From Candidatus Bathyarchaeota archaeon (GTDB lineage: Archaea > Thermoproteota > Bathyarchaeia > Bathyarchaeales > Bathycorpusculaceae): a DNA stretch of 64,000 nt. The stretch's first letter is position 1. Every line of letters starts with the position of its first letter. The stretch is taken from the NCBI GenBank assembly GCA_963768425.1, contig CAVYHV010000008.1, positions 64,001 through 128,000 on the forward strand, in the 5' to 3' direction. This document shows, piece after piece, positions 1 through 64,000 of this stretch. A program made the position numbers and the translations under genes. The notes under the pieces were generated by a model. That model did no database searches and was not told where the DNA came from. It saw only the letters and a list, made by a program, of their open reading frames with translations.

Positions 1-1
1 A

Positions 2-205
2 CTAAGCAAAAAAACAATGCGAAAAATTGACACTAACCTGTTCTGGGCTTTTGCCTACAACGCCGTCATGATTCCAGTTGCCGCTGCTGGTTTGCTTAAT
101 CCGATGTATGCAGCTGGAGCAATGGCAATAAGCAGCTTAACCGTGGTCAGCAACTCGGCACTCATTAAGTTGGTTAAATTTAAATCAAAGAAACTTAATG
201 ACTAA
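2..205 (+). CDS. copA: heavy-metal (Cu) P-type ATPase, C-terminal fragment (begins before the window)
   Basis: NLFWAFAYN...P.AA...NP..AAGAMA.SS..VV.NS is the last transmembrane pair of P1B ATPases; frame open to the window edge. Confidence 0.85.
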
Positions 206-230
206 CATAGACATTTTGGAGGTGATGTTT

Positions 231-377
231 ATGGCTAAAGATCCAGTTTGCGGCATGACTGTTGACGAGAAAAAAGCCAAATTCAAATCCGACTACAAAG
301 GCAAAACCTACTACTTCTGCGCACCCACATGCAAAACAACTTTCGACAAAAACCCGACAAAATTCGCCGGCGCATAA
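231..377 (+). CDS. YHS/TRASH-domain metal-binding protein (48 aa)
   Basis: Read by hand: MAKDPVCGMTVDEKKAKFKSDYKGKTYYFCAPTCKTTFDKNP; GGAGGTGA RBS upstream; follows copA. Confidence 0.9.
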   Translation: MAKDPVCGMTVDEKKAKFKSDYKGKTYYFCAPTCKTTFDKNPTKFAGA

Positions 378-610
378 GAAGGGTGAAACTTCGTAAACTG
401 TCGGGTTAGGAATTTATTTTTCCGTTTTCTTCTTTGCTTCTCCCTCTCTCTTTTTCAACAGCTTCATCGAATTATCTGTTTTCTGACGCCGACGGGTACT
501 TAAATAAGTCTTCTATAAAGCACTCGTTCCAGATGTCTTTTCCGCAAATAAACAATAAGATAAAGGGTTCTACACTTGTTTTTTGGCTTGCTCTCTTGTC
601 TGCTCTCCCT

Positions 611-1255
611 TTAGAAAGCGCCTAAGAGAACGTGTTCGGCGAACAAGTCTTCGTTGAACGCTCCAGTGAACTCTATTTTCTCGTTAATGATGATTTTGGG
701 CACGCCAATGACGTTGTATTTCATGGCTAAATCTGGGAACTCCCCACTGTCTATAACGTCAGCCTTTACAAGAGGGCTTTCAACAGCTAGTTTATGTGCG
801 ACTGCCGCGGCTGCTGGGCAATGGGGGCAAGTTAAGCTTACGAAGACTTGGATGTGAACTGGAGATTTGACTTCTTTAAGAATCGACTTCGTGTTTTCAG
901 ACAGGTCAGTTACCCCCTTTGACACGGTAATTACGGCTTCAATCAGAGTTTGAAGCTCATACCCATAAGGTATCCCGTAGATTCTCACACCGTAGTCTTT
1001 CTTGCCTATAATCGCCAACGCAGGTATCTTGTCGATTCCCAGTTCCTTGGCTCGAGCTGAGTCAGCCACAAAATCAAGAACCTCCAAGGAGATTTTCTCA
1101 CTAAGAGGTGGCAACTCCTGCACTAACGCTCTGGTTTGAGAGCAATATTGACATTCAATCTCCTGTGTAAACATGACTATTTTGACTGGGTCAACCAGTT
1201 TCTCCTTAAAGTCGACTTTAAGCAACTCTTTCTTGTCATCCGGGATCAAACTCAA
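611..1255 (-). CDS. protein disulfide oxidoreductase (two thioredoxin folds)
   Basis: CQYC and CPHC motifs, GVP cis-Pro loop. Confidence 0.9.
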   Translation of the reverse strand: MSLIPDDKKELLKVDFKEKLVDPVKIVMFTQEIECQYCSQTRALVQELPPLSEKISLEVLDFVADSARAKELGIDKIPALAIIGKKDYGVRIYGIPYGYELQTLIEAVITVSKGVTDLSENTKSILKEVKSPVHIQVFVSLTCPHCPAAAAVAHKLAVESPLVKADVIDSGEFPDLAMKYNVIGVPKIIINEKIEFTGAFNEDLFAEHVLLGAF

Positions 1256-1406
1256 AAGCTAGACCTCCAAAATCTCTCGATAATTCCAATATTAAACAGA
1301 TTGCTCAGGCATATATTGATTTTTGAATTTCCCAAGACCTCTATAAGCTATCCTCTGCTCAGTTCCGTTTTGCCGACCCGAAGACCCACGTTTATCCGCT
1401 AAACAT

Positions 1407-1913
1407 TTGGAAAACAATCGCAGACAAAAGCCATATAAACAAAGGCAGCTATCAAACCTTGATTTTTACACGTCTAATTTGGCGATGCAAAACTTGACTA
1501 CGAAAATGTACGCTAACGCAAAATTGATTGAAGGCTTCCAAATAGTTCTTGACGACGGAGAAGCCCACAGCACGATTGTGGATCTTGCGCCTGAGCTTGG
1601 AACAGGGCTAGGGCATAGCTCGCTTGAGCTCTGCGTGATGAGCCATGCCGGTTGTTACGTTACAATTCTCGCCTTCGTGGCGAAGAAGATGCATTTGGCG
1701 ATCAAAGGGGCAAAAGTTAAGGTTGAAGCTGTAAAGTCGGATGAAACTGGAACTGTCAGCGAAGAAACCTTTGACATAAACATTAAGACGGATGCGCTTA
1801 TGGATAGGATTGAGAGGCTGCATAAGTTGACGCTTGAAACTTGCCCCGTAGGGATACTTTTCGAGAAGGCAGGAGTCAAAATAAGCTACAAACTAAACAT
1901 TACAAAGGAGTAA
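1407..1913 (+). CDS. OsmC/Ohr family protein (true start probably ~1485)
   Basis: EL...AGC and CPV conserved cysteines. Confidence 0.8.
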   Translation: MENNRRQKPYKQRQLSNLDFYTSNLAMQNLTTKMYANAKLIEGFQIVLDDGEAHSTIVDLAPELGTGLGHSSLELCVMSHAGCYVTILAFVAKKMHLAIKGAKVKVEAVKSDETGTVSEETFDINIKTDALMDRIERLHKLTLETCPVGILFEKAGVKISYKLNITKE

Positions 1914-1920
1914 AAAAAAC

Positions 1921-3108
1921 ATGACAAATGTTGTTGTGAAAGAAGGAATAAATTGGGTCGGTGTCATCGACTGGAACATAAGAGATTTTCACGGGTACAT
2001 AACCAGTCGAGGTACAAGCTACAACGCATACTTGATCAGGGACGAAAAAAACGCGCTTATTGACACTGTGAAATGCAACTTCGCTGAAGAACTTGCACGA
2101 AATATCGAAGAGCTTGTTAGCCCTGAAAAAATCGATTATATCATCGTTAATCATGTTGAGATGGACCATTCAGGCAGCCTTCCCGAAATCGCCAAACTTT
2201 GTAAAAACGCTAAGATTATTGCTTGCCAAAGAGGGAAAGACGCGCTTATCGAGCATTACGGCCCAGAATTTGACCGGGTTGAAGTGGTCAAAACAGGCGA
2301 CGAACTTAAACTTGGGAAGCATACGTTGCGGTTTTTGGAGACGCCTATGCTGCATTGGCCTGACAGCATGTTCACTTATCTTGTTGAAGACAAGATCTTG
2401 ATGTCAAACGACGCTTTCGGGGAACATTATGCTACTTCGGCACGTTTCGACGACGAAGTTGACCAGCAGGAACTAATGGAGGAAGCTCGAACATACTACG
2501 CCAACATCCTCACGCCTTTCGCGCCGCTTATCACACGCAAGATACAGGAAGTCGTGCAAATGGGTATCCCAATAGAAATTATTGCGCCTGACCATGGAGT
2601 TATATGGCGTAAAGACCCATCAAAAATCATTAATGCATACCTGCAGTGGAGCGCATTTAAGTCTGTAGATAAGGTCGTGGTTGTTTTTGATACGATGTGG
2701 GGAAGTACGGACAAGATGGCGCGGGCAATCGAGGAAGGTGTGGCAAGCGAAGGCGTAGAAGTTAGAGTTCTTAAGCTTCGAGCAACCGACAACACTGACG
2801 TCGTAACTGAAATCCTGGAGGCAAAAGCTGTAATTGTTGGTTCTCCGACCCTTAACAGCCAAATGTTTCCAACACTGGCCTCTTTCTTGACCTACATAAC
2901 TGGATTGAAGCCTAAGGGTAAACTGTGGGCGTTTTTCGGGTCCTATGGGTGGGGCGGCGGCGCAGTAAGAGGCATGGTTGAAATGGCGAAGAAAGTAGGC
3001 TTCGAAGTTTACGAGCCAACTGTCGAGGTTAAATACATTCCAGACATGGACGACTTAAAAAAATGCTTTGACTTTGGACAGCAAATCGCCCAAAAAATCA
3101 AAGCCTGA
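1921..3108 (+). CDS. fprA: flavodiiron protein (FprA family)
   Basis: HxExDH, HWPD, DAFG, HG metallo-beta-lactamase di-iron motifs plus C-terminal flavodoxin (TMWGST, GSYGWGG). Confidence 0.95.
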   Translation: MTNVVVKEGINWVGVIDWNIRDFHGYITSRGTSYNAYLIRDEKNALIDTVKCNFAEELARNIEELVSPEKIDYIIVNHVEMDHSGSLPEIAKLCKNAKIIACQRGKDALIEHYGPEFDRVEVVKTGDELKLGKHTLRFLETPMLHWPDSMFTYLVEDKILMSNDAFGEHYATSARFDDEVDQQELMEEARTYYANILTPFAPLITRKIQEVVQMGIPIEIIAPDHGVIWRKDPSKIINAYLQWSAFKSVDKVVVVFDTMWGSTDKMARAIEEGVASEGVEVRVLKLRATDNTDVVTEILEAKAVIVGSPTLNSQMFPTLASFLTYITGLKPKGKLWAFFGSYGWGGGAVRGMVEMAKKVGFEVYEPTVEVKYIPDMDDLKKCFDFGQQIAQKIKA

Positions 3109-3337
3109 CCTTTTGCTTTTTCTCCCTACGTTCTATTTTGCGAAATACAATTCTAAGTAAGCGGTTAACCCAAAGTTGATATCCTGTAATCCAAATCCAA
3201 CGGGATCTTTAATTTCACCTTATCTATAAGAGAGGTATTTGCTGCGACAATCATCTCTGGCAATAGACGCAGCGGATTTATTGTTATTTTACTTTGGAAG
3301 AAATAAAAAAAGTGGAAACAAAATAGGGTTAATGCGC

Positions 3338-3841
3338 TTACTTTATCAACATGAATTTTTCTTTCGGCGTACCGCATATCGGACAGTTATCGGGTGCGTT
3401 GCCTTCGAAGGTGTTTCCGCAGACGGGGCAAACCCAGTAATCCGCTTTTGCTGGCTGAGTTTTACTTTTCAGGGCATCAAGCGCTCTTTGGTACATAGCT
3501 GCGTGGATTTGCTCAACTTTATTCGCATAGTCAAAGCTGATTTCAGCTTTTTTGTTTCCCTCTTTTTTAGCTTCAGCGATGAAGTCAGGGTACATTTTCT
3601 TAAACTCGTATGTTTCGCCACTAACTGCTGTACCGAGGTTGTCGCTTGTTGATTTTACTTGCCCCATAACTTTCAGGTGGTTATGAGCGTGCACAGTTTC
3701 TGCTTCAGCGGCTGCTCTGAATAGTTTAGCGACTTGTGGGAAGCCTTCTTCGTCTGCTTTCTTTGCGAAAGCTAGGTACATTCGATTTGCTTGGGATTCG
3801 CCTGCGAATGCGTCCTTGAGGTTTTGATCTGTTTTAGTCAT
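3338..3841 (-). CDS. rbr: rubrerythrin
   Basis: AFAGESQA..Y, ExxH motifs, C-terminal CPVCG/CPICG rubredoxin domain. Confidence 0.95.
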   Translation of the reverse strand: MTKTDQNLKDAFAGESQANRMYLAFAKKADEEGFPQVAKLFRAAAEAETVHAHNHLKVMGQVKSTSDNLGTAVSGETYEFKKMYPDFIAEAKKEGNKKAEISFDYANKVEQIHAAMYQRALDALKSKTQPAKADYWVCPVCGNTFEGNAPDNCPICGTPKEKFMLIK

Positions 3842-3968
3842 AAAAATCACTGCAAATAGTAAATTGAAATGGAGGTTATAAGCTAATCTGATTTTGCCTG
3901 AATTTCTTTTAAGGTAAAGTATATTAGTTGTTTTATCCTTTGGTTTGGTTTAGTTTTTGGTGAATTTT

Positions 3969-4577
3969 ATGGAGAAAGTAAAATCATTTAGTCTTCCAAA
4001 ATTGCCTTACGACTACAATGCACTGGAACCTTACATTTCAGAGACGCAGCTTAAGCTTCACCATGACAAACACCACCAAGCATACGTGAACGGCGCCAAC
4101 GCAGACTTCGAAAAACTCGACAAGGCACGCAAAGAAAACGCTGAAGTTGACATGAAAGCTCTACTCAAAGACTTATCCTTCAACATCGGCGGTCACCTTT
4201 TGCACTCAACGTTCTGGGAAAACATGGCGCCCGCAGGCAAAGGCGGCGGAGGACAACCCGGCGGAGCATTAGCCGACGCACTCAACAAGGAATTCGGAAG
4301 CTTCGAGCAGTTCAAGAAAGAATTTACGAAAGCTGCGGCGACAACGGAAGGTTCAGGATGGGCTGCCTTAGCCGTTCACCCGTGCGTAGAGAGACCGCTG
4401 ATTATGCAGATTGAGAAGCACAACGTTAACGTTTACCCGACATTCAAAATCCTCATGGTTCTGGATGTCTGGGAGCACGCATACTACGTTGACTATAAGA
4501 ATGAGCGACCCAAGTTTATCGAAGCTTTCTGGAACGTCGTAAACTGGGACAGAGTGAACAAAAACTTAAGCCTTTAA
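3969..4577 (+). CDS. sod: Fe/Mn superoxide dismutase
   Basis: [20 protein letters not shown] signatures. Confidence 0.97.
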
Positions 4578-4647
4578 AAGTAGACACTCAAGTCACAAAT
4601 CTTTTTTTCTTTAGTTTTTAGCCGAGTTTTCTAATTTTTGCCATTAT

Positions 4648-5338
4648 TTAAGCCGAGGTGGAGTTTCCGCTTTCCATGCTTTTGAGCAGGTCCCTTTGTC
4701 TTTTGCTGTAGACTGTCGATAACCCTTTTTGAATGTAGATGGACACTGCGGCTATGCTTTTTGTCGGGTCGTCTCTCATTTTTATAGAGTACAGGTGCAC
4801 AAGTTTGGTGCCTACTTCGTCTTTGGAAATCTGACCCGTCGTCAGCCTCAGGGCAAGCGAAACAGCGTCGCTGATCGAGCCGCCGGCAGCAACTATCCTG
4901 ATTTTTTCAAATCTTGCTAGCCTCAAAAGACTTATGGTGAGAAGCCTTTCCAAACTGGCTGTCCTGCTTACGCTGACGGTTTGCTCTTCGACATCTTCAA
5001 ATCCCTTTTCCTCTTGTTCTGCTGCTGTGTGCATAATCCCCAATTTGCTTTTGTCCCAGATGCACAGCAATGGCTGATGCTTTATTGACCGCTGTCGTTT
5101 TGAGACTTCCAATGTAGATGTCTTCAACGTAGACTTTGGCGATTTCCGAAGCCATATTCACGGCTGAACAAGCTAAAAAAATTCCGTCTTCTACCCCAAC
5201 AACGTCGACTTCGCCTGCCTCCAGTATGCAGGAGATTATTTCTTCAACAACATCGGTGGTTTTTGCCGAAGCGTCAGATGGCAGAACCGCAATAACTTTG
5301 CCTTTTGGTCCGCTACTCATACAGGGTGCCCAATGCAA
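4648..5338 (-). CDS. tandem Alba-like domain protein, frameshifted near 5040
   Basis: IRIVAAGGSISDAVSLA...SIAAVSIYI resembles Alba IIKARGRAISKAVD...VSTIEI; the upstream ORF 4997-5338 shows the same pattern. Confidence 0.6.
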
Positions 5339-5394
5339 TATTTGGAGCGTCTGCTAATATAATATTTGCCAAATAAAAACAGAAGAGGCTCCGT

Positions 5395-5709
5395 TTAGTG
5401 CGGAGTAATTTTTATCGCTTGAGCCGGGCACTGCATCTCGCATGCAAGGCATTGTATGCAGTCGTTTTCACGTGCAGGGTCAGATTTGCGTTCACTCAGC
5501 GGGTGCCCGGGCGATTCAGCCCAATCATAAAGCGAAACCGGGCAAACGTCGATGCATACGCCGTCTCCGACGCAGCTATCCCAATCCACAGCGCTTGTTG
5601 TTCCATGAATTCCCAGTTTCTCCGGGGCTACTACAGGTCCCCAGACTTTGTGTCCGTTATGTTCGCCAACCACTTGGCGTTTTGTTTGAAAATCAGGGTC
5701 AATAGGCAA
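5395..5709 (-). CDS. zfx: zinc-containing dicluster ferredoxin (Sulfolobus/Thermoplasma type)
   Basis: IDPDF...QVVGEHNGHKVWGP...LGIHGT N-terminal extension, CxxDxxCxxxCP and CxxCxxCxxxCP; TTG start after GGTGA. Confidence 0.85.
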   Translation of the reverse strand: MPIDPDFQTKRQVVGEHNGHKVWGPVVAPEKLGIHGTTSAVDWDSCVGDGVCIDVCPVSLYDWAESPGHPLSERKSDPARENDCIQCLACEMQCPAQAIKITPH

Positions 5710-5807
5710 AAGTTTCACCACTAAAAAGCACCGAAGCGCCAAATATTAGGGTTTCTCCGGTTCAGTTTTGCGTAAAACCTTTTTCGGTTAGTTCTCCATT
5801 TCCATTA

Positions 5808-6581
5808 GTGGTTATTATGGTACAATATTATCTGCCCCTCGGCATGAGATACACCACTTTAGATGAAAGAAAACAGTTTTACACCGAAGAGTTTAATCTG
5901 CAATCTGTAGCTCAATGGTTCAGCAGTCAACAGGGCAGGGTCAGGTTTGCGGTTATCATTGGCAGGCACACCAAAATCTACCCTGAAAAATACAAGGAAG
6001 ATGCTTCAACAACAATTGTGGTTGACGAATACTCTGATTTGGAGGATTTGCGGCTGCAAATACTTGACTTTTTGCCAGAAGCAGTTTATTACGACCGAAC
6101 TGTCTACGATGCGAACGGCGGCAAAACGGGGCAGGAACTCGCTTTTGATCTTGATCCAGAAAACATCACCTGCCCAGTTCACGGTACTTTAGCGGACAAG
6201 ATGAAGAGACAACAGGGTTTGAGTTTCTGCGAGCTGGAGTTGGAAATGGTAAAGCAGGAAGCAGTTAGCATCTTTGAGTACCTTGGTAACCGTTTTTCAG
6301 AAATCAAATGTGTTTATTCAGGTAGAGGTTTTCACATTCACGTCTTTGACAAGGAAGCTTACCTTCTGAGTAGTCAGGAAAGGCTTGATTTGGCGCGAGA
6401 AGTAAAGGGCATTGGCTTCCACATTGACGAGTGGGTTACCTCGGGGGAAATGCGTTTGATTCGGCTGCCTTTTAGCCTGAATGGCTTAGTTTCGAGAATT
6501 GTGTTACCACTAACAAAGGGGGAACTTGAAAGATTCGACGCCGTCCATGACGAGCGTTGCCTGCCAAAATTTCTGAGATAA
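5808..6581 (+). CDS. archaeo-eukaryotic primase (PriS-like) catalytic domain protein
   Basis: ELAFDLD, YSGRGFHIH, ID..V....RLIRLP.SL motifs; CPVH..C putative Zn site. Confidence 0.85.
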   Translation: MVIMVQYYLPLGMRYTTLDERKQFYTEEFNLQSVAQWFSSQQGRVRFAVIIGRHTKIYPEKYKEDASTTIVVDEYSDLEDLRLQILDFLPEAVYYDRTVYDANGGKTGQELAFDLDPENITCPVHGTLADKMKRQQGLSFCELELEMVKQEAVSIFEYLGNRFSEIKCVYSGRGFHIHVFDKEAYLLSSQERLDLAREVKGIGFHIDEWVTSGEMRLIRLPFSLNGLVSRIVLPLTKGELERFDAVHDERCLPKFLR

Positions 6582-6585
6582 CGCC

Positions 6586-6693
6586 TTATTTTTTGACTTC
6601 TTTGGCTTTTTTCTCGCTTTTGGCATAGTACGCTTTCTTTTTCTTTTCCTCTTCAGCTTTAGTGGGTTTGGCTGGTTTTGCTGTTTTTGCCAT
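6586..6693 (-). CDS. 35-aa Lys/Ala-rich small protein
   Basis: MAKTAKPAKPTKAEEEKKKKAYYAKSEKKAKEVKK*, GAGG RBS upstream. Confidence 0.55.
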   Translation of the reverse strand: MAKTAKPAKPTKAEEEKKKKAYYAKSEKKAKEVKK

Positions 6694-6810
6694 TAAAATC
6701 CTCAAATAACTTAACCATAACTCGCATAAAAGATTTTCCAACTGCATAAGTGTCAGTTGAAAAGTTTATTTGTTTTTGCTTTTTTCTTTCCATATGCAGA
6801 AGGTTTTGTT

Positions 6811-7020
6811 ATGGAGAAGTTTGATGTAATCGTTGTGGGGTCAGGCTCGGGAATGCTTGTGGCTTCAGCGGTTGTTGGCTAAGGGCGAGGGCGGCTTTGG
6901 TTGAGTATTGAAAATGGAGGGCATTTGCATAAAACGTCGGTTGCTTTTCTTCAAAGATGTTGACTTGCTCAACAGACGTTATTGCCACGATTCAAACGGC
7001 GGGAAAACCAGGGGTCAATC
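6811..7020 (+). pseudogene. truncated, degraded pyridine nucleotide-disulfide oxidoreductase (dihydrolipoamide dehydrogenase-like) 5' remnant
   Basis: MEKFDVIVVGSGSG FAD motif, then stops and frameshifts around a decayed GIC..VGC..SK redox motif; no C-terminal domains. Confidence 0.7.
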
Positions 7021-7102
7021 AGTTTGACCTAAAACCTAAATTTTTAAATCTAAAAAGTTATATGCCCCTGCAGGCAACTGTTTCTAGCAGAGTTGTTTTG
7101 AT

Positions 7103-7387
7103 ATGAATATTTCTAAAGTTGCTGGCAAGAACAACAAGCACAGAGTTTTCGTTTACGCGTTAAGCACATGCGTATGGTGTAAACTAACAAAACAGTACCT
7201 GAACGAAAACAATATCGCGTACGAATACGTTGATGTTGACTTGGCAGAAGAGGAAGACAAACAGAAAATTCGCGACACAATTCAGAACATGGGCGGCATG
7301 CTGAGCTACCCCACCACGATTGTCGATGACAAAGTTGTGATTACCGGTTTCCGCAAGGACAAACTCAAAGAGGTTCTTGAAATTTGA
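7103..7387 (+). CDS. glutaredoxin-like protein (CVWC)
   Basis: CVWC active site, YPT cis-Pro, GF motif. Confidence 0.9.
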   Translation: MNISKVAGKNNKHRVFVYALSTCVWCKLTKQYLNENNIAYEYVDVDLAEEEDKQKIRDTIQNMGGMLSYPTTIVDDKVVITGFRKDKLKEVLEI

Positions 7388-7956
7388 TCACCCTTGAAGA
7401 AGTACGTAAAAGAGCCGAAGCAGACGCCAAAACCTATGGATACTTCCTTACTCCTCAACCGGATCTGCTTCAAGGTTTTCTTGAAGGATTAAAGACGAAT
7501 GAAGACCGCTACGGCTACCCGCTGTGTCCATGCAGACTCACCTCAAACAACTTCGAATTCGACCGCGATATCATCTGCCCCTGCGACTACCGTGACCCAG
7601 ACGTCGCACAATACGGCTCATGTTACTGCCGCCTCTACGTCAACAAACAAGTGTACGAAAGCAAAAACCTGCCAGAAGTCCCGGAGCGAAGACCACTAGA
7701 CAAGCAGGCAAGAGCATACGGATCTCAAACGGGCGCCTCGGCTAAACCGACAACAGCGGGAGTAGACCAAAAGAAACCCCCCACGGCATCGCCGGAAGTA
7801 GGGAAAGCTCAGCCTACAGTCAAAAAGAAGCTATGGTATTGCAAACAATGCGGTTACGTGGTTTTCAGAGAGGACCCGCCATACGTCTGCCCTATATGCA
7901 AGGCGAAAAAGGAATTATTCGCGGAAATAGAGAGTTCAGTGGAGTTCAAGGGCTAA
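7384..7956 (+). CDS. ferredoxin:thioredoxin/disulfide reductase catalytic subunit fused to a rubredoxin-like domain
   Basis: CPC, CPC, CYC motifs plus CKQCG/CPIC. Confidence 0.9.
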   Translation: MITLEEVRKRAEADAKTYGYFLTPQPDLLQGFLEGLKTNEDRYGYPLCPCRLTSNNFEFDRDIICPCDYRDPDVAQYGSCYCRLYVNKQVYESKNLPEVPERRPLDKQARAYGSQTGASAKPTTAGVDQKKPPTASPEVGKAQPTVKKKLWYCKQCGYVVFREDPPYVCPICKAKKELFAEIESSVEFKG

Positions 7957-7958
7957 AC

Positions 7959-8108
7959 TTATTTCTTGATTTCTATTTCGATTTTTTTCCAATCATCCTT
8001 TATTCCACGCAAAGAAGTTACCGCGCCAGTTATTGTTCCACTCATGATTTTTTCCACAAACTCGTTTAAGGGGATTTCTTTTTCGTCAACTTTTAGTTTT
8101 AAACTCAA
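7959..8108 (-). CDS. 49-aa hypothetical protein
   Basis: MSLKLKVDEKEIPLNEFVEKIMSGTITGAVTSLRGIKDDWKKIEIEIKK*, AGGTGA RBS. Confidence 0.65.
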   Translation of the reverse strand: MSLKLKVDEKEIPLNEFVEKIMSGTITGAVTSLRGIKDDWKKIEIEIKK

Positions 8109-8172
8109 CTCAAATTCACCTGCAGTACTGCTTATCAAATTTGAGGTAAAAGGCTTTTGCCGAAGACAGTTA

Positions 8173-8739
8173 TCAGATTCTTGGCGTGGACGGTTTGATG
8201 GTTACTCTAAGTTTGGTGAGGTTTTCTTTTATCTCTGCTTTGACGCCCATGGCTGAGAAGTATTCTTCAAGGAACACTCTAATAAAATCCTTCGACATCT
8301 CGGATACCAAGACTAGAGTGTAGTCGTTCGGGGCGTTCTTCGTGAGGCGGTAAAAGTTGCAGACCTCAAGTCGCGTCAACATTTCTTCGGGTGAACGAAC
8401 CTTCGTTTTAAGCTGTTCCCAATGGGCGCGGGCTACTTCTTTGTGTTCGCTCCAGAACTTTTCTTTCTCAGGCGATGAAGCAATAAGGCTTAGGAACATG
8501 AGCCAGTGGTCAACGTCGAGGATTATGTGTTCGCCGCCAAGTAGCATGTCCATGTAGCCGTGGATTTTTTTCTTGACTGCAGGATCTTCGAGAGCCATGT
8601 TTTCGTTGTAGAATTTTAGGGCGCGACGCATGATTTCGCTCTGTGAGACTTCTGATTCTTTGCTTATTTTTTCGAGCAGGTCAGCTGTTGTTTTGTCGAA
8701 GGCGACTGTTACTCTTGTTGGGTTAACCATGGTTGCCAC
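8173..8739 (-). CDS. ribbon-helix-helix (CopG-like) regulator with C-terminal domain
   Basis: RVTVAFD...LEKIS....SQSEIMRRAL. Confidence 0.75.
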   Translation of the reverse strand: MATMVNPTRVTVAFDKTTADLLEKISKESEVSQSEIMRRALKFYNENMALEDPAVKKKIHGYMDMLLGGEHIILDVDHWLMFLSLIASSPEKEKFWSEHKEVARAHWEQLKTKVRSPEEMLTRLEVCNFYRLTKNAPNDYTLVLVSEMSKDFIRVFLEEYFSAMGVKAEIKENLTKLRVTIKPSTPRI

Positions 8740-8952
8740 TTCAGATGAATTACGTATTTTCAGATTATTAGAAATTATATAAACATTGCGCTAGATAATG
8801 ACAGATTGTACTCGTCAAATTTAAAGAATAAGCAACTATTACTAAACAAATGTTGAACCCATCAGAGTGCTTTGCAGGTCAAAAATCTTTTATTGCCGCC
8901 CCCCTTAATTTCATAATGCTCGACTCACACCTATTTCTGAGAGGAACAAAAA

Positions 8953-9613
8953 ATGAAAAAACCCGAAATTTACCTTGAACCCAAAGCCCGCGTCGCAAAA
9001 ATAATCGAGTTACTTGAAAAGCAGTATCCCGACGCAAAAACCGCTCTCAACTACTCCAACCCACTGGAAATGCTTGTCGCCACCATGCTTTCCGCCCAAA
9101 CAACCGACGCACAAGTCAACATAGTAACCCAAAGCCTATTCAAGAAATACCACACACCCGAGGATTACGCAAACGCCGACATAAAAGAGCTGGAGCAAGA
9201 CATACATTCAACAGGCTTCTACCATAACAAAGCCAGAAACCTGCAAAACTGCTGCCGAATGCTCGTGGAGAAATTCCATTCGCAGGTGCCGAAAACAATG
9301 GAGGAGCTGCTGGAGCTGCCTGGCGTCGCAAGAAAAACAGCCAACATCGTGCTAAACAACTCTTACGGCATAATCGCTGGCGTAGCAGTTGACACTCATG
9401 TCCACAGGCTTTCACAGCGGCTTGGCTTAACCGAAAACGATGACGCCGCACAAAATAGAGCAGGACCTAATGCAAATCACGCCGAAAGAGAAATGGATGA
9501 AACTCACTGACCTGCTGATTTTCCATGGACGGCAAGTCTGCATCGCAAAAAAACCCAAATGCGACATATGCGTTCTGAACAAGATTTGCCCATGCGCTTT
9601 TGAATTCGGCTAA
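8953..9613 (+). CDS. nth: endonuclease III, frameshifted near 9450
   Basis: LSAQTTD, LPGVARKTAN HhH, VDTHV; FHGRQVC..KKPKC..C.L..IC Fe-S motif continues in another frame. Confidence 0.92.
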
Positions 9614-9670
9614 AAAACATCACCCATTTATACGCCTTCATATTTCCATAGAATTTAGGACCTGAATTTT

Positions 9671-10150
9671 ATGGAAACAAAAGTTAAAGTTGGAGACAAG
9701 GCACCAGATTTTACTCTTCCTGACACTGACAAGAAGCCAAGAAGCCTCAAGGAGTTTTTGGGGCAAAAAGTCGTTTTGGCTTTTTTCGTCGGAGCCTTCA
9801 CTGTCGACATGCACAAAAGAGATGTGTGAGTTCCGCGATTCGATGGCTCGGCTTACCGACTTAAAAGCGCAAGTCATAGGAATAAGCGTCAACGACCCTT
9901 TCAGCAACAAAGCTTTCGCGGAGAAAAACAGGTTGCCCTTCCCAGTGCTGAGCGACTACAACCGTGAAACCGTCAAAAAATACGGGTTAGAGCTCGCAGA
10001 CTTCGCTGGGCTCAAAGGGTACACGGTTGCGAAACGCTCAATATTCATCTTAGACAGAAGGGCGTGGTCAGGTACGTTTGGGTTTCAGACGATCCATCAG
10101 TTGAGCCTAACTATCAGGAGATTCAGAAAGCTCTGGAAGAAATCATGTAG
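9671..10150 (+). CDS. peroxiredoxin (BCP/PrxQ-like), two frameshifts
   Basis: [13 protein letters not shown]...[11 protein letters not shown]...GIS.N...LSD...KRSIF. Confidence 0.85.
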
Positions 10151-10642
10151 ACGCAGGCTTCTTCTTCATAAGCACTGTGTAGAAGAAGCAACTTGCCATT
10201 TGTAGCTTTTACTTCAGAAGCTAAACGGTGGTGTTCAACCATCAAACACCTATCCATAACAACAATCAAACCCGCGCGCCTGCCCGCTTCAGCTGCTTCT
10301 TCGTTGACTATTCCAAGCTGCATCCAAACCACAAAGGGCTTTCCGTTCTTCTGCTTCAGCTTGATGGCTTGCTCCATTATCGGCGGCACATCTTCTGCTG
10401 GTCTGAAGACGTCGACGATTTCGATGGTTTTCTGGATTTCAGGCGGGATGTCAAGCAGGCTCGGGTAGCTTTTTTCGTCCAAGAACCTCGTCTGCGAACG
10501 GGTTGACTGGTATGATGCGGTAGCCATGCTGTTTTAGGTAGGCGCTGACTCTGTGGCTGTCTTTCTCAGGCTCTTTCGATAAGCCGACAACCGCGATAAC
10601 CCTGTATTTCTGCAGGATTTCTTTAATTACGTTTTGACTCAA
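10123..10642 (-). CDS. CoA-binding (YccU-like) protein, frameshifted near 10480
   Basis: IAVVGLS...S.RV..YL...GY.IIPVNP; VDVFRP; VWMQLGI; MDRCLMVEH. Confidence 0.85.
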
Positions 10643-10669
10643 CTTTGCATCTCCATGTCTAACATTGCG

Positions 10670-11612
10670 CTAAGGCGCCTCGCTCAATGTTAACTCAAAA
10701 AAATGTTCCCTGCCGCTACGTACCGCAAGGATTCTGACGACTTCGCCAACCTTCTTCCCATGAATCTCATCGACCAAATCTTCAATTCTCCGTGTCTCAG
10801 CGTCGCTTATTTCCAAGATGATGTCGCCTTCAGCCATTCCAGCGGATTCCGCAGGACTACCCTCGGCGACCCTGGTCACTAAAACTCCATGGTCCACAGG
10901 CAACCCGTAGTAACGTGCGATTTGTCTTGTCAGAGTTAAGCCGACTATTCCCAGCCACGGCTTTTTGAGCGGTGCCGCCTACGACGATTTCGTCGGCGCA
11001 TGATTTTGCCGAGTTCACTGGGATTGCGAAACCGATGCCTTGGGCAAACGGGATAATCGCGGCGTTTATCGCTATCACTTTGCCTGTGACATCGACGAGT
11101 GGGACCGCCGCTGTTTCCAGGGTTAATGGATGCATCGGTTTGAACAAGGTTCTCTATCAAGCCGCTTTCGGACTCTATTGTTCTGTTGATTGCGCTGATT
11201 ACCCCTGAGGTTACGCTTGGACCGCCAGCCAACCCGAAGGGGTTGCCGATGGCGTAGACTCTTTGCCCAACCCTTATTTTATCTGAGTCGCCCAGTTCTG
11301 CCGCCTGAAGATTTCGTCCCTGCCCATCGACCTTAACTACGGCTATGTCGTGGATGGCGCAGGACCCCACGATTGTGCCTTCAACCACCTCGTTGGTGCC
11401 TAAGGTAACGTTGATTTTTTGGGCGCCGCCGACCACATGATTATTCGTTAAAATCAGCCCAGACGAATCAATTATGGTGCCTGAACCCTGTTCCGCGCAA
11501 CTGGCACTGCCTGATAGAAAATGTTGTGCACAAGCTTTACTGTGCTTATGTTAACTGCGGTTTTGCTTACCTTCGCGATTGTGTCTAAAATGGCGTTTTC
11601 GTCGTAGGACAT
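10670..11612 (-). CDS. HtrA/DegP-like serine protease with PDZ domain, several frameshifts
   Basis: GSG, LTNNHVV, DIAVVK, IGNPFGL, QTDASINPGNSGGP and a PDZ motif (GSPA..AG...GDII) across frames. Confidence 0.9.
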
Positions 11613-11657
11613 CTGGTCCCCAAAAATCAAGGGTGCTTCGTTTTTAATAAATATTGG

Positions 11658-12059
11658 TTAGGGCTGCTTTAGCGGCAAAATAAACAGTTTTCCGCCCATT
11701 GCTTGGGCATTTCTTTTTGGCAGATGCGGGCACATTAAACCTTTTTTCCTGACGGCTTGGCATGTTTGGCAGAAGAGCTCGAGGACTTGTGACTTGTTGT
11801 TGGGCTCTTTTATCAGGATGGCGACCATTTGATTTATTAGCGCCAAAATTTCAGTTGAGTTTTCCAATGTAACCAGCATGTTTCCTCTTTCTTTGTTTAC
11901 GTATCTGCTGACTGCCGACTGGGACAGCCCCAGAAGTTCAGCCGTTTGCTGTTCGTTGAATCCGCGGTTTGTAACGATTTCTCTTGCCATGATGGCTTTT
12001 ACTGATGGCAAAACGGTTTTTACCCCTACCTCGCATGGAAGTATCAAGTTCGGCACCAA
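11658..12059 (-). CDS. HTH transcriptional regulator (archaeal COG2522-like)
   Basis: PCE....LP.....A...Q..AELLGLSQSAVSRY...RG; C-terminal CxxC. Confidence 0.8.
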   Translation of the reverse strand: MVPNLILPCEVGVKTVLPSVKAIMAREIVTNRGFNEQQTAELLGLSQSAVSRYVNKERGNMLVTLENSTEILALINQMVAILIKEPNNKSQVLELFCQTCQAVRKKGLMCPHLPKRNAQAMGGKLFILPLKQP

Positions 12060-12092
12060 TTAGGGTTATTTTTGGGGAAAACTTATTTAAAC

Positions 12093-12125
12093 ATGACGCT
12101 TGTCATATACTATGACGCGTGTCAT
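12093..12125. promoter_or_regulatory. tandem palindromic operator ATGAC-N4-GTCAT (x2)
   Basis: ATGACGCTTGTCAT at 12093-12106 and ATGACGCGTGTCAT at 12112-12125, between two divergent regulator genes. Confidence 0.6.
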
Positions 12126-12284
12126 GATGGGCTATCAAATCGCAAAAAACCAGTTTTCACCACTAATCTCTCAATCTACCCGTCATGCCACGCGGCGGCA
12201 TAGTCGCATTAGGAGAAAAAAACAAATGGGCAATGTCCTAACTCCAACCCGAAAAACAGAGAACAGCCACGCGACCTGTCTGGG

Positions 12285-13175
12285 ATGCTAAAGACTCTTG
12301 ACGCCGAATGCAGAAACTGCGCTCCAATAAGCGCCTTAGAATGCATAAACCGATGCCAAGTCTACAAACTCAAAAATGAGTTGAGAAAACTTCGCGAAAC
12401 AATGGATAACCCAAACTACATAAAAGAACTCTTCAATGTTCTAAAAAACGAGACAAGACTCCACATTCTTCAAGCAATCGTAAACGGCAGATACTCAGTC
12501 AGCCAACTGCAGCAGGAACTCAAAAAAACCGGACACACCCACAGCCAAGATACCATAAACGAAGAGTACCTCCAGCCGCTAATGGCGGTGGGGCTTGCCA
12601 CAGAAGCACGGGATGAATACTACGCAACCACCTTCGGCGGTCGACTAACCGAACTGCTTGAAGCTTTCCCAGAATTCGCTGAAATGCTGCCCGCCCACTC
12701 AGAATGCTACGAGGAAATACTCCTGCAATCATTATTGTCGGGGCCGAAAACGTTTGAAGACATTGAAGCCTTGATTTCGCCGAAAATTGCGTCACGAATC
12801 CTTAAGCGATTACGTTCCGTCGGCTTGATAGAAACCCCTGAGGAAAGGGACTACATCTTCTTCTTCAAATCAAAAAGGGACCCAGACAAGGAAACCTTCT
12901 CAGATACCGAACGGAAAGTTTACGATAGAATCCCGAATGAAGGAATTTCAGCTGGGAAACTTGCGAAGGAAACTGAGCTTTCCATGAGAAGAACCTACAA
13001 GTATCTGAGAGGGTTGAAAGGCAAAAAACTCATCTTCATAAGAAGAACCCCCAAAGCCTATGGGTTAACTTGCAAAGGTGAAATGTTGGCTTCGGTGCTT
13101 CAGGAGCTTCAGCTTATCGTCGAAGACACATGGAACTCTTCTGCGCAAGTAATGCAGGAAAACACCAACTCTTAG
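12285..13175 (+). CDS. multi-winged-helix DNA-binding protein with N-terminal Cys motif
   Basis: CxxC...CxxxC followed by three wHTH-like segments (ETRLHILQ, YYATTFG, YGLTCKG). Confidence 0.65.
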   Translation: MLKTLDAECRNCAPISALECINRCQVYKLKNELRKLRETMDNPNYIKELFNVLKNETRLHILQAIVNGRYSVSQLQQELKKTGHTHSQDTINEEYLQPLMAVGLATEARDEYYATTFGGRLTELLEAFPEFAEMLPAHSECYEEILLQSLLSGPKTFEDIEALISPKIASRILKRLRSVGLIETPEERDYIFFFKSKRDPDKETFSDTERKVYDRIPNEGISAGKLAKETELSMRRTYKYLRGLKGKKLIFIRRTPKAYGLTCKGEMLASVLQELQLIVEDTWNSSAQVMQENTNS

Positions 13176-13200
13176 GAAGTCCAAAAAATTTTTTCTTTTT

Positions 13201-13686
13201 TTATCCTCCGCCAGGAGCTCCGTGGAACGGCGCGTTTTCCCAGAGCAGTTTCCACCAGTCATCTTCTGTTATGGTTTCTCCGTGAACAATGATTTCCAAG
13301 ACCATCTTCAGCATCTCATGGTGCCTGCGTTCGTCTGCCAAGATGGAGTTCAAGAGAAAAACTACTTTGTTGTTGTCAATGGTTGGGATCATTATTTCCA
13401 GCTTCTTGATGAGTTCCGACTCGATTTCAATGTGTTTTTCAACAAGTTTTCTCTGCTCATCCAAGTTATCCTGCGTTAACGCGGTGGATGCTCCAGTGAG
13501 AAGGGTAACTGCTGACATGTAGAGTTCAGCGTGCTTTATAGAATCAAGCGAGACCCCTTTTAGAACGCCTTTGACAGCCGGGTTCTTCATGCTCAGCAAC
13601 GGTTTCTCAAGGGAAGCCACTATGTCTTTTTCAACTTTGATCTGGTTTTTCAAGAATTCAAGGAGATTATCCTTAGGTTTTTCCAT
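13201..13686 (-). CDS. ferritin-like (rubrerythrin-like four-helix) protein
   Basis: DSIKH and DERRHH di-iron-type motifs. Confidence 0.7.
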   Translation of the reverse strand: MEKPKDNLLEFLKNQIKVEKDIVASLEKPLLSMKNPAVKGVLKGVSLDSIKHAELYMSAVTLLTGASTALTQDNLDEQRKLVEKHIEIESELIKKLEIMIPTIDNNKVVFLLNSILADERRHHEMLKMVLEIIVHGETITEDDWWKLLWENAPFHGAPGGG

Positions 13687-13709
13687 AAAAATTCTCCTAT
13701 CCGCTTATG

Positions 13710-14155
13710 TTAAGCCTTGCTCATCAAGTTTTCGGAAACTCTTTTTCCGAGGTCTCTGCAGTCGGTCAGCGTTTTTTGGTCTGGCAGGTACCTTGCGAGC
13801 AAAGGCGGTTCAGTTACTTGCATCTCAAACTTGAACTTCATGATTTCCACGACTAGCTTAGGTGCTTCGCCAGTCCACCCGTAGGAACCGAAAGCCGCTC
13901 CGACTTTGCCTTTCAAGTTTATGCCTTTTGCGGCTGCTTCCTCAAAGAGGTTCTTGAATTCAACTGCCATCTCATGATGATAAGTTGGTGTTCCCACAAG
14001 AATCGCCTCAAAGGCGTGCCAGATCTTCTGGTTCGACATGATAACTCAATTCAACATTAACGTCATCGTTGATTCTTTGCGCCTTCCGCTACGGCTTTGG
14101 CCATCCTCTCAGTGTTACCTGTTCTGCTATAATATAAAATGAGAATTTGCTTCAT
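13710..14155 (-). CDS. flavodoxin-domain protein, frameshifted near 14040-14075
   Basis: YYSRTGNTERMA start at 14155; GTPTY and FGSYGWTG downstream. Confidence 0.85.
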
Positions 14156-14350
14156 AAAACAAAATGCGGCTGGAAACTATTTCAATATTTTGTCTAGCTT
14201 CTAAAGAAACACGAGGTTAAGTGGGAAAGAAACTATGTTATTCAAACGGGACGAAATTAACTCTTCCTCAGCTTCAGTTAATAGCCTGATATAGTTCCGA
14301 AGTAGGAAACTTTAAAAATTAAGCAAAGAAAACAGGTTTTTCAGGTTGCT

Positions 14351-14620
14351 TTACTCGATTTTTCCTATTTCTTTAGTTATGTCTATCGGCGACTTGTAGG
14401 TTTTACTCGGCAGCCTTTTCAGCATGTCCATCACGTTGTCCGGCGCTTTTTTGTCCGATGCCTTATCTATCAGGTTCTTTTTTTCAGCCGGGAAATGAAT
14501 GCCCGCGAGAAATTTTTCAACGATAGCTGGGCTTACGTGACCGGATTTTCCTGCTCTGCTTGTGTATTGGTGCCTCGTTCCTTTACCTTTACTTATTCCT
14601 CTGCGTTTTAAGACATTTTG
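14351..14620 (-). CDS. DUF2795-like small protein (start uncertain or disrupted)
   Basis: VEKFLAGIHFPAEKKNLIDKA...APDNVMDMLKRLP..TYKSPIDITKEIG. Confidence 0.6.
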   Translation of the reverse strand, partial: QNVLKRRGISKGKGTRHQYTSRAGKSGHVSPAIVEKFLAGIHFPAEKKNLIDKASDKKAPDNVMDMLKRLPSKTYKSPIDITKEIGKIE

Positions 14621-14667
14621 ACTACTCGTATTTTCACCTCCTACCCTTAAACGTGTCCAACAAAACG

Positions 14668-14853
14668 CTAAACGTTAATTGTTATCTCGTCTTCGTGTTC
14701 TTTTCCTTCCTGAATAAGCCTGCGAACCCTTTGCCCGCCCTTACTGCCTATTTCACTGTAGAATTCGCGTCCATGGGTTTGAGAGGTTTTTTCTCCGCCT
14801 AAGCGTCCTGCTTCTTGAACCGTCATCTTCCCTTTTCTTTTATCTTTGGCCAA
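14668..14853 (-). CDS. KGG/GsiB-like (Em/LEA-type) general stress protein
   Basis: MTVQEAGRLGG...HGREFYSEIGSKGG; GGAGGTGA RBS. Confidence 0.85.
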   Translation of the reverse strand: MAKDKRKGKMTVQEAGRLGGEKTSQTHGREFYSEIGSKGGQRVRRLIQEGKEHEDEITINV

Positions 14854-15019
14854 AGTATTCACCTCCAGCTACAGGAACAAAATTGAAAATCGAAAAACCA
14901 TTACCATGAATCCAAACAATTCGTTTGTCCGAAAACAGGGTTTAAGCACTGTTTTAATGAAAACCACCCCGAAATTCAAGGTAATTATAACAATCAAAAA
15001 GATCGAACAACTGCATTAT

Positions 15020-15208
15020 TTATTCTTGCTCATGCTCTTTTCCCGCCTGAATAAGATTACGGACTCTTTGTCCACCTTTTGGCCCACCTATCTTTCCGCC
15101 TTTCCGGCCTATTTCACTATAGAATTTTTCTCCATGGGTCTCAGATGTTCGCAGTCCACCTTTTCTTCCAGCCTCTTCAACCGTCATTTTGCCTTTTTCC
15201 TGGGACAA
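15020..15208 (-). CDS. KGG/GsiB-like general stress protein
   Basis: MTVEEAGRKGG...HGEKFYSEIGRKGG; GGAGGTGA RBS. Confidence 0.88.
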   Translation of the reverse strand: MSQEKGKMTVEEAGRKGGLRTSETHGEKFYSEIGRKGGKIGGPKGGQRVRNLIQAGKEHEQE

Positions 15209-15287
15209 CTATTTCACCTCCTAAAAAACAATAAAAACAAAATGTTCAGCTGGATCAGACAAAAAATAATTCGAAAAAATTGGACTT

Positions 15288-15602
15288 TTACTCTTCTTCA
15301 TGTTCCTTGCCTGCTTGGATCAACCTTCGGACTCTTTGCCCGCCTCTGTGTCCTGCTTCTTCAAGACTTGTTTTCCCCATTGCTTCATTTGTTCCTTCAT
15401 GCTGCTTGGCTCTTTCAGACCCGCCTTTGCTACCTATCTCACTGTAAAACTCTGGACCTCGTTCCGCAGAAACCTTCTCGCCGCCTTTTCGACCGATTTG
15501 TTCATAAAATTCGCGGCCATGAGTCGAAGCGGTTTTTTCTCCACCTTTCCTTCCTGCCTCAGCGACTGTCATTTTGCCCTTCTTTTCCTCACGCATACTC
15601 AA
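15288..15602 (-). CDS. KGG/GsiB-like general stress protein (multiple repeats)
   Basis: EAGRKGG, EFYEQIGRKGG, EFYSEIGSKGG, EAGHRGG; RBS puts the start at ~15596-15602. Confidence 0.88.
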   Translation of the reverse strand: MSMREEKKGKMTVAEAGRKGGEKTASTHGREFYEQIGRKGGEKVSAERGPEFYSEIGSKGGSERAKQHEGTNEAMGKTSLEEAGHRGGQRVRRLIQAGKEHEEE

Positions 15603-15842
15603 AAACGTCACCTCCATTAGAACCGAGCAAAAGTTAATAATATAAAAAGCCAAACAACCGCTCATAAACTTATGTGGTTGTTGCATAACTGCAACATACA
15701 AACTAAGTCTTTGTATCTGTTTCTCGTCTATGAAGAAATAAACAGGAAATAGATAATTCCAAAAAGGTATTATAACAAATAAGTAAATGAGTTAATTTAA
15801 ATATTCCAAAGAAGTCAGCTCTATAATTATTGGTAACCATCA

Positions 15843-17324
15843 ATGAAAATAGTTCTCATAAATCCGCCGCAGACATTTTATCCAGGCTCGGAACCACCCG
15901 CTGGCAATCTGCCTCTCGGATTAATGTACATCGCCGCAATGCTTATCAAATCAGGTTACCAAACCGAGATTTTTGATGCTTTCATGGCTGACGGTTTATT
16001 CCAAAGAAACGGCGAAACCGTAAACGTAGGCATGTCATTCGAGCAGATAAAACGTGAAATTGATAGTCGAAAACCCGATATTTTAGGAATAGCGGGGCCG
16101 TTCACTTGCCAAATAGAAAACTCGGTTAAAATTAGCGATTTAGCTAAACAGCTTAATCCAGACATTTTAACGGTTGTAGGTGGTCCTCATGTCACTACTG
16201 TCCAGAAGGGGTTTCTGGAAGAGGCAAAAAGCGTTGACATCGCTGTAGCAGGCGAAGGCGAATACGTCATGCCTGAAATAGCAGCCTTTTTTGAAGGAAA
16301 AAAGGCTTTAAATGAAATTCTAGGCATTGCCTTTCGCCAAAATGGAGAAGTCAAAGTAAACCCTTCGAGAGATTTCATCAAAAATCTGGATGATCTTCCT
16401 TACCCAGCCTATGACTTAGTTGACATGGAGAAGTACCTGAATCCCAAAAAAATAGGCTACCGAAGCTTCAGAAAACGAGCCATATCAATGGTAACCAGTA
16501 GAGGCTGCCCGTTCAACTGCTGCTTCTGCTCAGTTCACCTTCACATGGGCAAGGGGTTCAGAGCACACTCTGCAAACTATGTCTTAAACCACATCCAATA
16601 TGTGGTTGAAAAATTTGATGTCAAGAACATTTTCTTTGAAGACGACAACTTAACCCTTGACTTGGCAAGGTTTGAAGCGATCTGTGATGGGTTGATTATG
16701 AAGAAAACTGCGATTGGTTGGGAAACCCCAAACGGCGTACGTGCTGACTGTTTAGACTTGAATTTGCTGAAGAAAATGAAGAAGTCAGGTTGCAAAAGCG
16801 TCTTTTTTGGAGTTGAGTCAGGCGACCAGCAGATACTAGATAACGTAATCTGCAAAAACTTAGACCTAAATCGCGTAGTTGAAGTTGCGAAAATCTGCAA
16901 AGACATTGACCTGAAAACGGGTGCCTTCTACATCATTGGTTTTCCAGGCGAAAAGAAAGAAAACATGCAGAAAACAGTTGATTTCGCCCTAAAACTCAAA
17001 CGGGATTATGACGTTGGTATGCACCTTTTCATGGCTACACCCTCGTACGGAACAAGACTGTACGAAGAATGCAAGTCTAAAGGATATATTCAGGAAAACT
17101 TGGGCTGGAACTCCTTTGCAGCGGCTCGTCAACCGAAAGGAATGCCTCTGATTTCCACGCCGGATTTTGCCCCTGAAGAAGTGAAAGAAATCGCTGCTAA
17201 GGCGCTTGAAGAATATAAAAAATTGTCTTTGAGGAATCATCTTAGGAATCCTCAGAGGGCTTTGAAAACGGCTTTTGAGCAGCCGCAGCTCATTTTGAAA
17301 TACATCAGGAATCTTTTCGCCTAA
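15843..17324 (+). CDS. cobalamin-binding radical SAM protein (class B)
   Basis: PLGL.YIA, VGGPH, GEGE, TSRGCPFNCCFC, FEDDN, GVESG, GFPGE. Confidence 0.9.
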   Translation: MKIVLINPPQTFYPGSEPPAGNLPLGLMYIAAMLIKSGYQTEIFDAFMADGLFQRNGETVNVGMSFEQIKREIDSRKPDILGIAGPFTCQIENSVKISDLAKQLNPDILTVVGGPHVTTVQKGFLEEAKSVDIAVAGEGEYVMPEIAAFFEGKKALNEILGIAFRQNGEVKVNPSRDFIKNLDDLPYPAYDLVDMEKYLNPKKIGYRSFRKRAISMVTSRGCPFNCCFCSVHLHMGKGFRAHSANYVLNHIQYVVEKFDVKNIFFEDDNLTLDLARFEAICDGLIMKKTAIGWETPNGVRADCLDLNLLKKMKKSGCKSVFFGVESGDQQILDNVICKNLDLNRVVEVAKICKDIDLKTGAFYIIGFPGEKKENMQKTVDFALKLKRDYDVGMHLFMATPSYGTRLYEECKSKGYIQENLGWNSFAAARQPKGMPLISTPDFAPEEVKEIAAKALEEYKKLSLRNHLRNPQRALKTAFEQPQLILKYIRNLFA

Positions 17325-17621
17325 AACATGTAAATTTGCGATTTTTCTTATTTCTGTTCAGACCAAAAAAGTCTCTGAAATTGCTTAATAGGCGACTTCG
17401 AACTTTAAGCCGCATTTGTCGCAGGCTGTAAAGGGCTGGCGCATAAGAGATTACGTTTCAATATTTTCTTCAGTTATTGCTTAACTTGAAACAACAAACA
17501 ATCATAAACGTCAATATCAGAAAAATCCAGAACCCGCAGACTTTTCCGCTGAACTCCAATTACTTTAATATTGTCTTGTGGCGGTGTCTTGCTATGATGG
17601 CAATGCAGAAACGCACCTTGC

Positions 17622-19983
17622 TTGCTAATTGCATTGATGTCTATAATCCTAATTCAAGCCTTTGATATGTCGGTGGCTTCAGGCAGCTCAGTTAGCACAG
17701 GTTCCAGTAGCGGCGGGTGGCCGATGTTTCGTCAAGACCCAAGCCACAGCGGCTACAACCCGGACACACCCTCAGCGAATTCTGCCCAATTGCTGTGGAA
17801 TTACTCAACTGGCAGGATGGTGCAGTCCTCCCCATCTTTTGCACAAGGCTTTGTCGTTGTGGGCTCACGAGACAGCCAAGTTTATTGTTTCAACGGTTCC
17901 ACCGGGGAAGTAATCTGGAAGTACCCAATCAGGTACGAAGTATGGTCCTCCCCAGCAATCTACGATCAATGCGTCTACGTCGGCGCCGACGACGGGTACC
18001 TTTACTGTCTTGACATTGAGACTGGGCATCCACTTTGGCGGACATTTGTCGGCGGCGAAGTACGGTCTTCCCCTGCAGTCGTCGGCGACATTGTCTACGT
18101 GAGTTCGCATAGTAACCTATGCGCCTTGAACGCTACAAACGGGAAAACGATTTGGAGTGTTCAAAACTTGAACCCAATTGATTCTTCGCCTGCAGTTTCA
18201 AACGGAGCAGTGTACATCGGCAGTGCCGACGATTGCGTTTACTCTTTTAATGCGTCCACAGGGCTCCAAATTTGGGTTCACCCACTTAGGACGTCTGACG
18301 CTTCTTCTCCCGCCGTCAACAACGGCATCGTTTACATTGGCTCTTACGATGGCTACATGTACGCCCTAAATGCTTCCACAGGCGCACAGGCTTGGAAGTA
18401 CCAGACAGCCGATGAAGTGGAATCTTCTCCAACAGTCGCTTACGGCTGCGTTTACTTTGGCTCCGACGACAACAACGTCTATTGCCTTAACTCGTCAACG
18501 GGGAGCAAAATCTGGCAGAGCGCAACCGGATATTGGGTAACATCTTCTCCGGCAGTCGCAGGCGGTAACGTTTACGTGGGCTCCCAAGACGACAACATCT
18601 ACTGTCTAAACGCCACAACAGGCGCCAAAGAATGGCTTTACCTGACAGGAAACATTATAGAATCATCACCTGCAATCGCAAACAACACTTTATACATCGG
18701 TTCAGACGACAGCAAAGTCTACGCCTTAGCCTTGACTAACGCGGCGGGTCAACTCACGGTTTCGCAACCTTCCAACCCCATATTTCTAACCACTATCGTG
18801 TTTGACGCCATCGCATGCACCATTGCCGCCTTTGCGGTTTTTGCAGTTGCTCGTTACGTTTACTTTTCTCGACGGCAGAACCGAAAAGATGAACCAAGAG
18901 ACGATTCAGAGAAAAATCTTTCCTGGCTTCAGAGGCACGCTGACGCCGTTTTCATTTTGGGGATTTTGGCTTTTTCAATGATCTTCTTCATTAACTTGGG
19001 GAGTGGCGTTCTTCAGACTTCTGATGAGCAAACGTATTCTCAATGGGCTTATCATATGTTAAAAACAGGGGATTATTTGACGCCTTGGGCTGACGGCGCC
19101 ATATCATTCGTGATTGGGAAGCCTCCATTGTTGATGTGGCTGATGTCTCTTAGCTACCAGGTTTTCGGCGTCACAAATTTTGCCTCTAGGATTTGGAGCG
19201 CAGGATTTGGTGCCTTGTCCTTGGTTATTATTTACTTTTTGGGAAAGAAACTCTATAATCGTCCAGTCGGATTCGTGTCGGCTCTCGTGTTGGGCACCTT
19301 CCTAACCTACTTCGTTTTCGCAAGGTACGCAATGACCGATGTCCCTTTAACGTGCTTCGCGGTGGCAAGCATATATTTCTTCGTTCTAAGCGAAGGGAAA
19401 GAAAATGTTGTTCGAAACGCGGTTTTTGGTGGCTTGTTTTTTGGGTTGGCGCTGATGACTAAGCAGCTCGCTGCCTTGTTGATTCCGCTAATCGTAGTTG
19501 CTTACTTGGTTGCAACGAGAAAGAGCCTGCGCTTTCTCTTCACGAAAGCTTTCAATCTCTTCTGGAGTGTTGGTATTTTGCTTTTTTCGCCTTGGCTGAT
19601 CTACATGGCCGTCCGTTTTGGGAATCAGTTTTGGCAGTGGTACTTCATCTACGCTGACGTAACAAGGTCAGCTGGCACTCTTGAGGGTCACTTTGCAGGC
19701 TACCTCTTCTACTTTAACTTCTTAGTCGCATAACGAAAACTGGCTTTGGTTAGCTCTTCTACCCATCGCCGTGGGGCTGTGTGCATACAACACTTTCTTT
19801 AGGCGCTTAAAACAGGATACACTGATTTTTCTGTGGATGGCAATCGTGCTGCTAGTGTTCTTGTTTGCACAAACAAAGATTTACTGGTATATAATGCCCG
19901 TTTTTCCAGCTTTCGCCATCGCCATTAGCAGCCTATTATACCAGCTTGCGAGCAAGATACGGCTTTTGCTTCGTCGCAAATAA
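17622..19983 (+). CDS. PQQ-like beta-propeller fused to a GT-C (ArnT/PMT, GT39-like) glycosyltransferase; frameshift near 19730
   Basis: WPMF and repeated SSP.V....VY.GS.D...Y.LNA.TG..W blades; then DE..Y...A, KPPL..WL, RIWSA, LMTK multi-TM domain. Confidence 0.8.
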
Positions 19984-20799
19984 TGGATTTTTAGCATATG
20001 CAAATTTTTGTTTTGATAGATAAATTGAAGTTAAGCGAATCCCGAGGATTTGTGTTAAGCATCGCTTTCCTTTTTCCCAGTAGTAAAGAAAAAGGTCTTT
20101 TACCCAGTTATGGAAGACAGAGTCAGTGCCGTAGAAGCCTGAATAGTCCATTTTTCCGTCAATTTGACGCAAGCATACACCTGCATATTTCTCGGTAAGG
20201 GCGACTATTCCGGGAAGGTCAGATAACCCCCGCAGTTCAACGTTTCTCTGCGCAACAGGCGGGCTTGCCGCTGCTACATTTTGCATTGGGATAAGCATTT
20301 TTATCTGAATTCCAGCCTCCACCTTCCTATTCATAATAGGAATCATGTACTCAGGAATCGTGCCTTCGCCTATTGCCCAAATGTATTGGGTCGCTTCAGT
20401 AAACCACTTTGAACCCTTATTCAAGCTTTCTATCGTGTCCATAAGCAACTCCGCCTTTGAAAGCTCGCTTACCCTGCTCACGAACTGGCTCGGAAACTGC
20501 GTTAAATCATGTGTCGAAAAATAGCTTTTATACTTAAAGATAAAATCCAGCGACTCTGAAATCTGAAGCACGATTTTGCCGAACTCTGCAAGAGCAAAAG
20601 CGCCGTCAGGTTGTCTATGAACCAGTGAAGCTGCACCTAGCCGTTCCAACTGCCGAAAAGCCTCTGTTGGGGTGACATCGAGTCTTCGGGCGATTTCCTG
20701 CATCTTTAGGTTTTCACCTCTTAATTCTCTTAAAATACTCAGGCGACTTCCGCTGGCAAGTTCAAAAAACAATTTTTCGAGTCCAGAATCTCTGCTCAT
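19936..20799 (-). CDS. winged-helix transcriptional regulator (COG4742-like); true stop probably ~20055
   Basis: FFELAS..RL.IL wHTH; C-terminal FHNW..DLFLYYWE. Confidence 0.8.
   Translation of the reverse strand: MSRDSGLEKLFFELASGSRLSILRELRGENLKMQEIARRLDVTPTEAFRQLERLGAASLVHRQPDGAFALAEFGKIVLQISESLDFIFKYKSYFSTHDLTQFPSQFVSRVSELSKAELLMDTIESLNKGSKWFTEATQYIWAIGEGTIPEYMIPIMNRKVEAGIQIKMLIPMQNVAAASPPVAQRNVELRGLSDLPGIVALTEKYAGVCLRQIDGKMDYSGFYGTDSVFHNWVKDLFLYYWEKGKRCLTQILGIRLTSIYLSKQKFAYAKNPLFATKQKPYLARKLV
20031..20043. repeat. half-site of the tRNA-linked palindromic repeat
   Basis: TTAAGCGAATCCC is the reverse complement of GGGATTCGCTTAA at 29952-29964. Confidence 0.5.
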
Positions 20800-20908
20800 T
20801 CTTCCACCGTGTACTGAGTTTTTTGCTCCAATGCTTACTTCTAAGCACCTGAATCAAATAAAACTAATCACAGTTAGGAAGGATTAAAGTTACCTGAGGA
20901 GAAATAAT

Positions 20909-21163
20909 ATGGGAAATATCAAGGAACGTGTGTTCTCAATTGAACTGAAGGCGAGAAGACACCTCAAAAACATCAGTTTAACCAACGGCTCGTTCGATTC
21001 AGTGCTAGTTGAAGGCACCTTAGGCGAGCTAGTGCAAGCCAGTTTCAAGGAAGGCGTAATTCTAGAAGTTATCGGCAAAAATGGCACTCTGAGAATAGAC
21101 CTCACGGAAGACGAAATCAGCAAAACAGCAGAACAAACAATAATCGAGGCAGAAGCACCATGA
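20909..21163 (+). CDS. hypothetical protein
   Basis: 84-aa ORF with GAGGAG RBS, overlaps the next gene. Confidence 0.7.
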   Translation: MGNIKERVFSIELKARRHLKNISLTNGSFDSVLVEGTLGELVQASFKEGVILEVIGKNGTLRIDLTEDEISKTAEQTIIEAEAP

Positions 21164-21930
21164 CTAAGACATCAGTCACCGTTGACGCGAGATGGAAAAG
21201 CCTCTATCGAATCGGCGCAATAGCTGCCTTGGTTGCCGCATTGGGTTTCCGAAGAAACATGGGTGCAGAAATGACAATGTTCTTTGGGGCAGCACCGAAA
21301 ACTGCGGCTGGCTGGTTCACGCTGCTTCAGAACAACAGTTTACTGGGGATAATTTCCCTCAACTTTTTTGACATCATTGACTACGCTCTGGTCGGCATCA
21401 TGTTTGTAGCTCTCTACGTTGCGCTCAGAAAAACCAGCCGAATTTTCGCGGCAATAGCCACCTCAATGTGTTTAACGGGAATAATTGTTTACGTTGTTTC
21501 AAGCACATCATTCAAAATGCTTTCCCTCAGCAACCAATACACCAGCGCCTCGACAGCCACGCAGAAAACAGCTTTGCTGGCAGCTGCGCAAACAGTGCTT
21601 GCAAAAGGTGTCCCTGGCGCTGGCTACCAAGGCGTAGGCGGCGTAGTCAGCATGTTTCTCATTGCTATTGCTGGCTTAGTAATATCGGTTGTAATGCTTC
21701 GGAGCAAAATCTTCTATAGAATAACGGGTTACGTGGGAATCATGGCAAGCGTCTTTGACTTGGCTTACCTCATGGGCGTCGGGTCTGTGCCATCGGCTAG
21801 TTTCAATCTGTGGTCCAGCATCTTCGTAGGCGGCGCAGGGTTACTGTTGATGATTTGGCACCTTCTTGTAGGGATAAAACTGTATAATATTGCTGGGCAA
21901 TCGAAGGTCAAAGGTGGTGATACCCAATGA
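21160..21930 (+). CDS. DUF4386-like membrane protein
   Basis: About 6 hydrophobic helices; operonic overlap. Confidence 0.6.
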   Translation: MTKTSVTVDARWKSLYRIGAIAALVAALGFRRNMGAEMTMFFGAAPKTAAGWFTLLQNNSLLGIISLNFFDIIDYALVGIMFVALYVALRKTSRIFAAIATSMCLTGIIVYVVSSTSFKMLSLSNQYTSASTATQKTALLAAAQTVLAKGVPGAGYQGVGGVVSMFLIAIAGLVISVVMLRSKIFYRITGYVGIMASVFDLAYLMGVGSVPSASFNLWSSIFVGGAGLLLMIWHLLVGIKLYNIAGQSKVKGGDTQ

Positions 21931-22481
21931 GTAAAGCACTTATTGTTTTCGGCACTCGCTACGGCGCAGCAGCCAGCACGTCAGAAGAGATCGCAAAAAT
22001 CATGCTCCAAAAAGGCTTCAAGGTCGATTTGAGAGACGCGAAAAAAGAAAAAGTCAAGAGCATAGCTGAATATGACCTCATCGTCGTCGGCAGCGGAATC
22101 CAAATTAACAGGTGGACAAGCGAACCTGAAGACTTCCTTAAGAAATTTCAGAAGCAACTTGCAACTAAGAAGGTGGCGCTCTTCGTCTGCTGCGGCTCAG
22201 CCTCTGATAAAAGTAAACCTGAACTGGCTGTAAATGCGAAACGGAAGTATCTTGAAGAAAAAGCTGCCAAATACAATCTGCAACCTGTCGCGTTGGGCTT
22301 GTTCGGAGGAATCTACAACTACAACAATATGCCTTGGTTTGCCAAAAAAGCAATGAACGCAGACAGACCCCGAGTAGAAGCCGCCTACAAAGAAACAGAA
22401 CCCGGAATCTATGACACAAGAGACCTCAACGCCATCCGAGCTTGGGCAGAAAAACTTGCCGATATTCCAAACTTCGCGTAG
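21927..22481 (+). CDS. flavodoxin-domain (HemG-like) protein
   Basis: FGTRYGAA..., YD.IVVGS.I, LFGG, DTRD...IRAWA. Confidence 0.8.
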   Translation: MSKALIVFGTRYGAAASTSEEIAKIMLQKGFKVDLRDAKKEKVKSIAEYDLIVVGSGIQINRWTSEPEDFLKKFQKQLATKKVALFVCCGSASDKSKPELAVNAKRKYLEEKAAKYNLQPVALGLFGGIYNYNNMPWFAKKAMNADRPRVEAAYKETEPGIYDTRDLNAIRAWAEKLADIPNFA

Positions 22482-22547
22482 AGACTTTTAATGGTGAAAA
22501 TCGTGAAACTCAGCGCTGGTTAGACGAGAAATGAAGTTGAACGGCCG

Positions 22548-22892
22548 CTAAGGCAGGGTTTCGCCCCATTGCCGAATTGCCTCAAAGACAGGAAGAAACG
22601 TCAAACCCTGCTCGGTTAAAGTGTACTCAACTCTGGGCGGTACCTCAGGATATACTGTCCTCGTGACAATTTTACTTTTTTCAAGGTCTCTGAGATGCTT
22701 CGTGATGGTTTTGGAGTTCACGTCGCCCATTCTTTTTTGCAGTTCGCTAAAACGCAGTGTCCCGTCCTTAAGGCTCCAGATAATGAATAGGTTCCATTTG
22801 CTGCCGATTATTCCAAGCACACGAACAAACTTCAAATGTGCTTTATTTTCAGATTCCAAGACAATCCACCTATACTTACTTATTGGAAACAA
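22548..22892 (-). CDS. HxlR-family transcriptional regulator
   Basis: IGSKW...I...L..GTLRFSEL...LRDLE...R..YPEVPPRVEY.LT. Confidence 0.92.
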   Translation of the reverse strand: MFPISKYRWIVLESENKAHLKFVRVLGIIGSKWNLFIIWSLKDGTLRFSELQKRMGDVNSKTITKHLRDLEKSKIVTRTVYPEVPPRVEYTLTEQGLTFLPVFEAIRQWGETLP

Positions 22893-22962
22893 TGTTACTA
22901 TTAGACTTCTGGCGTATTTTAATATTGCTGGTGAATAAAGTAATCATGTCTAAAGAGATAAA

Positions 22963-23655
22963 ATGGATAGTGGTGCAAAAATGAAAGTGCTAGCTATAAA
23001 CGGAAGCGGCAGAAAACATTGGAACACGGCAATTCTGCTGAATAAAGCCCTTGAAGGCGCAGCGTCGAAAGGAGCCCAGACAGAACTCATTCACCTATAC
23101 GACCTTAATTTCAAAGGATGCACAAGCTGCTATGAATGCAAGCTAAAGAATGGGGCATCATTTGGCAAATGCTCCGTTAAAGATGAATTATCAGTTGTGC
23201 TTGGCAAGATTGAAGCGGCTGACGCGCTAATCCTCGGGTCGCCTATTTATCTGGGAACGATACCTGGCGTAATGAAGTCGTTTCTGGAGCGTTTGGTGAC
23301 CCCTTACATGGGTTTAGACGCCGACGGTGACCTAGTTTCCCTCTTCCCGAGACAAATACCGACTGGGTTCATTCATACCACGGGAGGCGACGAAAACCAC
23401 CTGAAAGCTATGGGAGTTGAAAACCACATCAGAAGCAACGAAATGATGATGAAAATGGTTTTCGGATCGGTGGAATCACTCGTCGTTTCGGATACACTGC
23501 ACGTTGACGACTACTCAAAGTACGCTATGCCTTTTGACGCCGAAGAAAAAATGAAGAGGAATAAAGAAGTGTTTCCTTTGGACCGTGCGAAAGCGTTTGA
23601 AATGGGAGTTAGCCTTACCCAGGAAAAGTCGGTCCCAAAGGAGCAGGCGGTTTAG
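22963..23655 (+). CDS. iron-sulfur flavoprotein / NADPH-dependent FMN reductase family
   Basis: INGS.R..NT, CTSCYEC...C...D, GSPIY. Confidence 0.85.
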   Translation: MDSGAKMKVLAINGSGRKHWNTAILLNKALEGAASKGAQTELIHLYDLNFKGCTSCYECKLKNGASFGKCSVKDELSVVLGKIEAADALILGSPIYLGTIPGVMKSFLERLVTPYMGLDADGDLVSLFPRQIPTGFIHTTGGDENHLKAMGVENHIRSNEMMMKMVFGSVESLVVSDTLHVDDYSKYAMPFDAEEKMKRNKEVFPLDRAKAFEMGVSLTQEKSVPKEQAV

Positions 23656-24513
23656 GTGAGCGTTGACATTTACTATTTCTCAGGCACAGGCAATTCACTG
23701 GTAGTCGCCAGAGATATTTCACAAAAAACTAATGGAAAACTGGTATCCATGCCTTCGGTCATGAGTAAAGACAGAATTGAAACCGATGCCCAGGTGATCG
23801 GAGTTGTTTTTCCAATTCAGGGAATGTTCCGCGTTCCGTCTATAGTCGAGAGATTTGTTGGGAAACTGGATGGCGTTAGTTCAAAGTACATTTTTGCGGT
23901 CACCACATTCGGAAGCATGCCGGTCTGGGTAATCAAAAGATTTCGCAAAGTGGTCGAATCTTGTGGCGGCAAGCTTTCAGCAGGTTTCGCAGTACACATG
24001 CCAATGAACAACATCACTCTTCCCTCATTCACGTACAGCGGAGAAGTTGGAAGTAAAGAACAGAAGTTATTTGCAGACTGCCGCGGCAAAGTCAATTTTA
24101 TTTGTGAATACGTAAACGCCCGAAAGGAAGGCAAATTTGAAGCATCCAACAGGCTGTTCCTTTCCCTGTTTTATCCTGTTGACAGAATATATGGGCGATG
24201 GCGAATCGAAAGCAAATACAATAAACTTAAAAACTCACATCTCACCCAAGACGAGCTTTTTCCTCTGATGGATGTCAGCTTCCACTCTGATGAGAAATGC
24301 GATGGCTGCGCAATTTGCTCAAGAATCTGCCCTGTTGGCAACATAAAAATGGTTGTTGGTCAGCCCGTTTGGCAGCATCACTGTGAACGGTGCATGGCAT
24401 GCTTGCAGTGGTGTCCGAAGGAAGCTATAGAATTTGACCATGATTCGATTGGCAGAAAAAGGTATCATCACCCAGATGTGAAGCTTTCAGACATGTTGAC
24501 GGTTAAGAACTAA
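23656..24513 (+). CDS. EFR1-family flavodoxin-ferredoxin
   Basis: YFSGTGNS plus two CxxCxxCxxxCP motifs and RYHHP. Confidence 0.88.
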   Translation: MSVDIYYFSGTGNSLVVARDISQKTNGKLVSMPSVMSKDRIETDAQVIGVVFPIQGMFRVPSIVERFVGKLDGVSSKYIFAVTTFGSMPVWVIKRFRKVVESCGGKLSAGFAVHMPMNNITLPSFTYSGEVGSKEQKLFADCRGKVNFICEYVNARKEGKFEASNRLFLSLFYPVDRIYGRWRIESKYNKLKNSHLTQDELFPLMDVSFHSDEKCDGCAICSRICPVGNIKMVVGQPVWQHHCERCMACLQWCPKEAIEFDHDSIGRKRYHHPDVKLSDMLTVKN

Positions 24514-24675
24514 CAATACAAATCGAGAAAAGCACAATTAAAGAATAAGTGCTATGAGCGAGAGAATGGATAATATTTCTGGCGAAAGAGTTAATATTCA
24601 CATATTTCCTCGAATTTGACTTTAAAAGGCGCTAATTGTGTTAAACAAGTTTCATTTTTCGATTAAGTAAAAGGT

Positions 24676-24717
24676 TGGCGTCCCGCTGGGATGCGTTTAA
24701 ACTATTAAGCGGATCCT
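24676..24717 (-). repeat. tRNA-3'-end + palindrome repeat, copy A (att-like)
   Basis: tggcgtcccgctgggatgcgtttaaactattaagcggatcct. Confidence 0.8.
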
Positions 24718-24956
24718 GAAGGAATAGCGGACTGAAACCTTTTCTGACATGAACAAAGTGAGCCGAACCGGGAACTTACTCCAAAGGGTTCAGAACCTTA
24801 ATAATATGTCAGAAACGCCAAAGGTTCCTTTAAGTGCTGACTGATACCTACATTTGGTTAGAAACTCAACTGGTTACTTTCGTTGTTAATTCGGAATGCA
24901 ACCACACCATTTTTATTTCACTTAGGAAAGTAGCCTATCGTTGAGGATGCTGATTT

Positions 24957-27792
24957 ATGACTACACAAAATAATCCTAATTATGCGGCGGAACCAAAAAC
25001 CATCAAAATACCTCCAGTTTACTTATATCTCTTCTCTGAAGGGGATGGAAAAAACAAGAAACTTTTAGGAGGTAAAGGCGCCGGTCTTTGCGAGATGACC
25101 CAGATTGGTTTACCGGTTCCCCCAGGGTTCGTGATAACAACCCAAGCTTGCCTCGAGTATTTTGATGGCGGCTTCAAGCTGCCGAAGGGACTTGCGGACC
25201 AAGTTAGGCAGGCGATGTCTCAGCTGGAGAAATCCATGAAACTGGGCTTTGGTGATTCTGAGAAGCCGCTTCTGGTTTCCGTCAGAAGTGGCGCGGCAAT
25301 TTCAATGCCCGGCATGATGGATACGGTCCTCAATTTGGGACTCAACGACGAGACCGTCCTCGGACTAATCAAGAGAAGCGGAGATGAACGCTTCGGCTGG
25401 GATTCGTACCGCCGATTTATCTCGCTTTTTGGCGAGATCGTGCTGAAAATTAACAGTGACCTTTTCCACAATGCGATGGAAGCCCTGAAGAAGGAAAGGA
25501 ATGCGGCATATGACATGACCCTTTCTTCGTTCGACCTTCAGGGGCATGTTGAAACTTTCAAGCGTATAATTGAGGATAACGTTGGCAAACCTATCCCGAA
25601 TGACCCATATGAGCAGCTATTTATGGCTATAGAAGCGGTGTTTGCCTCTTGGAATGGAAAGAGAGCTGTAGATTATAGGCGTGAATTCAAAATCACACCT
25701 GAGATTGCTAATGGCACTGCGGTGAACGTACAGGCGATGGTTTTTGGCAACGTTGGTGAGCATTCTGCGACTGGAGTAGTTTTCACGAGGAATCCTAGCA
25801 CCGGCGAAAACGTGCTTTTTGGAGATTACTTAGAGCGGGCGCAGGGTGAGGACATTGTGGCCGGTATTCGAACTCCAAAGCCCATCCTTGAGATGAAACA
25901 GGCCATGCCCGAAGTTCATCGGGAATTGTTGAAGGTTCGGGAGACGCTTGAGACGCATTTTCGGGAAATTCAGGATATGGAGTTCACGGTGGAGAATGGG
26001 AAGCTGTTCATGCTTCAGACCCGTTCTGCAAAAATGAACATTGCAGCTGGGATGAAGACCTCGGTTGACTTGGTTAATGAAGGCTTGATTACGAAGGAAC
26101 AAGCACTGACGAGGCTTGATGCAGCCCAGCTTACTCAACTGATGTATAGCCAAATAGACCCGGAAAACAAAACTCCGCCCGTTACGGTTGGGTTGGGGGT
26201 TTCGCCCGGCGCCGCTTCTGGCGAAGTAGTGTTTGACGCAGATGAGGCTGAGCGGCAGAGCAAGACGCACGGCAAAAAAATTATCCTGCTCAGAGAGCAA
26301 ACTAAGCCTGAGGATATTCACGGTTTTTTCGCGGCGCAGGGCATCCTGACCACTGTTGGTGGGAAGACGAGTCACGCCGCCGTCGTTGCTAGGGGTATGG
26401 GTAAGCCATGCGTAACCGGAGCAGGGGGCATCAAGATTAATGCCGTAGACGAAGAGCGCGACGATTGGCGACCACAAAATCATTCAGGGTGATGTTATCA
26501 CGATAGATGGCACTTCTGGCAAGGTTTGGCTGGGTGAGGTTTCGATGGTGGAGCCAGAATTCTCAAAGGATATGAACACCATCCTGAAGTGGGCAGATGA
26601 GTTCCGCAGATTGGGAGTGCGAACGAACGTGGATACTCCGTCTGACGCGGCGAAGGCGCTTAGGTTCGGGGCGGAAGGAATTGGTTTGTGCCGCACGGAA
26701 AGGATGTTCAACGCTGCCGACCGAATCGGGATATTCCAGGAGATGATTTTGGCTGATTCGCCCGAGGATAGGGCTGCTACCCTGCGGAGGCTTCAGCCTT
26801 TGCAGAAGGAAGATTTCAAGGCCATGTTGAGGGTGATGCAGGGTTTCCCGGTCACAATACGGCTTCTTGATCCGCCGCTCCACGAGTTTCTGCCGTCGGA
26901 AGAGGAGATCCAGCGGCAAATCGACGTGTTGCAGAAGAGCAAGGTTGCTCTGGATAATGTTTGTAGGTTGCCAGAGATTCTTCGAACTTTAGACCCGCAG
27001 CTTGAACCATTCCTCACCGGGGATCAGCAAATGCTGAACAGTCTGGCGCGGCTTCAGAAGTCCGAGCTTGACAAGAAGCTGGAAACTCTCCAGAAGATAC
27101 GCGTCTTGAAAGAAGTTAATCCGATGCTGGGTCACCGCGGCGTAAGATTAGGAATTACTTACCCTGAAATCTATGAGACCCAAGTGGAAGCCATTCTTGA
27201 AGCGGCTGCAGAGCTTATCAAGGAAAAGGTTGCGGTTAAAGTGGAAATCATGGTTCCGAACGTCTGCACTGCAGAGGAACTGAAGCGGGTGGAGGAACTC
27301 ATCAAACGCGTCGAGCAGCAAGTCACTGAAAAAACTGGCGTAATCGTTCCGTACAAGTTTGGCTCAATGATTGAAGTCGTTAGGGCTTGCATGCGTGCCG
27401 GGAAACTGGCTGAGATGGCGGAGTTTTTCAGTTTTGGGACTAACGACCTGACTCAGGCAACGTTCAGCTTTTCGAGGGAAGATGCAGAGAACAAGTTCCT
27501 TCCGCTTTACAATCAGTTGAAGATTTTGCAGGATAACCCCTTTGAAATTCTGGACGTTAAGGGTGTTGGGCGACTGATGTCTATAACTGTGGAGTGGGGG
27601 CGAAAGAGCCGGCCCAATTTGGAGATAGGGATATGTGGCGAGCAAGGCGGTGAACCTTCTTCTATAGAATTTTGCCATGCTATAGGCTTGGATTACGTCA
27701 GTTGCTCACCCTATAGAATTTCTATTGCAAGGTTAGCTGCGGCGCAAGCCGCCATTAAGGAGAAAAAGGGCGAGCTAAAACAGTTTAAATAA
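24957..27792 (+). CDS. ppdK: pyruvate phosphate dikinase, frameshifted near 26460
   Basis: LLGGKGA, VSVRSGA..SMPGMMDT, GG.TSHAAVVAR phospho-His, GIGLCRTE, SFGTNDLTQ, GICGE. Confidence 0.97.
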
Positions 27793-27876
27793 CACTCCTG
27801 ACAAGAATTATTTCTCCATTTCTTGCTTCAATATTTTAGTTAGCGTAAGATTTCTTGGAAAAATGATTGAATCCAA

Positions 27877-27919
27877 TGGCGGGCCCGCTGGGATGCGCTT
27901 AAATAATTAAGCGAATCCT
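27877..27919 (-). repeat. tRNA-3'-end + palindrome repeat, copy B (att-like)
   Basis: tggcgggcccgctgggatgcgcttaaataattaagcgaatcct; reverse strand ends ATCCCAGCGGGCCCGCCA. Confidence 0.85.
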
Positions 27920-28677
27920 CAACGCACTTAATTTTGAGTTGCCTCAGGTGCACCTTGGTCACCAACCCAAATTGAAAATCTGCCACATATCGGTTTTTCT
28001 ATTCGGTTAGCTTGCGCCGTATTAGTGTGAATTGCCGTCATTTATGACAAGTCGGGTTCTTGTTGGCATCTGGACAAACCTCAGCGGTTTGCTGTGTGTC
28101 CTCTTTAGTAATCTCCAAAGCATCGTCTCAGGACATATTACATTTCTGTTACTTGGGAGGCGCCCTAGCCGTTCGGATTACTTAGAACTAAATCAGGCTC
28201 AACATCGGGATTGCTTCAGAAACTGGCTCCCCAAACTTTCGCTAAATGATGAGCCACATATTCAGCCGCGTCCAGACAAACAGACTCTCCCTAACCTTAT
28301 CAAGGAAAGCTTGTTCTCGACAAACCGATAAGAATCTTTCAACTGATCAATAGTTTCTTGAGTTTTAGGTTTTCTTCTGCAGTGTTTATGTGTCATACTA
28401 ACAAGCCGCACTCCCAACTTTTGGATGAAGAGGGCGAAGAATGAAACAAAGTGGAGCTATCGCTAGCCGCCTAATATCGAACGCAGTAAATATAGCCACT
28501 TTCTTAAAAAAATTATTTGTTACGTCTTTTATCCCATGCAGGCGCGATTCATCAGAAGCATGTAAGTATTTTAATTGATGTCTAAACAGATGTGTTTCGA
28601 CAACTTTTTGATCAATTTTCATTAACGATCTAGTTTAAAAGACCCTTCTAACTACTGCATTATTAAGCGATGTTTTT

Positions 28678-29085
28678 ATGAGTAAAAAATTTAAAACTGT
28701 AAAGCAAAAAGTGATTATTAATGCCTCTCCCCAAGAAGTTTATGACGCCTATATTGACCCGAAAAAACGCAGCGAATTCACAGGATACAAAGCTACGGGT
28801 AAACCAGTGGTCGACGGCAAATTCACGGGTATTGACGGGCACATTTATGGGAAACTCCTTGAGCTTGAGGATGGAAAACGCTTAGTTCTAGAATGGACTT
28901 CTACCGATTATGATTATGGTCCTTCAAAGTTAGAGTTATGTTTCAACAAAGTGCCTGCAGGAACAGAGCTTGATATAGTAATTTCGGATGTTCCAGAAGA
29001 CCAAGCAGATGAAGACGCCGATGCCTGGACACAGTATTGGTGGGACCCACTGAAAAAGTACTTCAGCGATAAATCCAAAGCCTAA
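28678..29085 (+). CDS. SRPBCC/AHSA1-domain protein
   Basis: ASPQEVYDAY.D....FTG...G.F...W..YWW.PLK. Confidence 0.85.
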   Translation: MSKKFKTVKQKVIINASPQEVYDAYIDPKKRSEFTGYKATGKPVVDGKFTGIDGHIYGKLLELEDGKRLVLEWTSTDYDYGPSKLELCFNKVPAGTELDIVISDVPEDQADEDADAWTQYWWDPLKKYFSDKSKA

Positions 29086-29408
29086 TTGACCAGTCAGTTA
29101 AGCCGAATTAGGCAACCCGCATTTCTTGTTCTCTATGTATCTATCTTTGGCTATGATTAAGAAGATCGTGGCTGGAACAGCAAGCAACAATATCAGCGAT
29201 ATAAAAATGGCCCATTGCATTGTTGAATTGAGACAAAAAATGATACTGATTGTTACGGTCCAATAACTTCCCCAACATCAATTTTGATATTCTTTCCTTG
29301 CAAATTAAGAAGGAAGGATAACAGGAGTTTGAGTGTACCGCTGCTAAACGCTTATTTCCATTTTCACACGGCACATTCGATTCCCATCAAACAACCTCTT
29401 GATTGCAA

Positions 29409-29926
29409 TTAGCGCATCACGACTCCAAGATCATTTGCAGGCTTCACCCCAAATTTCTATAGCAAAGGATGTGAGCGCCCAATGCCAACCACTCTGCTCT
29501 GCAACGTACTCCCAAATTCCTTATCTAAGCGTTTATTCCTTCTCAGGATGCGGCGACTAACTTGGTGACGAGTAACCTTGAACTTCACAAGCTTTAAAGC
29601 TAAATCTTTCGGTAACAAGCCAGGCGAACCTTACTCAAAGAGCAAGCATAATTTCTCGGTCAACCTTATCGTCACAGGATATGCGCTCAATAATTGATTG
29701 GTCAAAACTGAAAGAGACCTTCAAGCCAGCAAAGATAGTACGGAGCATAGCTTGACCTCTTCAACCTCGAGCTAAGGTTTGTTTAAGAAGCTGCTGATTA
29801 TACTTCAAACGCCCAATCTTATTGCTCTGATTACGCTTCTTTTGGAGTTTTTAAACGTTATTTTGACACAAACTGCAACGGTTTCAGCCGCAGTCTGCCC
29901 AGCAATGGTTTTTCAGAGACAGCCAT
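29409..29926 (-). pseudogene. degraded HTH DNA-binding gene of a mobile element
   Basis: Broken frames give KIGRLKYNQQLL...CDDKVDREI...GLLPKDLA...TRHQVSRRI...NKRL...VAEQ.GWHWALTSF. Confidence 0.55.
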
Positions 29927-29938
29927 CCGTTTTCTAAA

Positions 29939-29981
29939 TTGCAGGTCTAGTGGGATTCGCTTAAACTATTAAGCAAATCCT
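29939..29981 (-). repeat. tRNA-3'-end + palindrome repeat, copy C (degenerate tRNA part)
   Basis: ttgcaggtctagtgggattcgcttaaactattaagcaaatcct, 45 bp from the tRNA 3' end. Confidence 0.75.
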
Positions 29982-30026
29982 AAACCAAAAGTAAACAAAA
30001 GCCCAACTTTAACATTACAAAGATAA

Positions 30027-30103
30027 CGGGCTCGCTGGGATTTGAACCCAGGATTCTCGGCTCCGGAGGCCTGATGCCTTAATCCGTGCTAGACTACGAG
30101 CCC
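30027..30103 (-). tRNA. tRNA-Arg(CCG)
   Basis: GGGCTCG/CGAGCCC acceptor stem, anticodon loop CTCCGGA, GGGTTCAAATCCC T-arm; one apparent extra base in the anticodon stem; no encoded CCA. Confidence 0.9.
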
Positions 30104-30147
30104 ACACTTCATCAAACCAAACAATCCAGTAAATTTAAAGTAGCCGT

Positions 30148-30669
30148 TTATTCCTGGATTAATTCTTCGTCTATCCACCATGCCTTCTTCTTGCCTGACC
30201 GTTCCCCACCGTAATACTCAATGACGGATTTGCCAGCCTGTTTCCTTGAGGTTTTTTGGATTCTCCTTAGCCTGTTCAGTACTAGCCACCTGTTGGTTTT
30301 AAGGTACTCCGCCAACTCCGGTGTGGTTGCGCTCTTGTAATGCGTCAAGTACTCCATGATCTTGTGGTCGACCTCGTCCAGGCAAAAGCTGTGCGGGTTG
30401 GTTTTTCCATGCTGAAAAGTAAGAAGCTCTAAATCGGCAAGGTACTTTCTTATTTCGCCCAGCTCCCCTTCGATTTTGCCCATCCGCTCTTCCAAAGCCA
30501 AAACCTTGTCGGCCTTAGGCGTTTTCTCGAGTTTTTCGCTTATAGCTTCTCTGATAAAGTTGCTCCTGTCTCCTTCTGGAATACGCAGAGCCATCTCTTG
30601 GTAGACCGCTTCTGGTAATTTCACTGAAATTGTCTTTACTTGACTCAATTTAGCGCTCCCCTTTGGCAT
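30148..30669 (-). CDS. RHH + coiled-coil + wHTH DNA-binding protein
   Basis: TISVKLP...RSNFIREAI; DEVD.KI...TPELAEYL...LVLNRL. Confidence 0.75.
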   Translation of the reverse strand: MPKGSAKLSQVKTISVKLPEAVYQEMALRIPEGDRSNFIREAISEKLEKTPKADKVLALEERMGKIEGELGEIRKYLADLELLTFQHGKTNPHSFCLDEVDHKIMEYLTHYKSATTPELAEYLKTNRWLVLNRLRRIQKTSRKQAGKSVIEYYGGERSGKKKAWWIDEELIQE

Positions 30670-30919
30670 GTCATATCGACACTTACGTATTTCATTTTTT
30701 CCATAGTCAGCCCACTCGTTTACGAAAAATTAGATCCGTTGTATACCCCGCTCTCAATCGCAAGGCATGAAGCGGTTCGTAACGGCATTATGTTGAGGAG
30801 GATGGGTGAGTTTTAACCTGCAAGCTTAGCCGCTGAAGACATAGAGTACACTTCAATTCAGCAGATACTGTAGAAACTGGAGAAACGCTTAACGCCGGTA
30901 GAGAAAACCTAAGTTAAAG

Positions 30920-31483
30920 TTACTCTAGACAGATGGGTTGACCTACCAACTTAGCTAGCTCTATGTATCGTTGCTCAACCGTTTCGTGGATTTGGCTCCG
31001 AAGGTCTTCTGCTCCCAAGTTTTTCTCTTTCAACGCTGCCACTTTTTTGGCTAGGTCCGCATCGCCCATCCCAATGAACCAGGCTTCGAAGTCGCCGCGG
31101 TTCATGTGAAACAGTACGGACTCGGAATCCGCTTTTTCAACTTTGATTGCGAAATCCCGGATGCCGTGCGCATGTAAATTGAGAGGTCTCCCCACGCCGG
31201 CGAAGAAGTGGAACGCTTTGTCATGCGGCGCATAAGATAAAATCGCCTCAGCTTTTTCCTTGCTTAAATCGGGCATCTGGAGCGCTTCTTTTCCTTTGTT
31301 AGTTATGGCGTACAGCCCTTTTTCAGGAGTGCTCACGTACCCCATTCGTACGAGCCCCAAAATATGCATCATTGTAGGCTTGAAGTCTTTGCCGCTTTCC
31401 TTCGCCACATCCGTAGCCTTCACTGGTTTGTCGATCCGCAACAGGGTTTCCAGTATTTCTTTCTTGATAGGGGATAAACTCAT
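30920..31483 (-). CDS. winged-helix + DUF5752-like domain protein
   Basis: N-terminal wHTH (GLYAIT.KG); FHF..G.G...A....F.......S..FH..RGDFEAW. Confidence 0.75.
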   Translation of the reverse strand: MSLSPIKKEILETLLRIDKPVKATDVAKESGKDFKPTMMHILGLVRMGYVSTPEKGLYAITNKGKEALQMPDLSKEKAEAILSYAPHDKAFHFFAGVGRPLNLHAHGIRDFAIKVEKADSESVLFHMNRGDFEAWFIGMGDADLAKKVAALKEKNLGAEDLRSQIHETVEQRYIELAKLVGQPICLE

Positions 31484-31651
31484 TTAAAGGCACCTTGCCA
31501 ATTAGGCTATGTGCAGCTTCCTAATCAAACTTTTCCCCTACAGCTGCTTCGAAGCTTTCTTTTTCGATGTTCCGCTCTTTGCCAACAGCGAGTTAAGCAA
31601 AGCTTTAGTATCAAGATTCCCATCCTAATGGTGAACTGGTGAAAGTTTAGG

Positions 31652-32903
31652 ATGAAACTTGCAGTCTTTGTTTATGAGTATCCACCAAAAATTGTTGGTG
31701 GATTAGGCACTTACGCGGCTGAAATAACTAAGAAAGTTTGTTTTGGACGATCATGATGTAACTGTTTTCACGATGAACGATGACGCCGGCTCTTTGCCTA
31801 CCCGGGAGATTTGGCGGGGAATCGAGATTCACCGTCCCCTCCACATAGACATTTCTGATTCGCTGCCTGATGTGATTGCGGAGGACATAAAGAAGTGGGG
31901 TAGAGGGCTTCATTTCTTCGGCAAACTCATGGTTTACAATTACTTGTCAGCGGCCAAACTCATCAACGAATTGATCAAGAAAGAAAACATGAAATACGAT
32001 ATTGTCGTGGCCCACGACTGGCTTTCAGCCATGGGTGGAATCACAGTTAAAAGAGAAATAGGCCTGCCGCTTGCTTTCCACGTTCATTCAACCGAAAAAG
32101 GCCGTACCTTGGGTAACGGCTCGAGCGTGGTGAGCAACATCGAGTTACGAGCGGGCAAAATGGCAGATTTGGTTGTGACAGTTTCTTACGCGATGAAGGA
32201 TGAGCTTATCCAGCTTGGTTTTCCTAGGGACAAGATCCAGGTTAGCTATAATGGTGTTGACCCCCAAAAATACAATCCTGCAAACGTTTCTGCCGCCGAC
32301 ATTAAACGAGTTAGAAGCAGATACGGGATCGGCGATGACCAATTTATGGTTCTTTTCCTTGGCAGGCTCGTCGGCGTCAAAGGCGTTGACAAACTAATAA
32401 TGGCTATGCCTCACATCTTGACTAAGATTCCTAACGCACGGCTGGTGATTGTGGGCGTCGGCGATCTGCAAGAATACTTGATGAACCTGACTAGAACCAT
32501 GAGGCTTGACCAATACGTCAAGTTCTGCTTCGATTTTATCCCCGAGGAAGAACGAATCGCGCATTACGCAGCATGCGACATAGCCGTATTCCCAAGCTTC
32601 TATGAACCCTTTGGCATCGTAGCGCTTGAAGCAATGAGCATGGAGAAGACAGTTGTCGTCGGCGCCGCAGGTGTCAGTGGAATGCGAGAAATAGTCATCT
32701 GCTGCGGCGAAGAACAATGCGGATTCCACGTTGACCCAAACAACCCCTCCGACATCGCATGGGGAGTAATTAGCGCGCTAGAGAACCCTGAAAGGACAAA
32801 GATGCTTGGGAAAAATGGCAGAAAACGCGTAATCGCCGAGTTCACCTGGAGCAAAATTGCGGCAAAAACCATCGACCTTTACGAAACAGTAGCGAAACGC
32901 TGA
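31652..32903 (+). CDS. GT4-family glycosyltransferase (glycogen synthase-like), frameshift near 31735
   Basis: EYPP..VGGLG, HDW, FLGRL...KG, EPFGIVALEAM. Confidence 0.9.
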
Positions 32904-32924
32904 CAGTAGCGCTTGGCGGGATAA

Positions 32925-33533
32925 TTGGCCACCGACTTAAAGTCTAAGGTTGCGAGGGAAGCAGCTACTCTTCTTTATTTTGGGGCTGAGAAAGAATACA
33001 AGCAAGCCAAAACACGGGCTGCACAAACGCTGGGCACCCATTTTTTGCCTTCTAATCTGGAAGTGGCGCTGGAACTGGACAAGATTGCCGAGGAAAACGA
33101 AGGTGAAAACAGGAAAGAACGACTCGTAGAGATGCGCAGGGAAGCCTTGCAGGTTATGAAGGCTCTTAATGATTACTGTCCTGTTTTAATCGGTAGCGTC
33201 TGGCGAGGCACAATCCGCAAGGGAAGCGATATAGACATCGCAGCCTTCGCTGATGACCCGCAGGAAATCGTCGACATCCTAAAAGGTCAAGGAATAAAAC
33301 TCCTGAAAACCGCTTGGACAACCGTCAACAAACACGGCCGAACCCTGTCGTCGCTTCATTTACATGCTGAAACCGCTGCGAAGCATGGACTTGAGGTCGT
33401 CGTCCGAACCTCCGAGGAAAAAAGAGAAAAAAGGAAATGCGAGATTTTCGGCGACGAAATGAAGGGGTTACGAACTAAAAGCCTCGAAAAACTGCTCAAA
33501 GACAACCCGACTCAATGCTTTATCCCCGCTTGA
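32925..33533 (+). CDS. nucleotidyltransferase-domain protein
   Basis: LIGSVWRG.....SDIDI. Confidence 0.8.
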   Translation: MATDLKSKVAREAATLLYFGAEKEYKQAKTRAAQTLGTHFLPSNLEVALELDKIAEENEGENRKERLVEMRREALQVMKALNDYCPVLIGSVWRGTIRKGSDIDIAAFADDPQEIVDILKGQGIKLLKTAWTTVNKHGRTLSSLHLHAETAAKHGLEVVVRTSEEKREKRKCEIFGDEMKGLRTKSLEKLLKDNPTQCFIPA

Positions 33534-33618
33534 TCTCGAATAAAAATCTGATTTTGCCTCAAAAAGAACTTAAAGAACCGATTTCCATAATGTATTTCAA
33601 ATCTCAAATTGATGCCAA

Positions 33619-34014
33619 ATGGCCATAAACAAAGAATATCTAAAAAAGATGTTCCCAAACCTCTACGACGAGCTTGAAACGGGAGATTCCAAAATCCCGA
33701 TAGATGCTGTTCGCAAAAACCCTGAAGAGGCAGAAGCTGATATCGTCGAATGCATCGAGGAAGACATTGAATCCGAACCTGACACTGTCACGCCAGATAA
33801 ACTGCGTCACTTTACCCCTTGCGCCGTTGATTTTATCCGTCGCTGTGACACCGAAGCACAAGCAGGAGAAATAATCGATTACTTACTGAAGAAAGGTGAA
33901 ATTACCGACGAATACGCTGAAGAACTACGCTGCAAACTAAAACAGGAAGGGGTGCGAAGCTTTGGTCCCAAAAAAGAAGAAAACTATTACTTCAGAGAAG
34001 GCGGAATTTTCTAA
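33619..34014 (+). CDS. DUF2095-like protein
   Basis: FP.L..EL...DFIRRCDT..A.EII.YL...GEI...GVRSFG.KK...YY. Confidence 0.75.
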   Translation: MAINKEYLKKMFPNLYDELETGDSKIPIDAVRKNPEEAEADIVECIEEDIESEPDTVTPDKLRHFTPCAVDFIRRCDTEAQAGEIIDYLLKKGEITDEYAEELRCKLKQEGVRSFGPKKEENYYFREGGIF

Positions 34015-34179
34015 TTTGTGAATTTCTTTGAACGCTAAAGAGAATCAATTGTTTTGAAGAGTTAATTAGTCTCAGGATTTGTATATGACAATCTACTCAA
34101 TCAAGTTTATGTCTATTTTTCCAACGCTGAAATTGCTCCACATTAAATGCTTATTGATTTTATGTCGGAAAACTAATAA

Positions 34180-35240
<1,061 letters not shown>

Positions 35241-35323
35241 GCCGCCAATCAATCCGAAATTCTTCCCACCCATTTCTTTTTGGGTTCAAAAATACATAAA
35301 AGTTAACCGAAGAAGTGGAGAAA

Positions 35324-36556
35324 ATGGCAAAATACAAAACACTTGATGATTTTGACGTAAAAAACAAGGTTGTTCTTGTCAGAGTAGACTTTAACTCAGA
35401 AATAGATCCCGCAACTAAGAAGGTAACAAGCGATGTGCGCATCAAAGCTCATGCAGAATCGACGCTTAAGGAGTTGGCGGAGAAAGGCGCCAAAACAGTT
35501 GTTTTAGCACATCAGGGACGGAAAGGCGACCCTGACTTCACCCCGCTCAAAGAACATGCCGCGATTCTCCAGAAGATCCTTAAATGCCCAATAAAATACG
35601 TCGACGACCTCTTTGGCGAAAAAGCAAAAATGGCGATCAAAAACCTGCAAGCAGGGGAAATTCTGGTTCTTGAAAACGTTCGTTCATGGGACGGAGAAAC
35701 CAAGAACGGGACACCAGAGGCACATAGCAAAACCGATCTCGTCCAGAACCTTGCACCCCTCGCAGACTTGTTCGTCAACGACGCTTTCGCTGCTGCACAT
35801 CGCGGACATGTATCAATGGTCGGCTTCACCGCAGTTTTGCCTTCAGCAGCGGGAAGAATCATGGAACGCGAACTGAAGTCGTTGAGTAAGTCGCTTGAGA
35901 AACCTGAACACCCATGCGTCTACGTGATGGGCGGAGCCAAAGCAGACGACGCACTTGAAATCTCAAAGTACGTCTTGGACAACGGAATAGCAGATTGCGT
36001 TCTAGTCGGCGGCGTTACTTCGCAATTGTTCCTTACAGCTAACGGCGTCAATTTAGGCAAGAAGACTATGGATTTTCTCGTTAAGAAGGAACTAATGCAG
36101 TTCGTGCCCGGCATAAAAGCGCTTCTTGCCAAATACCCAAGCAAAATAATTTTGCCCTCAGATGTCGCGTTAGATGTAGCTGGCAAACGTAAAGAAATCC
36201 CTGTCAACAAACTGCCAAATGAAAACACCATATTCGACATTGGAAAGAAAACAGTTGACGAATTCGCCGCCATTATCAGCAAAGCCAAATCCATCGTTGT
36301 CTCCGGACCAATGGGCGTCTACGAAAACAAAGAATTCAACTACGGCACCAAAGCCGTTTTAGAAGCCATCGCAAACAGCAAAGCCTTCAGCCTAGCAGGC
36401 GGCGGAAACACCATTGCAGCAATTCAAGAATACGGGCTAACCAAAAAAATCGGCTACATAAGTACCGCAGGCGGAGCACTCATCGAGTTCTTGATGGGCA
36501 AAAAACTACCAGGCGTAGTCGCGCTCGAAACAGCCGTAAATACCAAAAAAATCTAA
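35324..36556 (+). CDS. pgk: phosphoglycerate kinase
   Basis: RVDFN, LENVR, NDAFAAAHR, GGAK, GPMGVYE, STAGGA. Confidence 0.97.
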   Translation: MAKYKTLDDFDVKNKVVLVRVDFNSEIDPATKKVTSDVRIKAHAESTLKELAEKGAKTVVLAHQGRKGDPDFTPLKEHAAILQKILKCPIKYVDDLFGEKAKMAIKNLQAGEILVLENVRSWDGETKNGTPEAHSKTDLVQNLAPLADLFVNDAFAAAHRGHVSMVGFTAVLPSAAGRIMERELKSLSKSLEKPEHPCVYVMGGAKADDALEISKYVLDNGIADCVLVGGVTSQLFLTANGVNLGKKTMDFLVKKELMQFVPGIKALLAKYPSKIILPSDVALDVAGKRKEIPVNKLPNENTIFDIGKKTVDEFAAIISKAKSIVVSGPMGVYENKEFNYGTKAVLEAIANSKAFSLAGGGNTIAAIQEYGLTKKIGYISTAGGALIEFLMGKKLPGVVALETAVNTKKI

Positions 36557-36598
36557 TTTCTTTCTTTTTTGTTCGTTAGGTTACGCTTTACCATAATT

Positions 36599-37333
36599 TT
36601 ACTTATGAATTTCCTCTAGAAGGTCTAGGACCGAGCTGAGGTCACTCGCTATGAAGTCGGGTTTCTGCTGACTATCCAAAAGGTCTTTCAAACTGTTGAA
36701 TTGTGAGGGGACAAAAACTGTTTTTAGTCCAGCTTCTTTGGCGCCTTTGATGTCTTCGATCGGGCTGTCGCCGATGTAAACCGCCTCGTTAGCGTGGACT
36801 TGAAGCTTTTTGAGCTCTTCTTGGAATATGTGGCTGCTTGGTTTGCGCCACCCGTTCTCTTCGGAAACTACGACTGCGTTGAAGAACGTGCTAATTCCCA
36901 GGTGCCGAAGGCTCTTGTAGATAACTGGTGCGTAGGTGAAGTTCGTGATTAAGCCAACTTTGCAGTCGGTTTGGGCTTTTTTGATTAGGTTTTTTGCGCC
37001 TTCTCTTAGCTCAAGCGTATCGATGAAGTCTTGGAAGAAAACATTCAGGGCGGCTTTGACTCGGGAATCGTTAGGGGTCACCTGAAATCCAAGGTTGCTT
37101 AGAGCTTCAGCTACCCAGATCGCGTTTGTTACTTCTCTTAGCTGTTCATAGCGCACTTTGCGGTACTTCTCATGAGCCACTGTGTAAGCCTGCACAAAAC
37201 TGTCCTCGGTAACGTCGAAGCCTTCCTTGAATAGAGCCTTGTAAAGTTTGAATCTTGAGGCTTCCATCGTGTAGCTTTTGCAGTTAACAAGCGTCCCGAC
37301 ATAATCGAATATTACCGCCTTAGTGCAACTCAT
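36599..37333 (-). CDS. HAD-superfamily hydrolase
   Basis: FDYVGTL, TN, KP..IF, GDS...DI.GA. Confidence 0.9.
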   Translation of the reverse strand: MSCTKAVIFDYVGTLVNCKSYTMEASRFKLYKALFKEGFDVTEDSFVQAYTVAHEKYRKVRYEQLREVTNAIWVAEALSNLGFQVTPNDSRVKAALNVFFQDFIDTLELREGAKNLIKKAQTDCKVGLITNFTYAPVIYKSLRHLGISTFFNAVVVSEENGWRKPSSHIFQEELKKLQVHANEAVYIGDSPIEDIKGAKEAGLKTVFVPSQFNSLKDLLDSQQKPDFIASDLSSVLDLLEEIHK

Positions 37334-37335
37334 AT

Positions 37336-38082
37336 TTATCGCTCTTTCTTCTCCGCACAAATTGCGTTTCTCGCAACCTCTCCAATGACCTTTCCCATTG
37401 CCGTGCCAAGCAGCTTCGTTTCCTTCCCAATTGCCTCTTCTACTTGCGGATCAAAGGGAATTGCACCAAGATAACTAAGCCCAAGCTTCTTCGTTTCAAC
37501 CTGAACGCTGTTTGCCCGATCCATCTTCATGTTTTCCACCAAGCCCAAAATCGGCATTTTTAACTCGCATAGGAGGATGGCCTGTTTCTTTACAGTTTCA
37601 AAAGCCAGCATGGAAGGTGTGGTTACTATTAGGAATTCTATTCGTTTGATTAGTCGTACCAAATCAAGGACGGCGTCTCCAATGCCTGGGGGCATGTCAA
37701 TTACTAAGAAGTCAAGTTGGCCCCACTGGGTGACTGAGAGGAGTTCGATTAAGGCATTGGATACATCCGCTCCGCGGAGGGGTGCAGGGTTGTCTCCAAC
37801 GAAGTAAATTAGCGACATGTACTGCAAGCCTTGGACGGTGGGTGGGACTATTCCTTTTTCTTCTTTAAGGACAGTTTTTTGGGCTCCGAGGATTATGTGG
37901 GTTGAGGGACCAGTAAAGTCCAAATCGAATAAGCCCACTTTGCAGCCTTCATTTGCAAGGGTCAAGGCGAGCGTGGTTGCAACCATGCTTTTTCCGACGC
38001 CGCCTTTGCCGCTTGAAACAGCGATAATTCGCCTTGTTCGGTTCAATCGTTCATGAATCACGCTTGTTCGCGGGTCAGCCAC
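37336..38082 (-). CDS. Mrp/NBP35 Fe-S cluster carrier ATPase
   Basis: SGKGGVGKS, DMPPG.GD, VENM. Confidence 0.92.
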   Translation of the reverse strand: MADPRTSVIHERLNRTRRIIAVSSGKGGVGKSMVATTLALTLANEGCKVGLFDLDFTGPSTHIILGAQKTVLKEEKGIVPPTVQGLQYMSLIYFVGDNPAPLRGADVSNALIELLSVTQWGQLDFLVIDMPPGIGDAVLDLVRLIKRIEFLIVTTPSMLAFETVKKQAILLCELKMPILGLVENMKMDRANSVQVETKKLGLSYLGAIPFDPQVEEAIGKETKLLGTAMGKVIGEVARNAICAEKKER

Positions 38083-38084
38083 AG

Positions 38085-38483
38085 TTATTTGGCTCCTTTT
38101 ACGCTCTCAAGCCAAACGCCACGTCCGCTGGCGATTTCAAAGTCAGGACTGCGGCATTTCGCGCACTTAATGTAGCTGTGGGCAACCTCGGGAACAAAAT
38201 GAATAGCTTCAGCTGTTTCTTTATCCATTTTATTAATGTCAAACTGCCACTCTGTCCCGCAGACCCTGCATCGGAGAGTCGTTTTTGCTTTAAGGATGCG
38301 GAATTTTGTGCATTTGAAAAGCGGTGTCTTCATTTCCGAAAGGGCAAAACGCAGAATTGGCCGTTCGACCTGCTGGAGCTCGCCAATCCGAATGGTGACC
38401 TCTAAAATTTCCTTCAGTTTTTCCTTCTCAGCAATCTCTTTCGCTGAGGCTAAAACCGCTTCGGCAAGCGACCATTCATGCAT
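38085..38483 (-). CDS. hypA: hydrogenase nickel-insertion protein HypA
   Basis: MHE N-terminus, IGELQ, two CxxC. Confidence 0.9.
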   Translation of the reverse strand: MHEWSLAEAVLASAKEIAEKEKLKEILEVTIRIGELQQVERPILRFALSEMKTPLFKCTKFRILKAKTTLRCRVCGTEWQFDINKMDKETAEAIHFVPEVAHSYIKCAKCRSPDFEIASGRGVWLESVKGAK

Positions 38484-38725
38484 AAACTCAATTATCCCGA
38501 TGGCATTTAAAAACGATTTTGCCACAGAACGGGTTTTCCAAGAATAATCATTTTTTCAGTAACCTGCAGACACAACGAGAGCCTGCCTGTCTCTTTCATC
38601 AACGGATTAGAGCAACCCCGGATTGAGCTAATCCTATTTATTCCCCAAATTAAGAACGAGATAAAAAATCTTTTATTTGAAGGCGGCTGTTTACTTAGGA
38701 TAATCCTGCGAGTTTCAAAGTTAGT

Positions 38726-40003
38726 TTAGTTGTTCTGTATTTGAGCGACTTTTCCAGTGTCTGCCCATATTTCTACGATTATACTGCCTACACCGCCTGG
38801 GTAGACTTTGTCAAGATAAAGCGTCACGGTCCACTGGGGATAGAGGGCTAGCCCGTTTTTAGTATTCGGGTGAAAAACAACTGAGAGAGGCGAGGGTAAC
38901 ACGTTGAAATTGGAGACTGTGGTGCCGTTCGCTGTCCAGCTGTAGCTTTTCACGGCGTTCAGGGCCAACTGGACCGCCTGGCTGCTGGAAACGTTGACTG
39001 TGGTACTTCCGACTGTGAACAGATACCAGTCGTCAATCAAGTCAGTCAAGTCGTTGCCTTGAAAGGTTAAGCTTACGCATTTAGGCGAGAAATCAACACC
39101 GTTCTCCGTGTACAACATAACTATCTGCGTGTCCGCGCCAGACATTGTCACGTTCAATTCGATGTTGCCTTCAGTTACTTGCATGTTCTGCATTGCGCCG
39201 CTCACCAACAAGAGGGTGCTGCTCATGTTTTCAAGGTAAGATGAGTTCTCGTAAGCTGCCAGTCTTCCCAGCAAACCTTTTGCAGCATCTAAGGCGCTGT
39301 AGGGTTGAGGCTGTGAATAGACTGGTGAACCTTCAAGCATAATAATTTGGTACCATGAAAGCTCGCCGCTTCGGAAGCGGAAGTAAACATCCATTTTGCT
39401 GTCGCTGCTTGTGAGCGAATACATCATCGTCTGCTCCAAAATCCCGCCTAAATTCGACGGCTGATCAACCGTGTCGCTGACCAAAGTCGCCTGATAATGT
39501 GTCGTATCTATTTGAGGTATTTGCTGCAGAAAATTGATCGCTGTGCTTGTCGAGGCAGTCCACGACTGCAACTGATTGTATTTTGACTGTAAATCGTTTT
39601 GTTTGATGGATGCCTGGTTCAAAGCGTTAAACTCCCAGGTCACCACGCTCGCCACAACAATAAGGGCAATTAGCGAGACTGCGAGCGCCGTCTTCAATTT
39701 GAACATTGAAGCACGCTTCTTAGGCTGAACCTCAGGCGCCTCCTCAACAACTCGCATTGTGTTGACAGCAGCCGATCCGAAAGTTGAGAGCTTGTAGATT
39801 CCATTTTCTTGTGTTACGAGTTCGCCTAAGCTTTCGAGATGGTAGGTCAGGTTGGAACTGGATACCCCAAGCAAATCAAGCATCTCTGAAAAAGTCAGGG
39901 GCTTTTCTGAGAGGACCCGAAGTATCTTTCGGCGTGCAGGATGCTTAAGTGAACTGAACATTGTTGAGTAAATCTCTTCCTGCGCATCAGGCACCTTTCT
40001 CAA
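38726..40003 (-). CDS. ArsR-like wHTH + TM + large extracellular domain (membrane-anchored one-component regulator)
   Basis: LKHP.RRKIL...LTYHL..L; single TM at ~aa105-125; Ser/Thr/Asn-rich C-domain. Confidence 0.7.
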   Translation of the reverse strand: MRKVPDAQEEIYSTMFSSLKHPARRKILRVLSEKPLTFSEMLDLLGVSSSNLTYHLESLGELVTQENGIYKLSTFGSAAVNTMRVVEEAPEVQPKKRASMFKLKTALAVSLIALIVVASVVTWEFNALNQASIKQNDLQSKYNQLQSWTASTSTAINFLQQIPQIDTTHYQATLVSDTVDQPSNLGGILEQTMMYSLTSSDSKMDVYFRFRSGELSWYQIIMLEGSPVYSQPQPYSALDAAKGLLGRLAAYENSSYLENMSSTLLLVSGAMQNMQVTEGNIELNVTMSGADTQIVMLYTENGVDFSPKCVSLTFQGNDLTDLIDDWYLFTVGSTTVNVSSSQAVQLALNAVKSYSWTANGTTVSNFNVLPSPLSVVFHPNTKNGLALYPQWTVTLYLDKVYPGGVGSIIVEIWADTGKVAQIQNN

Positions 40004-40384
40004 CCGCTCATATGTATTGCATTAAAGCGCTTAAAACTTTGCTGAACTAAGCTACAAGCAGTCTAAAAAAATGTGTTTACAAGGCTTGACTAGTCGCTGA
40101 GGAGTTTGTCAAGAAACCTTACAAAAATCTGTTTATTGCCAAAAAATCAGAAAATCCATGTTTTAGGAGTAAACAGGAAATGTCACAAACTAAAACGCGG
40201 CCGATAAATTCAAAAAAAGGCTACAAACCGCCGCTGGAAAAATCGCGTTATTAGGCATAGCTGTAATTTTCGTTTTAACTGCGTCAAAGTCAGGATCTGT
40301 AGAAACAGGGCGCCACTTAAAGTTTGAGAAAAGACAAATTAGAAATAAATGTTCCCCTGATACTTGTATCTTGGACGAAATGTT

Positions 40385-42019
40385 ATGACCGATGTAGTGT
40401 TCACTTTTGAGGTTCATCAGCCCCACAGGTTGAAGCGCAAGCTGTTTTGGGAAGGCAAAATTTTCAGTCGTCTCACCAAAAACGAACTATTCGACTATTA
40501 TTTTGACAACGAGAGCGACAGGGAAATCTTTAAACGAGCTGCACGCAAATGCTATTTCCCATCAAACCAAATCCTGCTCGACTCAATAGACAAACACAAA
40601 CATGACTCTAAGCAGGTCAAGGTGTCATTCAGCATCTCAGGCGTCTTCCTCGAACAATGCCAAATGTTCGACCCAGACCTGCTTGAAACCTTCAAGCAAC
40701 TTGCTCAAACCAAAAGCGTCGAATTCTTAAACCAAACCTATTACCACTCAATCGCCAGCCTTTACCCCGACAAAGAAGAATTTATCGAACAGGCGAAGAT
40801 GCACAAGCAAACCGTTAAGGACTTGCTTGGCTACACACCCAACGTTTTCGAAAACACCGAATTGCTATATAATAACACTATCGCCAAGACAGTTGAATCG
40901 TTAGGATACAAGGGCATTTACACTGAAGGGGTCGAGAAAATCCTCGGCGAAAAATCGCCCAACTATCTCTACACTCCCAAAGGCGCAAAAAAAATCCGTG
41001 TATTGCTTAGGAACTACAAGCTTACTGACGACATCGGCTTTCGATTTTCAGCAAGATGGTGGCCCGAGTGGCCGTTAACGGCGGACAAATACGCCGGTTG
41101 GCTGGCGAGTGCACCAGGTCAATGTATCAACATTTTCCCCGACTACGAAACTTTCGGCGAGCACCATTGGCCTGAAACTGGCATACACAGTTTCCTGCAG
41201 CATCTTCCGGATGAAATACTAAAGTTTGACAGCTTGCAGATGTCAACACCATCCGAAGTCATAGCCAATAATGCACCTGCAGGTGAAATCGACGTGCCTG
41301 AAGCTCAAGGGACGGTTTCATGGGCAGACGTGCAGAGAGACCAATCTGGCTGGTTAGGCAACGTGATGCAGTGGGCGTACTATACAGCGCTGCGTCGTTT
41401 GGAGCCGTTCATCAAGGAAGCCGACGACACTGAATGGCTCAGGCTGTGGCGTGATTTCCAAACAAGCGACCACCTCTACTACATGTTCACCGCAGGCGGA
41501 GGACCTGGCGAAGTGCACTCATATTTCAGCCCATACGAGTCACCTATGGACGCCTTCGCCGTGGCTCAAACCTTGCTAAACGATTTTGAATCAAGACTAA
41601 GACTATCAATCTTAACGGCAAACGAACCCTTCTTATTCAACACGGGAGTTGGAAAAGAATTTTACACGGGAACAATGGCTTGGAGCCTAAAAGGATTCAT
41701 TAAAGCTCTCTGCCAAGTCGACTCGAAAGCTATCGAGTTTCATATCCAAAACGGCGACTTTGAAAGCTGGGTAAGAAATTCTCTTAAAGACCAGAAACTG
41801 GCGTCTCAGATTAAACGAGCTTCAGGCTTCAAAAGAAAAAGGAGAAAAACTACGAGAAACACTGCTGAATTTCGCGAAGAAACGTTATGCGATATTAAAC
41901 GAACAAATTCAGGACGCAACCAAGCTGTTTTAGGAACTAACGCGTTTATAAGGAAAGTCTCACTAATAAATAACTTGGTACGGTGCATTATCGATGAGAG
42001 ACGAGCTTCCCTTTCCTGA
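40385..42019 (+). CDS. GH57 alpha-amylase with C-terminal DUF5752-like domain (3' end probably frameshifted, true stop ~41933)
   Basis: FEVHQP, TYYHS, NTELLY, DYETFGEH, SWAD, QTSDH.YYM. Confidence 0.9.
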   Translation: MTDVVFTFEVHQPHRLKRKLFWEGKIFSRLTKNELFDYYFDNESDREIFKRAARKCYFPSNQILLDSIDKHKHDSKQVKVSFSISGVFLEQCQMFDPDLLETFKQLAQTKSVEFLNQTYYHSIASLYPDKEEFIEQAKMHKQTVKDLLGYTPNVFENTELLYNNTIAKTVESLGYKGIYTEGVEKILGEKSPNYLYTPKGAKKIRVLLRNYKLTDDIGFRFSARWWPEWPLTADKYAGWLASAPGQCINIFPDYETFGEHHWPETGIHSFLQHLPDEILKFDSLQMSTPSEVIANNAPAGEIDVPEAQGTVSWADVQRDQSGWLGNVMQWAYYTALRRLEPFIKEADDTEWLRLWRDFQTSDHLYYMFTAGGGPGEVHSYFSPYESPMDAFAVAQTLLNDFESRLRLSILTANEPFLFNTGVGKEFYTGTMAWSLKGFIKALCQVDSKAIEFHIQNGDFESWVRNSLKDQKLASQIKRASGFKRKRRKTTRNTAEFREETLCDIKRTNSGRNQAVLGTNAFIRKVSLINNLVRCIIDERRASLS

Positions 42020-42245
42020 CAAGGTCTTGCAGACACTGCATAACCTATGTGCGACTGCTGCTGATTTGGCGAGAAGAGGCGAAGAAGTCGCAAGGCTCCT
42101 CCAGAAAGACCCAGGTGAAATAGAAAACATCTTGGATCGCTACAAGTCTGAAGGCTTCGCTGAAAGCTTCATTGATAACGAAGGAAAGAAACGGTACTAT
42201 CTCAATGGAAGAGGAATAATTAAAGTCTGCTCGCTTTTTACGTAG
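41994..42245 (+). CDS. small winged-helix protein
   Basis: 83 aa, RYYL..RG wing; operonic. Confidence 0.65.
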   Translation: MRDELPFPDKVLQTLHNLCATAADLARRGEEVARLLQKDPGEIENILDRYKSEGFAESFIDNEGKKRYYLNGRGIIKVCSLFT

Positions 42246-42252
42246 TGGAAAC

Positions 42253-42849
42253 ATGCGTGTCATCATTTTTTCTTGGGAGTATCCGCCCCGGGTCGTAGGT
42301 AAACTTGCAGAGTACGTGAAAGCGTTGTCAACCCAGCTTGTAGGCAACGGCGTAGAAGTGAACGTGGTAACTTACGACGACTCAACGACAGGAACCGCCA
42401 AAGAATCGACGGGTGTGCAAACAATTCGAGTGTCAAATCCTGTTCGAACCCACATTGGAGTATTAACTTGGGTTCTAACGCTTAACCAAGAAGTTGAACG
42501 AGCAGCGGCCAACCTTTATTATCAAACCAAAAAACAAATTGACTTAATGGATGTCTTCGATTGGCATTTTATTTCTGCGGCAGTGACCTTGAAGAATGGG
42601 TTAGGTATACCTTTTGTTTATTCCGTTGAAAGCCTAGAAGACCATCGTTCTCAAGGTCTAAGCACACCCTACAACATGGCGATTAAAAGCATTGAGTGGC
42701 TGGGTTTTTATGAGGCGGAAAAAATCAGTGTTAAATCAGAATGGATGCGCGACGAAATAGTTCGAATTTACAAGGTTCCTCAGGAAAAAATAGTAGTAGT
42801 TTCAGCCGGATCAAATTCTTGGATAAAAGAAATTCTTAGAACTCTATAG
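42253..42849 (+). CDS. GT4 N-terminal-domain-only protein
   Basis: SWEYPPRVVG, FDW; lacks the EPFG nucleotide-sugar domain. Confidence 0.7.
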   Translation: MRVIIFSWEYPPRVVGKLAEYVKALSTQLVGNGVEVNVVTYDDSTTGTAKESTGVQTIRVSNPVRTHIGVLTWVLTLNQEVERAAANLYYQTKKQIDLMDVFDWHFISAAVTLKNGLGIPFVYSVESLEDHRSQGLSTPYNMAIKSIEWLGFYEAEKISVKSEWMRDEIVRIYKVPQEKIVVVSAGSNSWIKEILRTL

Positions 42850-42875
42850 TAGCGTCTCAGGAGTTTTAAAGGCAA

Positions 42876-44079
42876 ATGAAAGACGACTTAACTGTAATGA
42901 TGCTAAGCTGGGAGTTTCCGCCAAGGGTAATCGGAGGAATTTCACCTCACGTTTTCTTCTTATCAAAGAGCCTTGCCAAACAGGGTGTAAAAGTTTACGT
43001 TGTAACATGCGATTTTCCTGATGCGCCGGCACATGAAGTGATTGACGGCGTAGAAGTCTACCGTATCGACTCGTACAAGAACCCGTCGCCCGACTTCGCC
43101 ACATGGGTCTACTTGATGAACCTTAACATGCAAAAAGAAACAGCGGCGCTGACGAGAAAAATCGGGAACAAAATCGATCTGCTACACTGCCACGATTGGC
43201 TTGTCGCTAACGCGGGAATAGGACTCAAACATGTTTTTCGAAAGCCTCTTTTGGTAACGATGCATTCCACTGAAATCGGAAGAAGAGATGGGTTGCACAA
43301 TGACACTGAGAAAATGATTCATGAAACTGAAGCGTGGCTAACTTATGAAGCGTGGAAGGTTGTTTGCTGCAGCGACTACATGATTTCACATGTCAAATGG
43401 GCTTTCGGACTGCCCAACGACAAGCTGGTCATGGTTCCCAACGGCGTAAACACCAGATCTACAATACGACTCTCGAGGACTTGAAGGATTTCCGAAACAA
43501 GTTCGCGTTGCCTGAAGAAAAAATAGTTCTTTTCGTAGGCAGGCTGGTGTACGAAAAAGGCATCCACATATTAATCAACGCTGTTCCTAAGATCCTGGAA
43601 AAAGTCAACGCCAAATTCATAATTGTCGGCAGCGGCTACATGAAGGAGCAGCTCCTCAACATTGTACGTAGCATGAATCTTGAACACAAAGTTCTATTCG
43701 AGGGATTTCTTGACGAACAAACCCTGCTTAAACTCCAACAGTGCGCAGACGTGTCCGTCGTGCCATCACTATTTGAACCATTTGGGATTGTAGCGTTGGA
43801 AGCTATGGCTGCAAAAAGCCCCGTCGTCGCATCAGATACGGGCGGCCTATCCGAAATCATCCAGCATGATGTAACAGGAGTTAAAGTTTACCCAAACAAC
43901 CCAGATTCATTAGCATGGGGAATAAGCAAAGTCTTACTGGACGATAGTATAGGCACCGCATCAGAGAGAACGCTTACAGGAAAGTCTTGGAAATATACGA
44001 TTGGGAAAAAATCGCGCAGCAAACCAGACGCATATACGAGGGCGTTTTAGGCGAGTATTCAAACAGTTTCTGGGCTTAA
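42876..44079 (+). CDS. GT4-family glycosyltransferase (frameshifts ~43455, ~43948); its 3' end is the integration target
   Basis: SWEFPP..IGG, HDW, FVGRL..EKG, EPFGIVALEAM; true C-terminus YDWEKIAQQTRRIYEGVLGEYSNSFWA* ends at TAA 44077-44079. Confidence 0.9.
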
Positions 44080-44080
44080 A
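44049..44080 (+). repeat. left attachment site
   Basis: aggcgagtattcaaacagtttctgggcttaaa. Confidence 0.9.
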
Positions 44081-45048
44081 ACACCAGATACTCGCCTTAT
44101 AGAACAAATACCCAAAATAGCCAAAGTGCTTGAAAACTTGGAAGCATTAGGCAAAGAACAAACAACAAGAAAAACCTACAAGAAACTACTTTTAAGATTA
44201 GCCAACAAAACAGACCTAAACGAACCAAACCAAGTCAACCTTGCAATAGCACGATTCAAAAAATTCAACCGCGCAAACAGGCAAAGACACAAACAAAGAC
44301 GTAACCAATGCATACAAAGACCGACTAATATCAGCCTACAAAACCTACGTTGAATACTATAACATACAAAATTGGAAGCAGCCCTATTACACCCCAGAAG
44401 ATAAAGGCATCCAGCCACCAAATGAGGAAAAAGTAAAATTCTTAATAGCAACAGCCAAAGAACCCCTAAACATAAAAATAATGATAATAGGAGAAACAGG
44501 ACTAAGACCAAAAGAAGTCACAGGCACAAACGGACTCCAAGTAAACGACATCCACAAAGACACAAAAACATTAACCGCAAGAAGCCTGAAAGGATGCAAC
44601 CCAAGACCACCAATGCCAATAAGCGACGAACTACTAACAGCACTAAACAAACTACGTAACAAAACACAACCTAAAAGGCACAGACCTATTATTCACAGGG
44701 AATACTCAGAAACACTATCAAACCATTTTTACGACCACAAGATAACTTTTAGCGAAAAGACTAAACGACCCAACAATAACTCAAATAAGACTCTACGACA
44801 TCCGACACTACTACATAACAAAGAAAGTTAGAAAACTACAAAACATAGAAATAGTAAGACAAATCACAGGACACAAAAGACTAAACACACTACAAAGATA
44901 CATCCACATAGCACTAAACCAAACAGGCGAATGGATAATCAGAATAAACCAACGACAAAGAAAGAGTCAGATGCAACTCCTAAAGGAAGATTTTACTTAT
45001 GTAATAACAACACCAGACGGATACATGAAATTCAAAAAACCAAAATAA
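44051..45048 (+). CDS. int: tyrosine recombinase/integrase, C-terminal part (several frameshifts)
   Basis: ETGLRPKE (Arg), LKG (Lys), RLYDIRHYY, GHK, QRYIH (Tyr) across frames; frame open from the att site. Confidence 0.85.
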
Positions 45049-45134
45049 ACATACATTTTCTCAAACTACCGCGACAGAGAAAGTAAAGGAACGCAAATGC
45101 AAAGACTTAAAACTAAAGTGAAATCAAATAAGAT

Positions 45135-45637
45135 TTGATAAGAAAGAAGGCAATATCAACGAGTTTCTTTAATAGAAAAAAATGGAATGAAGACAGCTTC
45201 CAGTTATCATTAGGTGAAACTGAGCTATCTTTTGGAGATGAATTGAAAGGGACTCTTAGCATCAAGTCCGACGTTGAGTTCGATATTGAAAAGATTTGGG
45301 TTAGGCTAAGCTGTGAAGAAAGTCTTCGGGAAAAGACCACGCAATTCTCTACGATAACGATAATTTAGACCTTAGTGATGCCGTACATGTGAACGCTGGG
45401 TTTCATAAAGAATTTCCTTTTGTTCTCAAGCTGCCATCCGATGGAAGAGAAACATATCATAGTATTCACGAAAATGTGCGATGGTTAGTGGATGCATACA
45501 TCAAAGTAAAAGGAATGAAATATGCCATAAGTACTGAGGGAGGCGGCGAGATTCTTGTCACAAAGCCTGAAGATTCCAACTATACCCATAAAACAAGTCA
45601 AAGAGGTTGCGAGATACCAAACACCTTTGTCAAGTAA
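45135..45637 (+). CDS. arrestin-N/SpoOM-like beta-sandwich cargo protein (frameshifted; may be fused to the next ORF)
   Basis: GDELKGTL.I......IEKIWVRL.C.E...EFPF.LKLP......YHS....VRW.VDA. Confidence 0.5.
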
Positions 45638-46121
45638 GGCGACGAAATTGTATTGTCCTAATTGTGGAAAGGAAGTTCTGAATGAGGATGCTATTTTCTG
45701 CCCATATTGCTCCAAACCATTAAGGTCAGCAAAAAAGCAATCTGGTTTTCCAACTACCGCTGGCATATTGGCAATAATCGCTGCATGCATAACAATTGTG
45801 ATTGGTATTTTTGAATTCCTTAATTTTGCAAGTGATTATCCATATAATTACCGTTATTATATCCCCTATATATTTGATAATTTATTTGTTGGAATATGGA
45901 GTACTATTTGTTTCGCAGTTGGATTATCGGCTGCGATTTATTCAATAAAAAGAAAGCGTTTCGTATTATCAATAATTGGTAGCAGTCTGCTATTGGTTAC
46001 GGCTTTTTTGTATTCTATCATTACACAAGGCTTCGGATTGGTGTTTCTCGGAATACCCGTCTTGATTTTCTCAATTTTGAGTATTGTTTTTGTGGCAATC
46101 TCAAAAAGCGAATTCACATAG
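45555..46121 (+). CDS. zinc-ribbon + 4-TM membrane protein (cargo)
   Basis: YCPNCG......FCPYC followed by four hydrophobic helices. Confidence 0.7.
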   Translation: MSQSLKIPTIPIKQVKEVARYQTPLSSKATKLYCPNCGKEVLNEDAIFCPYCSKPLRSAKKQSGFPTTAGILAIIAACITIVIGIFEFLNFASDYPYNYRYYIPYIFDNLFVGIWSTICFAVGLSAAIYSIKRKRFVLSIIGSSLLLVTAFLYSIITQGFGLVFLGIPVLIFSILSIVFVAISKSEFT

Positions 46122-46257
46122 AACAAATCGTTGAATCATAGAATAACACCCGCTACGAAATTAAACTTAACGTTTAATCAGTACCTTCTTAGCCCTCTCA
46201 ACGATAAATTCTTTAAATCCGCATAACGAAGAAATAGCCTGAACATAGCAAGAAGAG

Positions 46258-46865
46258 ATGAAAATCAAAACGAACAAGAAGATTTTGTTTATCTTGGCGT
46301 TTCTTACAACCCTCGTAATAGGGATTGTGATAATCTCTCTTTCTTTTATTATTATTGGGAAATCGCTAACATAGCTGAATATGTCGCGTTATATGTGTCA
46401 GCTTCAACGGCAATTTTTACCTCAATCAAGACCTTGATTGAACCAGAAGCAAAAACTGAACCTATTCTAGAATCACCCCCCAACTTAAATCCGAGTGCCA
46501 AAAAAGCTATCGCTGGGTTTTTGTCAGGAAAGGTATTTGTCGATTTGTTGATAGAAAATGTGGGCTATTCTATAGCAAAAGATATTGAGGTGAAATGTCA
46601 CTTAATTCCAAATTCTTCCCGTGCATCTCAAGAATGATGGGTTTTTTAAACATTCAATGCTTGCACCAATTCCTAAAGACCCGCCTATCACGTTTTACCT
46701 TTGGAATTCGTTGATCTTGACAAACTGGCTAACCAAAAATTGGTCGTCGAAGCATCATTTTCAAATGAGGAAAACAAGAAGCAAGAAGTTTTGAGACTGG
46801 AAGTGGCATTTGACAAAGTAGAAGGTGAGTTAGCTCAGAGACTTGAAGACGAAGGGTTCCATTAA
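46258..46865 (+). CDS. membrane-anchored hypothetical protein (cargo, frameshifted)
   Basis: MKIKTNKKILFILAFL N-terminal TM, continuing through ORF 46395-46637 (IENVG.SIAKDI.V). Confidence 0.45.
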
Positions 46866-46901
46866 GTTAGAGCAAGAGCCAAAGGACTGGTGAACCCCAG
46901 G

Positions 46902-46961
46902 GATTTCGAATATCAATTATCAACATCAGATAATTGCATGCAGTTCAGAAAACCAAAATAA
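46902..46961 (+). repeat. second copy of the integrase 3' tail
   Basis: DFEYQLSTSDNCMQFRKPK* versus integrase DFTYVITTPDGYMKFKKPK* (44989-45048); 43/60 nt identical by hand count. Confidence 0.75.
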
Positions 46962-47202
46962 TCTTATTTTTTTCGTTCCGCTCCGCTGCGCTCCGCTTCA
47001 CTCCACCAAAAACAAGATAATTTCTATCAATTTCAAGCTTATTCAGAAATGAAACCGATCATCTTTCAATTGACTTCGGAATCAAGTCCTTCGGAACAAT
47101 CGACTCTTAATACAAACACTACTATCTAACGCAAACCGACGACAAACAAAACGCAGCTTACCATTTAAACTCTTAACGTAACAAATTCCGTAACCTAACT
47201 TC

Positions 47203-48501
47203 TCAACAAAACTCACATGGCAATTTATCATACCAACAAGGTTCTACCATAAGCATCAAACTCAAACCAACTCTATACCGAGAAGCATAGGGCTTACGCC
47301 TATCACTCTCAGCAACAACTTGCCACACCTCATAACCATCCTCAAGCGCAGGCATCCAGCTATCTCGCACATAATCAACCGCATACTTAGCCAACGCAAA
47401 AACCTTACTACCCAAATATTTAGCCTCAATTAACTCATGCTGACAAAGCGGACAGAGCATCTTACGTACCTCATAAGTAACTTTGAGCTTCCGATAACTA
47501 GTGCAACCGAACCAAGTAACAACAACGTGACGAATCCTGACAATGTTAACAGATAAAGCCTGACTCATTCAGAAACCCCCACCTTGATAGCACTATGATT
47601 TAACTGATACCAAGCCGTGCCAAAAACTGTAGCACGTTCAGCCTCGCATTTAATTATATATTTATTTTTCTTGTAAGAACCCCTGAACTCGCTCTTCAAA
47701 TCCACCGCAACCAGCACAAACAAACTCATTACCATGCTCCTCAATCAAGCGACCACTACGAGAACGAAAACGCCTAAGCGTTTTAGCGCAAGACCTACAC
47801 TTTCCGTACCCACCAAGAATATACGCAATACTATGTATGTGGGGGCTCCAAGTCCACCCAAACAAAACACCTTTTTCAAGAGACTCTTGATAATTCGCAT
47901 ACCTAAAACCATGAAAAATGAGACAACCGCCAACAACGCCAACCTCAGACAGAATTCTCTTTACTTTAATTCGGAACTTGTCGTTATTAAATTCAGCTAA
48001 ACCCAAATCGGAATAAGGCGGACTGATAACAATGTGCTGGGGAGCACCAAACCGCTTAGACGCAGCCTCTATACGCTGAGCGATATGATCAGCTTCACGC
48101 TTAGCCCAACCCGAAAAACAGCAAACAGGACACCTCGGATTATTGCACGAACGATGAATCTTACGCACAAAATTCTCGCCAGCGTGTGAGACACCATCCA
48201 AATTAGACTGACTATGAAGCTCAAGACGATTACAAATCATAAATTTCTGAAAAGTACCACAATAAGAATTAGTTTGAACCCCCTGACCAACCAACTCCCA
48301 AAAACCGTGATGAGCACTAACATCCTTCGGAGCTTCACAATCACCAAACGACTTAGCATAATCATAATAAAGCTTCTCAATATCCTTCTCAGATAACCCA
48401 GTAACGGAAGGAAAAACCGAAGCAGAAAAAACAAAAAACCCAGAAAAATGAAGTAAAAGGAACCGCAGGAAAATTATAACATCCAAAACAGGAAGCATCA
48501 A
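47203..48501 (-). CDS. rep: HUH-superfamily rolling-circle replication initiator-like protein (frameshifted)
   Basis: HIVISPP (motif I), WSPHIHSIAY (HUH), FGTAWYQLNH (Tyr, ~47595-47625), several CxxC motifs. Confidence 0.7.
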
Positions 48502-48740
48502 ATCACCACGCCCTTATCACACCGCCAAACAACACGGAAAACCTTGGATTTAGGATAATACCGAAACCTCACACGCTTACCACGAGAGCGGCAAGCACCA
48601 GAACCCGTGCCACAAATACAAAGAGGTAAACCATAACGAGTCCCAATTTGCTGAGCTAACTTGCATCTTTCTGCCCATTCCTTCTCAGCCTTGCCAACAA
48701 CAAGCGAACCAAGAACCAAAGGTTCTAACATATTAATCAA
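48498..48740 (-). CDS. small Cys-rich protein upstream of rep
   Basis: 80 aa, overlaps the rep ORF start, CxC...C...C. Confidence 0.5.
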   Translation of the reverse strand: MINMLEPLVLGSLVVGKAEKEWAERCKLAQQIGTRYGLPLCICGTGSGACRSRGKRVRFRYYPKSKVFRVVWRCDKGVVI

Positions 48741-48780
48741 AAAGAAAATGTGACCGCGAGTAAAGATATAGCTTCATAAG

Positions 48781-49362
48781 CTGGCAAAGCGATACATAAC
48801 CGCGACGGAGAAAACCTACACGAATACAGTAGGAATCTTAAACGGCAAACAAAAAATCCACAACAAACAAGCATTAACCCTACTTTATAATAACGAACCA
48901 CTTACCACATGGGAAATGGCTAAAAAATTAACAAATGTTGGAAACAGACGAAGTCTAAACTCCACTTTAAACAAATCAATGCGCAAACTCGAAACTAAAG
49001 GATACGTTTACCGAAAAGACGACGATAAATGGTATTTAAAACTCAAAGGCTTCATAGTAGTACTCCTAATTCAGCCAGAACCCAAAAAATGGAGCGATAA
49101 ATGGACAACAATTTTTATGAATAACCTAAAAACCAACGAAAACGACAGGATGATAGAATTCACCAATCTCGGTTTTAGCAACACCAAAATACAAGAAATA
49201 TCAAAAGCCATCAATAGATACTTAGGTGACTTTGAAAACTGGGTTGCATTCTCAAAAACCGTGGAAAAGAAAAAAATCGATATGGACAAAATCACAGACC
49301 AAACATTAGTACTCATGCTAGTATCAGAAAACCTTGACTTGTCTAAATTCTCAATAGCCTAA
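48781..49362 (+). CDS. winged-helix regulator of the element (start uncertain)
   Basis: Frame open upstream of ATG 48916; PLTTWEMAK...LNKSMRKLETKGYV...W.L..KG. Confidence 0.7.
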   Translation: MAKRYITATEKTYTNTVGILNGKQKIHNKQALTLLYNNEPLTTWEMAKKLTNVGNRRSLNSTLNKSMRKLETKGYVYRKDDDKWYLKLKGFIVVLLIQPEPKKWSDKWTTIFMNNLKTNENDRMIEFTNLGFSNTKIQEISKAINRYLGDFENWVAFSKTVEKKKIDMDKITDQTLVLMLVSENLDLSKFSIA

Positions 49363-49721
49363 ATTTCAATCCAATTCAAATTTCATCCCTAAATCCAGAC
49401 GATACGCTAAAAGCCGAACCTCAAGACAACCGTTCCGTCAAAATGACCACAAACTCCAAAAAATTATCAGGAATAAACAAGACCATAAAGACAGAGAACC
49501 GCATTTCCCCCAGAAGCAGTTCTCTACATTAAGGTCTATTATCCCCATAGTGAAAAGGACACAAAAATTAAGCAAACTAAATTTTTGAACCAAACCACTA
49601 TCACCCCACATTGACCCTTATCTGACTCACCACTTACCTACACCCGATTCACCCGCACCCCATCGAAATTTTTCGAGAAAAATTTAGTAAAGCCTGAGCA
49701 GACAAGAAACAAGTAATAAAC

Positions 49722-49830
49722 AGGGGACATATTCCCCTACCATACCTCTTCTAAACAGGGGACACATTCCCCTAACGTACCCTTTTTGGAAGCCAGTAAG
49801 GGGACAGATTCCCCTACCATACCCTTTCTA
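49722..49830. repeat. three ~31-bp iterons, each containing an AGGGGA-N5-TCCCCT palindrome
   Basis: Copies start at 49722, 49757 and 49799: aggggacaNattcccctaMcRtacc. Confidence 0.85.
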
Positions 49831-50122
49831 AGGAATATATGTATAAGAAAAAATTAGTGCTCACTCACCGCAAACGCAAATAGCCCGCCAATCGTACCAC
49901 ACCAATTTTTCACGCAATACAAAAACCCAAGCAATCTTTACTTTGTCAAAGAAGATTAAACAAAGAAAGATAAGCAGAAAGAAAAACAGAATAGACCAAT
50001 AACTGAAAAGACCAATTTATTAAGCAGATAACAACCTAAAAACAGACCATAAATAGAAAACAAAATTAGAAATAAGACTTATAACTAGCCAAACACACAA
50101 CATACTCCACAGATGAATTAAA

Positions 50123-50180
50123 ATGACAGCAACAACAGAACCCAATAAATTAGTAAGGCTTAAGGCGAGTATTCAAACAG
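50123..50180 (+). CDS. integrase N-terminal fragment
   Basis: ATG at 50123 reads MTATTEPNKLVRLKASIQT into the att core, in the same frame as the integrase C-part at 44051. Confidence 0.7.
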
Positions 50181-50194
50181 CTTTTGGGCGTAAA
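50163..50194 (+). repeat. right attachment site (displaced original host 3' end)
   Basis: aggcgagtattcaaacagcttttgggcgtaaa. Confidence 0.9.
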
Positions 50195-50203
50195 CCCCAA
50201 GCT

Positions 50204-51568
50204 CTATTTGCCTATGACCTTTACATTTTCAACTTGAATCCAAGGGGAAATCAGTTGCCCCATCTGACGCTCATTGCTGCCAATTAAGCTGATGTTTTTG
50301 AGTACTTCAAAGATGTTGCCGGCTAGCATGACGCCTCTACTGCAGTGGGTTATTTCGCCTTTCTTGATCTTCCAAGCAGGGGTTGCCACCACCGAGAATT
50401 CGCCGCTTACCGGGTTACTGCTGTGTGCACCTTGCAGATAATATACCATTAAACCGTCATCGATCTCACTTAGCATTTCATCTGCCGTTTTGTCTCCCGG
50501 CAGTATATGGAAGTTTGTTGTGTCGATGCTTGGGGTTGACAGGTATCCTGCGCGTCCCGCGTTTCCAGTGCTTTGTTTTCCTTCCTTTTTCGCTGAGTAA
50601 CTGTCATAAAGGAAACCGCGCAAAATGCCCTTCTCGATGATTGCTGTTTTCTGATGTGGCACGCCTTCACCGTCAAAAGCCCACGTTCGTAGGCCGCCTG
50701 CGAACAATCCGTCATCGTAAACTGTTAATTTATCCGAAGCTACTTTTTCGCCGATTTTCCCCTTAAACGCAGACTGATTTCGCTGCACACTATCCGCTCT
50801 CACTGCATTAATCAACGTGTAGGCGAGAAGATCCTGCAGCGCAAACTGAGTGAGAATTAGAGTGGTGCTTTTGGTTTCTACTGACTTAGTTTTTAACGCA
50901 GAAAGTGCCAGTTTCGCCGCTTCTTTGCCGACCCAAACTGGATCAACCTCATAGCTTCTTGATGCATTGAATTCGAAGCAAACGGGCGTAACAGAGATGC
51001 CTTCTTTTGCCACGGTGGCTATGCTGCATTCTACAACTGTGCCCTTGTCAAAACCCGAGATGCCGCTTGAGTTGGCGACAGCGTTAGAAATGTAAGCGCT
51101 GCCTATACCCCCTTCAATGGGGAACACTCTTTTGTCAACTTGCCCAGCAGCCTCAAGCATTGCTGCAGCGACTTCGACGAGTTCCCCTGACTCTAGTTCA
51201 ACAACCCGTTCATCAAAGGTTTTTTCAGGTGAAGCGTAAGTTTCACTTCCTGGCAGTCCTTTCCAGTCTGCGTCAGGTTTGCTTGCTCTTGCCGCGCTTA
51301 AAGCCCTTGAGATTACGTCTTCGACAGCGGTTGGGTCGTCGATTACGTTTGTGTAAGCAAAACCCATCGCTTTTTCAGCGACCACGCGGATGCCTAATCC
51401 TCGGTCAATGATCCTGTTAGTCTTGCTAATCTGGCCCAGTTCGATGCCGATGTTTGTTGCTTGTCCTTCGTAAACGTAAGCCTCCGCTTCAGAAGCTCCT
51501 TTCTTAAGGGCTTGACTCACCGTGTTTTCCGCTAAATCTACCATTACTTCTTTTTTAAGCACTGCCAC
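50204..51568 (-). CDS. pmbA: PmbA/TldE-family protein
   Basis: GLGIRV, FDGEG, STGNA, SGEFS; no HExxxH. Confidence 0.9.
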
Positions 51569-52958
51569 CGACCATGATCTCCTTTATGCTAATGTGTGGT
51601 CCTCCATCACATATGAACGCTGTCTGACCTTTGCCGCATCTTCCAGGATCCAAGAGAAAATCCTTGCCGACCCCGTCGACTTTATTAAGGGTTTCAAGTG
51701 TGTTGCCGCTTATTGAGGCGTCGCGTACCGATGCGCCTATTTCGCCGTTTACTATTTCGTAGCCTTCTTGGATGCCGACTTGGAATGTTCCATCAAGATT
51801 TGCCTGTCCACCCCTAAAACTCTTAAAGTAGAAGCCTTGCTTCACGTTTTCTACCAATTCTTCAAAGGAGTGATCCCTTGGCTCCATGTATGTGCAACGC
51901 ATACGGATTATTGGTTCCACTCGAAAATCTTCGGCTCTCGCATTGCCCGTGGGCTGAGCGTTGAATTTTTGAGCAGTTTCACGGTTATGCATCAAGCCTG
52001 CGACGACACCGTCTTTTATGAGCAGTGTTTTCTGGGTTTGAACGCCTTCGTCATCGTATTTGAATGCGCCAAAAGAGCCATCGATGGTACCGTCATCATA
52101 AAAAGTGACCAAGTCAGAGCCGATTTTCTTTCCTAAGTTGTCAGCTAAGACGCCGCCTGAAAGAGCCAGATCCGCTTCAGCCAAATGCCCAAACGCCTCA
52201 TGGACAAAAACTCCGACAACATTTGGACCCAGTACGACCGGAAACGTTCCTCCCTTCAAAGATTTGGCGCCTAACTGCTCAATCGCGCGTTTGGCTACTT
52301 TTTCGCCCAAATCTTCGGGAGACACCTCATCGAAGATTTCGTAGCCCGCCGTGGAACCTATTTCATCACGGCTAAACGTGAATATGCCCTCATTGAGGGC
52401 CGAACCTGCGATTCTTGCCCAAACATATAATTTGTCCTGCTCTATGCTCGAGCCGTCGCTGTTCACAAAATAGCTGGTTCCCATCAAATCAAGATAATCA
52501 ATTGTGAAACTCTTTATCCGTTTATCGTAGCCCAAACCCGTCTTGTTCACTGTCATGGCTGTTTTGATTTTGTCCTCCATCGAAATATCCGCTGGGTTCT
52601 TTTTCGGCTTAGATCTCACGCGGTCGGTAACAACTTTGGTGTCGGAAAGCTTGATTGGCTTTTTCAGGTGTGAACTCGCCATTTTCGCCATTTTGCAAGC
52701 ATCTGAAACTGCGTCCTCCAAAATCGTTTGGTCCAGAGAGCCGACGGAAGCAAACCCCCATGTACCATTAACTAGTACGCGCAAGGCAACGCCACTTTCG
52801 ATACCCTGTTTTGCCGCTTCAACCCGCTCTTCTTTGAGGGTTAGCATTGTTTTAACCATTTCTTGTGCTCGGGCTTCGGCGTATTGTGCTCCGAACTTTT
52901 GGGTGGCTATGCGGTTAATTTTGGTGAGAAGGTCTTTCAAAGTTATCTGCCTTTGCAA
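51555..52958 (-). CDS. tldD: TldD-family metalloprotease
   Basis: [26 protein letters not shown]...GGP. Confidence 0.93.
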
Positions 52959-53037
52959 AGTTGAATATAATTAAAACTATTTTGTAGGAATTAAACCGTT
53001 TGTTGCTTGCTTTCCTCAGCGAAGGATGGCTTGTGTT

Positions 53038-54366
53038 TTACCAAAAATCGTTCATGTTTAGCTGCTTGACTGTTGCAACTGGTGGTTTAGACTTAATTTT
53101 AGGTGTGTCAACATCTAGGACCAGTTGTCCGTAGACGCCGTCATACCCTGGGGTAACTTTTGCTTCGCCATTTCTCACCTTAACGATTTCCTGGGCAATA
53201 GAGGCATCAACCAGTTTGGCTAAAGCTTCCAATGGAGCGTCAATCAGCACTGAGTATTCATCGCCGAATTTCTCAATCAGCAAGTTGTAGTTTTTCCAAA
53301 CCGCCTGAGTTGAAGGTGATTCAGTGCCTAATACTGCCGCGATTATTTCGGAGAGTGGTAGCAAACGCATAAAGCCTGGAGCGTTCGCGCGTTTGAAGTC
53401 TGGGGGTCTGTCTGCGAGTTCTTCAATTCGTTGTTCCACACCTTTTGTCAGTTTTCGTCGGCATACTGGGCAGATGTTGCCGAACTTTCTGGCTTCAGCC
53501 GGTGAGAGGGAAACTTTGCAGTTGCGGTGTCCTGTCCAATGATATTTGCCGTAGGCGGGGTCAACTTCAATGGTGTACTTGAACCGTGCTGGGTCATTTT
53601 TTATTATGGCGTCTGTGACTTGTTGGTACGTGAAGTTTTCAAGTTCGAAGACATTGGCTTCTCTTCCTAGGCGCCAAGGCCAAAAACTGTGGCAGTCACT
53701 GTTCGAAACTAAAGTGTATTTGTCTAACTCGCTTAAGCGCCAGTTCATCGGGGGGTCGCTGCTTAATCCAGTTTCCAAGGCATGTATATGGCGTGTCATG
53801 TCTTGGTAACAGTCTTCCATAGTGTCGAAGCCGCTGAACGCACCAAAGACGCTGAACCACGGGGTCCAAGCATGCGCGGGAAAAACCATGTTTTCAGCTG
53901 AGACTACCATTATCTCCTCTACAAGTTGTGGCGCTGAAACATTCAAGATTGGTCTGCCGTCTGATGCCAAATCGCCGAATCGTTTTAGCCGGTCATTGAT
54001 TTGAGTGGCTGTCTCCATGCTCGGGGTTAAGATGACGTGGTGGACCTTTTTGTTTTCGTTTTTGAAGTCGAATATTGTGCAAACTTCGGTTGTAAGCATG
54101 AACCGAACAGGCGAATCAACTTTGCCTGCCAGCTTGAATAGGCCAGTATCCTGTTCGGGCGTCAAGGTTTCGCGAATCTCTTTTAGCCACAGCGGATGGG
54201 TAAAGTCGCCTGTGCCCACCAAGTTTAAGCCTTTGATTCTTGAGTAACGTGCAATCTCCGGGATGCTCATCTGCTCGCTTGTTGCCCTGCTGAATCGACC
54301 GTGAATATGCAAGTCAGCTATAACTCTCAATATTGGCACCCAATCCCTAACGTGAACTTTAACCAT
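53038..54366 (-). CDS. PHP-domain endonuclease Q-like protein
   Basis: DLHIH.RFSRATS, GTGDFTHP, AHAWTPW, ETGLSSD, SNSDCHS, GKYH..GHRNC, PGYDG.YG. Confidence 0.88.
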   Translation of the reverse strand: MVKVHVRDWVPILRVIADLHIHGRFSRATSEQMSIPEIARYSRIKGLNLVGTGDFTHPLWLKEIRETLTPEQDTGLFKLAGKVDSPVRFMLTTEVCTIFDFKNENKKVHHVILTPSMETATQINDRLKRFGDLASDGRPILNVSAPQLVEEIMVVSAENMVFPAHAWTPWFSVFGAFSGFDTMEDCYQDMTRHIHALETGLSSDPPMNWRLSELDKYTLVSNSDCHSFWPWRLGREANVFELENFTYQQVTDAIIKNDPARFKYTIEVDPAYGKYHWTGHRNCKVSLSPAEARKFGNICPVCRRKLTKGVEQRIEELADRPPDFKRANAPGFMRLLPLSEIIAAVLGTESPSTQAVWKNYNLLIEKFGDEYSVLIDAPLEALAKLVDASIAQEIVKVRNGEAKVTPGYDGVYGQLVLDVDTPKIKSKPPVATVKQLNMNDFW

Positions 54367-54403
54367 TTTAAGGCTTCGCTAAACCAACACAAAAAATGCA
54401 AGA

Positions 54404-54970
54404 CTAAATCGGCTTGCTGTTCAGCGAATTTGTCCATACTTCGAGCGCTTCGACCAGTTGCTTAATTAGTGTTCTTGTCTTTTCATCCGTGACTTTGCCT
54501 TCCACGTCAACGCAGTCAGCAGCGTTGGAAAGCATTACTTCGGGCTTGTTTACAGGATACATGTTGACGAAGACAAACGTTTGGCGTAGGTGGTATTGTG
54601 CTCTGGCGCCTCCGAATCTTCCAGTTGACGCGCTCATTATGGCAACTGGCTTATTCGCCAATGAGTTATCTCGGTAAGGTCTCGAAGCCCAATCAATTGC
54701 GTTCTTCAAAACGCCGGGGATCGAGTAGTTGTATTCTGGGGTGGCGATTAGGAGTGCGTCGGCGCTTCTGATTTTCTCTTTAAACTCCGCGACATTGGGT
54801 GGCGGGTTGTTTTCGTTGTCCTGGTTAAACGGCGGGATGCCTTCTAAATCGAAAACTTCGATCTTAACGTTTTCAGCTGCAACTTCAATTGCCGCTCGAA
54901 CCAACGCTTTGTTGTAGGAGCCTTTTCTTAAACTGCCTGCGAAAGCCAAGATTTTAAATTGTTTTTGCGC
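54404..54970 (-). CDS. NAD(P)H-dependent FMN reductase (ChrR/SsuE-like)
   Basis: GSLRKGSYN, TPEYNYSIPGVLKNAIDWASR, GGARAQ. Confidence 0.9.
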   Translation of the reverse strand, partial: AQKQFKILAFAGSLRKGSYNKALVRAAIEVAAENVKIEVFDLEGIPPFNQDNENNPPPNVAEFKEKIRSADALLIATPEYNYSIPGVLKNAIDWASRPYRDNSLANKPVAIMSASTGRFGGARAQYHLRQTFVFVNMYPVNKPEVMLSNAADCVDVEGKVTDEKTRTLIKQLVEALEVWTNSLNSKPI

Positions 54971-55176
54971 AGAAAGTCACCGCAAGAGATGTTAAGGAAC
55001 AGCTTCAGACGGGATTTAAAGCTTTTCAGTTGGCGCGTACCTGTGAGGTCCTGATCGTTAGCGGTTCCTTGTCTTTAAAGTTTCAAAAACTTTTTGATAT
55101 CCGAAGTCTCTGAAAAAGGAGGTTGGGAATAAACATAATAACATCTTAACATCTTCCTCAACAAGGAAGTAACATA

Positions 55177-55638
55177 ATGCCAACAAAAGTTTTGCTCCAA
55201 ACAAATATGGGCGATATAACATTAGAACTCAGAAATGATATGCCAATAACCTCCGGTAACTTCAAAAATCTGGTTCAAAAAGGAACATACAACAACACGA
55301 TCTTCCATCGAGTCATCAAAGGATTCATGATTCAAGGCGGCGACCCAACAGGAACCGGATACGGCGACCCATCAATACCTGACATCAAAGATGAATTCAC
55401 TCCCAACAACCGCAACGACAGAGGTACAATAGCAATGGCAAATGCAGGTCCAAACACGGGCAGCAGCCAATTCTTCATCAACCTGGTAAACAACAATTTC
55501 TTAGACCTCAAACATCCAGCATTCGGCAACGTCATATCGGGCATGGATTTGGTTGACAAAATTGCAGCGGTAAAAACAGACTCAAACGATAAGCCTCTAC
55601 AAAACGTGAAGATAATTAGCGCTTCGGTCTTACCCTAA
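55177..55638 (+). CDS. cyclophilin-type peptidyl-prolyl isomerase
   Basis: FHRVIKGFMIQGGDP, AMANAGPNT.SSQFFI. Confidence 0.95.
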   Translation: MPTKVLLQTNMGDITLELRNDMPITSGNFKNLVQKGTYNNTIFHRVIKGFMIQGGDPTGTGYGDPSIPDIKDEFTPNNRNDRGTIAMANAGPNTGSSQFFINLVNNNFLDLKHPAFGNVISGMDLVDKIAAVKTDSNDKPLQNVKIISASVLP

Positions 55639-55727
55639 GCGCTCAACGCTTTTTCCAAAAAAACATGCAGAGATTAAAAAGGATTTTTGGTTAAAAATAA
55701 AAAGTTGGAGAATTATTTTTTCTTCTC

Positions 55728-55919
55728 TTATTTCTCTTTCGGCTTTGAGCCAATCTCTACCAGTTGAATGTTGATCTGGTACCTCTTTTCGCCGACCTGC
55801 ATCTTTCCAGTCGCGTGAAAGCCCTTGCTTCCAGTGCTGAAGTTCTTCTGATTCAAAATAAACTGCATTTTCTCTCCGCACAGTTGTACTGTAGCCATAT
55901 TCGGTGGTTGCTCACTCAT
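55728..55919 (-). CDS. small hypothetical protein
   Basis: K.FSTGSKGFHATGKM...YQINIQ; AGGTGA RBS. Confidence 0.65.
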   Translation of the reverse strand: MSEQPPNMATVQLCGEKMQFILNQKNFSTGSKGFHATGKMQVGEKRYQINIQLVEIGSKPKEK

Positions 55920-56023
55920 GTTCAAAGTCACCTTTGTCTGTCTCTATTCTCACTGTTCCTTTTCACCTTTTCGCTCCCTATTCAACTCGGAACCCGAAGG
56001 GTCTTATTTTCTTTATTTCATCA

Positions 56024-56323
56024 TTACATGCTTTGTTCTGTTGTTTGTCCTGGTTCGAGTGTTACTTCTAAAATGTGACCGGCAATTGATGATTCGTCAA
56101 TTTGGAGGAGGCGAATTGTTAAAAGCGGTACAACTATTCGTCCGTCTTTTAGCATTTTTGTGTAGAAGAACTGCCAGCCGCTTTGAGTTTCTAGGTCGTT
56201 TACTCCGACGTTTAACAGTTGGTTTGTTTCTGCTTTGAATTCCCAGCGAATCAACTGCGGAACTTGTATTCTGTTGCCTTTTTGAAGCTTGGTCTTGAAG
56301 TTGATCTTTTCAGTTAGGGGCAT
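56024..56323 (-). CDS. tandem AbrB/MazE/SpoVT-like DNA-binding protein
   Basis: F.TKLQKGNRIQVP..IR and F.TKM.KDGRIVVP repeats. Confidence 0.75.
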   Translation of the reverse strand: MPLTEKINFKTKLQKGNRIQVPQLIRWEFKAETNQLLNVGVNDLETQSGWQFFYTKMLKDGRIVVPLLTIRLLQIDESSIAGHILEVTLEPGQTTEQSM

Positions 56324-56390
56324 TTTTCTCCGTTTTGATTATCCAAAGACTTATGACTTTTATTTATGTTAATAGAGGGGAAAGGATGCT

Positions 56391-56490
56391 TATTGACTTT
56401 TTGTGACGTTTAATGACGGCATATGACGTTTGGAGACGTTATATGACTTTCTGCGACATTATATGACGGATAGCGACGTTTTATGACGCA
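56391..56490. repeat. ten tandem 10-bp units (consensus atatGACgtt)
   Basis: GAC at positions 5-7 of ten consecutive 10-mers. Confidence 0.85.
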
Positions 56491-56638
56491 ACCTACAAAT
56501 GATTTAAGCTTCTCCACAAAAAAGCAACCCAAACCACAAAGAACATTTTTTTTAACTCCATTCTCCCATTCCAGACGTTACTCAGAAGCTTACTTTTCGA
56601 GTTATCGACTCATTGATTCGTCCTTTTAATTTTAGGAT

Positions 56639-56703
56639 TGTCTAATAATGTTTGATAGTGTCTAACAATGTCTAAAAGTGTCTAAAAAAGTCTCAACCTA
56701 CAA
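56639..56703. repeat. six tandem 10-bp units (consensus tGTCTaanar)
   Basis: GTCT (once GTTT) every 10 bp from 56640; ends in caacctacaa like the first array. Confidence 0.75.
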
Positions 56704-56845
56704 CTGGTGCAAGACCTAAATCAAGAAAGCAAGCCAAAACACAAACAAAAAAATTTGACTTTTCCAAATTGCCAAACGAACACACATTCCGTTTCAGAGC
56801 AAATTTGAAAAAAAGCTAACTTGTAGTGGATTTGAAACGGGTTTT

Positions 56846-56925
56846 TGGTGCGGTCGCCGGGATTTGAACCCGGGATCATTAGCTTGGAAGGCTAATGTCC
56901 TAAACCAGACTTAGACGACGACCGC
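56846..56925 (-). tRNA. tRNA-Gly(TCC)
   Basis: GCGGTCG acceptor stem, TTAGC-CTTCCAA-GCTAA anticodon arm, GGGTTCAAATCCC, encoded CCA. Confidence 0.93.
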
Positions 56926-57122
56926 CCCCAATATTGCTTGTATTCCCATTATCTATGCTTGATTTAAGGATATTGCCATCATCTTTTGTTTGGTTTTGAA
57001 CACTCAGAAGATTATCCTGACCTATTCAAACTTGAGACTAAATTGAGGGACAAAATCTTTAAGCAATATCCATTAAACACACTAAGATAATTCAAATTAT
57101 TTGTTTGCTAGGCGCTCAAGCA

Positions 57123-57341
57123 ATGAGTTCAGAAAAAATATATGCACATTGGAGAAGAAAACAAGTGCAAAAAGTTAGGAGAAGAGCTAAGAACCGCTCT
57201 TTTAGATTCAGACTATTAAGAGGTAACGGCCTCGCCCAAATTCTCATTCGAGCCAACAAGGGAAATCATGCCACAGAAAGGTTAAGAAAGAAAGCCCATA
57301 GAAGGAAGCATAAACCTTTTTTCCCCTCGCCAGCTGTGTAG
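57123..57341 (+). CDS. small basic hypothetical protein
   Basis: Arg/Lys-rich ORF at the head of a small operon. Confidence 0.45.
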   Translation: MSSEKIYAHWRRKQVQKVRRRAKNRSFRFRLLRGNGLAQILIRANKGNHATERLRKKAHRRKHKPFFPSPAV

Positions 57342-57357
57342 CAAAGAAACTTTACTA

Positions 57358-57543
57358 GTGGCAAAGACCGATTTTGGTAATCTAAGCTGTAGAACATTGT
57401 CGAGTCAAAAATGGAGATTTTGGTTAACAGGAAAACGGGGTCTTTTTTGGGCTCTCTGTAGAGACAACGAAAAATGTTGCGTTGTTCCCGTTGGAACCAT
57501 CGGTCGTAGATGGAATAGTATATCTTTGTGGTTCGATGGTTAG
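57358..57543 (+). CDS. small Cys-containing hypothetical protein
   Basis: 61-aa ORF co-oriented with its neighbours. Confidence 0.4.
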   Translation: MAKTDFGNLSCRTLSSQKWRFWLTGKRGLFWALCRDNEKCCVVPVGTIGRRWNSISLWFDG

Positions 57544-57552
57544 TATAGTGGA

Positions 57553-57846
57553 TTGGTCGCGACCATGGGTATGGGAAAGGGTACAAGTAAAGTTCCAAGT
57601 AGCCGAATTAAAGTCCTGACTAAAGACGCGAAGCAAATGGTTAATGGACCTTATTATTGCCCAAAATGCCGCAAAGAACTGTTGCAGATTTTGGCAGACC
57701 TTAAGAATAAGAAAGTTTATGCTTGCTGCAAATGCGGACTTGAGTGGCCGCTTGTTTACGCGCCTGTTTTTCAGCCGGTAGATTACTACAACAAGTTCAG
57801 GGATGCTTGGAAAAAGCAAAGCTACGGAATAATCAAACAAAAATAG
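57553..57846 (+). CDS. Elf1-like zinc-ribbon protein
   Basis: CPKC...CCKCG...PVDYYNKF.D resembles Elf1 C..C...C..C...P.DVY..W.D. Confidence 0.55.
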   Translation: MVATMGMGKGTSKVPSSRIKVLTKDAKQMVNGPYYCPKCRKELLQILADLKNKKVYACCKCGLEWPLVYAPVFQPVDYYNKFRDAWKKQSYGIIKQK

Positions 57847-57952
57847 CTTTGCTGTGCCTTAAGCAACTCGAAAGGCCTAGTGCAAAGTGGATTTGTGGAA
57901 GAACAGACTAGCTAATAAGCGAGATTCAACGTAAAATTATTGGGATAAGCCA

Positions 57953-58405
57953 TTGAGCGAAGAAAAACTCGAATTTACTCGCAGACTATCCATTCTGGGA
58001 AACCTTGCGCTTGTTGCATGGGTTTTCATCGCGTTTTTTGGCGTTCTTTTCTTCACAATAATCTACAGTTGGCTCTACCTGATTCTGGACGCAGTCGTAA
58101 TCTACGTCATTTTGCGCAGGCTCGGCTGCAGTAGCTGCTACAGATGCAAAGCTTGCACTAGCGGCTTCGGAAGGCTGGCGGGAGCTTTCTTCGGAAGAGG
58201 CTTTGTAAAGAAGGAAAGCGTTGGGAACCGAATTGGGTTTGTGGGATTTGTTTATTTCTTGTTGCTTCCGCTTCCCGTGGCTCTTTTGGTTTTGTCTATG
58301 CTTCAAGCCTTCACAGTTCCGAAGGTTTTGATCCTTTTTTGCCTTTTAGCGTTAGGTACTTACAGTTTTTCAACTTGGTACACGCGTTCAACAGTTCGTA
58401 GTTGA
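57953..58405 (+). CDS. 4-TM membrane protein with CxxCxxCxxC motif
   Basis: Hydrophobic helices around CSSCYRCKAC. Confidence 0.65.
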   Translation: MSEEKLEFTRRLSILGNLALVAWVFIAFFGVLFFTIIYSWLYLILDAVVIYVILRRLGCSSCYRCKACTSGFGRLAGAFFGRGFVKKESVGNRIGFVGFVYFLLLPLPVALLVLSMLQAFTVPKVLILFCLLALGTYSFSTWYTRSTVRS

Positions 58406-58468
58406 AAGCCATTTGGGAATAGTTTTAAAAATGCTTGACTTGTTCATGTAACGGATGTTGATGAGCGA

Positions 58469-59611
58469 ATGAGTAGATCCCTGCTTCGTCGTAAGCCACT
58501 GAGCCTTTTAATTGTTTTTGCTTTCGCCTTTTTTCTCATTTTCCCAGTTATTCAGCCTTTTGCAGCGGTTAAGGCTCAAACGCAAACCGAATATTACAGT
58601 CGCGATTTTAGTTGGAACTACGGCGGGGAAACTTGGACTTGGAACCTTACGATCCCTATGTCTTTGTGTCAAGCGTACGTTTCGGTTCCTGATTCGGTGA
58701 GATCACATATTCAACTTTCGGGCTTCGGATACTTCACAACCACTGAAGATCCTTACCTGCAAAGCTTGGTGACGAGGCTAAACGAGACTGCTGTCCAGGA
58801 GGGATATAGCGCTGTTCAGGAAGTGAACTTTGCTTTAGCGTTTGTGCAAAGCATACCTTACGCTACTGACTTAAACAGCACAGGCTATCAAGATTACCCA
58901 AGATTCCCAGTTGAAACCTTGTTCGACAACATCGGCGACTGCAAAAGCCACTCAATTCTTTTTGCAACGTTAGTGCTCATGCTGGGTTTTGATGCGGTTT
59001 ACATTAATCCTCCGGACCATCTCGCGGTAGGAGTGCTGGGAAACAACCTTGGCGGCACCTACTGGACATACAACAACCAAAACTACTATTACTGCGAGAC
59101 AACCGGCGAAGGATTCACAGTCGGCCAATTACCATCACAATTTGACGGCGTAGGCGCCTACGTCTACCCGATAGACACAAGCCAACAATACATTGTAAAT
59201 TACCAGTCCCTCTCACTTAACGCGCCGAACCCATCCTACTCGCCTTACAACCCGAACACGCCACAAGCAACACCGGACGTTGCACCAAACCAAACCATGC
59301 AGCCCTTGCCCACCGTTGCCGGACCAACAATTCAACCTGTTGAACCCATTTCCCTGAATCTAATTTCAGACAACCCTATATTATTCGTTTTGATCATAGC
59401 GGCAATCGGCATCTCCATAGCTGTGGTTGTTAAGCCGTTAAAAATCGGGGGAAAAACGCCTCCTCAGCAAATGGTTCCCGTAGAGCCGACTAGCCCGAAG
59501 GCGGGGGAGGATGTTTCGGCTAAAAGTAAGTTTTGCATTTACTGCGGTTCAACCAACAAGCCATTTGCTGTTTACTGCGAGACATGCGGAAAAAAAATCG
59601 CCGAAGCATAA
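58469..59611 (+). CDS. secreted transglutaminase-like Cys protein with TM anchor and zinc ribbon
   Basis: Signal peptide, FVQSIPY, P.ETL...GDC, H.AVG, Y.ETT; C-terminal CIYCG/CETCG. Confidence 0.75.
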   Translation: MSRSLLRRKPLSLLIVFAFAFFLIFPVIQPFAAVKAQTQTEYYSRDFSWNYGGETWTWNLTIPMSLCQAYVSVPDSVRSHIQLSGFGYFTTTEDPYLQSLVTRLNETAVQEGYSAVQEVNFALAFVQSIPYATDLNSTGYQDYPRFPVETLFDNIGDCKSHSILFATLVLMLGFDAVYINPPDHLAVGVLGNNLGGTYWTYNNQNYYYCETTGEGFTVGQLPSQFDGVGAYVYPIDTSQQYIVNYQSLSLNAPNPSYSPYNPNTPQATPDVAPNQTMQPLPTVAGPTIQPVEPISLNLISDNPILFVLIIAAIGISIAVVVKPLKIGGKTPPQQMVPVEPTSPKAGEDVSAKSKFCIYCGSTNKPFAVYCETCGKKIAEA

Positions 59612-59618
59612 ACACATT

Positions 59619-60191
59619 TCACTGAGTATGAGAATCGGAAGTTGTTTCATTTTTCGATGCTGCGTCTAAGGTTTCCTTTGCGAATTTGTCGATTCTCCTG
59701 TAGGCGTAGGCGGCTACTGCAATTTCTAAAAGTATGACGACCGAAAGGAAAATGGCGAGTGATTTGGTCAGGTTGATAAAAGTTTGAGCTGCTGAAACAT
59801 CGACGTTGCCGTTAACCGAGGCTAACCAGCTCCAAAAAGAAGCCTTACCTGACTTCAAAAAAACGGTTAAATCAAGAGATATCCACAGACATAAGCCAGC
59901 GAGAACAGCGGATAGGGCACAGCCGATTATGGTTATGTTTTTCCAATCTGAGCTAATGTGAGATGAAGCAGTAACTTGGGTATGCGAGTTGACAGTGACA
60001 AAAGTGACGTCCACGGTTTTTTTGGCTGTTTCGGGTAACATTCCCCAAAGCGACCCTTGCTTAACTAGGAGGTGTTTGGGTTCGTCTTCAGAAACTATTT
60101 TGCCGCCTTTCGTAACAAAGGAGGCTTTGATGTCTGCATATGCTTTTTCGATTTCTGTGTTGAAAGTACGTCTGAGCAAACAATGCACCAT
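59619..60191 (-). CDS. membrane hypothetical protein
   Basis: 190 aa, two TM segments. Confidence 0.6.
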   Translation of the reverse strand: MVHCLLRRTFNTEIEKAYADIKASFVTKGGKIVSEDEPKHLLVKQGSLWGMLPETAKKTVDVTFVTVNSHTQVTASSHISSDWKNITIIGCALSAVLAGLCLWISLDLTVFLKSGKASFWSWLASVNGNVDVSAAQTFINLTKSLAIFLSVVILLEIAVAAYAYRRIDKFAKETLDAASKNETTSDSHTQ

Positions 60192-60235
60192 TCAGATTGG
60201 GAATTAAGTTGCTTCTATAAACCTAAAAAGTTTGT

Positions 60236-60853
60236 CTAATGTCGAGGTCTGCCTTTAAGCCCTCTAATTTGACGCGGCTCTGTTCGCTGTCTCTCCATAT
60301 TTTTGATTCTGGCGTATAGCTTTGACACTTTGGTTTTAGAAGGCACCTTAGACCTCGGAACATGAACTGGCACAGGTGTGAACTGTTTGTTTATCTCAAG
60401 TTTTTTCTGTCGGGTTTTCTTGAATGGAATATTAGCAACTTTTTTGAATACGGCGTAGCCTTCCTTGAAGTTTACTTCCTGCACTTCCCACCCAGCGTTC
60501 AACCAAGCCTTGGTGTGGGCGTTAGATGACGTGTTGCTCCACCACACAGCATCCCGGTAAGCGCTCATCGGTAGGTTGCTGCCGATTAACCCATCGATTC
60601 TTGCAAAAGGCAACTTCACTTGATTCGTGAAGGCGGCTCTGAACTTTAGGTGGCGTTCAAGCCCCTCGTACTTGGAGACGGTACGCGGCGAAACGATTCT
60701 TCTGGCACAGTGGAGGCACAGCATTGCGGTTGGGTCGCCCGTAGCGACATCGGGCACCATGCAGTCGCGGCAATACAGTTTCTGGCAGCGTTGACACTTA
60801 CGCATGTAAGTTACTCTTAGAACTCTGCCGCAGATTCCGCATTCATCCTTCAA
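60236..60853 (-). CDS. Zn-finger + conserved basic domain protein
   Basis: Four CxxC; SKY..L...L....L.F..I...G..LP.SAY...WWSN....H..AWL.AGW.V. Confidence 0.7.
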   Translation of the reverse strand: MKDECGICGRVLRVTYMRKCQRCQKLYCRDCMVPDVATGDPTAMLCLHCARRIVSPRTVSKYEGLERHLKFRAAFTNQVKLPFARIDGLIGSNLPMSAYRDAVWWSNTSSNAHTKAWLNAGWEVQEVNFKEGYAVFKKVANIPFKKTRQKKLEINKQFTPVPVHVPRSKVPSKTKVSKLYARIKNMERQRTEPRQIRGLKGRPRH

Positions 60854-61062
60854 GACGAATCAACCTTTCATTAGCGAAAGAAAAATCGCTTAAAGAATAC
60901 TCGATTCTTACGCATATTAATTTTCAGTTGCAACTGCATTGTTTTCGCCTGACAAAGCTTTCCCTTTGCCTTTTTTGAAGCCAGCTGACGAAAGGTACGT
61001 ATGATGTCTATAACTTCATCCCAACGAAACAAATGAAAAAGAAAAATTCGGCAGGCTAAAGC

Positions 61063-62540
61063 TTACCCTTTAACCACTGCGATAGGTACAAGCCGCGCCA
61101 CTTTCGTTGCAATCCCAACTTTGTCGCTGACGTCGGCTACTATGTCCACGTTTTTATAGGCTGGGTCAGCTTCTTCAGCTAAAACTGAGGCGCTTGCCGC
61201 GCGAACCACTATTCCGCGCTTTTCCAAACCGGATTTTATGTCTCCGCCCCAATACTGCCTCTTCGCCGCTGACCGACTCATCATCCTACCCGCTCCATGC
61301 GCGGTTGATCCAAACGTCAAATCCATGGCTTTCTGAGAACCCACCAGCACCCATGAGCTTGTGCCCATGCTGCCTGGAATTAGGACAGGTTGCCCTTCGC
61401 TACGGTAGTCCGCGGGAATATCCGGGTGCCCTGCTGGGAAAGCGCGTGTGGCCCTTTTCGATGAACCCAAACCTTCTTTTCAGCTCCGTCGATGTTGTGG
61501 GTCTCTACTTTTGCAATATTGTGTGCAACGTCGTAAACAAGTTTCAACCCGTACCTCTCTGGGTTTTCATGGAAGACTTGTTGGAAGCTTTGGCGAACCC
61601 AATGCATGATCGCGTGGCGGTTGCAGAAGGCGTAGTTAACAGCACAGGCCATCGCTTGAACGTAGTCTTGGGCTTCATTGCTGCTCCCGGGGGCACAGGC
61701 TAATTCGCGGTCCGGCAAAGAGATTTTATATTTTGCTACTGCATGCTCCATCACTCTGAGGTAGTCAGAGCAGACTTGGTGTCCGTAGCCTCTTGACCCA
61801 CAGTGAATCATGATGGTTACTTGTCCTTCTTCGGTTATTCCGAATGCCTTTGCGGTTTTCGCGTTGAGAATTTTGTCTACCTTTTGGATTTCTAAAAAGT
61901 GGTTGCCTGAACCCAAAGTGCCGATCTGCGTTAAACCTCGACTTTTCGCTGTTTGGGAGACTTTGTCGGGGTTTGCATTAGGCATTCGTCCGCTCTCTTC
62001 ACAGTGGTCTGCGTCTTCAGGCCAACCGAAACCCCGTTTGATAAGCCAATGAACCCCTTCAACCGCTAAATGATCCAATTCGCTGCTGGATATTGAAAGG
62101 TCTTTACGGCGGCTTCCAAGCCCCGAAGGCACATTGCGGAAAATAGCTTCAGCCAAAGGCGCCAGTTTAGGTCGAATCTCCTCTTCTGTGAGCGTAGTCG
62201 CCAAGAGACGGACGCCACAGTTTATGTCGTAGCCGACGCCGCCTGGGCTGATGACTCCGTTTTCGTAGTCGGTTGCTGCGACTCCTCCTATTGGGAACCC
62301 GTAGCCTTCATGTCCATCAGGCAGCGTTATCGCGTACTTGTAGATTCCAGGAAGCTGAGTTACGTTTGAGCATTGCCAAAGGGTTCTGTCAGTCTTCATT
62401 TTCTCCAAAAGTGTTTCGTTAGCAAAAACCATTCCGGGAACACGCATCCCCGCCTTGTATTTTGGAATTCGCCAAGAATAATCACTTATTTTCTCTAGCG
62501 GAACCTGTTCTGGCGCATACCTGCTTTCGCTTTCACCCAA
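61063..62540 (-). CDS. rtcB: RNA-splicing ligase RtcB, frameshift near 61400-61460
   Basis: PDGHEGYGFPIGGV, GYDINCG, GSGNHF.E, HCGSRG, HN, HRKG, PGSMG, HGAGR, VKG. Confidence 0.95.
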
Positions 62541-62687
62541 AACTATTCACCAGACTCAAAAGGGGCAATGCTGAAATAAAACAGTTGTGACCAAAAACCA
62601 TCCATCAGCGGATAAGAGTTGATCTAGGCAAGAACTTAAAACAATAAGAATTCATTATTAGCTTTGAGCTCAACGAGGATCAAAACG

Positions 62688-63023
62688 ATGGTTGAAATAA
62701 CTAACGAGTACATGAAGAAGATGCTAACTAAATCGAAAACTTACTGTATCGTAATTTTGAAAGAAGGACCAAACAGCAGCGTTGCGGGCGCCAAAGGGAT
62801 CGTTTGGGAACATGGGCGAAGGAATTTTGTTCTCCGAAGGGACGGGGTCATGCCGATTGTTTGCCGGGTTTCTGATGACAGCAACGTTTCAGGCGTCGCG
62901 ATTTTTGATGCGTCAATTGACGAGACGAAAAAAATTATGGATGAGGACCCGAGTGTTAAAGCAGGAATTTTTGTCTATGAAATTCATCCTTGCATGAGTT
63001 TCCCAGGCGACTGCTTAACCTGA
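62688..63023 (+). CDS. YciI-like dimeric alpha-beta barrel protein
   Basis: EH.......G......G..IF.......MDEDP.VKAG. Confidence 0.65.
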   Translation: MVEITNEYMKKMLTKSKTYCIVILKEGPNSSVAGAKGIVWEHGRRNFVLRRDGVMPIVCRVSDDSNVSGVAIFDASIDETKKIMDEDPSVKAGIFVYEIHPCMSFPGDCLT

Positions 63024-63035
63024 TTTAAGGCTCGG

Positions 63036-63953
63036 CTATTCTTGAAGTGCTTTTGCATAATCGACAAATCCCCTGACAGTGTTCCCGAGTGCCGTCACTG
63101 AGTAAACTGGGTGTGCACTTAGGTAGCTGACGAGTCGATTCATAATTTTATCTTCCCGCACGATCCTTTCACATATCTGCTCAAAGCTTTGCTTTTCTTT
63201 CACGCCTTCTTCCGAGATTTTTCCCCAGAGCTGAAGCTGCGTTCTATAATCGTGCAGCCTTTGAACGGCAGCAGTGGCTTTGCCAAAGTGACTGTAGTAG
63301 AGGACGACTGGTTTTATGCCGATTAGTTTGTCTAAAGAAGCCAATGCCACATCTAAGCGGAAAGGCGGAGGCGTCGTTGGAATTACAGCATCAAACTCGG
63401 GAAAGTAAGTGCCTGCGGCATCCCCAGGAAACACCCCACCGTTTAAACTTTCCAAAAAGCTAAGGCTGTGTGAAGCATGACCCAGCGTCTCAAAAACCTC
63501 CAGTTTGCCATTGCCATCCAAATCAAATGAGCCTTCTGAAACGGGTATCAGGCGTTCTTTGGGAACTGGTTCCGGCTTGCCGAAGATTTCGCTTACATAC
63601 CCCAAAACCTGCTGAGCCGATTCCCAGAGCCTTGTTGGGTCAGCCAGATGCGGCATGCCTCTTGGATGCACAAGTACTTTTGCGTTTGGAAGAACTTTTA
63701 GCAGTGTGCCTGCGCCACCGCCGTGGTCCAAGTGAACATGGGTGACCCCGACATATTCAACGTCATCAAAGTTCACTTTTAGTTCTTTTAGTCCCTCGAT
63801 AAGCTTGGGCACTGAAGAGGTGGGTCCTGACTCGATAAGGGTGACTTTTGTGCCTTTGAAAACGTAGCTGCATATGAGGTTTTTGAATCCACCAGTCTCT
63901 AAGTCAATTTGGTACAGGTTTTTCCCAATCATTCTAGTGTCCATTATCCTCAC
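63036..63953 (-). CDS. metallo-beta-lactamase-fold hydrolase
   Basis: THVHLDHGGG, GHASH, GDAAG, HFG. Confidence 0.9.
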   Translation of the reverse strand: MRIMDTRMIGKNLYQIDLETGGFKNLICSYVFKGTKVTLIESGPTSSVPKLIEGLKELKVNFDDVEYVGVTHVHLDHGGGAGTLLKVLPNAKVLVHPRGMPHLADPTRLWESAQQVLGYVSEIFGKPEPVPKERLIPVSEGSFDLDGNGKLEVFETLGHASHSLSFLESLNGGVFPGDAAGTYFPEFDAVIPTTPPPFRLDVALASLDKLIGIKPVVLYYSHFGKATAAVQRLHDYRTQLQLWGKISEEGVKEKQSFEQICERIVREDKIMNRLVSYLSAHPVYSVTALGNTVRGFVDYAKALQE

Positions 63954-64000
63954 CTTGCACCGTTTGTTAGTCGCCGTGTTAGCATAAACTTTTCTGTGAA

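Follow-up and report, generated by a model that had tools for sequence, protein, structure and literature searches.

Palindrome and tRNA-tail repeats as probable ends of integrase-less modules at tRNA-Arg genes in a genus of Bathyarchaeia

Known Systems of Accretion at tRNA Genes

Streptococcal ICE/CIME arrays and the tandem ssrA islands of Dehalococcoides are att-flanked accretions at one RNA gene, and for CIMEs mobilization by an integrase acting in trans is the accepted model (PMC5704250, PMC3146451). The array described here, from a Candidatus Bathyarchaeota archaeon (genome G000), resembles these systems, as far as the parts of those reports drawn on here go, in its integrase-less blocks, in the direct repeats of a small-RNA-gene 3' end that bound them, and in its tandem stacking. 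It differs from them in that the modules are archaeal, that the target is a whole isoacceptor family (four tRNA-Arg genes), and that a conserved 28-bp palindrome lies at one or both ends of every module. In further contrast to CIMEs, the loci examined yielded no cognate autonomous element sharing these ends. SSV-type and pNOB8-type integrase elements likewise integrate into tRNA genes at the 3' part, which is then directly repeated, but in the portion of the source considered they carry an integrase, split or intact, which the present modules do not (PMC8371274).

Integrons and CALINs have been reported in archaeal MAGs, in an account whose sections used here mention neither Bathyarchaeia nor tRNA nor palindromes (PMC9668308). 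Within that partial view they share with the present modules the serial capture at one entry point and an imperfect palindromic site at the end of each module, and arrays without an adjacent integrase are common among them too. An earlier note on this DNA had proposed integron-like accretion. In the strict sense this does not hold: the modules have no IntI and no attI beside an integrase, the 28-bp palindrome is devoid of attC-type R and L boxes, one to several genes are carried in both orientations with their own regulators, and modules enter at a tRNA 3' end, with duplication of that end.

In the dif modules of Acinetobacter and in IMEX, 28-bp sites of 11-6-11 layout also surround accessory modules without a recombinase, and in the parts of the reports considered these sites point alternately in opposite directions and are similar to the host dif (PMC6449649, PMC13141974). 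By contrast, all sites here have one orientation and are joined to tRNA tails, with variable spacers, and the motif is missing in most congeners. Casposons target tRNA 3' ends and have flanking repeats of about 14 nt, repeated ends and tandem arrays, in all of which the modules are alike. Casposon ends are inverted repeats of an asymmetric end, whereas those here are direct copies of a palindrome, and Cas1 was found neither in G000 nor beside any site. By analogy, the modules may act like CIMEs or integron cassettes while appearing to belong to neither family.

The reading preferred here, to which we give a probability of roughly 0.55, is that the repeats bound integrase-less, att-flanked modules entering tRNA-Arg 3' ends via a trans-acting recombinase, for which there is a candidate only, and that the repeats of this array are right-end joints of a genus-specific family of such modules. 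It is carried by the anatomy of the units, their linkage to tRNA-Arg, comparisons of occupied with empty loci and of variable content, the order of accretion, and the absence of a recombinase in cis.

The tRNA-Arg(CCG) Array

The window (the whole analysed stretch of 64,000 nucleotides) holds an array of ~12.7 kb made up, in order, of the C mini-unit, an AHSA1 module, a PPDK module, a redox/regulator module, a truncated site D and a PQQ/PMT segment (Table 1). Repeat-family analysis and a pattern match bear out the three co-oriented repeats described earlier downstream of tRNA-Arg(CCG); the pattern matched only at sites A, B and C in the window, with 0.00 matches expected from 100 dinucleotide shuffles. 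Read on the minus strand, each copy is a 12-N4-12 palindrome followed by a tRNA-like tail.

Table 1. Coordinates of the anchor tRNA gene, sites and modules in the window
Feature	Position	Strand	Evidence or homologues
tRNA-Arg(CCG), anchor	30026..30104	-	ARAGORN; Rfam RF00005, 45.4 bits
45-nt spacer, tRNA-Arg(CCG) to site C	29981..30025	-	Kept beside tRNA-Arg genes in G101, G102, G164
Site C: palindrome 29953-29980 and degenerate tail CACTAGACCTGCA	29937..29985	-	Homologues L081, L059, L045
B-C module: AHSA1/SRPBCC gene 28678-29085 (+)	27919..29936		Pfam; homology to L105, L098, L046, L107
Site B: palindrome 27891-27918 and tail	27875..27923	-	Homologue of outermost site in G101, G103
A-B module: pyruvate phosphate dikinase (PPDK)	24722..27874	+	Pfam
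Site A: palindrome 24689-24716 and tail CAGCGGGACGCCA	24673..24721	-	
D-A module: MarR/HVO_A0261-like regulator (-), 84-aa ORF, DUF4386, flavodoxin, HxlR (-), FMN reductase, 4Fe-4S/flavodoxin-like gene	20043..24672		Pfam
Site D remnant: right arm TTAAGCGAATCC (20031-20042) and degenerate arm-like stretch	20031..20060	-	
Outermost variable segment: PQQ-propeller/PMT_2 gene 17622-19733	17325..20030	+	Pfam; comparison with relatives
Conserved left flank: B12-binding radical SAM gene	15843..17324	+	End of synteny with G101, G103

The anchor tRNA ends in CCCAGCGAGCCCG, with no encoded CCA behind it. Site C and its spacer are an old mini-unit that is kept in relatives, and the B-C module includes a conserved non-coding stretch of ~125-170 bp (27919-28042). 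The tail of site B, ATCCCAGCGGGCCCGCCA, had been taken for a tRNA 3' end; it is indeed the exact end, encoded CCA included, of the tRNA-Arg(GCG) gene on another contig (G000:C25:29981-30058), and it runs into a tRNA-Arg(GCG)-type trailer, but it is not the end of the neighbouring tRNA-Arg(CCG), which reads CGAGCCCG without CCA and differs at 1 of 11 positions. Since a GCG-type tail thus stands at a CCG locus, the window array needs at least one inter-locus event and not simple serial insertion. An extra base near 26452 breaks the PPDK gene into two ORFs, 24957-26492 and 26545-27792, and omission of one nucleotide at 26452 is seen in peat-metagenome runs X1, X4 and X6. The trailer of site A is found beside the tRNA itself in a related strain.

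The exact match at 20031 spans 12 bp and, rather than being a half-site, is what truncation has left of a full site, namely its right arm: the left arm and tail are deleted, the extended 3' end of the MarR-like ORF (19936-20799) takes in the remnant, and a full palindrome with tail occupies the same position in G104 (L084/L109) and in a peat-metagenome contig (run X1). A homologue of the D-A module adjoins a full site in G104:C57. The PQQ-propeller/PMT_2 homologue is followed by a full palindrome and tail in G104 and G105, and the segment is missing at the same locus in G101 and G103.

Distribution of the Palindrome

A search of the source genome and of other Bathyarchaeia, as the earlier note had suggested, found the palindrome in 23 of 60 sampled congeners and in none of 98 genomes that represent other genera of the same family; a reversed-pattern control gave 0 matches in every genome of both sets. 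Contig searches returned 92 stretches with the motif; 80 have titles, which in 77 cases name a Bathyarchaeota/Bathyarchaeia MAG. The motif is genus-specific; the host genus consists of peat and soil archaea, and the cargo of ordinary genes. In G000, where four clean copies and at least four degenerate ones occur, each copy either has a tail resembling that of tRNA-Arg or lies close to a tRNA-Arg gene (site D, the tail of C, and copies on C10, C11 and C18 are degenerate or truncated).

The 111 unique sites comprise 69 in which the palindrome is followed by a tRNA tail (matching at 9 or more of 12 positions), 17 with tRNA or trailer, palindrome and TTTTGA, five with another conserved tail, and 20 other or degenerate sites. 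At 10 loci an intact tRNA-Arg (GCG, CCG, TCT or TCG) lies within 2-45 nt of the palindrome. The motif is almost always linked to tRNA-Arg genes, and all isoacceptors serve, contrary to the earlier idea of capture at one tRNA; modules or flanks have moved among these loci. Variation is nearly absent from the left arm, GGATTCGCTTAA, and is found in the central 4 nt (ATAA 19, TAGT 19, TATT 8, TGTA 7). The letters of the palindrome are fairly describable as a T-arm with a 16-nt insert.

Complete Units and Occupied Loci

Units with both palindromes and flanking tail repeats occur in relatives at L223-L227 and L049. Each has the layout tRNA-Arg 3' end, 2-5 nt, palindrome, 1.5-4 kb of cargo, palindrome and a repeat of its own tRNA tail; in other sub-types the left palindrome follows the tRNA 3' end by 27 or 45 nt. 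Directly against the right palindrome lies a repeat of the final 11-15 nt of the same tRNA, from the T-loop ATCC through the discriminator, plus CCA where encoded. These tail repeats match at 11/11 positions in L226 and L227, 10/11 in L223 and L224 and 9/11 in L225, and are isoacceptor-specific (CAC, CAG, CAT); the distal tail equals the cognate tRNA at 11/11 positions in six of 10 further loci. The site is asymmetric, and its two copies in a unit are in direct rather than inverted orientation. The same two ends are shared by at least 12 different cargo sets, and units of 1.5-2.7 kb carry single metabolic genes, for example phosphofructokinase or ABC transporter parts. Blocks ending in a palindrome and a tRNA-tail copy are thereby marked as inserted pieces.

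That the repeats are boundaries of DNA inserted at a tRNA gene is borne out at the tRNA-Arg(GCG)/PhoU_div locus. In G000:C25 the site is empty, with the tRNA 112 bp from PhoU_div and no palindrome, and inserts measure 4.2 kb in G102, 2.3 kb in G000:C11 and 7.2 kb in G105. The G102 island is bracketed by an 18-bp repeat, ATCCCAGCGGGCCCGCCA, and its distal copy is followed by CT, as is the tRNA in the empty site; the difference between occupied and empty falls exactly at the tail repeats. The interval between the radical SAM gene and tRNA-Arg(CCG) measures 12.7 kb in G000, and in G101 and G103 it is 7.9 kb and 7.1 kb long; its genes differ from genome to genome. Here the outer edge of site B (27874) is where homology with G101 picks up again, and that with G104:C57 begins at 20031, within site D. 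The expected change of gene content at the repeats is seen between genomes, as at B, D and the PhoU_div locus, but at site C homology with G101 and G102 extends 230-470 bp beyond the repeat, so not all synteny breaks lie at repeats. Variants in peat metagenomes include the full site at D, skips of 455 bp and 2042 bp, and the A trailer joined to the tRNA 3' end; the joint 24678->30027 in run X6 has a short side of 25 nt, and other letters may lie between its ends.

Serial accretion is supported by the order of units at L227, where a 3.3-kb unit lies between tRNA-Arg(GCG) and a spacer and C-like palindrome module that stands directly 3' of the tRNA in the window, G101 and G102. The newer unit beside the tRNA has thus pushed the older one outward.

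Search for a Recombinase

If the modules bring no integrase, what inserts them? Pfam searches of 152 ORFs in or beside modules (23+25+37+42+25) found no tyrosine or serine recombinase and no Cas1, and only two IS-type DDE genes (L115:3709-5169, L146:12509-13411). The island in the window has no integrase by Pfam of its 23 ORFs (15.8-36.5 kb) or by whole-genome PF00589 and PF00239 scans, in agreement with the earlier note. With tblastn, 10 integrases matched only L028 (tRNA-Pro-linked), L145 (tRNA-Gly-linked), L141 and the L146 remnant among all loci, and clustering of 319 flanking ORFs gave no recurrent recombinase-like family. The recombinase is not encoded in or beside the modules; the proposal that it acts in trans fits to this extent, but no enzyme was tied to the palindrome in the loci examined.

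A candidate source of the enzyme is a family of ~480-aa tyrosine integrases lying against tRNA 3' ends in 42 of 61 genus genomes, with members beside tRNA-Arg(TCG/TCT) or followed by tRNA-Arg(GCG)-type tails; G000 has no member at E<=1e-10. In G108 a decayed integrase C-terminus lies in a palindrome-delimited 3.9-kb island beside tRNA-Arg(TCT), and the palindrome (up to 5 mismatches) was found at 0 of 42 loci (+-10 kb) encoding relatives of this remnant. An intact integrase element in G120:C6 ends 22 nt from a palindrome, and its 98%-identical twin in C5 has none. No circular junction or excision product was seen directly; palindrome-core-palindrome junctions occur at L014, L049, L055 and L098, where tandem joints are equally possible. 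On reading, such a junction has stop codons in all six frames and so cannot lie inside a split int gene.

Proposed Mechanism and Alternatives

Under the preferred reading, the enzyme that joins a circular module to a tRNA-Arg 3' end would be a site-specific recombinase, most probably a tyrosine integrase, whose gene lies elsewhere. The junction of the circle would consist of the right palindrome, the tRNA-tail core and the left palindrome; the two palindromes, flanking the core at which crossover would take place, would be bound as duplex DNA by a dimeric protein. Modules would stack by repeated insertion at the tRNA-proximal core, and recombination between cores of different tRNA-Arg loci, together with deletions between palindromes, may account for shuffling and truncation. 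The tail matches the resident tRNA on both sides, and a true target-site duplication of transposase type fits this as well as an att core does.

The repeats could instead be relics of plasmids or proviruses that once had their own integrase in tRNA-Arg, the palindrome being a left-over attP arm and nothing now moving in trans. The G108 remnant, the plentiful tRNA-targeting integrases of the genus and the many degenerate sites suit this origin, which is nevertheless unlikely given that, apart from G108, none of the cargo sets sharing the same ends retains an integrase or fragment, that small units hold single metabolic genes, that the palindrome is missing at the 42 integrase loci and that one unit was inserted ahead of an older one. 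Non-autonomous transposons, with palindromes as terminal repeats and the 11-15 nt tail repeat as a duplication from staggered cleavage by a casposase-like or other transposase in trans, are a more doubtful proposition. Complete units do have a palindrome at both ends and resident isoacceptor-specific bases on both sides, and casposons produce 14-15-bp duplications at tRNA 3' ends. Against this, the palindromes are direct copies, and Cas1 has no match in G000 (a genome 91% complete) and never lies beside a site in the 28 of 60 congeners that have it; G108 and G162, with six sites each, lack it. The three Y1 transposases of G000 have hairpins unrelated to the palindrome, and no DDE family recurs near sites.

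The remaining alternatives turn on the palindrome itself. Its two 11-nt inverted arms, 6-nt spacer and 28-bp length are those of dif as given in the parts of two sources used here (PMC2958812, PMC8371274), and integrase-less modules lie between such sites as in Acinetobacter (PMC6449649, in part), on which view a housekeeping recombinase of the chromosome would cross over within the palindrome itself and the tRNA tail would be a passenger. This is very improbable: a motif lacking in 37 of 61 genus genomes is not a chromosomal dif, the central 4-6 nt are unlike among sites that would need to recombine, and the constant palindrome-tail junction with a tail that tracks the resident tRNA places exchange at or beyond the palindrome edge. 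In addition, 0 of 9 tyrosine recombinases tested reached the XerA equivalog cut-off (220 bits), the best score (152 bits) coming from a truncated ORF at a GC-rich contig end. A native tRNA-Arg terminator or operator, unconnected with mobility, would explain the T-run after the 17 left-end palindromes directly behind a tRNA, but is scarcely credible, and the dispersed, tRNA-unrelated motif envisaged earlier does not fit sites tied to tRNA-Arg tails: 69 of 111 sites are fused to displaced tails distant from any tRNA, sites bracket variable DNA, the tRNA-Arg(GCG) and tRNA-Arg(TCG) genes of G000 are entirely without a palindrome, and most congeners lack it. Only slightly less remote are attC-like sites recombined as folded single strands, with fixed mismatches as extrahelical bases. 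Hairpins of B and C do fold better than shuffles (z -3.2 and -5.0), that of A does not (z -1.2), and two mismatches are conserved (at pair 5-24 in 46 of 69 sites, T.C in 44; at pair 8-21 in 17, C.A). Nevertheless, attC sites are 57-141 bp long against 28 bp here, no IntI-type integrase lies near any array, and the 69 sites show one compensatory double change and no covariation, which tells against the folded sites of the earlier note. Conservation with fixed asymmetries and no compensatory pattern makes the palindrome look like a double-stranded protein-binding site, rather than a demonstrated folded single-stranded one.

Composite sites and complete units

Read on the minus strand, sites A, B and C of the window form a composite repeat of ~45 bp, a 12-N4-12 palindrome followed by a tRNA-like tail. 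Three co-oriented repeats had been reported from the sequence alone, and the pattern indeed matches just these three places in the window (0.00 expected from 100 dinucleotide-preserving shuffles). The tail of copy B had been taken for a tRNA 3′ end; it is exactly that, encoded CCA included, for the tRNA-Arg(GCG) of contig C25 in the window's own genome (G000), but not for the resident tRNA-Arg(CCG), whose 3′ end is CGAGCCCG without CCA. The half-site described at 20031 exists as a 12-bp match but is really the right arm left over from a full site (D); the congener G104 has a complete palindrome and tail at the homologous place beside a MarR-like gene (loci L084/L109). A contig from peat metagenome run X1 likewise has a complete palindrome and tail at the D place; it aligned as "going back 4658" because copy A is the best match of its left part. 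An Rfam search of 24.5–30.2 kb (E ≤ 1) gave no match other than the tRNA.

Palindrome sites, the resident tRNA gene and complete units. Positions without a contig are those of the window; C, contig of G000; L, fetched locus.
Feature	Location	Strand or orientation	Sequence or build	Remarks
Site A	24673-24721	minus	GGATCCGCTTAA-TAGT-TTAAACGCATCC, then CAGCGGGACGCCA	
Site B	27875-27923	minus	GGATTCGCTTAA-TTAT-TTAAGCGCATCC, then CAGCGGGCCCGCCA	
Site C	29937-29985	minus	GGATTTGCTTAA-TAGT-TTAAGCGAATCC, then CACTAGACCTGCA	
tRNA-Arg(CCG)	30026-30104	minus, as sites A-C		45 nt upstream of C
Degenerate copy, G000	C14:89240	co-oriented with tRNA-Arg(TCT)	that tRNA's CACCGG tail	9 kb downstream of the tRNA; looser search
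Degenerate copy, G000	C11:10207			2.3 kb downstream of a tRNA-Arg(GCG)-like gene missed by ARAGORN; looser search
Degenerate copy, G000	C18:25505			looser search
Half-site cluster, G000	C10:87.3-87.5 kb			looser search
Unit	L224		tRNA-Arg(GCG) ...CAGCGGGCCCGCCA-TT-[palindrome, 3.9 kb, palindrome]-CAACGGGCCCGCCA	
Unit	L227		tRNA-Arg(GCG) ...CAGCGGGCCCGCCA-TC-[3.3 kb]-CAGCGGGCCCG	
Unit	L226		tRNA-Arg(TCG) ...CACCGGGCCCG-TTATA-[2.7 kb]-CACCGGGCCCG	
Unit	L225		...CATCGGGCCCG-TTATT-[2.4 kb]-CATCAGACCCG	
Unit	L223		...CAGCGGGCCTG...-TT-[4.0 kb]-CAGCGGGCCCG	
Unit	L049		same build, 1.47 kb	

Unique sites pooled from all fetched loci number 111, each oriented by its tail. In 69 the palindrome runs into a tRNA-Arg tail that agrees at 9 or more of 12 positions, with the consensus C-A-[G/C/T]-C-G-G-[G/A]-C-C-C-G-C; in 17 the order is tRNA 3′ end or its trailer, palindrome, TTTTGA or TTTCGA; five carry another conserved tail, CATCTATCCCAAACC, and the remaining 20 are degenerate or of other kinds. 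In 10 loci ARAGORN finds an intact tRNA-Arg (GCG, CCG, TCT or TCG) 2–45 nt upstream of the palindrome. The left arm, as in copy B, is nearly invariant (GGATTCGCTTAA). For the right arm two forms predominate: TTAAGCGCATCC stands chiefly ahead of tails and TTAAACGAATCC chiefly straight after tRNAs. The central four nucleotides vary (ATAA 19, TAGT 19, TATT 8, TGTA 7).

Several genomes hold co-oriented palindrome pairs 1.5–4 kb apart, five of which were fetched. In these five the flanking repeat starts with the T-loop ATCC, with which the right palindrome also ends, and runs up to the discriminator base or, if CCA is encoded, through CCA; it holds the isoacceptor-specific bases of the resident tRNA. 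Distal tail and tRNA were compared at ten further loci: they agree at 11/11 positions in six (G101, G102, G103 and three loci of G108, all congeners) and at 10/11 in two (G105 and the window's B), the other two being degenerate. Direct repeats of the tRNA 3′ end thus flank islands, with 11/11 tails in L226, L227, L105–L107 and L145–L147.

Distribution of the motif

In G000 (91% complete) a relaxed pattern adds a fourth clean copy at C19:1253, with none for the reversed-pattern control. The search among relatives that the earlier note had proposed places the motif at genus level, patchily: 23 of 60 sampled congeners carry it, in 1–7 copies each (control 0 throughout), as against 0 of 98 genomes from other genera, and it occurs in none of the 100 sampled same-family genomes that comprise those 98 and two congeners. 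When one genome per prokaryotic species was scanned with the exact pattern, 92 stretches were returned. Among the matches listed with titles, 77 of 80 are metagenome-assembled genomes of Bathyarchaeota/Bathyarchaeia; the other three are single contigs named Thermoplasmata, Nanoarchaeia and Clostridia, the last with different arms. An IMG/VR scan for the palindrome gave a single stretch with different arms. This distribution is therefore that of a patchy, genus-level feature and not of a general operator. A literature search returned no account of the motif or of tRNA-Arg-anchored modules in Bathyarchaeia, which is not proof of absence, and the 12-nt arm searched as a string had one match, an unrelated plant paper.

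The tRNA-Arg(GCG)-like gene of contig C11 (L112:~7745-7864) has ~50 extra nt after the 5′ acceptor strand, possibly a non-canonical intron. With introns allowed, ARAGORN reports just 34 tRNA genes in the whole of G000.

Empty and occupied loci

What do these loci look like with and without a module? At the tRNA-Arg(GCG)/PhoU_div-CofD-MoaE locus, contig C25 of G000 has no palindrome and the tRNA lies 112 bp from PhoU_div; inserts here measure 4.2 kb (G102), 2.3 kb (contig C11) and 7.2 kb (G105). The G102 insert is bracketed on both sides by the 18-bp repeat ATCCCAGCGGGCCCGCCA, the distal copy being preceded by a palindrome and followed by the same CT that stands behind the tRNA in the empty site. 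C25 and C11 were considered as two strains of one species; they are just 76.5% identical, and the comparison is therefore between lineages.

The flanks of the window locus are conserved in G101 and G103, on one side 10.2–17.3 kb, ending in a radical SAM gene, and on the other the tRNA and 30.0–34.8 kb. Between them lie 12.7 kb (G000), 7.9 kb (G101) and 7.1 kb (G103) with different genes. The homologue of site B is the outermost site of G101 and G103, with ~125–170 bp of conserved non-coding DNA on its island side. Homology to G101 starts at 27874, the outer edge of B, so that 17.3–27.87 kb of the window is extra DNA outside B relative to G101 and G103. A change of gene content at the repeats, as had been anticipated, is borne out at B; the breaks do not all coincide with a repeat, however, as homology runs on for 230–470 bp beyond C (G101, G102). 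The two sides of D each adjoin a full site in G104, with different partners: PQQ/PMT and a site on contig C7, and a site with the MarR module on C57, whose homology to the window starts at 20031.

In L227, tRNA-Arg(GCG) is separated by a 3.3-kb unit from CTATCATTGTAATGTTAAAGTTGGG...TTTTGGCTTA with a C-like palindrome, a spacer-plus-palindrome module that the window, G101 and G102 have immediately behind the tRNA. New units therefore come in at the tRNA, displacing older ones outward. The serial accretion that had been proposed agrees with this order: the window holds an array of sites C, B, A, D, and in L227 the tRNA-proximal unit precedes an older module. Its restriction to one tRNA does not hold, as serial entry at tRNA-Arg(CCG) alone does not explain the window stack. 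The stack requires one or more exchanges between different tRNA-Arg loci, because B has a GCG-type tail and trailer and because the PQQ/PMT gene beside D is, in G105, the native neighbor of a tRNA-Arg(GCG)-type 3′ end.

Peat metagenome contigs contain further variants, a 2042-bp skip (22607→24650) and a 455-bp skip right of B. One contig joins the trailer of A (to 24678) with the tRNA 3′ end (30027), its short side being 25 nt with letters possibly between; this hints at the state before the A-to-C block entered. The peat runs hold at most 0.18 of the sampled words in any run, and the little or no cover at 22.6–24.5 and 28.7–29.6 kb in most of four aligned runs proves nothing.

Search for a recombinase

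The island has no integrase, as had been stated from the sequence alone: it has no PF00589 match, and Pfam searches of its ORFs agree. Across 23, 25, 37, 42 and 25 ORFs of the island, other modules and flanks, Pfam gave no tyrosine or serine recombinase, Cas1 or recurrent nuclease, the mobile-element genes being just two IS-type DDE transposases; a decayed fragment in G108 is the one exception to integrase-free modules. Clustering of 319 flanking ORFs gave no recurring nuclease family. G000 encodes five PF00589 proteins, all far from the sites, and a fragment in the window at 44653–44913. An integrase adjoining the motif, which had been suggested as a check, was not seen when PF00589 and palindrome places were compared by eye in 61 genomes: among the matches listed none is adjacent, and the nearest in congeners lie kilobases from the sites. 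The serine recombinase domain PF00239 has no match in G000. Cas1 (PF01867) has none there either; 28 of 60 congeners have it, in no case next to a site. None of nine tyrosine recombinases tested comes up to the XerA equivalog score, and none of the tested proteins reaches the integron-integrase cut-off (best 146.9 versus 265 bits).

The sole lead is a family of ~480-aa tyrosine integrases sitting against tRNA 3′ ends, present in 42 of the 61 genus genomes and without a member in G000 (E ≤ 1e-10). Some relatives stand at tRNA-Arg(TCG/TCT) or have tRNA-Arg(GCG)-type tails behind them, and in G108 a decayed C-terminal piece lies 14 nt from tRNA-Arg(TCT) in a 3.9-kb island ending in palindrome and tail. 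This remnant was rejected as the key to a cognate enzyme, the palindrome occurring at 0 of 42 relatives' loci (±10 kb). The genus is therefore rich in enzymes joining at tRNA-Arg 3′ ends, none of them tied to the palindrome. An intact copy in G120 (contig C6) ends 22 nt from a palindrome; its twin elsewhere has none, and the adjacency is probably a secondary insertion. The integrase on G130 contig C59 belongs to tRNA-Gln, and a split-integrase (SSV-type) reading of the joint was discarded on inspection of the sequence, as TTAA motifs close all frames.

Other candidates were also set aside. For a homing-endonuclease cassette at tRNA-Arg, no free-standing nuclease gene was found: the sole LAGLIDADG_3 match is within a 626-aa open frame on C20 (intein-like), and LAGLIDADG_1 has none. 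Three IS200-like copies in G000 carry the hairpin GCTCGCCTCGGAAGAGGCGAGT, unrelated to the palindrome; they are minimal elements of 546 bp with a Y1 transposase only and a conserved end hairpin (L229, G000:C29:96248; L230, C27:868; L231, C12:36671). A multi-copy "269-aa ORF" by the C19 site is an antisense artefact of a PCNA gene. This PCNA-like gene with ~1.1 kb occurs in at least four copies of 96–98% nucleotide identity (L115:62-841 on G000:C19, G000:C14:16418-17492, C18:29725-30676 and C8:204332-205196), two of them at contig ends, and is either a repeated mobile segment with a sliding clamp or collapsed strain variants.

The fragment at 44653–44913 (plus strand) is a weak tyrosine-recombinase match (E 1e-4) with one TAA inside, 12 kb downstream of tRNA-Gly(TCC) (56846–56925, minus strand), and could mark the distal end of a further decayed island. 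Contig C30 of G000 is visibly GC-richer over its final ~4.7 kb (L141:13200-17902), possibly foreign DNA or a chimeric contig end. Among the matches listed for the genus sample, the best to PF00589 lies here, a truncated, 196-aa Xer-like recombinase scoring 152 bits against the XerA model.

Interpretation and relation to known systems

The modules have the build of att-flanked elements that lack an integrase and are stacked at a small RNA gene. Such accretion or cis-mobilizable elements (CIMEs) are known in bacteria. The modules here resemble CIME-like islands in being flanked by direct repeats of the target gene's 3′ end and in lacking integrase and excisionase (the G108 fragment aside), but have in addition a 28-bp palindrome, strictly conserved, that flanks the tRNA-derived core on both sides. 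As to an autonomous element sharing these att sites, the candidate integrase family has the palindrome at none of 42 loci and the viral-contig scan gave one unrelated match. The palindromes are putative binding sites of a dimeric protein, which would be the recombinase or else an accessory factor, and the core (ATCC-CAGCGGNCCCG) would be the crossover region. A circular form would read right palindrome, core, 2–5 nt, left palindrome; this junction is present in L014, L049, L055 and L098, which tandem joints would fit equally well. A transposon-like mechanism with a real target duplication of 11–15 bp is a possible, less probable alternative, as the resident tRNA's own bases stand in both flanking copies.

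Could the palindrome itself be the site of exchange, or act as a folded strand? A dif site is described as 28 bp long, two inverted arms of 11 bp being set apart by a 6-bp spacer (PMC2958812, PMC8371274), and on that description the palindrome, like the site of an Xer/dif module or IMEX, can be read as GGATTCGCTTA-ANNNNT-TAAGCGAATCC. Exchange of the Xer/dif kind inside it is nevertheless unlikely, since the spacer is not the same from site to site and the tail changes with the target while its joint to the palindrome stays fixed. Unlike a dif module, the sites vary in spacer and are co-oriented; the motif, missing from 37 of the 61 genus genomes, is probably not the host dif, and no tested protein comes up to XerA level. 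The folded single-stranded sites that the earlier note had envisaged, and with them an attC-like site, find no support beyond fixed mismatches, T·C at 5-24 in 44 of 69 sites and C·A at 8-21 in 17. The pairs do not covary (one compensatory double change among 69 sites), and folding is stronger than in shuffles for B (z −3.2) and C (−5.0) and only −1.2 for A. Judged from the aligned sites, the mismatches are the signature predicted for a duplex read by a protein with two slightly different half-sites, not for a hairpin kept by pairing. The sites cannot be accounted for as terminators or operators, since some are joined to displaced tails and some tRNA-Arg genes lack the palindrome altogether.

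Known attC sites are imperfect palindromes of 57–141 bp with R''-L''/L'-R' boxes and extrahelical bases, whereas the module site is 28 bp, 12-N4-12. The modules also differ from integrons and CALINs in having no IntI-type recombinase beside the insertion point, and are like them in forming an array of cassettes that each end in a site, the newest platform-proximal. Casposons differ in that G000 has no Cas1, and IS200/IS605 derivatives in that the end hairpins of the resident Y1 elements are not the palindrome.

A bolder reading, with a probability of about 0.3, is an integron-like archaeal gene-capture platform, independently built, in which all tRNA-Arg 3′ ends would serve as entry, the palindrome and tRNA-tail cap would mobilize chromosomal genes, and a single unlinked recombinase of an unrecognized type would shuffle modules among four tRNA-Arg loci and between strains of this peat-soil genus. 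To our knowledge, little is known of gene exchange in Bathyarchaeia, carbon-cycling archaea that are abundant in peat and sediments and uncultured. Palindrome plus tRNA-Arg tail is a sequence-defined mark for finding accessory gene modules in metagenomes, following insertion polymorphism in time series and seeking the recombinase. An enzyme acting in trans on a 28-bp palindrome beside a tRNA tail would, if real, represent a second way to capture cassettes, independent of integrons, and a compact site-specific tool from archaea. Were the modules dead relics, the sites would still account for the clustering of synteny breaks at the tRNA-Arg genes of the genus.

Cargo and neighboring features

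Cargo found in modules includes sensor kinases, ABC transporters, redox proteins, pyruvate phosphate dikinase (PPDK), phosphofructokinase and catalase. It varies by unit (PQQ propellers, ABC transporter with PadR, FtsX/ABC fragments, phosphofructokinase, unknowns), and the most frequent neighbors among the 319 clustered ORFs, all within 2 kb of sites, are PAS histidine kinases (9 loci) and ABC ATPases (6). Considered as a traveling cassette, PPDK has no palindrome within 1.5 kb upstream (upstream side only) at nine relatives' loci. GC content of the PPDK and PQQ genes is 0.50–0.54 versus 0.40–0.46, which is not decisive.

The island PPDK gene (24957–27792) is broken into two ORFs by one extra base near 26452. 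This base is missing from contigs of three peat runs (X1, X4, X6) and is therefore a private frameshift or an assembly error in G000, which has a second, intact paralogue of 59% identity (G000:C8:214254-215672). Beside site B, the conserved non-coding stretches 27919–28042 and 28364–28511 are 74–80% identical in G101, G103 and three other loci, with differing island genes around them and no Rfam match; they are possibly an element end or a small RNA. At 18182–18636, four 120-nt tandem repeats within the PQQ/PMT gene are its beta-propeller blades. The C19 palindrome is accompanied (L115:1366-3189) by a Fur-family regulator, a catalase gene present as two overlapping ORFs, likely through a frameshift, and then an IS4/IS5-type DDE transposase.

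Follow-up and report, generated by a model that had tools for sequence, protein, structure and literature searches.

The window analysed here, 64,000 nt of a Candidatus Bathyarchaeota contig, contains a stretch of low-GC DNA that reaches from a GT4 glycosyltransferase gene to the convergent pmbA gene: what is this DNA, and how did it come to lie there? An earlier note, made from the letters of the window, had proposed a cryptic element integrated in the 3' end of the glycosyltransferase gene. It is probably a small plasmid-like element of Bathyarchaeia in its integrated form, with a rolling-circle-type episome and a split integrase. Its family, hitherto undescribed, is one of small elements whose insertion splits their own integrase gene. 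The earlier note had overlooked this split, SSV-type gene, along with the frameshift load of the copy, the single broken cargo gene and the relation between the Rep-like and Cys proteins.

The element measures 6,114 bp between exact core copies, with a GC content of 0.35-0.42 in its interior against about 0.45-0.51 in flanking windows. As the earlier note had claimed, it is bracketed by direct repeats with an exact 18-bp core, AGGCGAGTATTCAAACAG; the full repeat (family D3) is 42 nt long, imperfect and 83% identical between its two copies. The cores are spaced 6114 nt start to start and are the only two in the genome (2.96 Mb, 33 contigs). The true C-terminus of GT4, ending in ...YEGVLGEYSNSFWA and the stop codon, extends through attL: right of the core, element-derived DNA encodes its last four codons and stop. 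The post-core TTTCTGGGCTTAA is identical across the window and the related loci L004 and L038, and the host-side copies at attR differ. There, comparison with the empty site in L007 places the original GT4 3' end (GEYSNSFWA and stop, in synonymous variants) right of the core, followed by the pmbA stop. The element thus carries a duplicate of the final GT4 codons and restores the host reading frame.

Empty sites, which the earlier note had suggested looking for, exist in relatives. In the same-genus genome G016 the GT4 stop is followed by 6 nt and the convergent pmbA stop, and the gap between both genes is 16-92 bp in six of the ten closest unoccupied loci of the genus. Similarity ends at query positions 564-605 in 73 of 75 matching genus genomes, the GT4 stop being position 580. 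The identical insertion site is occupied by the same element, with intact genes, in L004, L038 and L105. Contigs of metagenome runs X1-X3 bridge attL and those of X2-X4 bridge attR (four other runs in all). Repeats, empty sites and bridging contigs together confirm that a site-specifically integrated element in the GT4 3' end is real. A joint from 50180 to 44067, the proposed circle junction, was not seen in contigs of the four runs, nor any other trace of an excised form, and none of 18 related contigs checked had the terminal overlap of a circular contig.

Features of the element and its flanks (positions in the window)
Feature	Position	Strand	Remarks
Host GT4 glycosyltransferase gene (target)	42876..44079	+	Pfam Glyco_transf_4 1e-27, Glycos_transf_1 7e-44 on two pieces
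attL	44046..44087	.	42-nt imperfect repeat, exact core 44049-44066
Int(C), tyrosine integrase body	44067..45048	+	catalytic ...LYDIRHYY...GHKRLNTLQRYIH; frame analysis
Cargo gene: Zn-ribbon membrane protein + unassigned N-terminal domain	45135..46121	+	Pfam Zn_ribbon hits; three frames here
Short cargo ORFs	46259..46865	+	46395-46637, 46621-46794, 46701-46865
Remnant of second integrase 3' end	46869..46958	+	29 codons, 70% identity to L004 Int C-terminus (tblastn)
GC-rich direct repeats (GCTCCGCT twice, one helical turn apart) after T-run	46975..47010	.	kept in relatives
Small Cys (Zn-ribbon) protein	47203..47568	-	C-terminal domain of Rep in fused homologues; tail frameshifted at 47274
Rep-like protein, unnamed family	47565..48501	-	frameshift at 47685; 70 homologues
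80-aa Cys-containing ORF (orf80)	48498..48740	-	upstream of rep, overlapping it
Probable winged-helix DNA-binding protein (wHTH)	48916..49362	+	MarR / F-93 WHD matches
Non-coding region	49363..50122	.	760 bp, three iterons; candidate origin or regulatory region
Int(N), start codon + first 19 integrase codons (MTATTEPNKLVRLKASIQT)	50123..50180	+	ends in att core; joined-frame reading
attR	50160..50201	.	core 50163-50180
Host pmbA (convergent right flank), intact	50204..51568	-	Pfam PmbA_TldD domains, E 1.7e-73

The integrase announced by the earlier note is present, in several frames and with its first 19 codons at the other end of the element. When 50180 is joined to 44067 by script, a single open frame runs from Int(N) into Int(C) in the window; the frame across the joined ends is also open in L005 and L042, and in L004 circularisation yields an intact 343-aa ORF. 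The attP site thus lies inside the integrase gene's own 5' end, so that insertion splits the gene in an SSV-type layout. The same frame through att occurs in 8 of 13 further relatives with defined att; in the other five the script found none that reaches an ATG, so either not all relatives have the split layout or att was miscalled in these five. PF00589 (tyrosine recombinase) matched all four Ints (one match at E 2.5e-12) and PF16795, the signature of the SSV-type clade, none of the four, even at E <= 10. The nearest solved proteins are XerA (4a8e, E 1e-6; 5hxy, E 5e-5) rather than SSV1 Int. The integrase is SSV-type in its split layout and, judged by its sequence, XerA-like and outside PF16795. 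Its 3' end recurs as repeat D1 (44989-45059 against 46902-46972) in the integrase remnant, which bounds the cargo slot on the right: from 46945 or 46870 onwards the window is again similar to L038, L037 and L004.

Could the integrase instead be a classical, unsplit one that starts at GTG 44126, with attP just upstream and an incidental frame across the junction? A GTG start gives the intact 304-aa L038 protein, whose match to a XerA-like profile of 263 positions begins at position 5. Int(N) is also short, its sequence is poorly conserved when window and L004 are compared, and a stop separates the core from an internal ATG in L092, L093 and L098. The profile alignment begins at residue 3 of the GTG-started Int(C), so the 40-aa N-terminal extension may be dispensable. 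This reading is nevertheless highly improbable, since the GTG is GTT in L004 and a nearby TTG is TTA, while L042, L084, L085, L089, L094 and L101 have no ATG from the core to the conserved domain and have one upstream, across the junction. Moreover, the four nucleotides at which L004 first departs from the window after the core are all synonymous third positions of the integrase frame, and N-termini beginning M-x-x-T-T-E are found again in elements with Ints of only about 27% mutual identity. That repeat and insertion are an assembly chimera, an artefact against which the earlier note had cautioned, would agree with the unusual local indel density of the window copy; it is vanishingly improbable and was ruled out, since both junctions recur in other runs' contigs as well as in two JGI contigs (L037, L038) and two other genomes (L004, L105). 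The indels themselves are either decay or assembly error. Through them int, rep, cys and the cargo gene are frameshifted, as is even the host's GT4; about a dozen of the frameshifts are private. Int(C) has about six private ones relative to intact orthologues (at 44271, 44649, 44700, 44743, 44940 and 44972); GT4 runs through three reading frames, with indels near 43457 and 43948 relative to relatives, and its orthologues in L004 and L105 are intact at 401 aa. The window copy is probably no longer mobile, or locally mis-assembled.

The gene that the earlier note called HUH Rep-like stands as a plausible rolling-circle-type Rep; its ORF (47662-48501, minus strand) carries on past a frameshift located in 47565-47744. 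The N-terminal part has conserved Cys/His residues (a probable Zn site), a Cys-rich insertion is also present, and the core shows a predicted H-x-H strand and Tyr helix: H135, H176, H200 and H202 are invariant in the alignment and Y277 nearly so (P0001 numbering). In structure models (pLDDT 84), the predicted fold is a sheet of five strands, one of which bears H-x-H, and the Tyr lies on a helix that follows. The SIRV1 ORF119 HUH Rep was the top structural match among 48,161 chains for two separate models that share 43% identity (Z 5.9 and 4.9), ahead of Vientovirus Rep, pMV158 RepB, MVM NS1 and AAV5 Rep. All these matches are weak, with Z below 6, and Z 4-6 is a range that the search tool itself calls common; Foldseek returned nothing at E <= 1e-3. 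None of the 70 homologues has a name or Pfam domain, and no sequence match to any Rep family was found in Pfam, NCBIfam or PDB. Among named ESM clusters, those of Rep_1 come nearest (score 0.96, 200 of 256 features shared, 21 of 30 hits). Motif, fold and language-model likeness make an HUH-type rolling-circle initiator plausible. The small Cys protein of the earlier note is present (101 aa in L004 and L038), and is actually a part fused to Rep in distant homologues (P0057-P0070, alignment A1).

The synonymous sites of backbone genes are extremely biased in composition according to strand, a pattern in keeping with replication by rolling circle or through ssDNA. Third codon positions of rep, cys and orf80 hold 49-57% T and 22-35% G; those of int and wHTH, on the opposite strand, hold 46-58% A and 27-32% C. 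This asymmetry is shared by L038, L004 and L005, and absent from cargo and host genes. The non-coding, iteron-bearing region of about 800 bp in the earlier note was borne out: its three 33-nt iterons (49722-49831, repeat family D2) each form a hairpin with a 6-bp stem, AGGGGA-5nt-TCCCCT (z -4.0 on the plus strand, -2.7 on the minus strand). The corresponding region of L042 has a pair of hairpin repeats with compensatory changes, and in L004 the hairpin iterons are not conserved. The region presumably holds the int promoter. The GC-rich repeats are conserved: in L004, L038 and L005, as in the window, they follow the int stop or the integrase remnant. They form no hairpin (z about 0) and are a candidate Rep- or Int-binding site, or terminator. 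No nick site or origin was identified in the element.

If the Rep-like protein were a Zn-finger DNA-binding protein or a transposase-like nuclease, the island would be purely integrative or replicate otherwise. We consider this unlikely. It would agree with the missing sequence-level link to Rep families, with Z scores in the common range, with the lack of a recovered episomal contig, and with genome hits that all lie on host-assembly contigs, several of which span hundreds of kb or even Mb. Against it, HUH Reps ranked first for two models with 43% mutual identity, and the strands and helix that carry the conserved His/His/His-x-His/Tyr set are the expected ones. Rep_1 is also the family indicated by language-model features, and the strand asymmetry is confined to the backbone. 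The same asymmetry, T+G against A+C, is the product expected of long single-stranded phases and would also suit a provirus or satellite of a small, possibly ssDNA, archaeal virus, whose Rep makes single-stranded genomes for packaging and whose structural protein is one of orf80, the Cys protein or orf69/orf110. Several conserved small ORFs are without a family, the closest Rep folds are viral HUH Reps, and some of the nearest Rep_1 clusters in the ESM Atlas are mostly viral. Yet no capsid, packaging or membrane-fusion family was found, none of 55 candidate stretches in a viral contig collection is a relative, and the smallest family member, 4.1 kb, contains nothing but int, rep, cys, a single 110-aa ORF and some 1.5 kb in which no ORF reaches 70 aa; a viral origin is thus distinctly unlikely. 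The earlier note's statement that the element has no capsid or conjugation gene holds for Pfam and PHROGs.

For the plasmid-like element that we favour, we propose the following cycle. An episomal circle would be replicated in rolling-circle fashion or in some other strand-asymmetric way, and a two-part HUH-type Rep (Rep core and Zn-ribbon subunit) would start the process on repeats in the non-coding regions. The integration step is largely shown by the anatomy of the locus: attP, within about codons 14-27 of int, mimics the last nine GT4 codons in another frame, and recombination in the 18-bp core inserts the circle between GT4 and pmbA, rebuilding the GT4 C-terminus from element DNA and leaving the original tail at attR. 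Insertion separates Int(N), 19 codons and promoter at the right end, from Int(C) at the left, in the SSV-type 'suicidal' manner; to excise, the element would have to obtain a complete integrase from another copy or translate Int(C) from an internal start. The slot that takes up variable cargo is flanked by the int stop on one side and the replication module on the other.

The family, 4.1-8.8 kb in size, was found in one order of Bathyarchaeia. Its backbone comprises the tyrosine integrase, the Rep-like protein and its Zn-ribbon partner, the probable winged-helix protein and hairpin iterons; rep and int are convergent, 1-7 kb apart, in 17 of 20 further loci. Among the 13 further relatives with defined att, five target tRNA genes and one or two RNase P RNA, five share another non-coding-looking site, and two sit at sites resembling tRNA 5' halves; other protein genes are also among the family's targets. 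A protein gene as attB, proposed in the earlier note, is thus true here, without being a family trait or new for archaea: the parts of PMC6563490 considered here place 14 of 68 thaumarchaeal integrated elements in the 3'-distal portion of a protein gene, whose stop then comes from the element.

According to the same parts of that source, cryptic elements of Thaumarchaeota are likewise small, integrase-bearing and devoid of viral or conjugative hallmark genes, with varying replication modules; NitEve-E3 has a split SSV1-like integrase and NitAQ6f-E2 a rolling-circle Rep. Theirs is a different host class and an SNJ1-type Rep, whereas here the Rep is of an unnamed family and forms a conserved backbone with the split integrase, the two occurring together in 17 of 20 further loci. 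The 'suicidal' integrases of SSV1/SSV2, pTN3 and pT26-2, as described in portions of PMC8371274 and PMC7253208, are tyrosine recombinases that resemble ours in the attP inside the integrase ORF with its int(N)/int(C) split, in an att site translated as part of the protein, and in target switching among close relatives. The integrase here differs in its Pfam and XerA affinities, an Int(N) of only 19 codons, the wetland/peat Bathyarchaeia host and the protein-gene target; in the consulted part of PMC7253208, all pT26-2-type enzymes surveyed used tRNA genes. HUH rolling-circle Reps (Pfam Rep_1 of pC194/pUB110 type, SIRV1 ORF119, pMV158 RepB) share the predicted sheet, H-x-H strand and Tyr helix with our Rep, and are its nearest folds and language-model clusters. 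At the HMM level there is no similarity, and our Rep adds the N-terminal Cys/His-rich module, the Cys-rich insertion and a C-terminal Zn-ribbon domain, fused or as a separate gene.

Winged-helix identity is probable for wHTH from its sequence: the 177-aa L038 form matches MarR (E 8.5e-4) and F-93 WHD (E 6.6e-3), both missing curated cut-offs, so that the earlier assignment has sub-threshold backing, and homologues adjoin rep in L088 and L103. orf80 has no family hit and is 100% identical at the amino-acid level in L037 and L038. What had been read as three cargo ORFs (45135-45368, 45389-45637 and 45555-46121) proved to be fragments of one broken gene, without a PADLOC hit; an intact 250-aa paralogue lies at C9:277507-278256, with 82-83% nucleotide identity. 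The short cargo ORFs gave no family hits; a possible small membrane ORF can be read ahead of them, within the same interval.

Between a GT4 glycosyltransferase gene and the convergent pmbA gene lies a real, well-delimited and site-specifically integrated element. The source genome consists of 2.96 Mb in 33 contigs and is 91% complete; the 18-bp core of the terminal repeats occurs in it in two copies only. GC content is 0.35-0.42 inside the element versus ~0.45-0.51 in its flanks, where the target GT4 is preceded on the left by a GH57 gene and a short GT4-like gene, and pmbA and tldD stand on the right. The coding frame of GT4 continues through attL to the C-terminus ...GVLGEYSNSFWA and ends at 44079. 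On the other side, attR codes for the same GEYSNSFWA with synonymous differences, and the pmbA stop follows directly.

Three related loci, L004, L038 and L105, carry this element at the identical position; the relatives that records name are Bathyarchaeota/Bathyarchaeia MAGs. The integration in the GT4 3' end described in the earlier note is confirmed. In L004 the element measures 4,129 bp if the two cores are counted, with 4,111 bp from att to att, and in L038 8,792 bp separate the att cores. At attL the window, L004 and L038 all have one and the same stretch, TTTCTGGGCTTAA, after the core. Its host-side versions at attR vary; the element therefore supplies its own copy of the last GT4 codons. 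The L004 core, AGGCGAGTACTCCAACAG, departs from that of the window at two synonymous GT4 positions and is identical at the L004 attL and attR. Since the core differs between the two genomes yet matches at both ends within each, attP tracks the host allele.

Features of the element and single- or two-base indels private to the assembly, in window coordinates
Feature	Position	Remark
Direct repeat, 42 nt, 83% identical, with exact 18-bp core AGGCGAGTATTCAAACAG	core 44049-44066 and 50163-50180	brackets 6,114 bp
Cargo slot	int stop (45048) to a 29-codon remnant from the 3' end of a further int (46869-46958)	
GC-rich island, two GCTCCGCT units ~10 bp apart after a T-run	46975-47010	backbone otherwise AT-rich
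Three 33-nt repeats, each with a 6-bp-stem hairpin	49722-49831	
Indels in GT4	43457, 43948	
Indels in int	44271, 44649, 44700, 44743, 44940, 44972	
Indel in cys	47274	
Indel in rep	47685	

The empty site predicted from these borders is found exactly in genome G016 of the same genus, where the GT4 stop, six bases and the pmbA stop follow one another. The ten closest unoccupied loci of the genus show a GT4-pmbA gap of 16-92 bp in six cases and of 968 bp in one, while three have no pmbA in the flank. Across the genus, the GT4 3' end was matched in 75 of 81 genomes; the match runs through attL into int in the source genome and one other (G482) only, and in the remaining 73 it ends at query positions 564-605, the GT4 stop being position 580. 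Among 30 GT4 loci taken from 30 genera of the family, GT4 abuts pmbA in 4, is separated from it by ~1 kb in 16 and has no pmbA within the 1.5-kb flank in 10; none of the 30 has a Rep or Int match.

Contigs from other metagenome runs bridge attL (runs X1-X3) and attR (X2-X4). They leave the cargo region 45187-46873 uncovered, because those strains carry other cargo. The circle junction from 50180 to 44067 anticipated earlier did not turn up: the contigs of the four runs, assembled from related strains rather than raw reads of the source sample and hence a weak test, hold neither a circle joint nor an empty-site joint. Terminal overlaps indicative of circular contigs were absent from 18 related contigs. 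Within its own genome, the element matches a single other place, spacer-like matches included: a paralogue of a cargo gene on contig C9.

When the two ends are joined by script, a single frame extends from ATG 50123 (MTATTEPNKLVRLKASIQT) across the core into the recombinase. The same joining in L004 gives an intact 343-aa ORF, an open frame across the joined ends is also present in the related loci L005 and L042, and the att contexts of L038 match those of the window. As the frame crosses the core, the layout is that of the SSV-type 'suicidal' integrases, described in PMC8371274 as having the recombination site inside their own gene. Going downstream from the core, the window and L004 first differ at four nucleotides that are all synonymous third positions when read in the int frame, and GTG 44126 of the window reads GTT in L004. 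These differences support a putatively coding upstream part of int.

The arrangement recurs among relatives. A convergent integrase accompanies 17 of 20 further Rep loci, and an att repeat of at least 17 bp was found in 13 of the 17 loci bearing int; L091 makes a fourteenth, its exact match being limited by the search window. In 8 of these 13 the int frame passes through att and reaches an ATG upstream; the script did not find this in the other 5 (L092, L093, L096, L098 and L100). In L092, L093 and L098 there is a stop with an internal ATG, and in L097 the frame is open through the core but ambiguous.

Despite the common split layout with attP inside the gene, the enzyme differs from SSV-type integrases in its domain content. 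PF00589 is present in all four Ints searched (L038, E 2.5e-12; L005, 9.4e-21; L042, 4.6e-21; L105, 2e-12), and the window Int displays the catalytic motif ...RHYY...GH...RYIH. Phage_integr_3 (PF16795), the criterion for the SSV clade taken from PMC8371274, is found in none of the four even at E <= 10. The nearest solved proteins are XerA, and a PDB search at E <= 1 did not bring up SSV1 Int. The GTG-started Int is covered from its residue 3 by the NCBIfam XerA model, with a score below the cut-off of that model. Judged by sequence, the enzyme is outside the SSV clade.

An element-side arm 5' of every att core (50140-50162 in the window; attR-side contexts in loci L084-L102) is conserved and AAATTACTAAGGCTnAAGG-like. 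It persists across different targets and across Ints that are only ~27% identical, and is probably an integrase-binding half-site. The cores of elements targeting protein genes begin with AGGC in the int sense.

Targets fall into several classes. In the window, L004, L038 and L105 the target is the GT4 3' end rather than a tRNA gene; in L005 a 17-bp att lies mid-gene in what the translation suggests is a RidA-like gene, and in L042 one of 17 bp lies in a YgbA_NO-family gene. Of the other relatives whose att is defined, five target tRNA genes, namely tRNA-Ala(CGC) at four loci and tRNA-Thr(GGT) at one, and two further att sites resemble tRNA 5' halves. The 3' end of the RNase P RNA is the target in L096 (8749-9057; Rfam 194 bits), and L084 gives a weak RNase P RNA match (7265-7424; E 0.013). 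Integration at such an archaeal gene is unusual. Finally, a 23-nt att, CTGGGACGGCGACATCATCCCCC, is common to five loci (L091, L092, L093, L097 and L098); this short locus reads like a C/D-box small RNA, a tentative assignment for which Rfam returned a C/D-box family only, at a chance-level E of 0.99.

All 70 homologues of the Rep-like protein are unnamed and lack a Pfam domain; in the distant ones it is fused to the downstream 'small Cys protein'. Its N-terminal part contains several invariant or near-invariant Cys/His residues, followed by H135, H176, H200, H202 and Y277 (numbering of homologue P0001). H200 and H202 are invariant across 62 sequences and belong to a predicted strand (194-207), while Y277, in a predicted helix (271-280), is kept in at least 90% of sequences and is invariant in the Rep alignment A4. 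An AlphaFold model (pLDDT 84) places the His residues on three successive strands and the Tyr on a helix. The model has a putative HUH motif on a predicted beta-strand and a candidate catalytic Tyr on a helix C-terminal to it.

A Foldseek search of the Rep model against the PDB gave nothing at E <= 1e-3. In an alignment against 48,161 chains, where all fold Z-scores stayed below 8 and each lies individually in the range the tool calls common, the top rank went to SIRV1 ORF119 HUH Rep (2x3g_A; Z 5.9, rmsd 3.5, 104 residues); Vientovirus Rep, MVM NS1 and AAV5 Rep stood lower in the same ranking. When a fused homologue with 43% identity to the first protein was modelled (pLDDT 84), ORF119 came first again (Z 4.9), then Vientovirus Rep (4.7, 4.6) and pMV158 RepB (4.3, 4.3); HUH Reps fill five of the six top rows for this second model. 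In the ESM Atlas, the protein is nearest to Rep_1 clusters, with a score of 0.96, 200 of 256 features and 21 of 30 hits. Some of these clusters bear an IS91-type Zn-binding domain; we take this nearness as a lead only. Pfam, PHROG, NCBIfam and PDB-sequence searches yielded no link to a named Rep family. A profile of 62 Rep sequences run against PDB sequences had a single chance-level match (TarG, E 1.2), Pfam searches with 24 family members at E <= 10 returned scattered Zn-finger noise only, and a viral contig scan with the Rep alignment found no relatives in 55 candidate stretches. The HUH Rep-like gene of the earlier note is plausible on its predicted H-x-H strand and Tyr helix; the fold matches are weak, and the profile searches recovered no named Rep family. 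We regard the family as a candidate new branch of HUH nucleases.

The backbone is compositionally asymmetric. Third codon positions are T in 49-57% and G in 22-35% of cases in rep, cys and orf80, versus A in 46-58% and C in 27-32% in int and wHTH on the opposite strand; one physical strand is thus T+G-rich. Over 44067-45048 and 47203-49362, the rep-sense strand is strongly so whichever way the genes point. The bias recurs in L038, L004 and L005 and is absent from cargo and host genes. We infer from it a trace of long-term strand-asymmetric replication or of a single-stranded phase.

Of 401 genomes from the class, 31 contain the Rep family, the source genome counted. Without the latter, the matches fall in three families of one order (f1, 24/103; f5, 5/18; f4, 1/11), with none in the 268 genomes of the other sampled families. 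Within the genus of the window, 14 of 40 genomes are positive. Several genomes have two to six Rep matches, some of them degraded.

Published thaumarchaeal elements target protein genes in 14 of 68 cases, with the stop supplied by the element; one of these 14 has a split SSV1-like integrase and another a rolling-circle Rep (PMC6563490). Split integrases have been characterised from Sulfolobales, Thermococcales, Archaeoglobales and a few Methanosarcinales; in the pT26-2 group all targets are tRNA genes (PMC8371274, PMC7253208). The split has been seen as a mainly hyperthermophile and monophyletic trait (PMC8371274). Little is in print on the Bathyarchaeia mobilome: one virome paper describes four virus families, and the word 'rolling' is absent from its accessible text (PMC10541130). 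No prior account of such elements in Bathyarchaeia was found in a literature search that covered few subscription journals.

We tentatively propose, as a possibility that we hold somewhat less probable than its contrary, that these elements form a so far undescribed family, widespread in one order of Bathyarchaeia, and are either integrative plasmids replicating by rolling circle or ssDNA elements that lack a capsid. Its XerA-like integrases would have acquired the split layout independently of the SSV/pTN3/pT26-2 clade, and a frame-shifted target mimic in their own 5' coding region would let them switch freely between tRNA genes, protein genes, RNase P RNA and a small-RNA-like locus. Such a family would add a compact backbone made of a split integrase and a new Rep; this backbone is frequent within one order, and its cargo serves defence or is membrane-related. 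A XerA-like split integrase from cold wetlands, with protein-coding and RNase P targets, bears on the origin of the layout and on target switching.

The window copy is interrupted as assembled: about a dozen single- or two-base indels between 43457 and 47685, in GT4, int, cargo, cys and rep, are private to this assembly, as called against L004, L038, L037, L105 and the contigs of the four runs. Split int genes are expected to decay. The two indels in GT4, a conserved host gene, point to assembly error instead. Most window indels are located outside long homopolymers; over 4.9 kb of right-hand host DNA, three indels were seen relative to L037, none within pmbA, tldD or the next ORF. We give decay and local assembly error about even odds. 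An in-frame TAA in int was considered as a nonsense mutation and rejected, since comparison with L004, L038 and L105 reveals a one-base insertion shifting the frame.

The iterons announced in the non-coding DNA are recovered as the three hairpin repeats of the table. Their counterpart in L042 is a pair of hairpin repeats with compensatory changes, and in L004 a single imperfect inverted repeat. In the window as in L004, L038 and L005, the GCTCCGCT pair stands 3' of the int stop or of the int remnant; no fold was found for this island, which may be a protein-binding iteron.

The content of the cargo slot varies. It is almost empty in L004, and in L038 it holds a type IIG restriction-modification enzyme and a DUF3800 protein. 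In the window, what had been read as three cargo ORFs is a broken Zn-ribbon membrane-protein gene accompanied by short ORFs; its frame changes twice relative to the intact paralogue on C9 (277507-278256, or L002 1503-2252; 82-83% nucleotide identity), ~600 bp from the end of that contig. PADLOC gave no matches for the window cargo, wHTH and orf80. The last ~29 int codons are duplicated on both sides of the cargo (44989-45059 and 46902-46972), and a similar remnant exists in L038. It seems that related elements recombine at the 3' end of int and that cargo is taken up in this way. In L005, a 294-aa ORF (6613-7497) is placed between rep and an att copy, where other elements have non-coding DNA only, and looks like an inserted transposase gene.

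Follow-up and report, generated by a model that had tools for sequence, protein, structure and literature searches.

The window, a stretch of 64,000 nucleotides from the genome of a Candidatus Bathyarchaeota archaeon (G000), carries an integrative element of 6,145 bp (window 44049-50193), with a GT4 glycosyltransferase (GT) gene on one side and a convergent TldD/PmbA gene on the other. The element is flanked by a 31-nt repeat, whose copies we call attL and attR, and its two ends hold the parts of a putative split integrase gene, int(N) and int(C). In window coordinates, the features are:

42876..44079, + strand: host GT4-family glycosyltransferase gene (glycogen-synthase-like), with Pfam Glyco_transf_4 and Glycos_transf_1 matches on window pieces
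44048..44050, + strand: in-frame TAG, which closes the integrase frame at attL
44049..44079, + strand: attL, with an 18-nt core (44049-44066) identical to attR, plus 13 nt from the element
44051..45048, + strand: int(C), predicted main part of a Xer-like tyrosine recombinase, with TAA 45046-45048 as its stop
44088..44097, no strand: inverted-repeat arm, complementary to the start of the att core (44049-58)
45060..46900, no strand: extra cargo of ~1.9 kb, absent from the G108 element, where the composition shifts
45555-46121, within the extra cargo: zinc-ribbon membrane protein ORF, with zinc-ribbon Pfam matches
47203..48740, - strand: conserved cargo ORFs of 121, 279 and 80 aa
49722..49831, no strand: three 33-nt direct repeats (D2), each with an AGGGGA...TCCCCT palindrome
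50078..50088, + strand: TATA-like box CTTATAACTAG, with the ATG of int(N) 45 nt downstream
50123..50164, + strand: int(N), in which the ATG and 13 further codons (MTATTEPNKLVRLK) lead into attR
50163..50193, + strand: attR, with the 18-nt core and the original host 3' end (agc ttt tgg gcg taa)
50204..51568, - strand: convergent host TldD/PmbA-family metalloprotease gene, marking the right-hand host flank

Within the 31-nt repeat lies a perfect core of 18 nt, AGGCGAGTATTCAAACAG, which is the same at 44049 and 50163, with three mismatches after it; the direct-repeat family formed by the two copies, D3, extends over 42 nt at 83% (44046-44087 and 50160-50201). When each att copy was compared with the whole 2.96-Mb genome, the only matches longer than 14 nt were the copy itself and its partner (E 7e-5). 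The site is empty in 20 of the 29 relatives' loci, where the tips of the GT and TldD/PmbA genes are 6-67 nt apart, and in the close relative G074 it differs from attR by one base. Many of the relatives' alignments start at query 162-171, which corresponds to window 50155-50164; the crossover would have occurred somewhere within the 18-nt att core, the interval to which it is bounded. The start of the core also forms an inverted repeat with a spacer of 29 nt, 10 nt long within attL and 12 nt if the element arm at attR is taken as its partner, positions 2-13 of attR matching the reverse strand at C8:108099-108088. As a separate observation, the core covaries with the host between G000 and G108, reading TATTCA in one and TACTCC in the other in both att copies, and simple site-specific exchange does not explain this covariation.

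The final 10 codons of the GT gene, including its stop (44050-44079), lie inside attL. Both att copies read GEYSNSFWA-stop in the host frame, and the copies differ at three bases (agt/agc, ttc/ttt, gct/gcg), each in a third codon position and each synonymous, so that the dual coding proposed in the original prediction is borne out. The element thus rebuilds the host C-terminus identically, its arm swapping the final codons and stop for a synonymous copy that leaves the host protein unchanged. One base out of phase with the host end (...SFWA-stop), attL encodes the integrase residues ASIQTVSGLK; the GT and integrase frames overlap by 31 nt, and as the element arm is a synonymous copy of the host end, ~30 nt encode both proteins in two phases. 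The direct repeat, the element-borne last codons with their stop and the empty sites are the features by which elements that restore the 3' end of a protein gene are recognised, and all of them are present here. The intact GT orthologue in G108 has 401 aa and matches TIGR02149 best, with a score under the cutoff of that family.

At the right end, ATG 50123 opens a 54-codon ORF beginning MTATTEPNKLVRLKASIQTAFGRK, while at the left end the TAG at 44048-44050 stands directly 5' of ASIQTVSGLKTPDTRLIEQIPKIAKVLENL, its phase relative to the core matching that of the ATG frame. The T of this TAG belongs to the host arm; the element arm has an A, which gives AAG (Lys). All coordinates given previously for the att copies, the ATG, the TAG and the start of the integrase at 44051 are correct. 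The int(N) frame (ATG and 11-17 codons) runs into attR in integrase phase in all four elements found at the GT site, those of G000 and G108 being homologous (83-88% nucleotide identity) and therefore no independent support for it; in G127, a remnant, the int(N)-attR side is kept and int(C) is lost. Three cousins that target tRNA-Ala (G016, G058 and G061) have an in-phase int(N) as well, with similar 15-residue peptides, and the TATA-like box and the leader ending in ATTAAA-ATG are kept in six of the seven elements compared, among them the three cousins. When the ends were joined in silico, as circularisation would join them, uninterrupted ORFs of 343 codons (G108), 341 codons (G072) and 382 aa (G016) resulted, in agreement with the original prediction, and in G000 a frameshift led to a stop at 114. 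By core phase and joined ORFs, attP lies within the integrase ORF in G000, G072 and G108, all known from integrated copies only; int(N) lies at one end of the element, int(C) at the other, and both are incomplete as genes. A contiguous homologue, P0005 (335 aa, 59% identical), starts with MTTPIEP, like the MTATTEP of the window.

Across the genus the N-terminal segments of the homologues follow the target (GT-type, tRNA-Ala T-arm type and other types), a variation that the original prediction had suggested looking for. The GT-gene and tRNA-Ala sites have a common phase and share the word xAG GCG xGT, followed by TCAAA. Not all of the family is split: in at least one clade, represented by L074, an ATG directly follows the tRNA-derived segment.

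The sister genomes G072 and G108 have an intact int(C) of 329 codons at the same site, which evolves under purifying selection (dN/dS 0.125, dS 0.62). In an AlphaFold model of int(C), residues 1-10 have pLDDT <50 and the first predicted helix spans H14-32. Both intact orthologues match PF00589 (E 2e-12 and 3.7e-12; 47.7 and 46.8 bits against a gathering cutoff of 27.1 bits), whereas the last int(C) fragment of the window stays under this cutoff with 20.7 bits. PF00589 is matched by 36 of 36 aligned family members and PF16795 by none of the 36 (E <= 0.1). The best solved relatives, by sequence and by fold, are archaeal XerA structures (PDB 4a8e and 5hxy); there was no SSV integrase chain among the PDB sequence matches (E <= 1) or among the fold matches listed (E <= 0.001). 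A search of a phage collection returned 12 records, all bacterial phages and no archaeal virus, and one of a plasmid collection returned two, from Candidatus Thiodictyon syntrophicum and Vibrio parahaemolyticus. From these profile and structure matches, the integrase is predicted to be a Xer-like tyrosine recombinase outside the SSV/pTN3 sequence family. Archaeal XerA itself (NCBIfam NF040815) was considered and rejected, the match scoring 65.3 bits against a cutoff of 220 bits.

We interpret 44049-50193, with high confidence, as a small cryptic integrative element whose integrase gene is split by its own att site in the end of the host GT4 gene. The att site would lie inside the integrase gene, in a disordered linker ~14 codons from the start, and recombination with the last codons of the GT4 gene would split the integrase gene. 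The right end would keep the promoter, the ATG and 14 codons as int(N), reading into attR; the left end would hold the 329-codon int(C), with no conserved start and behind a TAG supplied in frame by the host; and the element arm would replace the final codons and stop of the GT gene with a synonymous copy. Excision would then rejoin the parts into an ORF of ~343 codons. Anatomy, conservation, selection, promoter and empty sites are shown by the comparisons above; recombination activity, the exact place of the crossover and a present-day free form are inferred. As int(N) comprises only 11-17 residues here, against the ~65 that the int(N) of SSV1 reportedly has, the split would mainly remove promoter and start, and the inactivation would be essentially regulatory.

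Two other ways of reading these ends deserve consideration. The integrase could be of the lambda type and sit beside the att site, with its own promoter and an internal start such as GTG 44126, the 50123 ORF meeting attR by chance. Gene callers did choose the codon-26 GTG, present in G000 and G072, for P0001 and three cluster mates (304 aa), and some family members, such as L074, start just after the att-derived segment. This codon is GTT in the G108 orthologue, though, and the first ATG, GTG or TTG there is codon 144 (the canonical starts being GTG at codon 26 in G072, and GTG 26 and TTG 30 in G000); moreover, given the helix predicted at residues 14-32, a start at codon 26 would cut the first helix, with 12 residues lost, as well as the conserved (L/Y)I(E/Q)Q(I/L)P motif. 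The frame from 50123, whose loss along with an internal start in homologues would have refuted the original prediction, is kept, and frame, peptide, leader and TATA-like box persist across GT-type and tRNA-type elements even though their int(C) are only ~32-35% identical. We therefore regard an internal start as very improbable. Hardly credible, too, is an int(C) expressed while integrated, by initiation at ATT or ATA or by a ribosomal frameshift yielding a GT-Int fusion, such that the split would not inactivate. The 31-nt, one-base-offset overlap of the GT and integrase frames would allow for this, two integrated copies of int(C) evolve under purifying selection, and no same-clade helper copy turned up in G000. 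Yet int(C) has a lower dS than the host genes on its flanks (0.62 vs 1.0-1.7), which fits recent horizontal movement and hence selection acting in the free form, and there would be no point in conserving a promoter and start at int(N).

The copy in the window departs from its intact sisters in a way that the original prediction had missed: int(C) is not one open frame but switches frame several times, with a stop after codon 100, and has six private indels relative to G072 and G108 (near 44271, 44649, 44700, 44743, 44940 and 44972). As assembled, the window element cannot currently work as the split integrase described; the original prediction of a self-inactivating integrase that restores its protein-coding target exactly is supported, with the caveat that the window copy is frameshifted. 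We consider it rather unlikely, but not negligibly so, that the split layout stands and that these frameshifts are assembly errors in an intact, potentially mobile element. The adjacent host GT gene, too, carries private deletions, two of 1 nt each (near 43457 and 43948), causing two frameshifts, despite 13 synonymous against 2 non-synonymous branch changes, which show that it is still constrained; such a pattern is difficult to account for unless the sequence is in error or the damage very recent, and some of the integrase indels may therefore be assembly errors as well. Single in-ORF indels relative to G072 occur in other window genes too (near 41818 and 61453), and contigs of four short-read-style runs have the G072-like state at the indel positions, although, being ~95% identical to the window, they represent another strain and are no test of G000 itself. 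On the other hand, six indels in ~1 kb far exceed the few in-ORF indels seen over ~40 kb of aligned host sequence, and indel errors cannot produce the non-synonymous excess in int(C) on the G000 branch (synonymous to non-synonymous changes 12:16, compared with 15:5 on the G072 branch; Fisher p = 0.04). Judging by these indels and this excess, the window integrase is probably decayed.

By its architecture, as read from the sequence, the layout is SSV-type ("suicidal", type I). The integrases of this type (SSV1/SSV2, pTN3 and pT26-2) carry PF16795, a single origin has been inferred for them (PMC8371274), and their targets are reported, in the available portions of the sources, to be tRNA genes (PMC7253208; PMC8371274). 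The element described here has, like them, attP in the int ORF, one int part at each end, a tyrosine recombinase and a gene that would be whole only after excision. Unlike them, it targets the end of a protein-coding gene, belongs by Pfam family elsewhere and resides in a wetland/peat lineage of Bathyarchaeia rather than in a thermophile. Of the SSV1/pTN3-type assignment in the original prediction, the split architecture therefore stands and the sequence family does not. A mesophilic archaeon, Nitrososphaera evergladensis, has a cryptic integrated element, NitEve-E3, that encodes an MCM helicase and an integrase reported to be SSV1-like and to be split when the element integrates (PMC6563490), whereas the integrase here is Xer-like and no replication gene is recognisable in the element.

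In one published study, 14 of 68 elements integrate in the 3' ends of protein genes and bring a new stop, as verified by empty sites in relatives; in the accessible part of that study, these are not described with an att site inside the integrase ORF, nor is a dual-coding constraint discussed. XerA, by comparison, is a chromosomal dif resolvase that is neither element-borne nor split, and the integrase here is both. Phage 21 and e14 in the icd gene of E. coli are said to carry a substitute host 3' end with mostly synonymous differences that preserves the enzyme, as found here; these are reportedly bacterial systems with a lambda-type integrase gene separate from attP, and thus, unlike the present element, with no gene splitting and no overlapping frames. 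Restoration of a host 3' end is an old theme, and what is new is its combination with a split integrase: we found no printed case, in the literature examined, of a self-splitting integrase with its att site in a protein-coding gene.

In the portions of the literature examined, self-splitting integrases are treated as a peculiarity of one clade, mostly of thermophilic archaea and at tRNA genes. The same gene layout now appears in a common Xer-like family of peat and wetland Bathyarchaeia, and the embedded att site can be protein-coding, which would place one 30-nt stretch under two coding constraints and recombinase recognition. We tentatively suggest, though with somewhat less than even confidence, that the suicidal layout arose independently outside the PF16795 clade, in this integrase family from mesophilic Bathyarchaeia, and that one lineage exchanged the tRNA-Ala T-arm for the GT gene end as its target, a change that would have created a site encoding host C-terminus and integrase linker in overlapping frames. 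Placed in a disordered N-terminal linker, the att site would be freely swappable, and parting the enzyme body from its promoter and start codon would provide a built-in directionality switch. The sister elements form a natural series, with one recombinase scaffold and both tRNA-type and gene-type att sites, that could show how integrases switch targets and whether non-tRNA sites need dyad symmetry, a question raised by a 2021 review (PMC8371274). As gene callers annotate such integrases as N-truncated "XerD" and miss int(N), elements of this kind are undercounted.

Excision would yield a circular form, and we searched for it in several collections. A metagenome scan returned three loci, none free or circular, two of them being attL forms integrated at the same GT site and one a relative, 61% identical, located elsewhere; a viral scan gave no matches. 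The seven protein clusters examined for the closest relatives contain only shorter forms (236-306 aa) besides P0005, and no joints were found in the contigs of the four public runs, contigs being unable to show rare forms.

The extra cargo segment is flanked by a 71-nt imperfect direct repeat, D1 (44989-45059 and 46902-46972), present as a single copy in G108. The three ORFs at 47203..48740 have no family in Pfam, PHROG or NCBIfam, and the 279-aa product has a 289-aa orthologue in G108 (dN/dS 0.156). The 33-nt repeats at 49722..49831 are candidate iterons or a candidate regulator site.

The element (44049-50193) lies on contig C8 of its genome (G000; 2.96 Mb, 33 contigs, 44% G+C), between a host gene for a GT4 glycosyltransferase (GT) and a convergent protease gene of the TldD/PmbA family. 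Its 6,145 bp are enclosed by a direct repeat with 83% identity over 42 nt, whose left copy (attL) spans 44046-44087 and whose right copy (attR) spans 50160-50201. The 18-nt core, AGGCGAGTATTCAAACAG, is perfect in both copies (starts at 44049 and 50163) and the next 13 nt carry three mismatches; searched against the whole genome, the copies have matches longer than 14 nt only to themselves and to each other.

Features of the element and its flanks (window positions)
44048-44050: TAG, in phase with the integrase body and followed by ASIQTVSGLKTPDTRLIEQIPKIAKVLENL
44077-44079: TAA stop of the host GT4 glycosyltransferase gene, left flank
50078-50088: TATA-like box CTTATAACTAG
50123: ATG that opens MTATTEPNKLVRLK and continues into attR
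50204: end of the convergent TldD/PmbA-family gene, right flank

The original prediction, that the integrase gene is split by its own att site and that this site doubles as the end of a host gene, is confirmed as a structural observation. The ATG frame enters attR as described, and at attL the TAG blocks it; what sets the TAG apart is only the base preceding the core, which is T in the host arm and A in the element arm. One base out of this phase, the same nucleotides encode the host carboxy-terminus GEYSNSFWA-stop, equally at both copies, and the three differences between attL and attR, which fall on synonymous third positions in the host frame, as predicted, are second positions in the integrase frame (V/A, S/F, L/R). 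Across the genus, the att core showed no unusual synonymous-site conservation, its third positions being 51-81% conserved, as in adjacent codons. The start of the core is also one arm of an inverted repeat, perfect over 10 nt, whose other arm lies 29 nt downstream within the integrase body (44049-44058 / 44088-44097); the repeat reaches 12 nt with the element arm at attR, is kept in the four elements at the GT site and is missing on the host attB side.

The short amino-terminal part, int(N), recurs in related elements. In all four elements found at the GT site (G000, its sisters G072 and G108, and the remnant G127), an ATG and 11-17 codons run in the integrase phase into attR, although G000 and G108, whose elements are homologous, do not count as independent support. 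Such support comes from three cousin elements that target the T-arm of tRNA-Ala genes (G016, G058 and G061; att GCGGGTTCAAATCCCGC) and whose integrase bodies are only 32-35% identical to the query. These elements are 5.5-7.5 kb long, and at their far end the int(N) peptides again read into the att in phase. In six of these seven elements, the exception being G072, the TATA-like box or a one- to two-base variant of it lies about 45 nt upstream of the int(N) ATG, which is preceded by a leader ending in ATTAAA or GTAAA. Joining the element ends in silico, the check that the original prediction had proposed, gave uninterrupted ORFs in the relatives and one cut short in the window's own copy. A contiguous database homologue of 335 aa (P0005; 59% identical) begins with MTTPIEP, close to the int(N) of the window.

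Peptides encoded by int(N) and, for four elements, the ORF obtained by joining the ends in silico
G000, GT site: MTATTEPNKLVRLK; 114 codons, ended by the first frameshift
G108, GT site: MTETATPNKLLRLK; 343 codons
G072, GT site: MKTTESKNVALK; 341 codons
G127, GT site: MSTVTETKEEVKKDVALK
G016, tRNA-Ala: MSKQPNPKKLDRLIE; 382 codons
G058, tRNA-Ala: MNKQAHPEKLDRLFE
G061, tRNA-Ala: MNEQTPPEKLDRLFE

A rival reading would have the homologous integrases start within the body, int(C), at GTG 44126 (codon 26), with the frame from 50123 left unconserved. In G000, the canonical in-frame starts in int(C) are GTG (codon 26) and TTG (codon 30), and in G072 they are GTG (codon 26) and then ATG (codon 144); in G108, codon 26 is GTT and the first such start is the ATG at codon 144, and the int(N) frame is kept. 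More than 100 database homologues reach upstream of the codon-26 point, via a conserved (L/Y)I(E/Q)Q(I/L)P motif. Modelled with AlphaFold from a 36-sequence alignment, the G108 body has a mean pLDDT of 88.7, with residues 1-10 below 50 and a first helix at 14-32, so that a start at codon 26 would truncate this helix; the att-encoded residues are predicted to be a disordered linker. The body itself is uninterrupted over 329 codons at the same site in both sisters (PF00589 at 2e-12 and 3.7e-12), whose flanks are 95% (G072) and 83-84% (G108) identical to the window, and a dN/dS of 0.125 between them indicates that it is under purifying selection. Since its dS (0.62) is lower than that of the host genes (GT, G072 versus G108: dN/dS 0.021, dS 1.70; protease, G000 versus G108: dN/dS 0.043, dS 1.01), int(C) appears younger than the divergence of the hosts, which would fit horizontal movement, though composition bias may also influence dS.

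Empty sites are common. With 49994-50800 as query, 114 of 120 genomes of the genus matched, and we compared the junction at the 29 best-matching loci of genomes other than G000. The distance from the GT tip to the protease tip is 6-67 nt in 20 of them, 249 nt in one and 965 nt in another (the remnant G127); the other seven have no GT end inside the 1.5-kb flank and include G072 and G108, occupied by elements of the same family. The empty site of a close relative, G074, is one base off the window's attR, and that of G088 is identical to the attR of G108. In the remnant in G127 (L044, C4, oriented 15272-16253, about 950 bp) the integrase body is gone, whereas attL, about 20 first int(C) codons and the int(N)-attR end are retained; the displaced original host 3' end carries a 1-nt insertion. 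Two further loci (L046, G003:C1, and L047, G077:C28) hold about 4 kb of other DNA at the junction, without this integrase, and the latter also has a duplicated fragment that joins the 3' end of a protease gene to that of a GT gene; the junction seems to be a hot spot that takes up different kinds of insert.

The window's own int(C) shows several frame changes, with a stop after codon 100, for which decay and assembly error have to be weighed. Six indels in int(C) and two in the GT gene are private to G000 when it is compared with both G072 and G108, and over about 40 kb aligned with G072 the other indels are mostly intergenic. Synonymous to non-synonymous changes in int(C) are 12:16 on the G000 branch and 15:5 on the G072 branch (Fisher p = 0.04), and in GT they are 13:2 and 16:3, respectively. 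By these counts, we read the int(C) copy as probably in genuine decay; for the GT indels, assembly error seems the likelier source. Host genes that are strongly constrained in their substitutions nonetheless show 1-nt indels private to G000 by comparison with G072, and with G108 where compared (GT 43457 and 43948; the GH57 tail, about 41818-41962; about 61453). The G000 assembly probably carries scattered indel errors, and its frameshifts should therefore not be called pseudogenes unchecked. The public runs listed for this sequence comprise 20 of DNA and none of RNA. Among the Logan contigs of four public runs over the region, most of those covering the integrase come from a strain of about 95% identity, not from G000 itself.

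Across the genus, 20 of 120 genomes have an integrase match at E <= 1e-30, and among the 25 loci compared the amino-terminal segments vary with the target, a dependence that the original prediction had raised. GT-type termini occur in three (G000, G072, G108); AGS(N/S)PARSTF or GSNPARSTF runs through or beside tRNA-Ala in four; and others open with EAGALS, one (L066) over an antisense tRNA-Arg. As at least one locus (L074) has an ATG directly after the tRNA-derived part, the family contains both split and unsplit members. L057, a 61% relative examined as a possible second protein-coding target, has about 450 nt of non-coding sequence before the integrase, and a search up to the contig end for the partner att of the tRNA-Ala element in G022 (L060) turned up a single 15-nt match, located outside the tRNA. 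The GT att (44049-44066) and a tRNA-Ala T-arm att (L061 281-297) share the integrase-frame phase and the words xAG GCG xGT and TCAAA, which could mark a route of target change, though so short a match may have arisen by chance. At the attR of a tRNA-Ala-type element (L090, G061:C2, reverse strand, 7518-7697), the repeat runs about 70 nt past the T-arm and resembles the start of int(C), resulting in a 60-codon ORF; it may have been left by a previous element at this tRNA.

All 36 aligned members match PF00589, and none matches PF16795 (E <= 0.1), the family in which passages of PMC8371274 place the suicidal (SSV-type) integrases, with a single origin; by that criterion, these Xer-like enzymes lie outside the suicidal clade. 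Archaeal XerA proteins are the best solved relatives (4a8e at 2.1e-14 by profile; 5hxy and 4a8e lead the fold search), with 65 bits to the NCBIfam XerA model against a cutoff of 220. The integrase had no match among archaeal virus records, and a plasmid collection gave two matching records, from Candidatus Thiodictyon syntrophicum and Vibrio parahaemolyticus. The reading of a self-inactivating integrase adapted to a protein-coding target is supported, in a family other than the SSV sequence clade. Layout and logic are as in SSV-type integrases; what differs is the enzyme family, the very small size of the severed part and an att that has to encode the end of a host enzyme as well. Split integrases as such are amply described (PMC7253208, PMC8371274), and Thaumarchaeota have one reported case, of SSV1-like type. 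Elements integrated at the 3' end of a protein-coding gene are likewise known from archaea, among them 14 of 68 thaumarchaeal elements in PMC6563490, and are also treated in section 19 of PMC8371274. Within the full-text literature covered, we found no suicidal integrase at a protein-coding target, though supplements, notably Table S2 of PMC6563490 (NitEve-E3 target), may list one; as far as these texts go the novelty lies in combining a split integrase with a protein-coding, dual-coding att, each half being known separately.

We infer recombination by the integrase from the sequence arrangement. Searches for an excised circle or other free form gave none in metagenome, viral-contig and protein-cluster collections or in contigs of four public runs: the metagenome scan returned three loci (two attL forms, both integrated, and a 61% relative at a different site), the viral-contig scan zero matches, the protein clusters looked up only 236-306-aa forms and the 335-aa P0005, and the Logan contigs no joints.

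Among the cargo, the ORFs of 279/289, 121/101, 110 and 80 aa have no family in Pfam or PHROGs (nor, for the 289-aa ORF, in NCBIfam), and that of 148 aa has no Pfam match and, among PHROGs, a single weak one (E 0.0038) to a family of unknown function; a rolling-circle Rep, guessed from an HIH motif, was dropped without support. About 250 nt upstream of the integrase promoter, at 49722-49831, there are three 33-nt direct repeats, each with an AGGGGA-N-TCCCCT palindrome; they look like candidate iterons or operator sites. Plus-strand composition is strongly biased towards A and against G over 44000-45000 and 47000-50200 (AT skew to 0.57, GC skew to -0.47) independently of ORF strand, a sign that the element is subject to a strand-specific mutational bias. 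An imperfect direct repeat of 71 nt (70%; 44989-45059 / 46902-46972), which takes in the int(C) 3' end, encloses 45060-46900, about 1.9 kb that are missing from the G108 element and within which strand composition shifts; a nested insertion may explain this, or a second element in tandem may have left it as a scar. Part of this extra cargo (45141-45537) has an 83%-identical copy at the extreme end of another contig of G000 (C9:277505-277895), which could be part of a second element. The G072 element (L045, C1:78500-93500) has an int(C) with 95% nucleotide identity to that of the window, but about 10 kb of wholly different cargo and an int(N) of a different type, similar to that of G127; it looks chimeric, the outcome expected of recombination via int(C) between tandem or successive elements.
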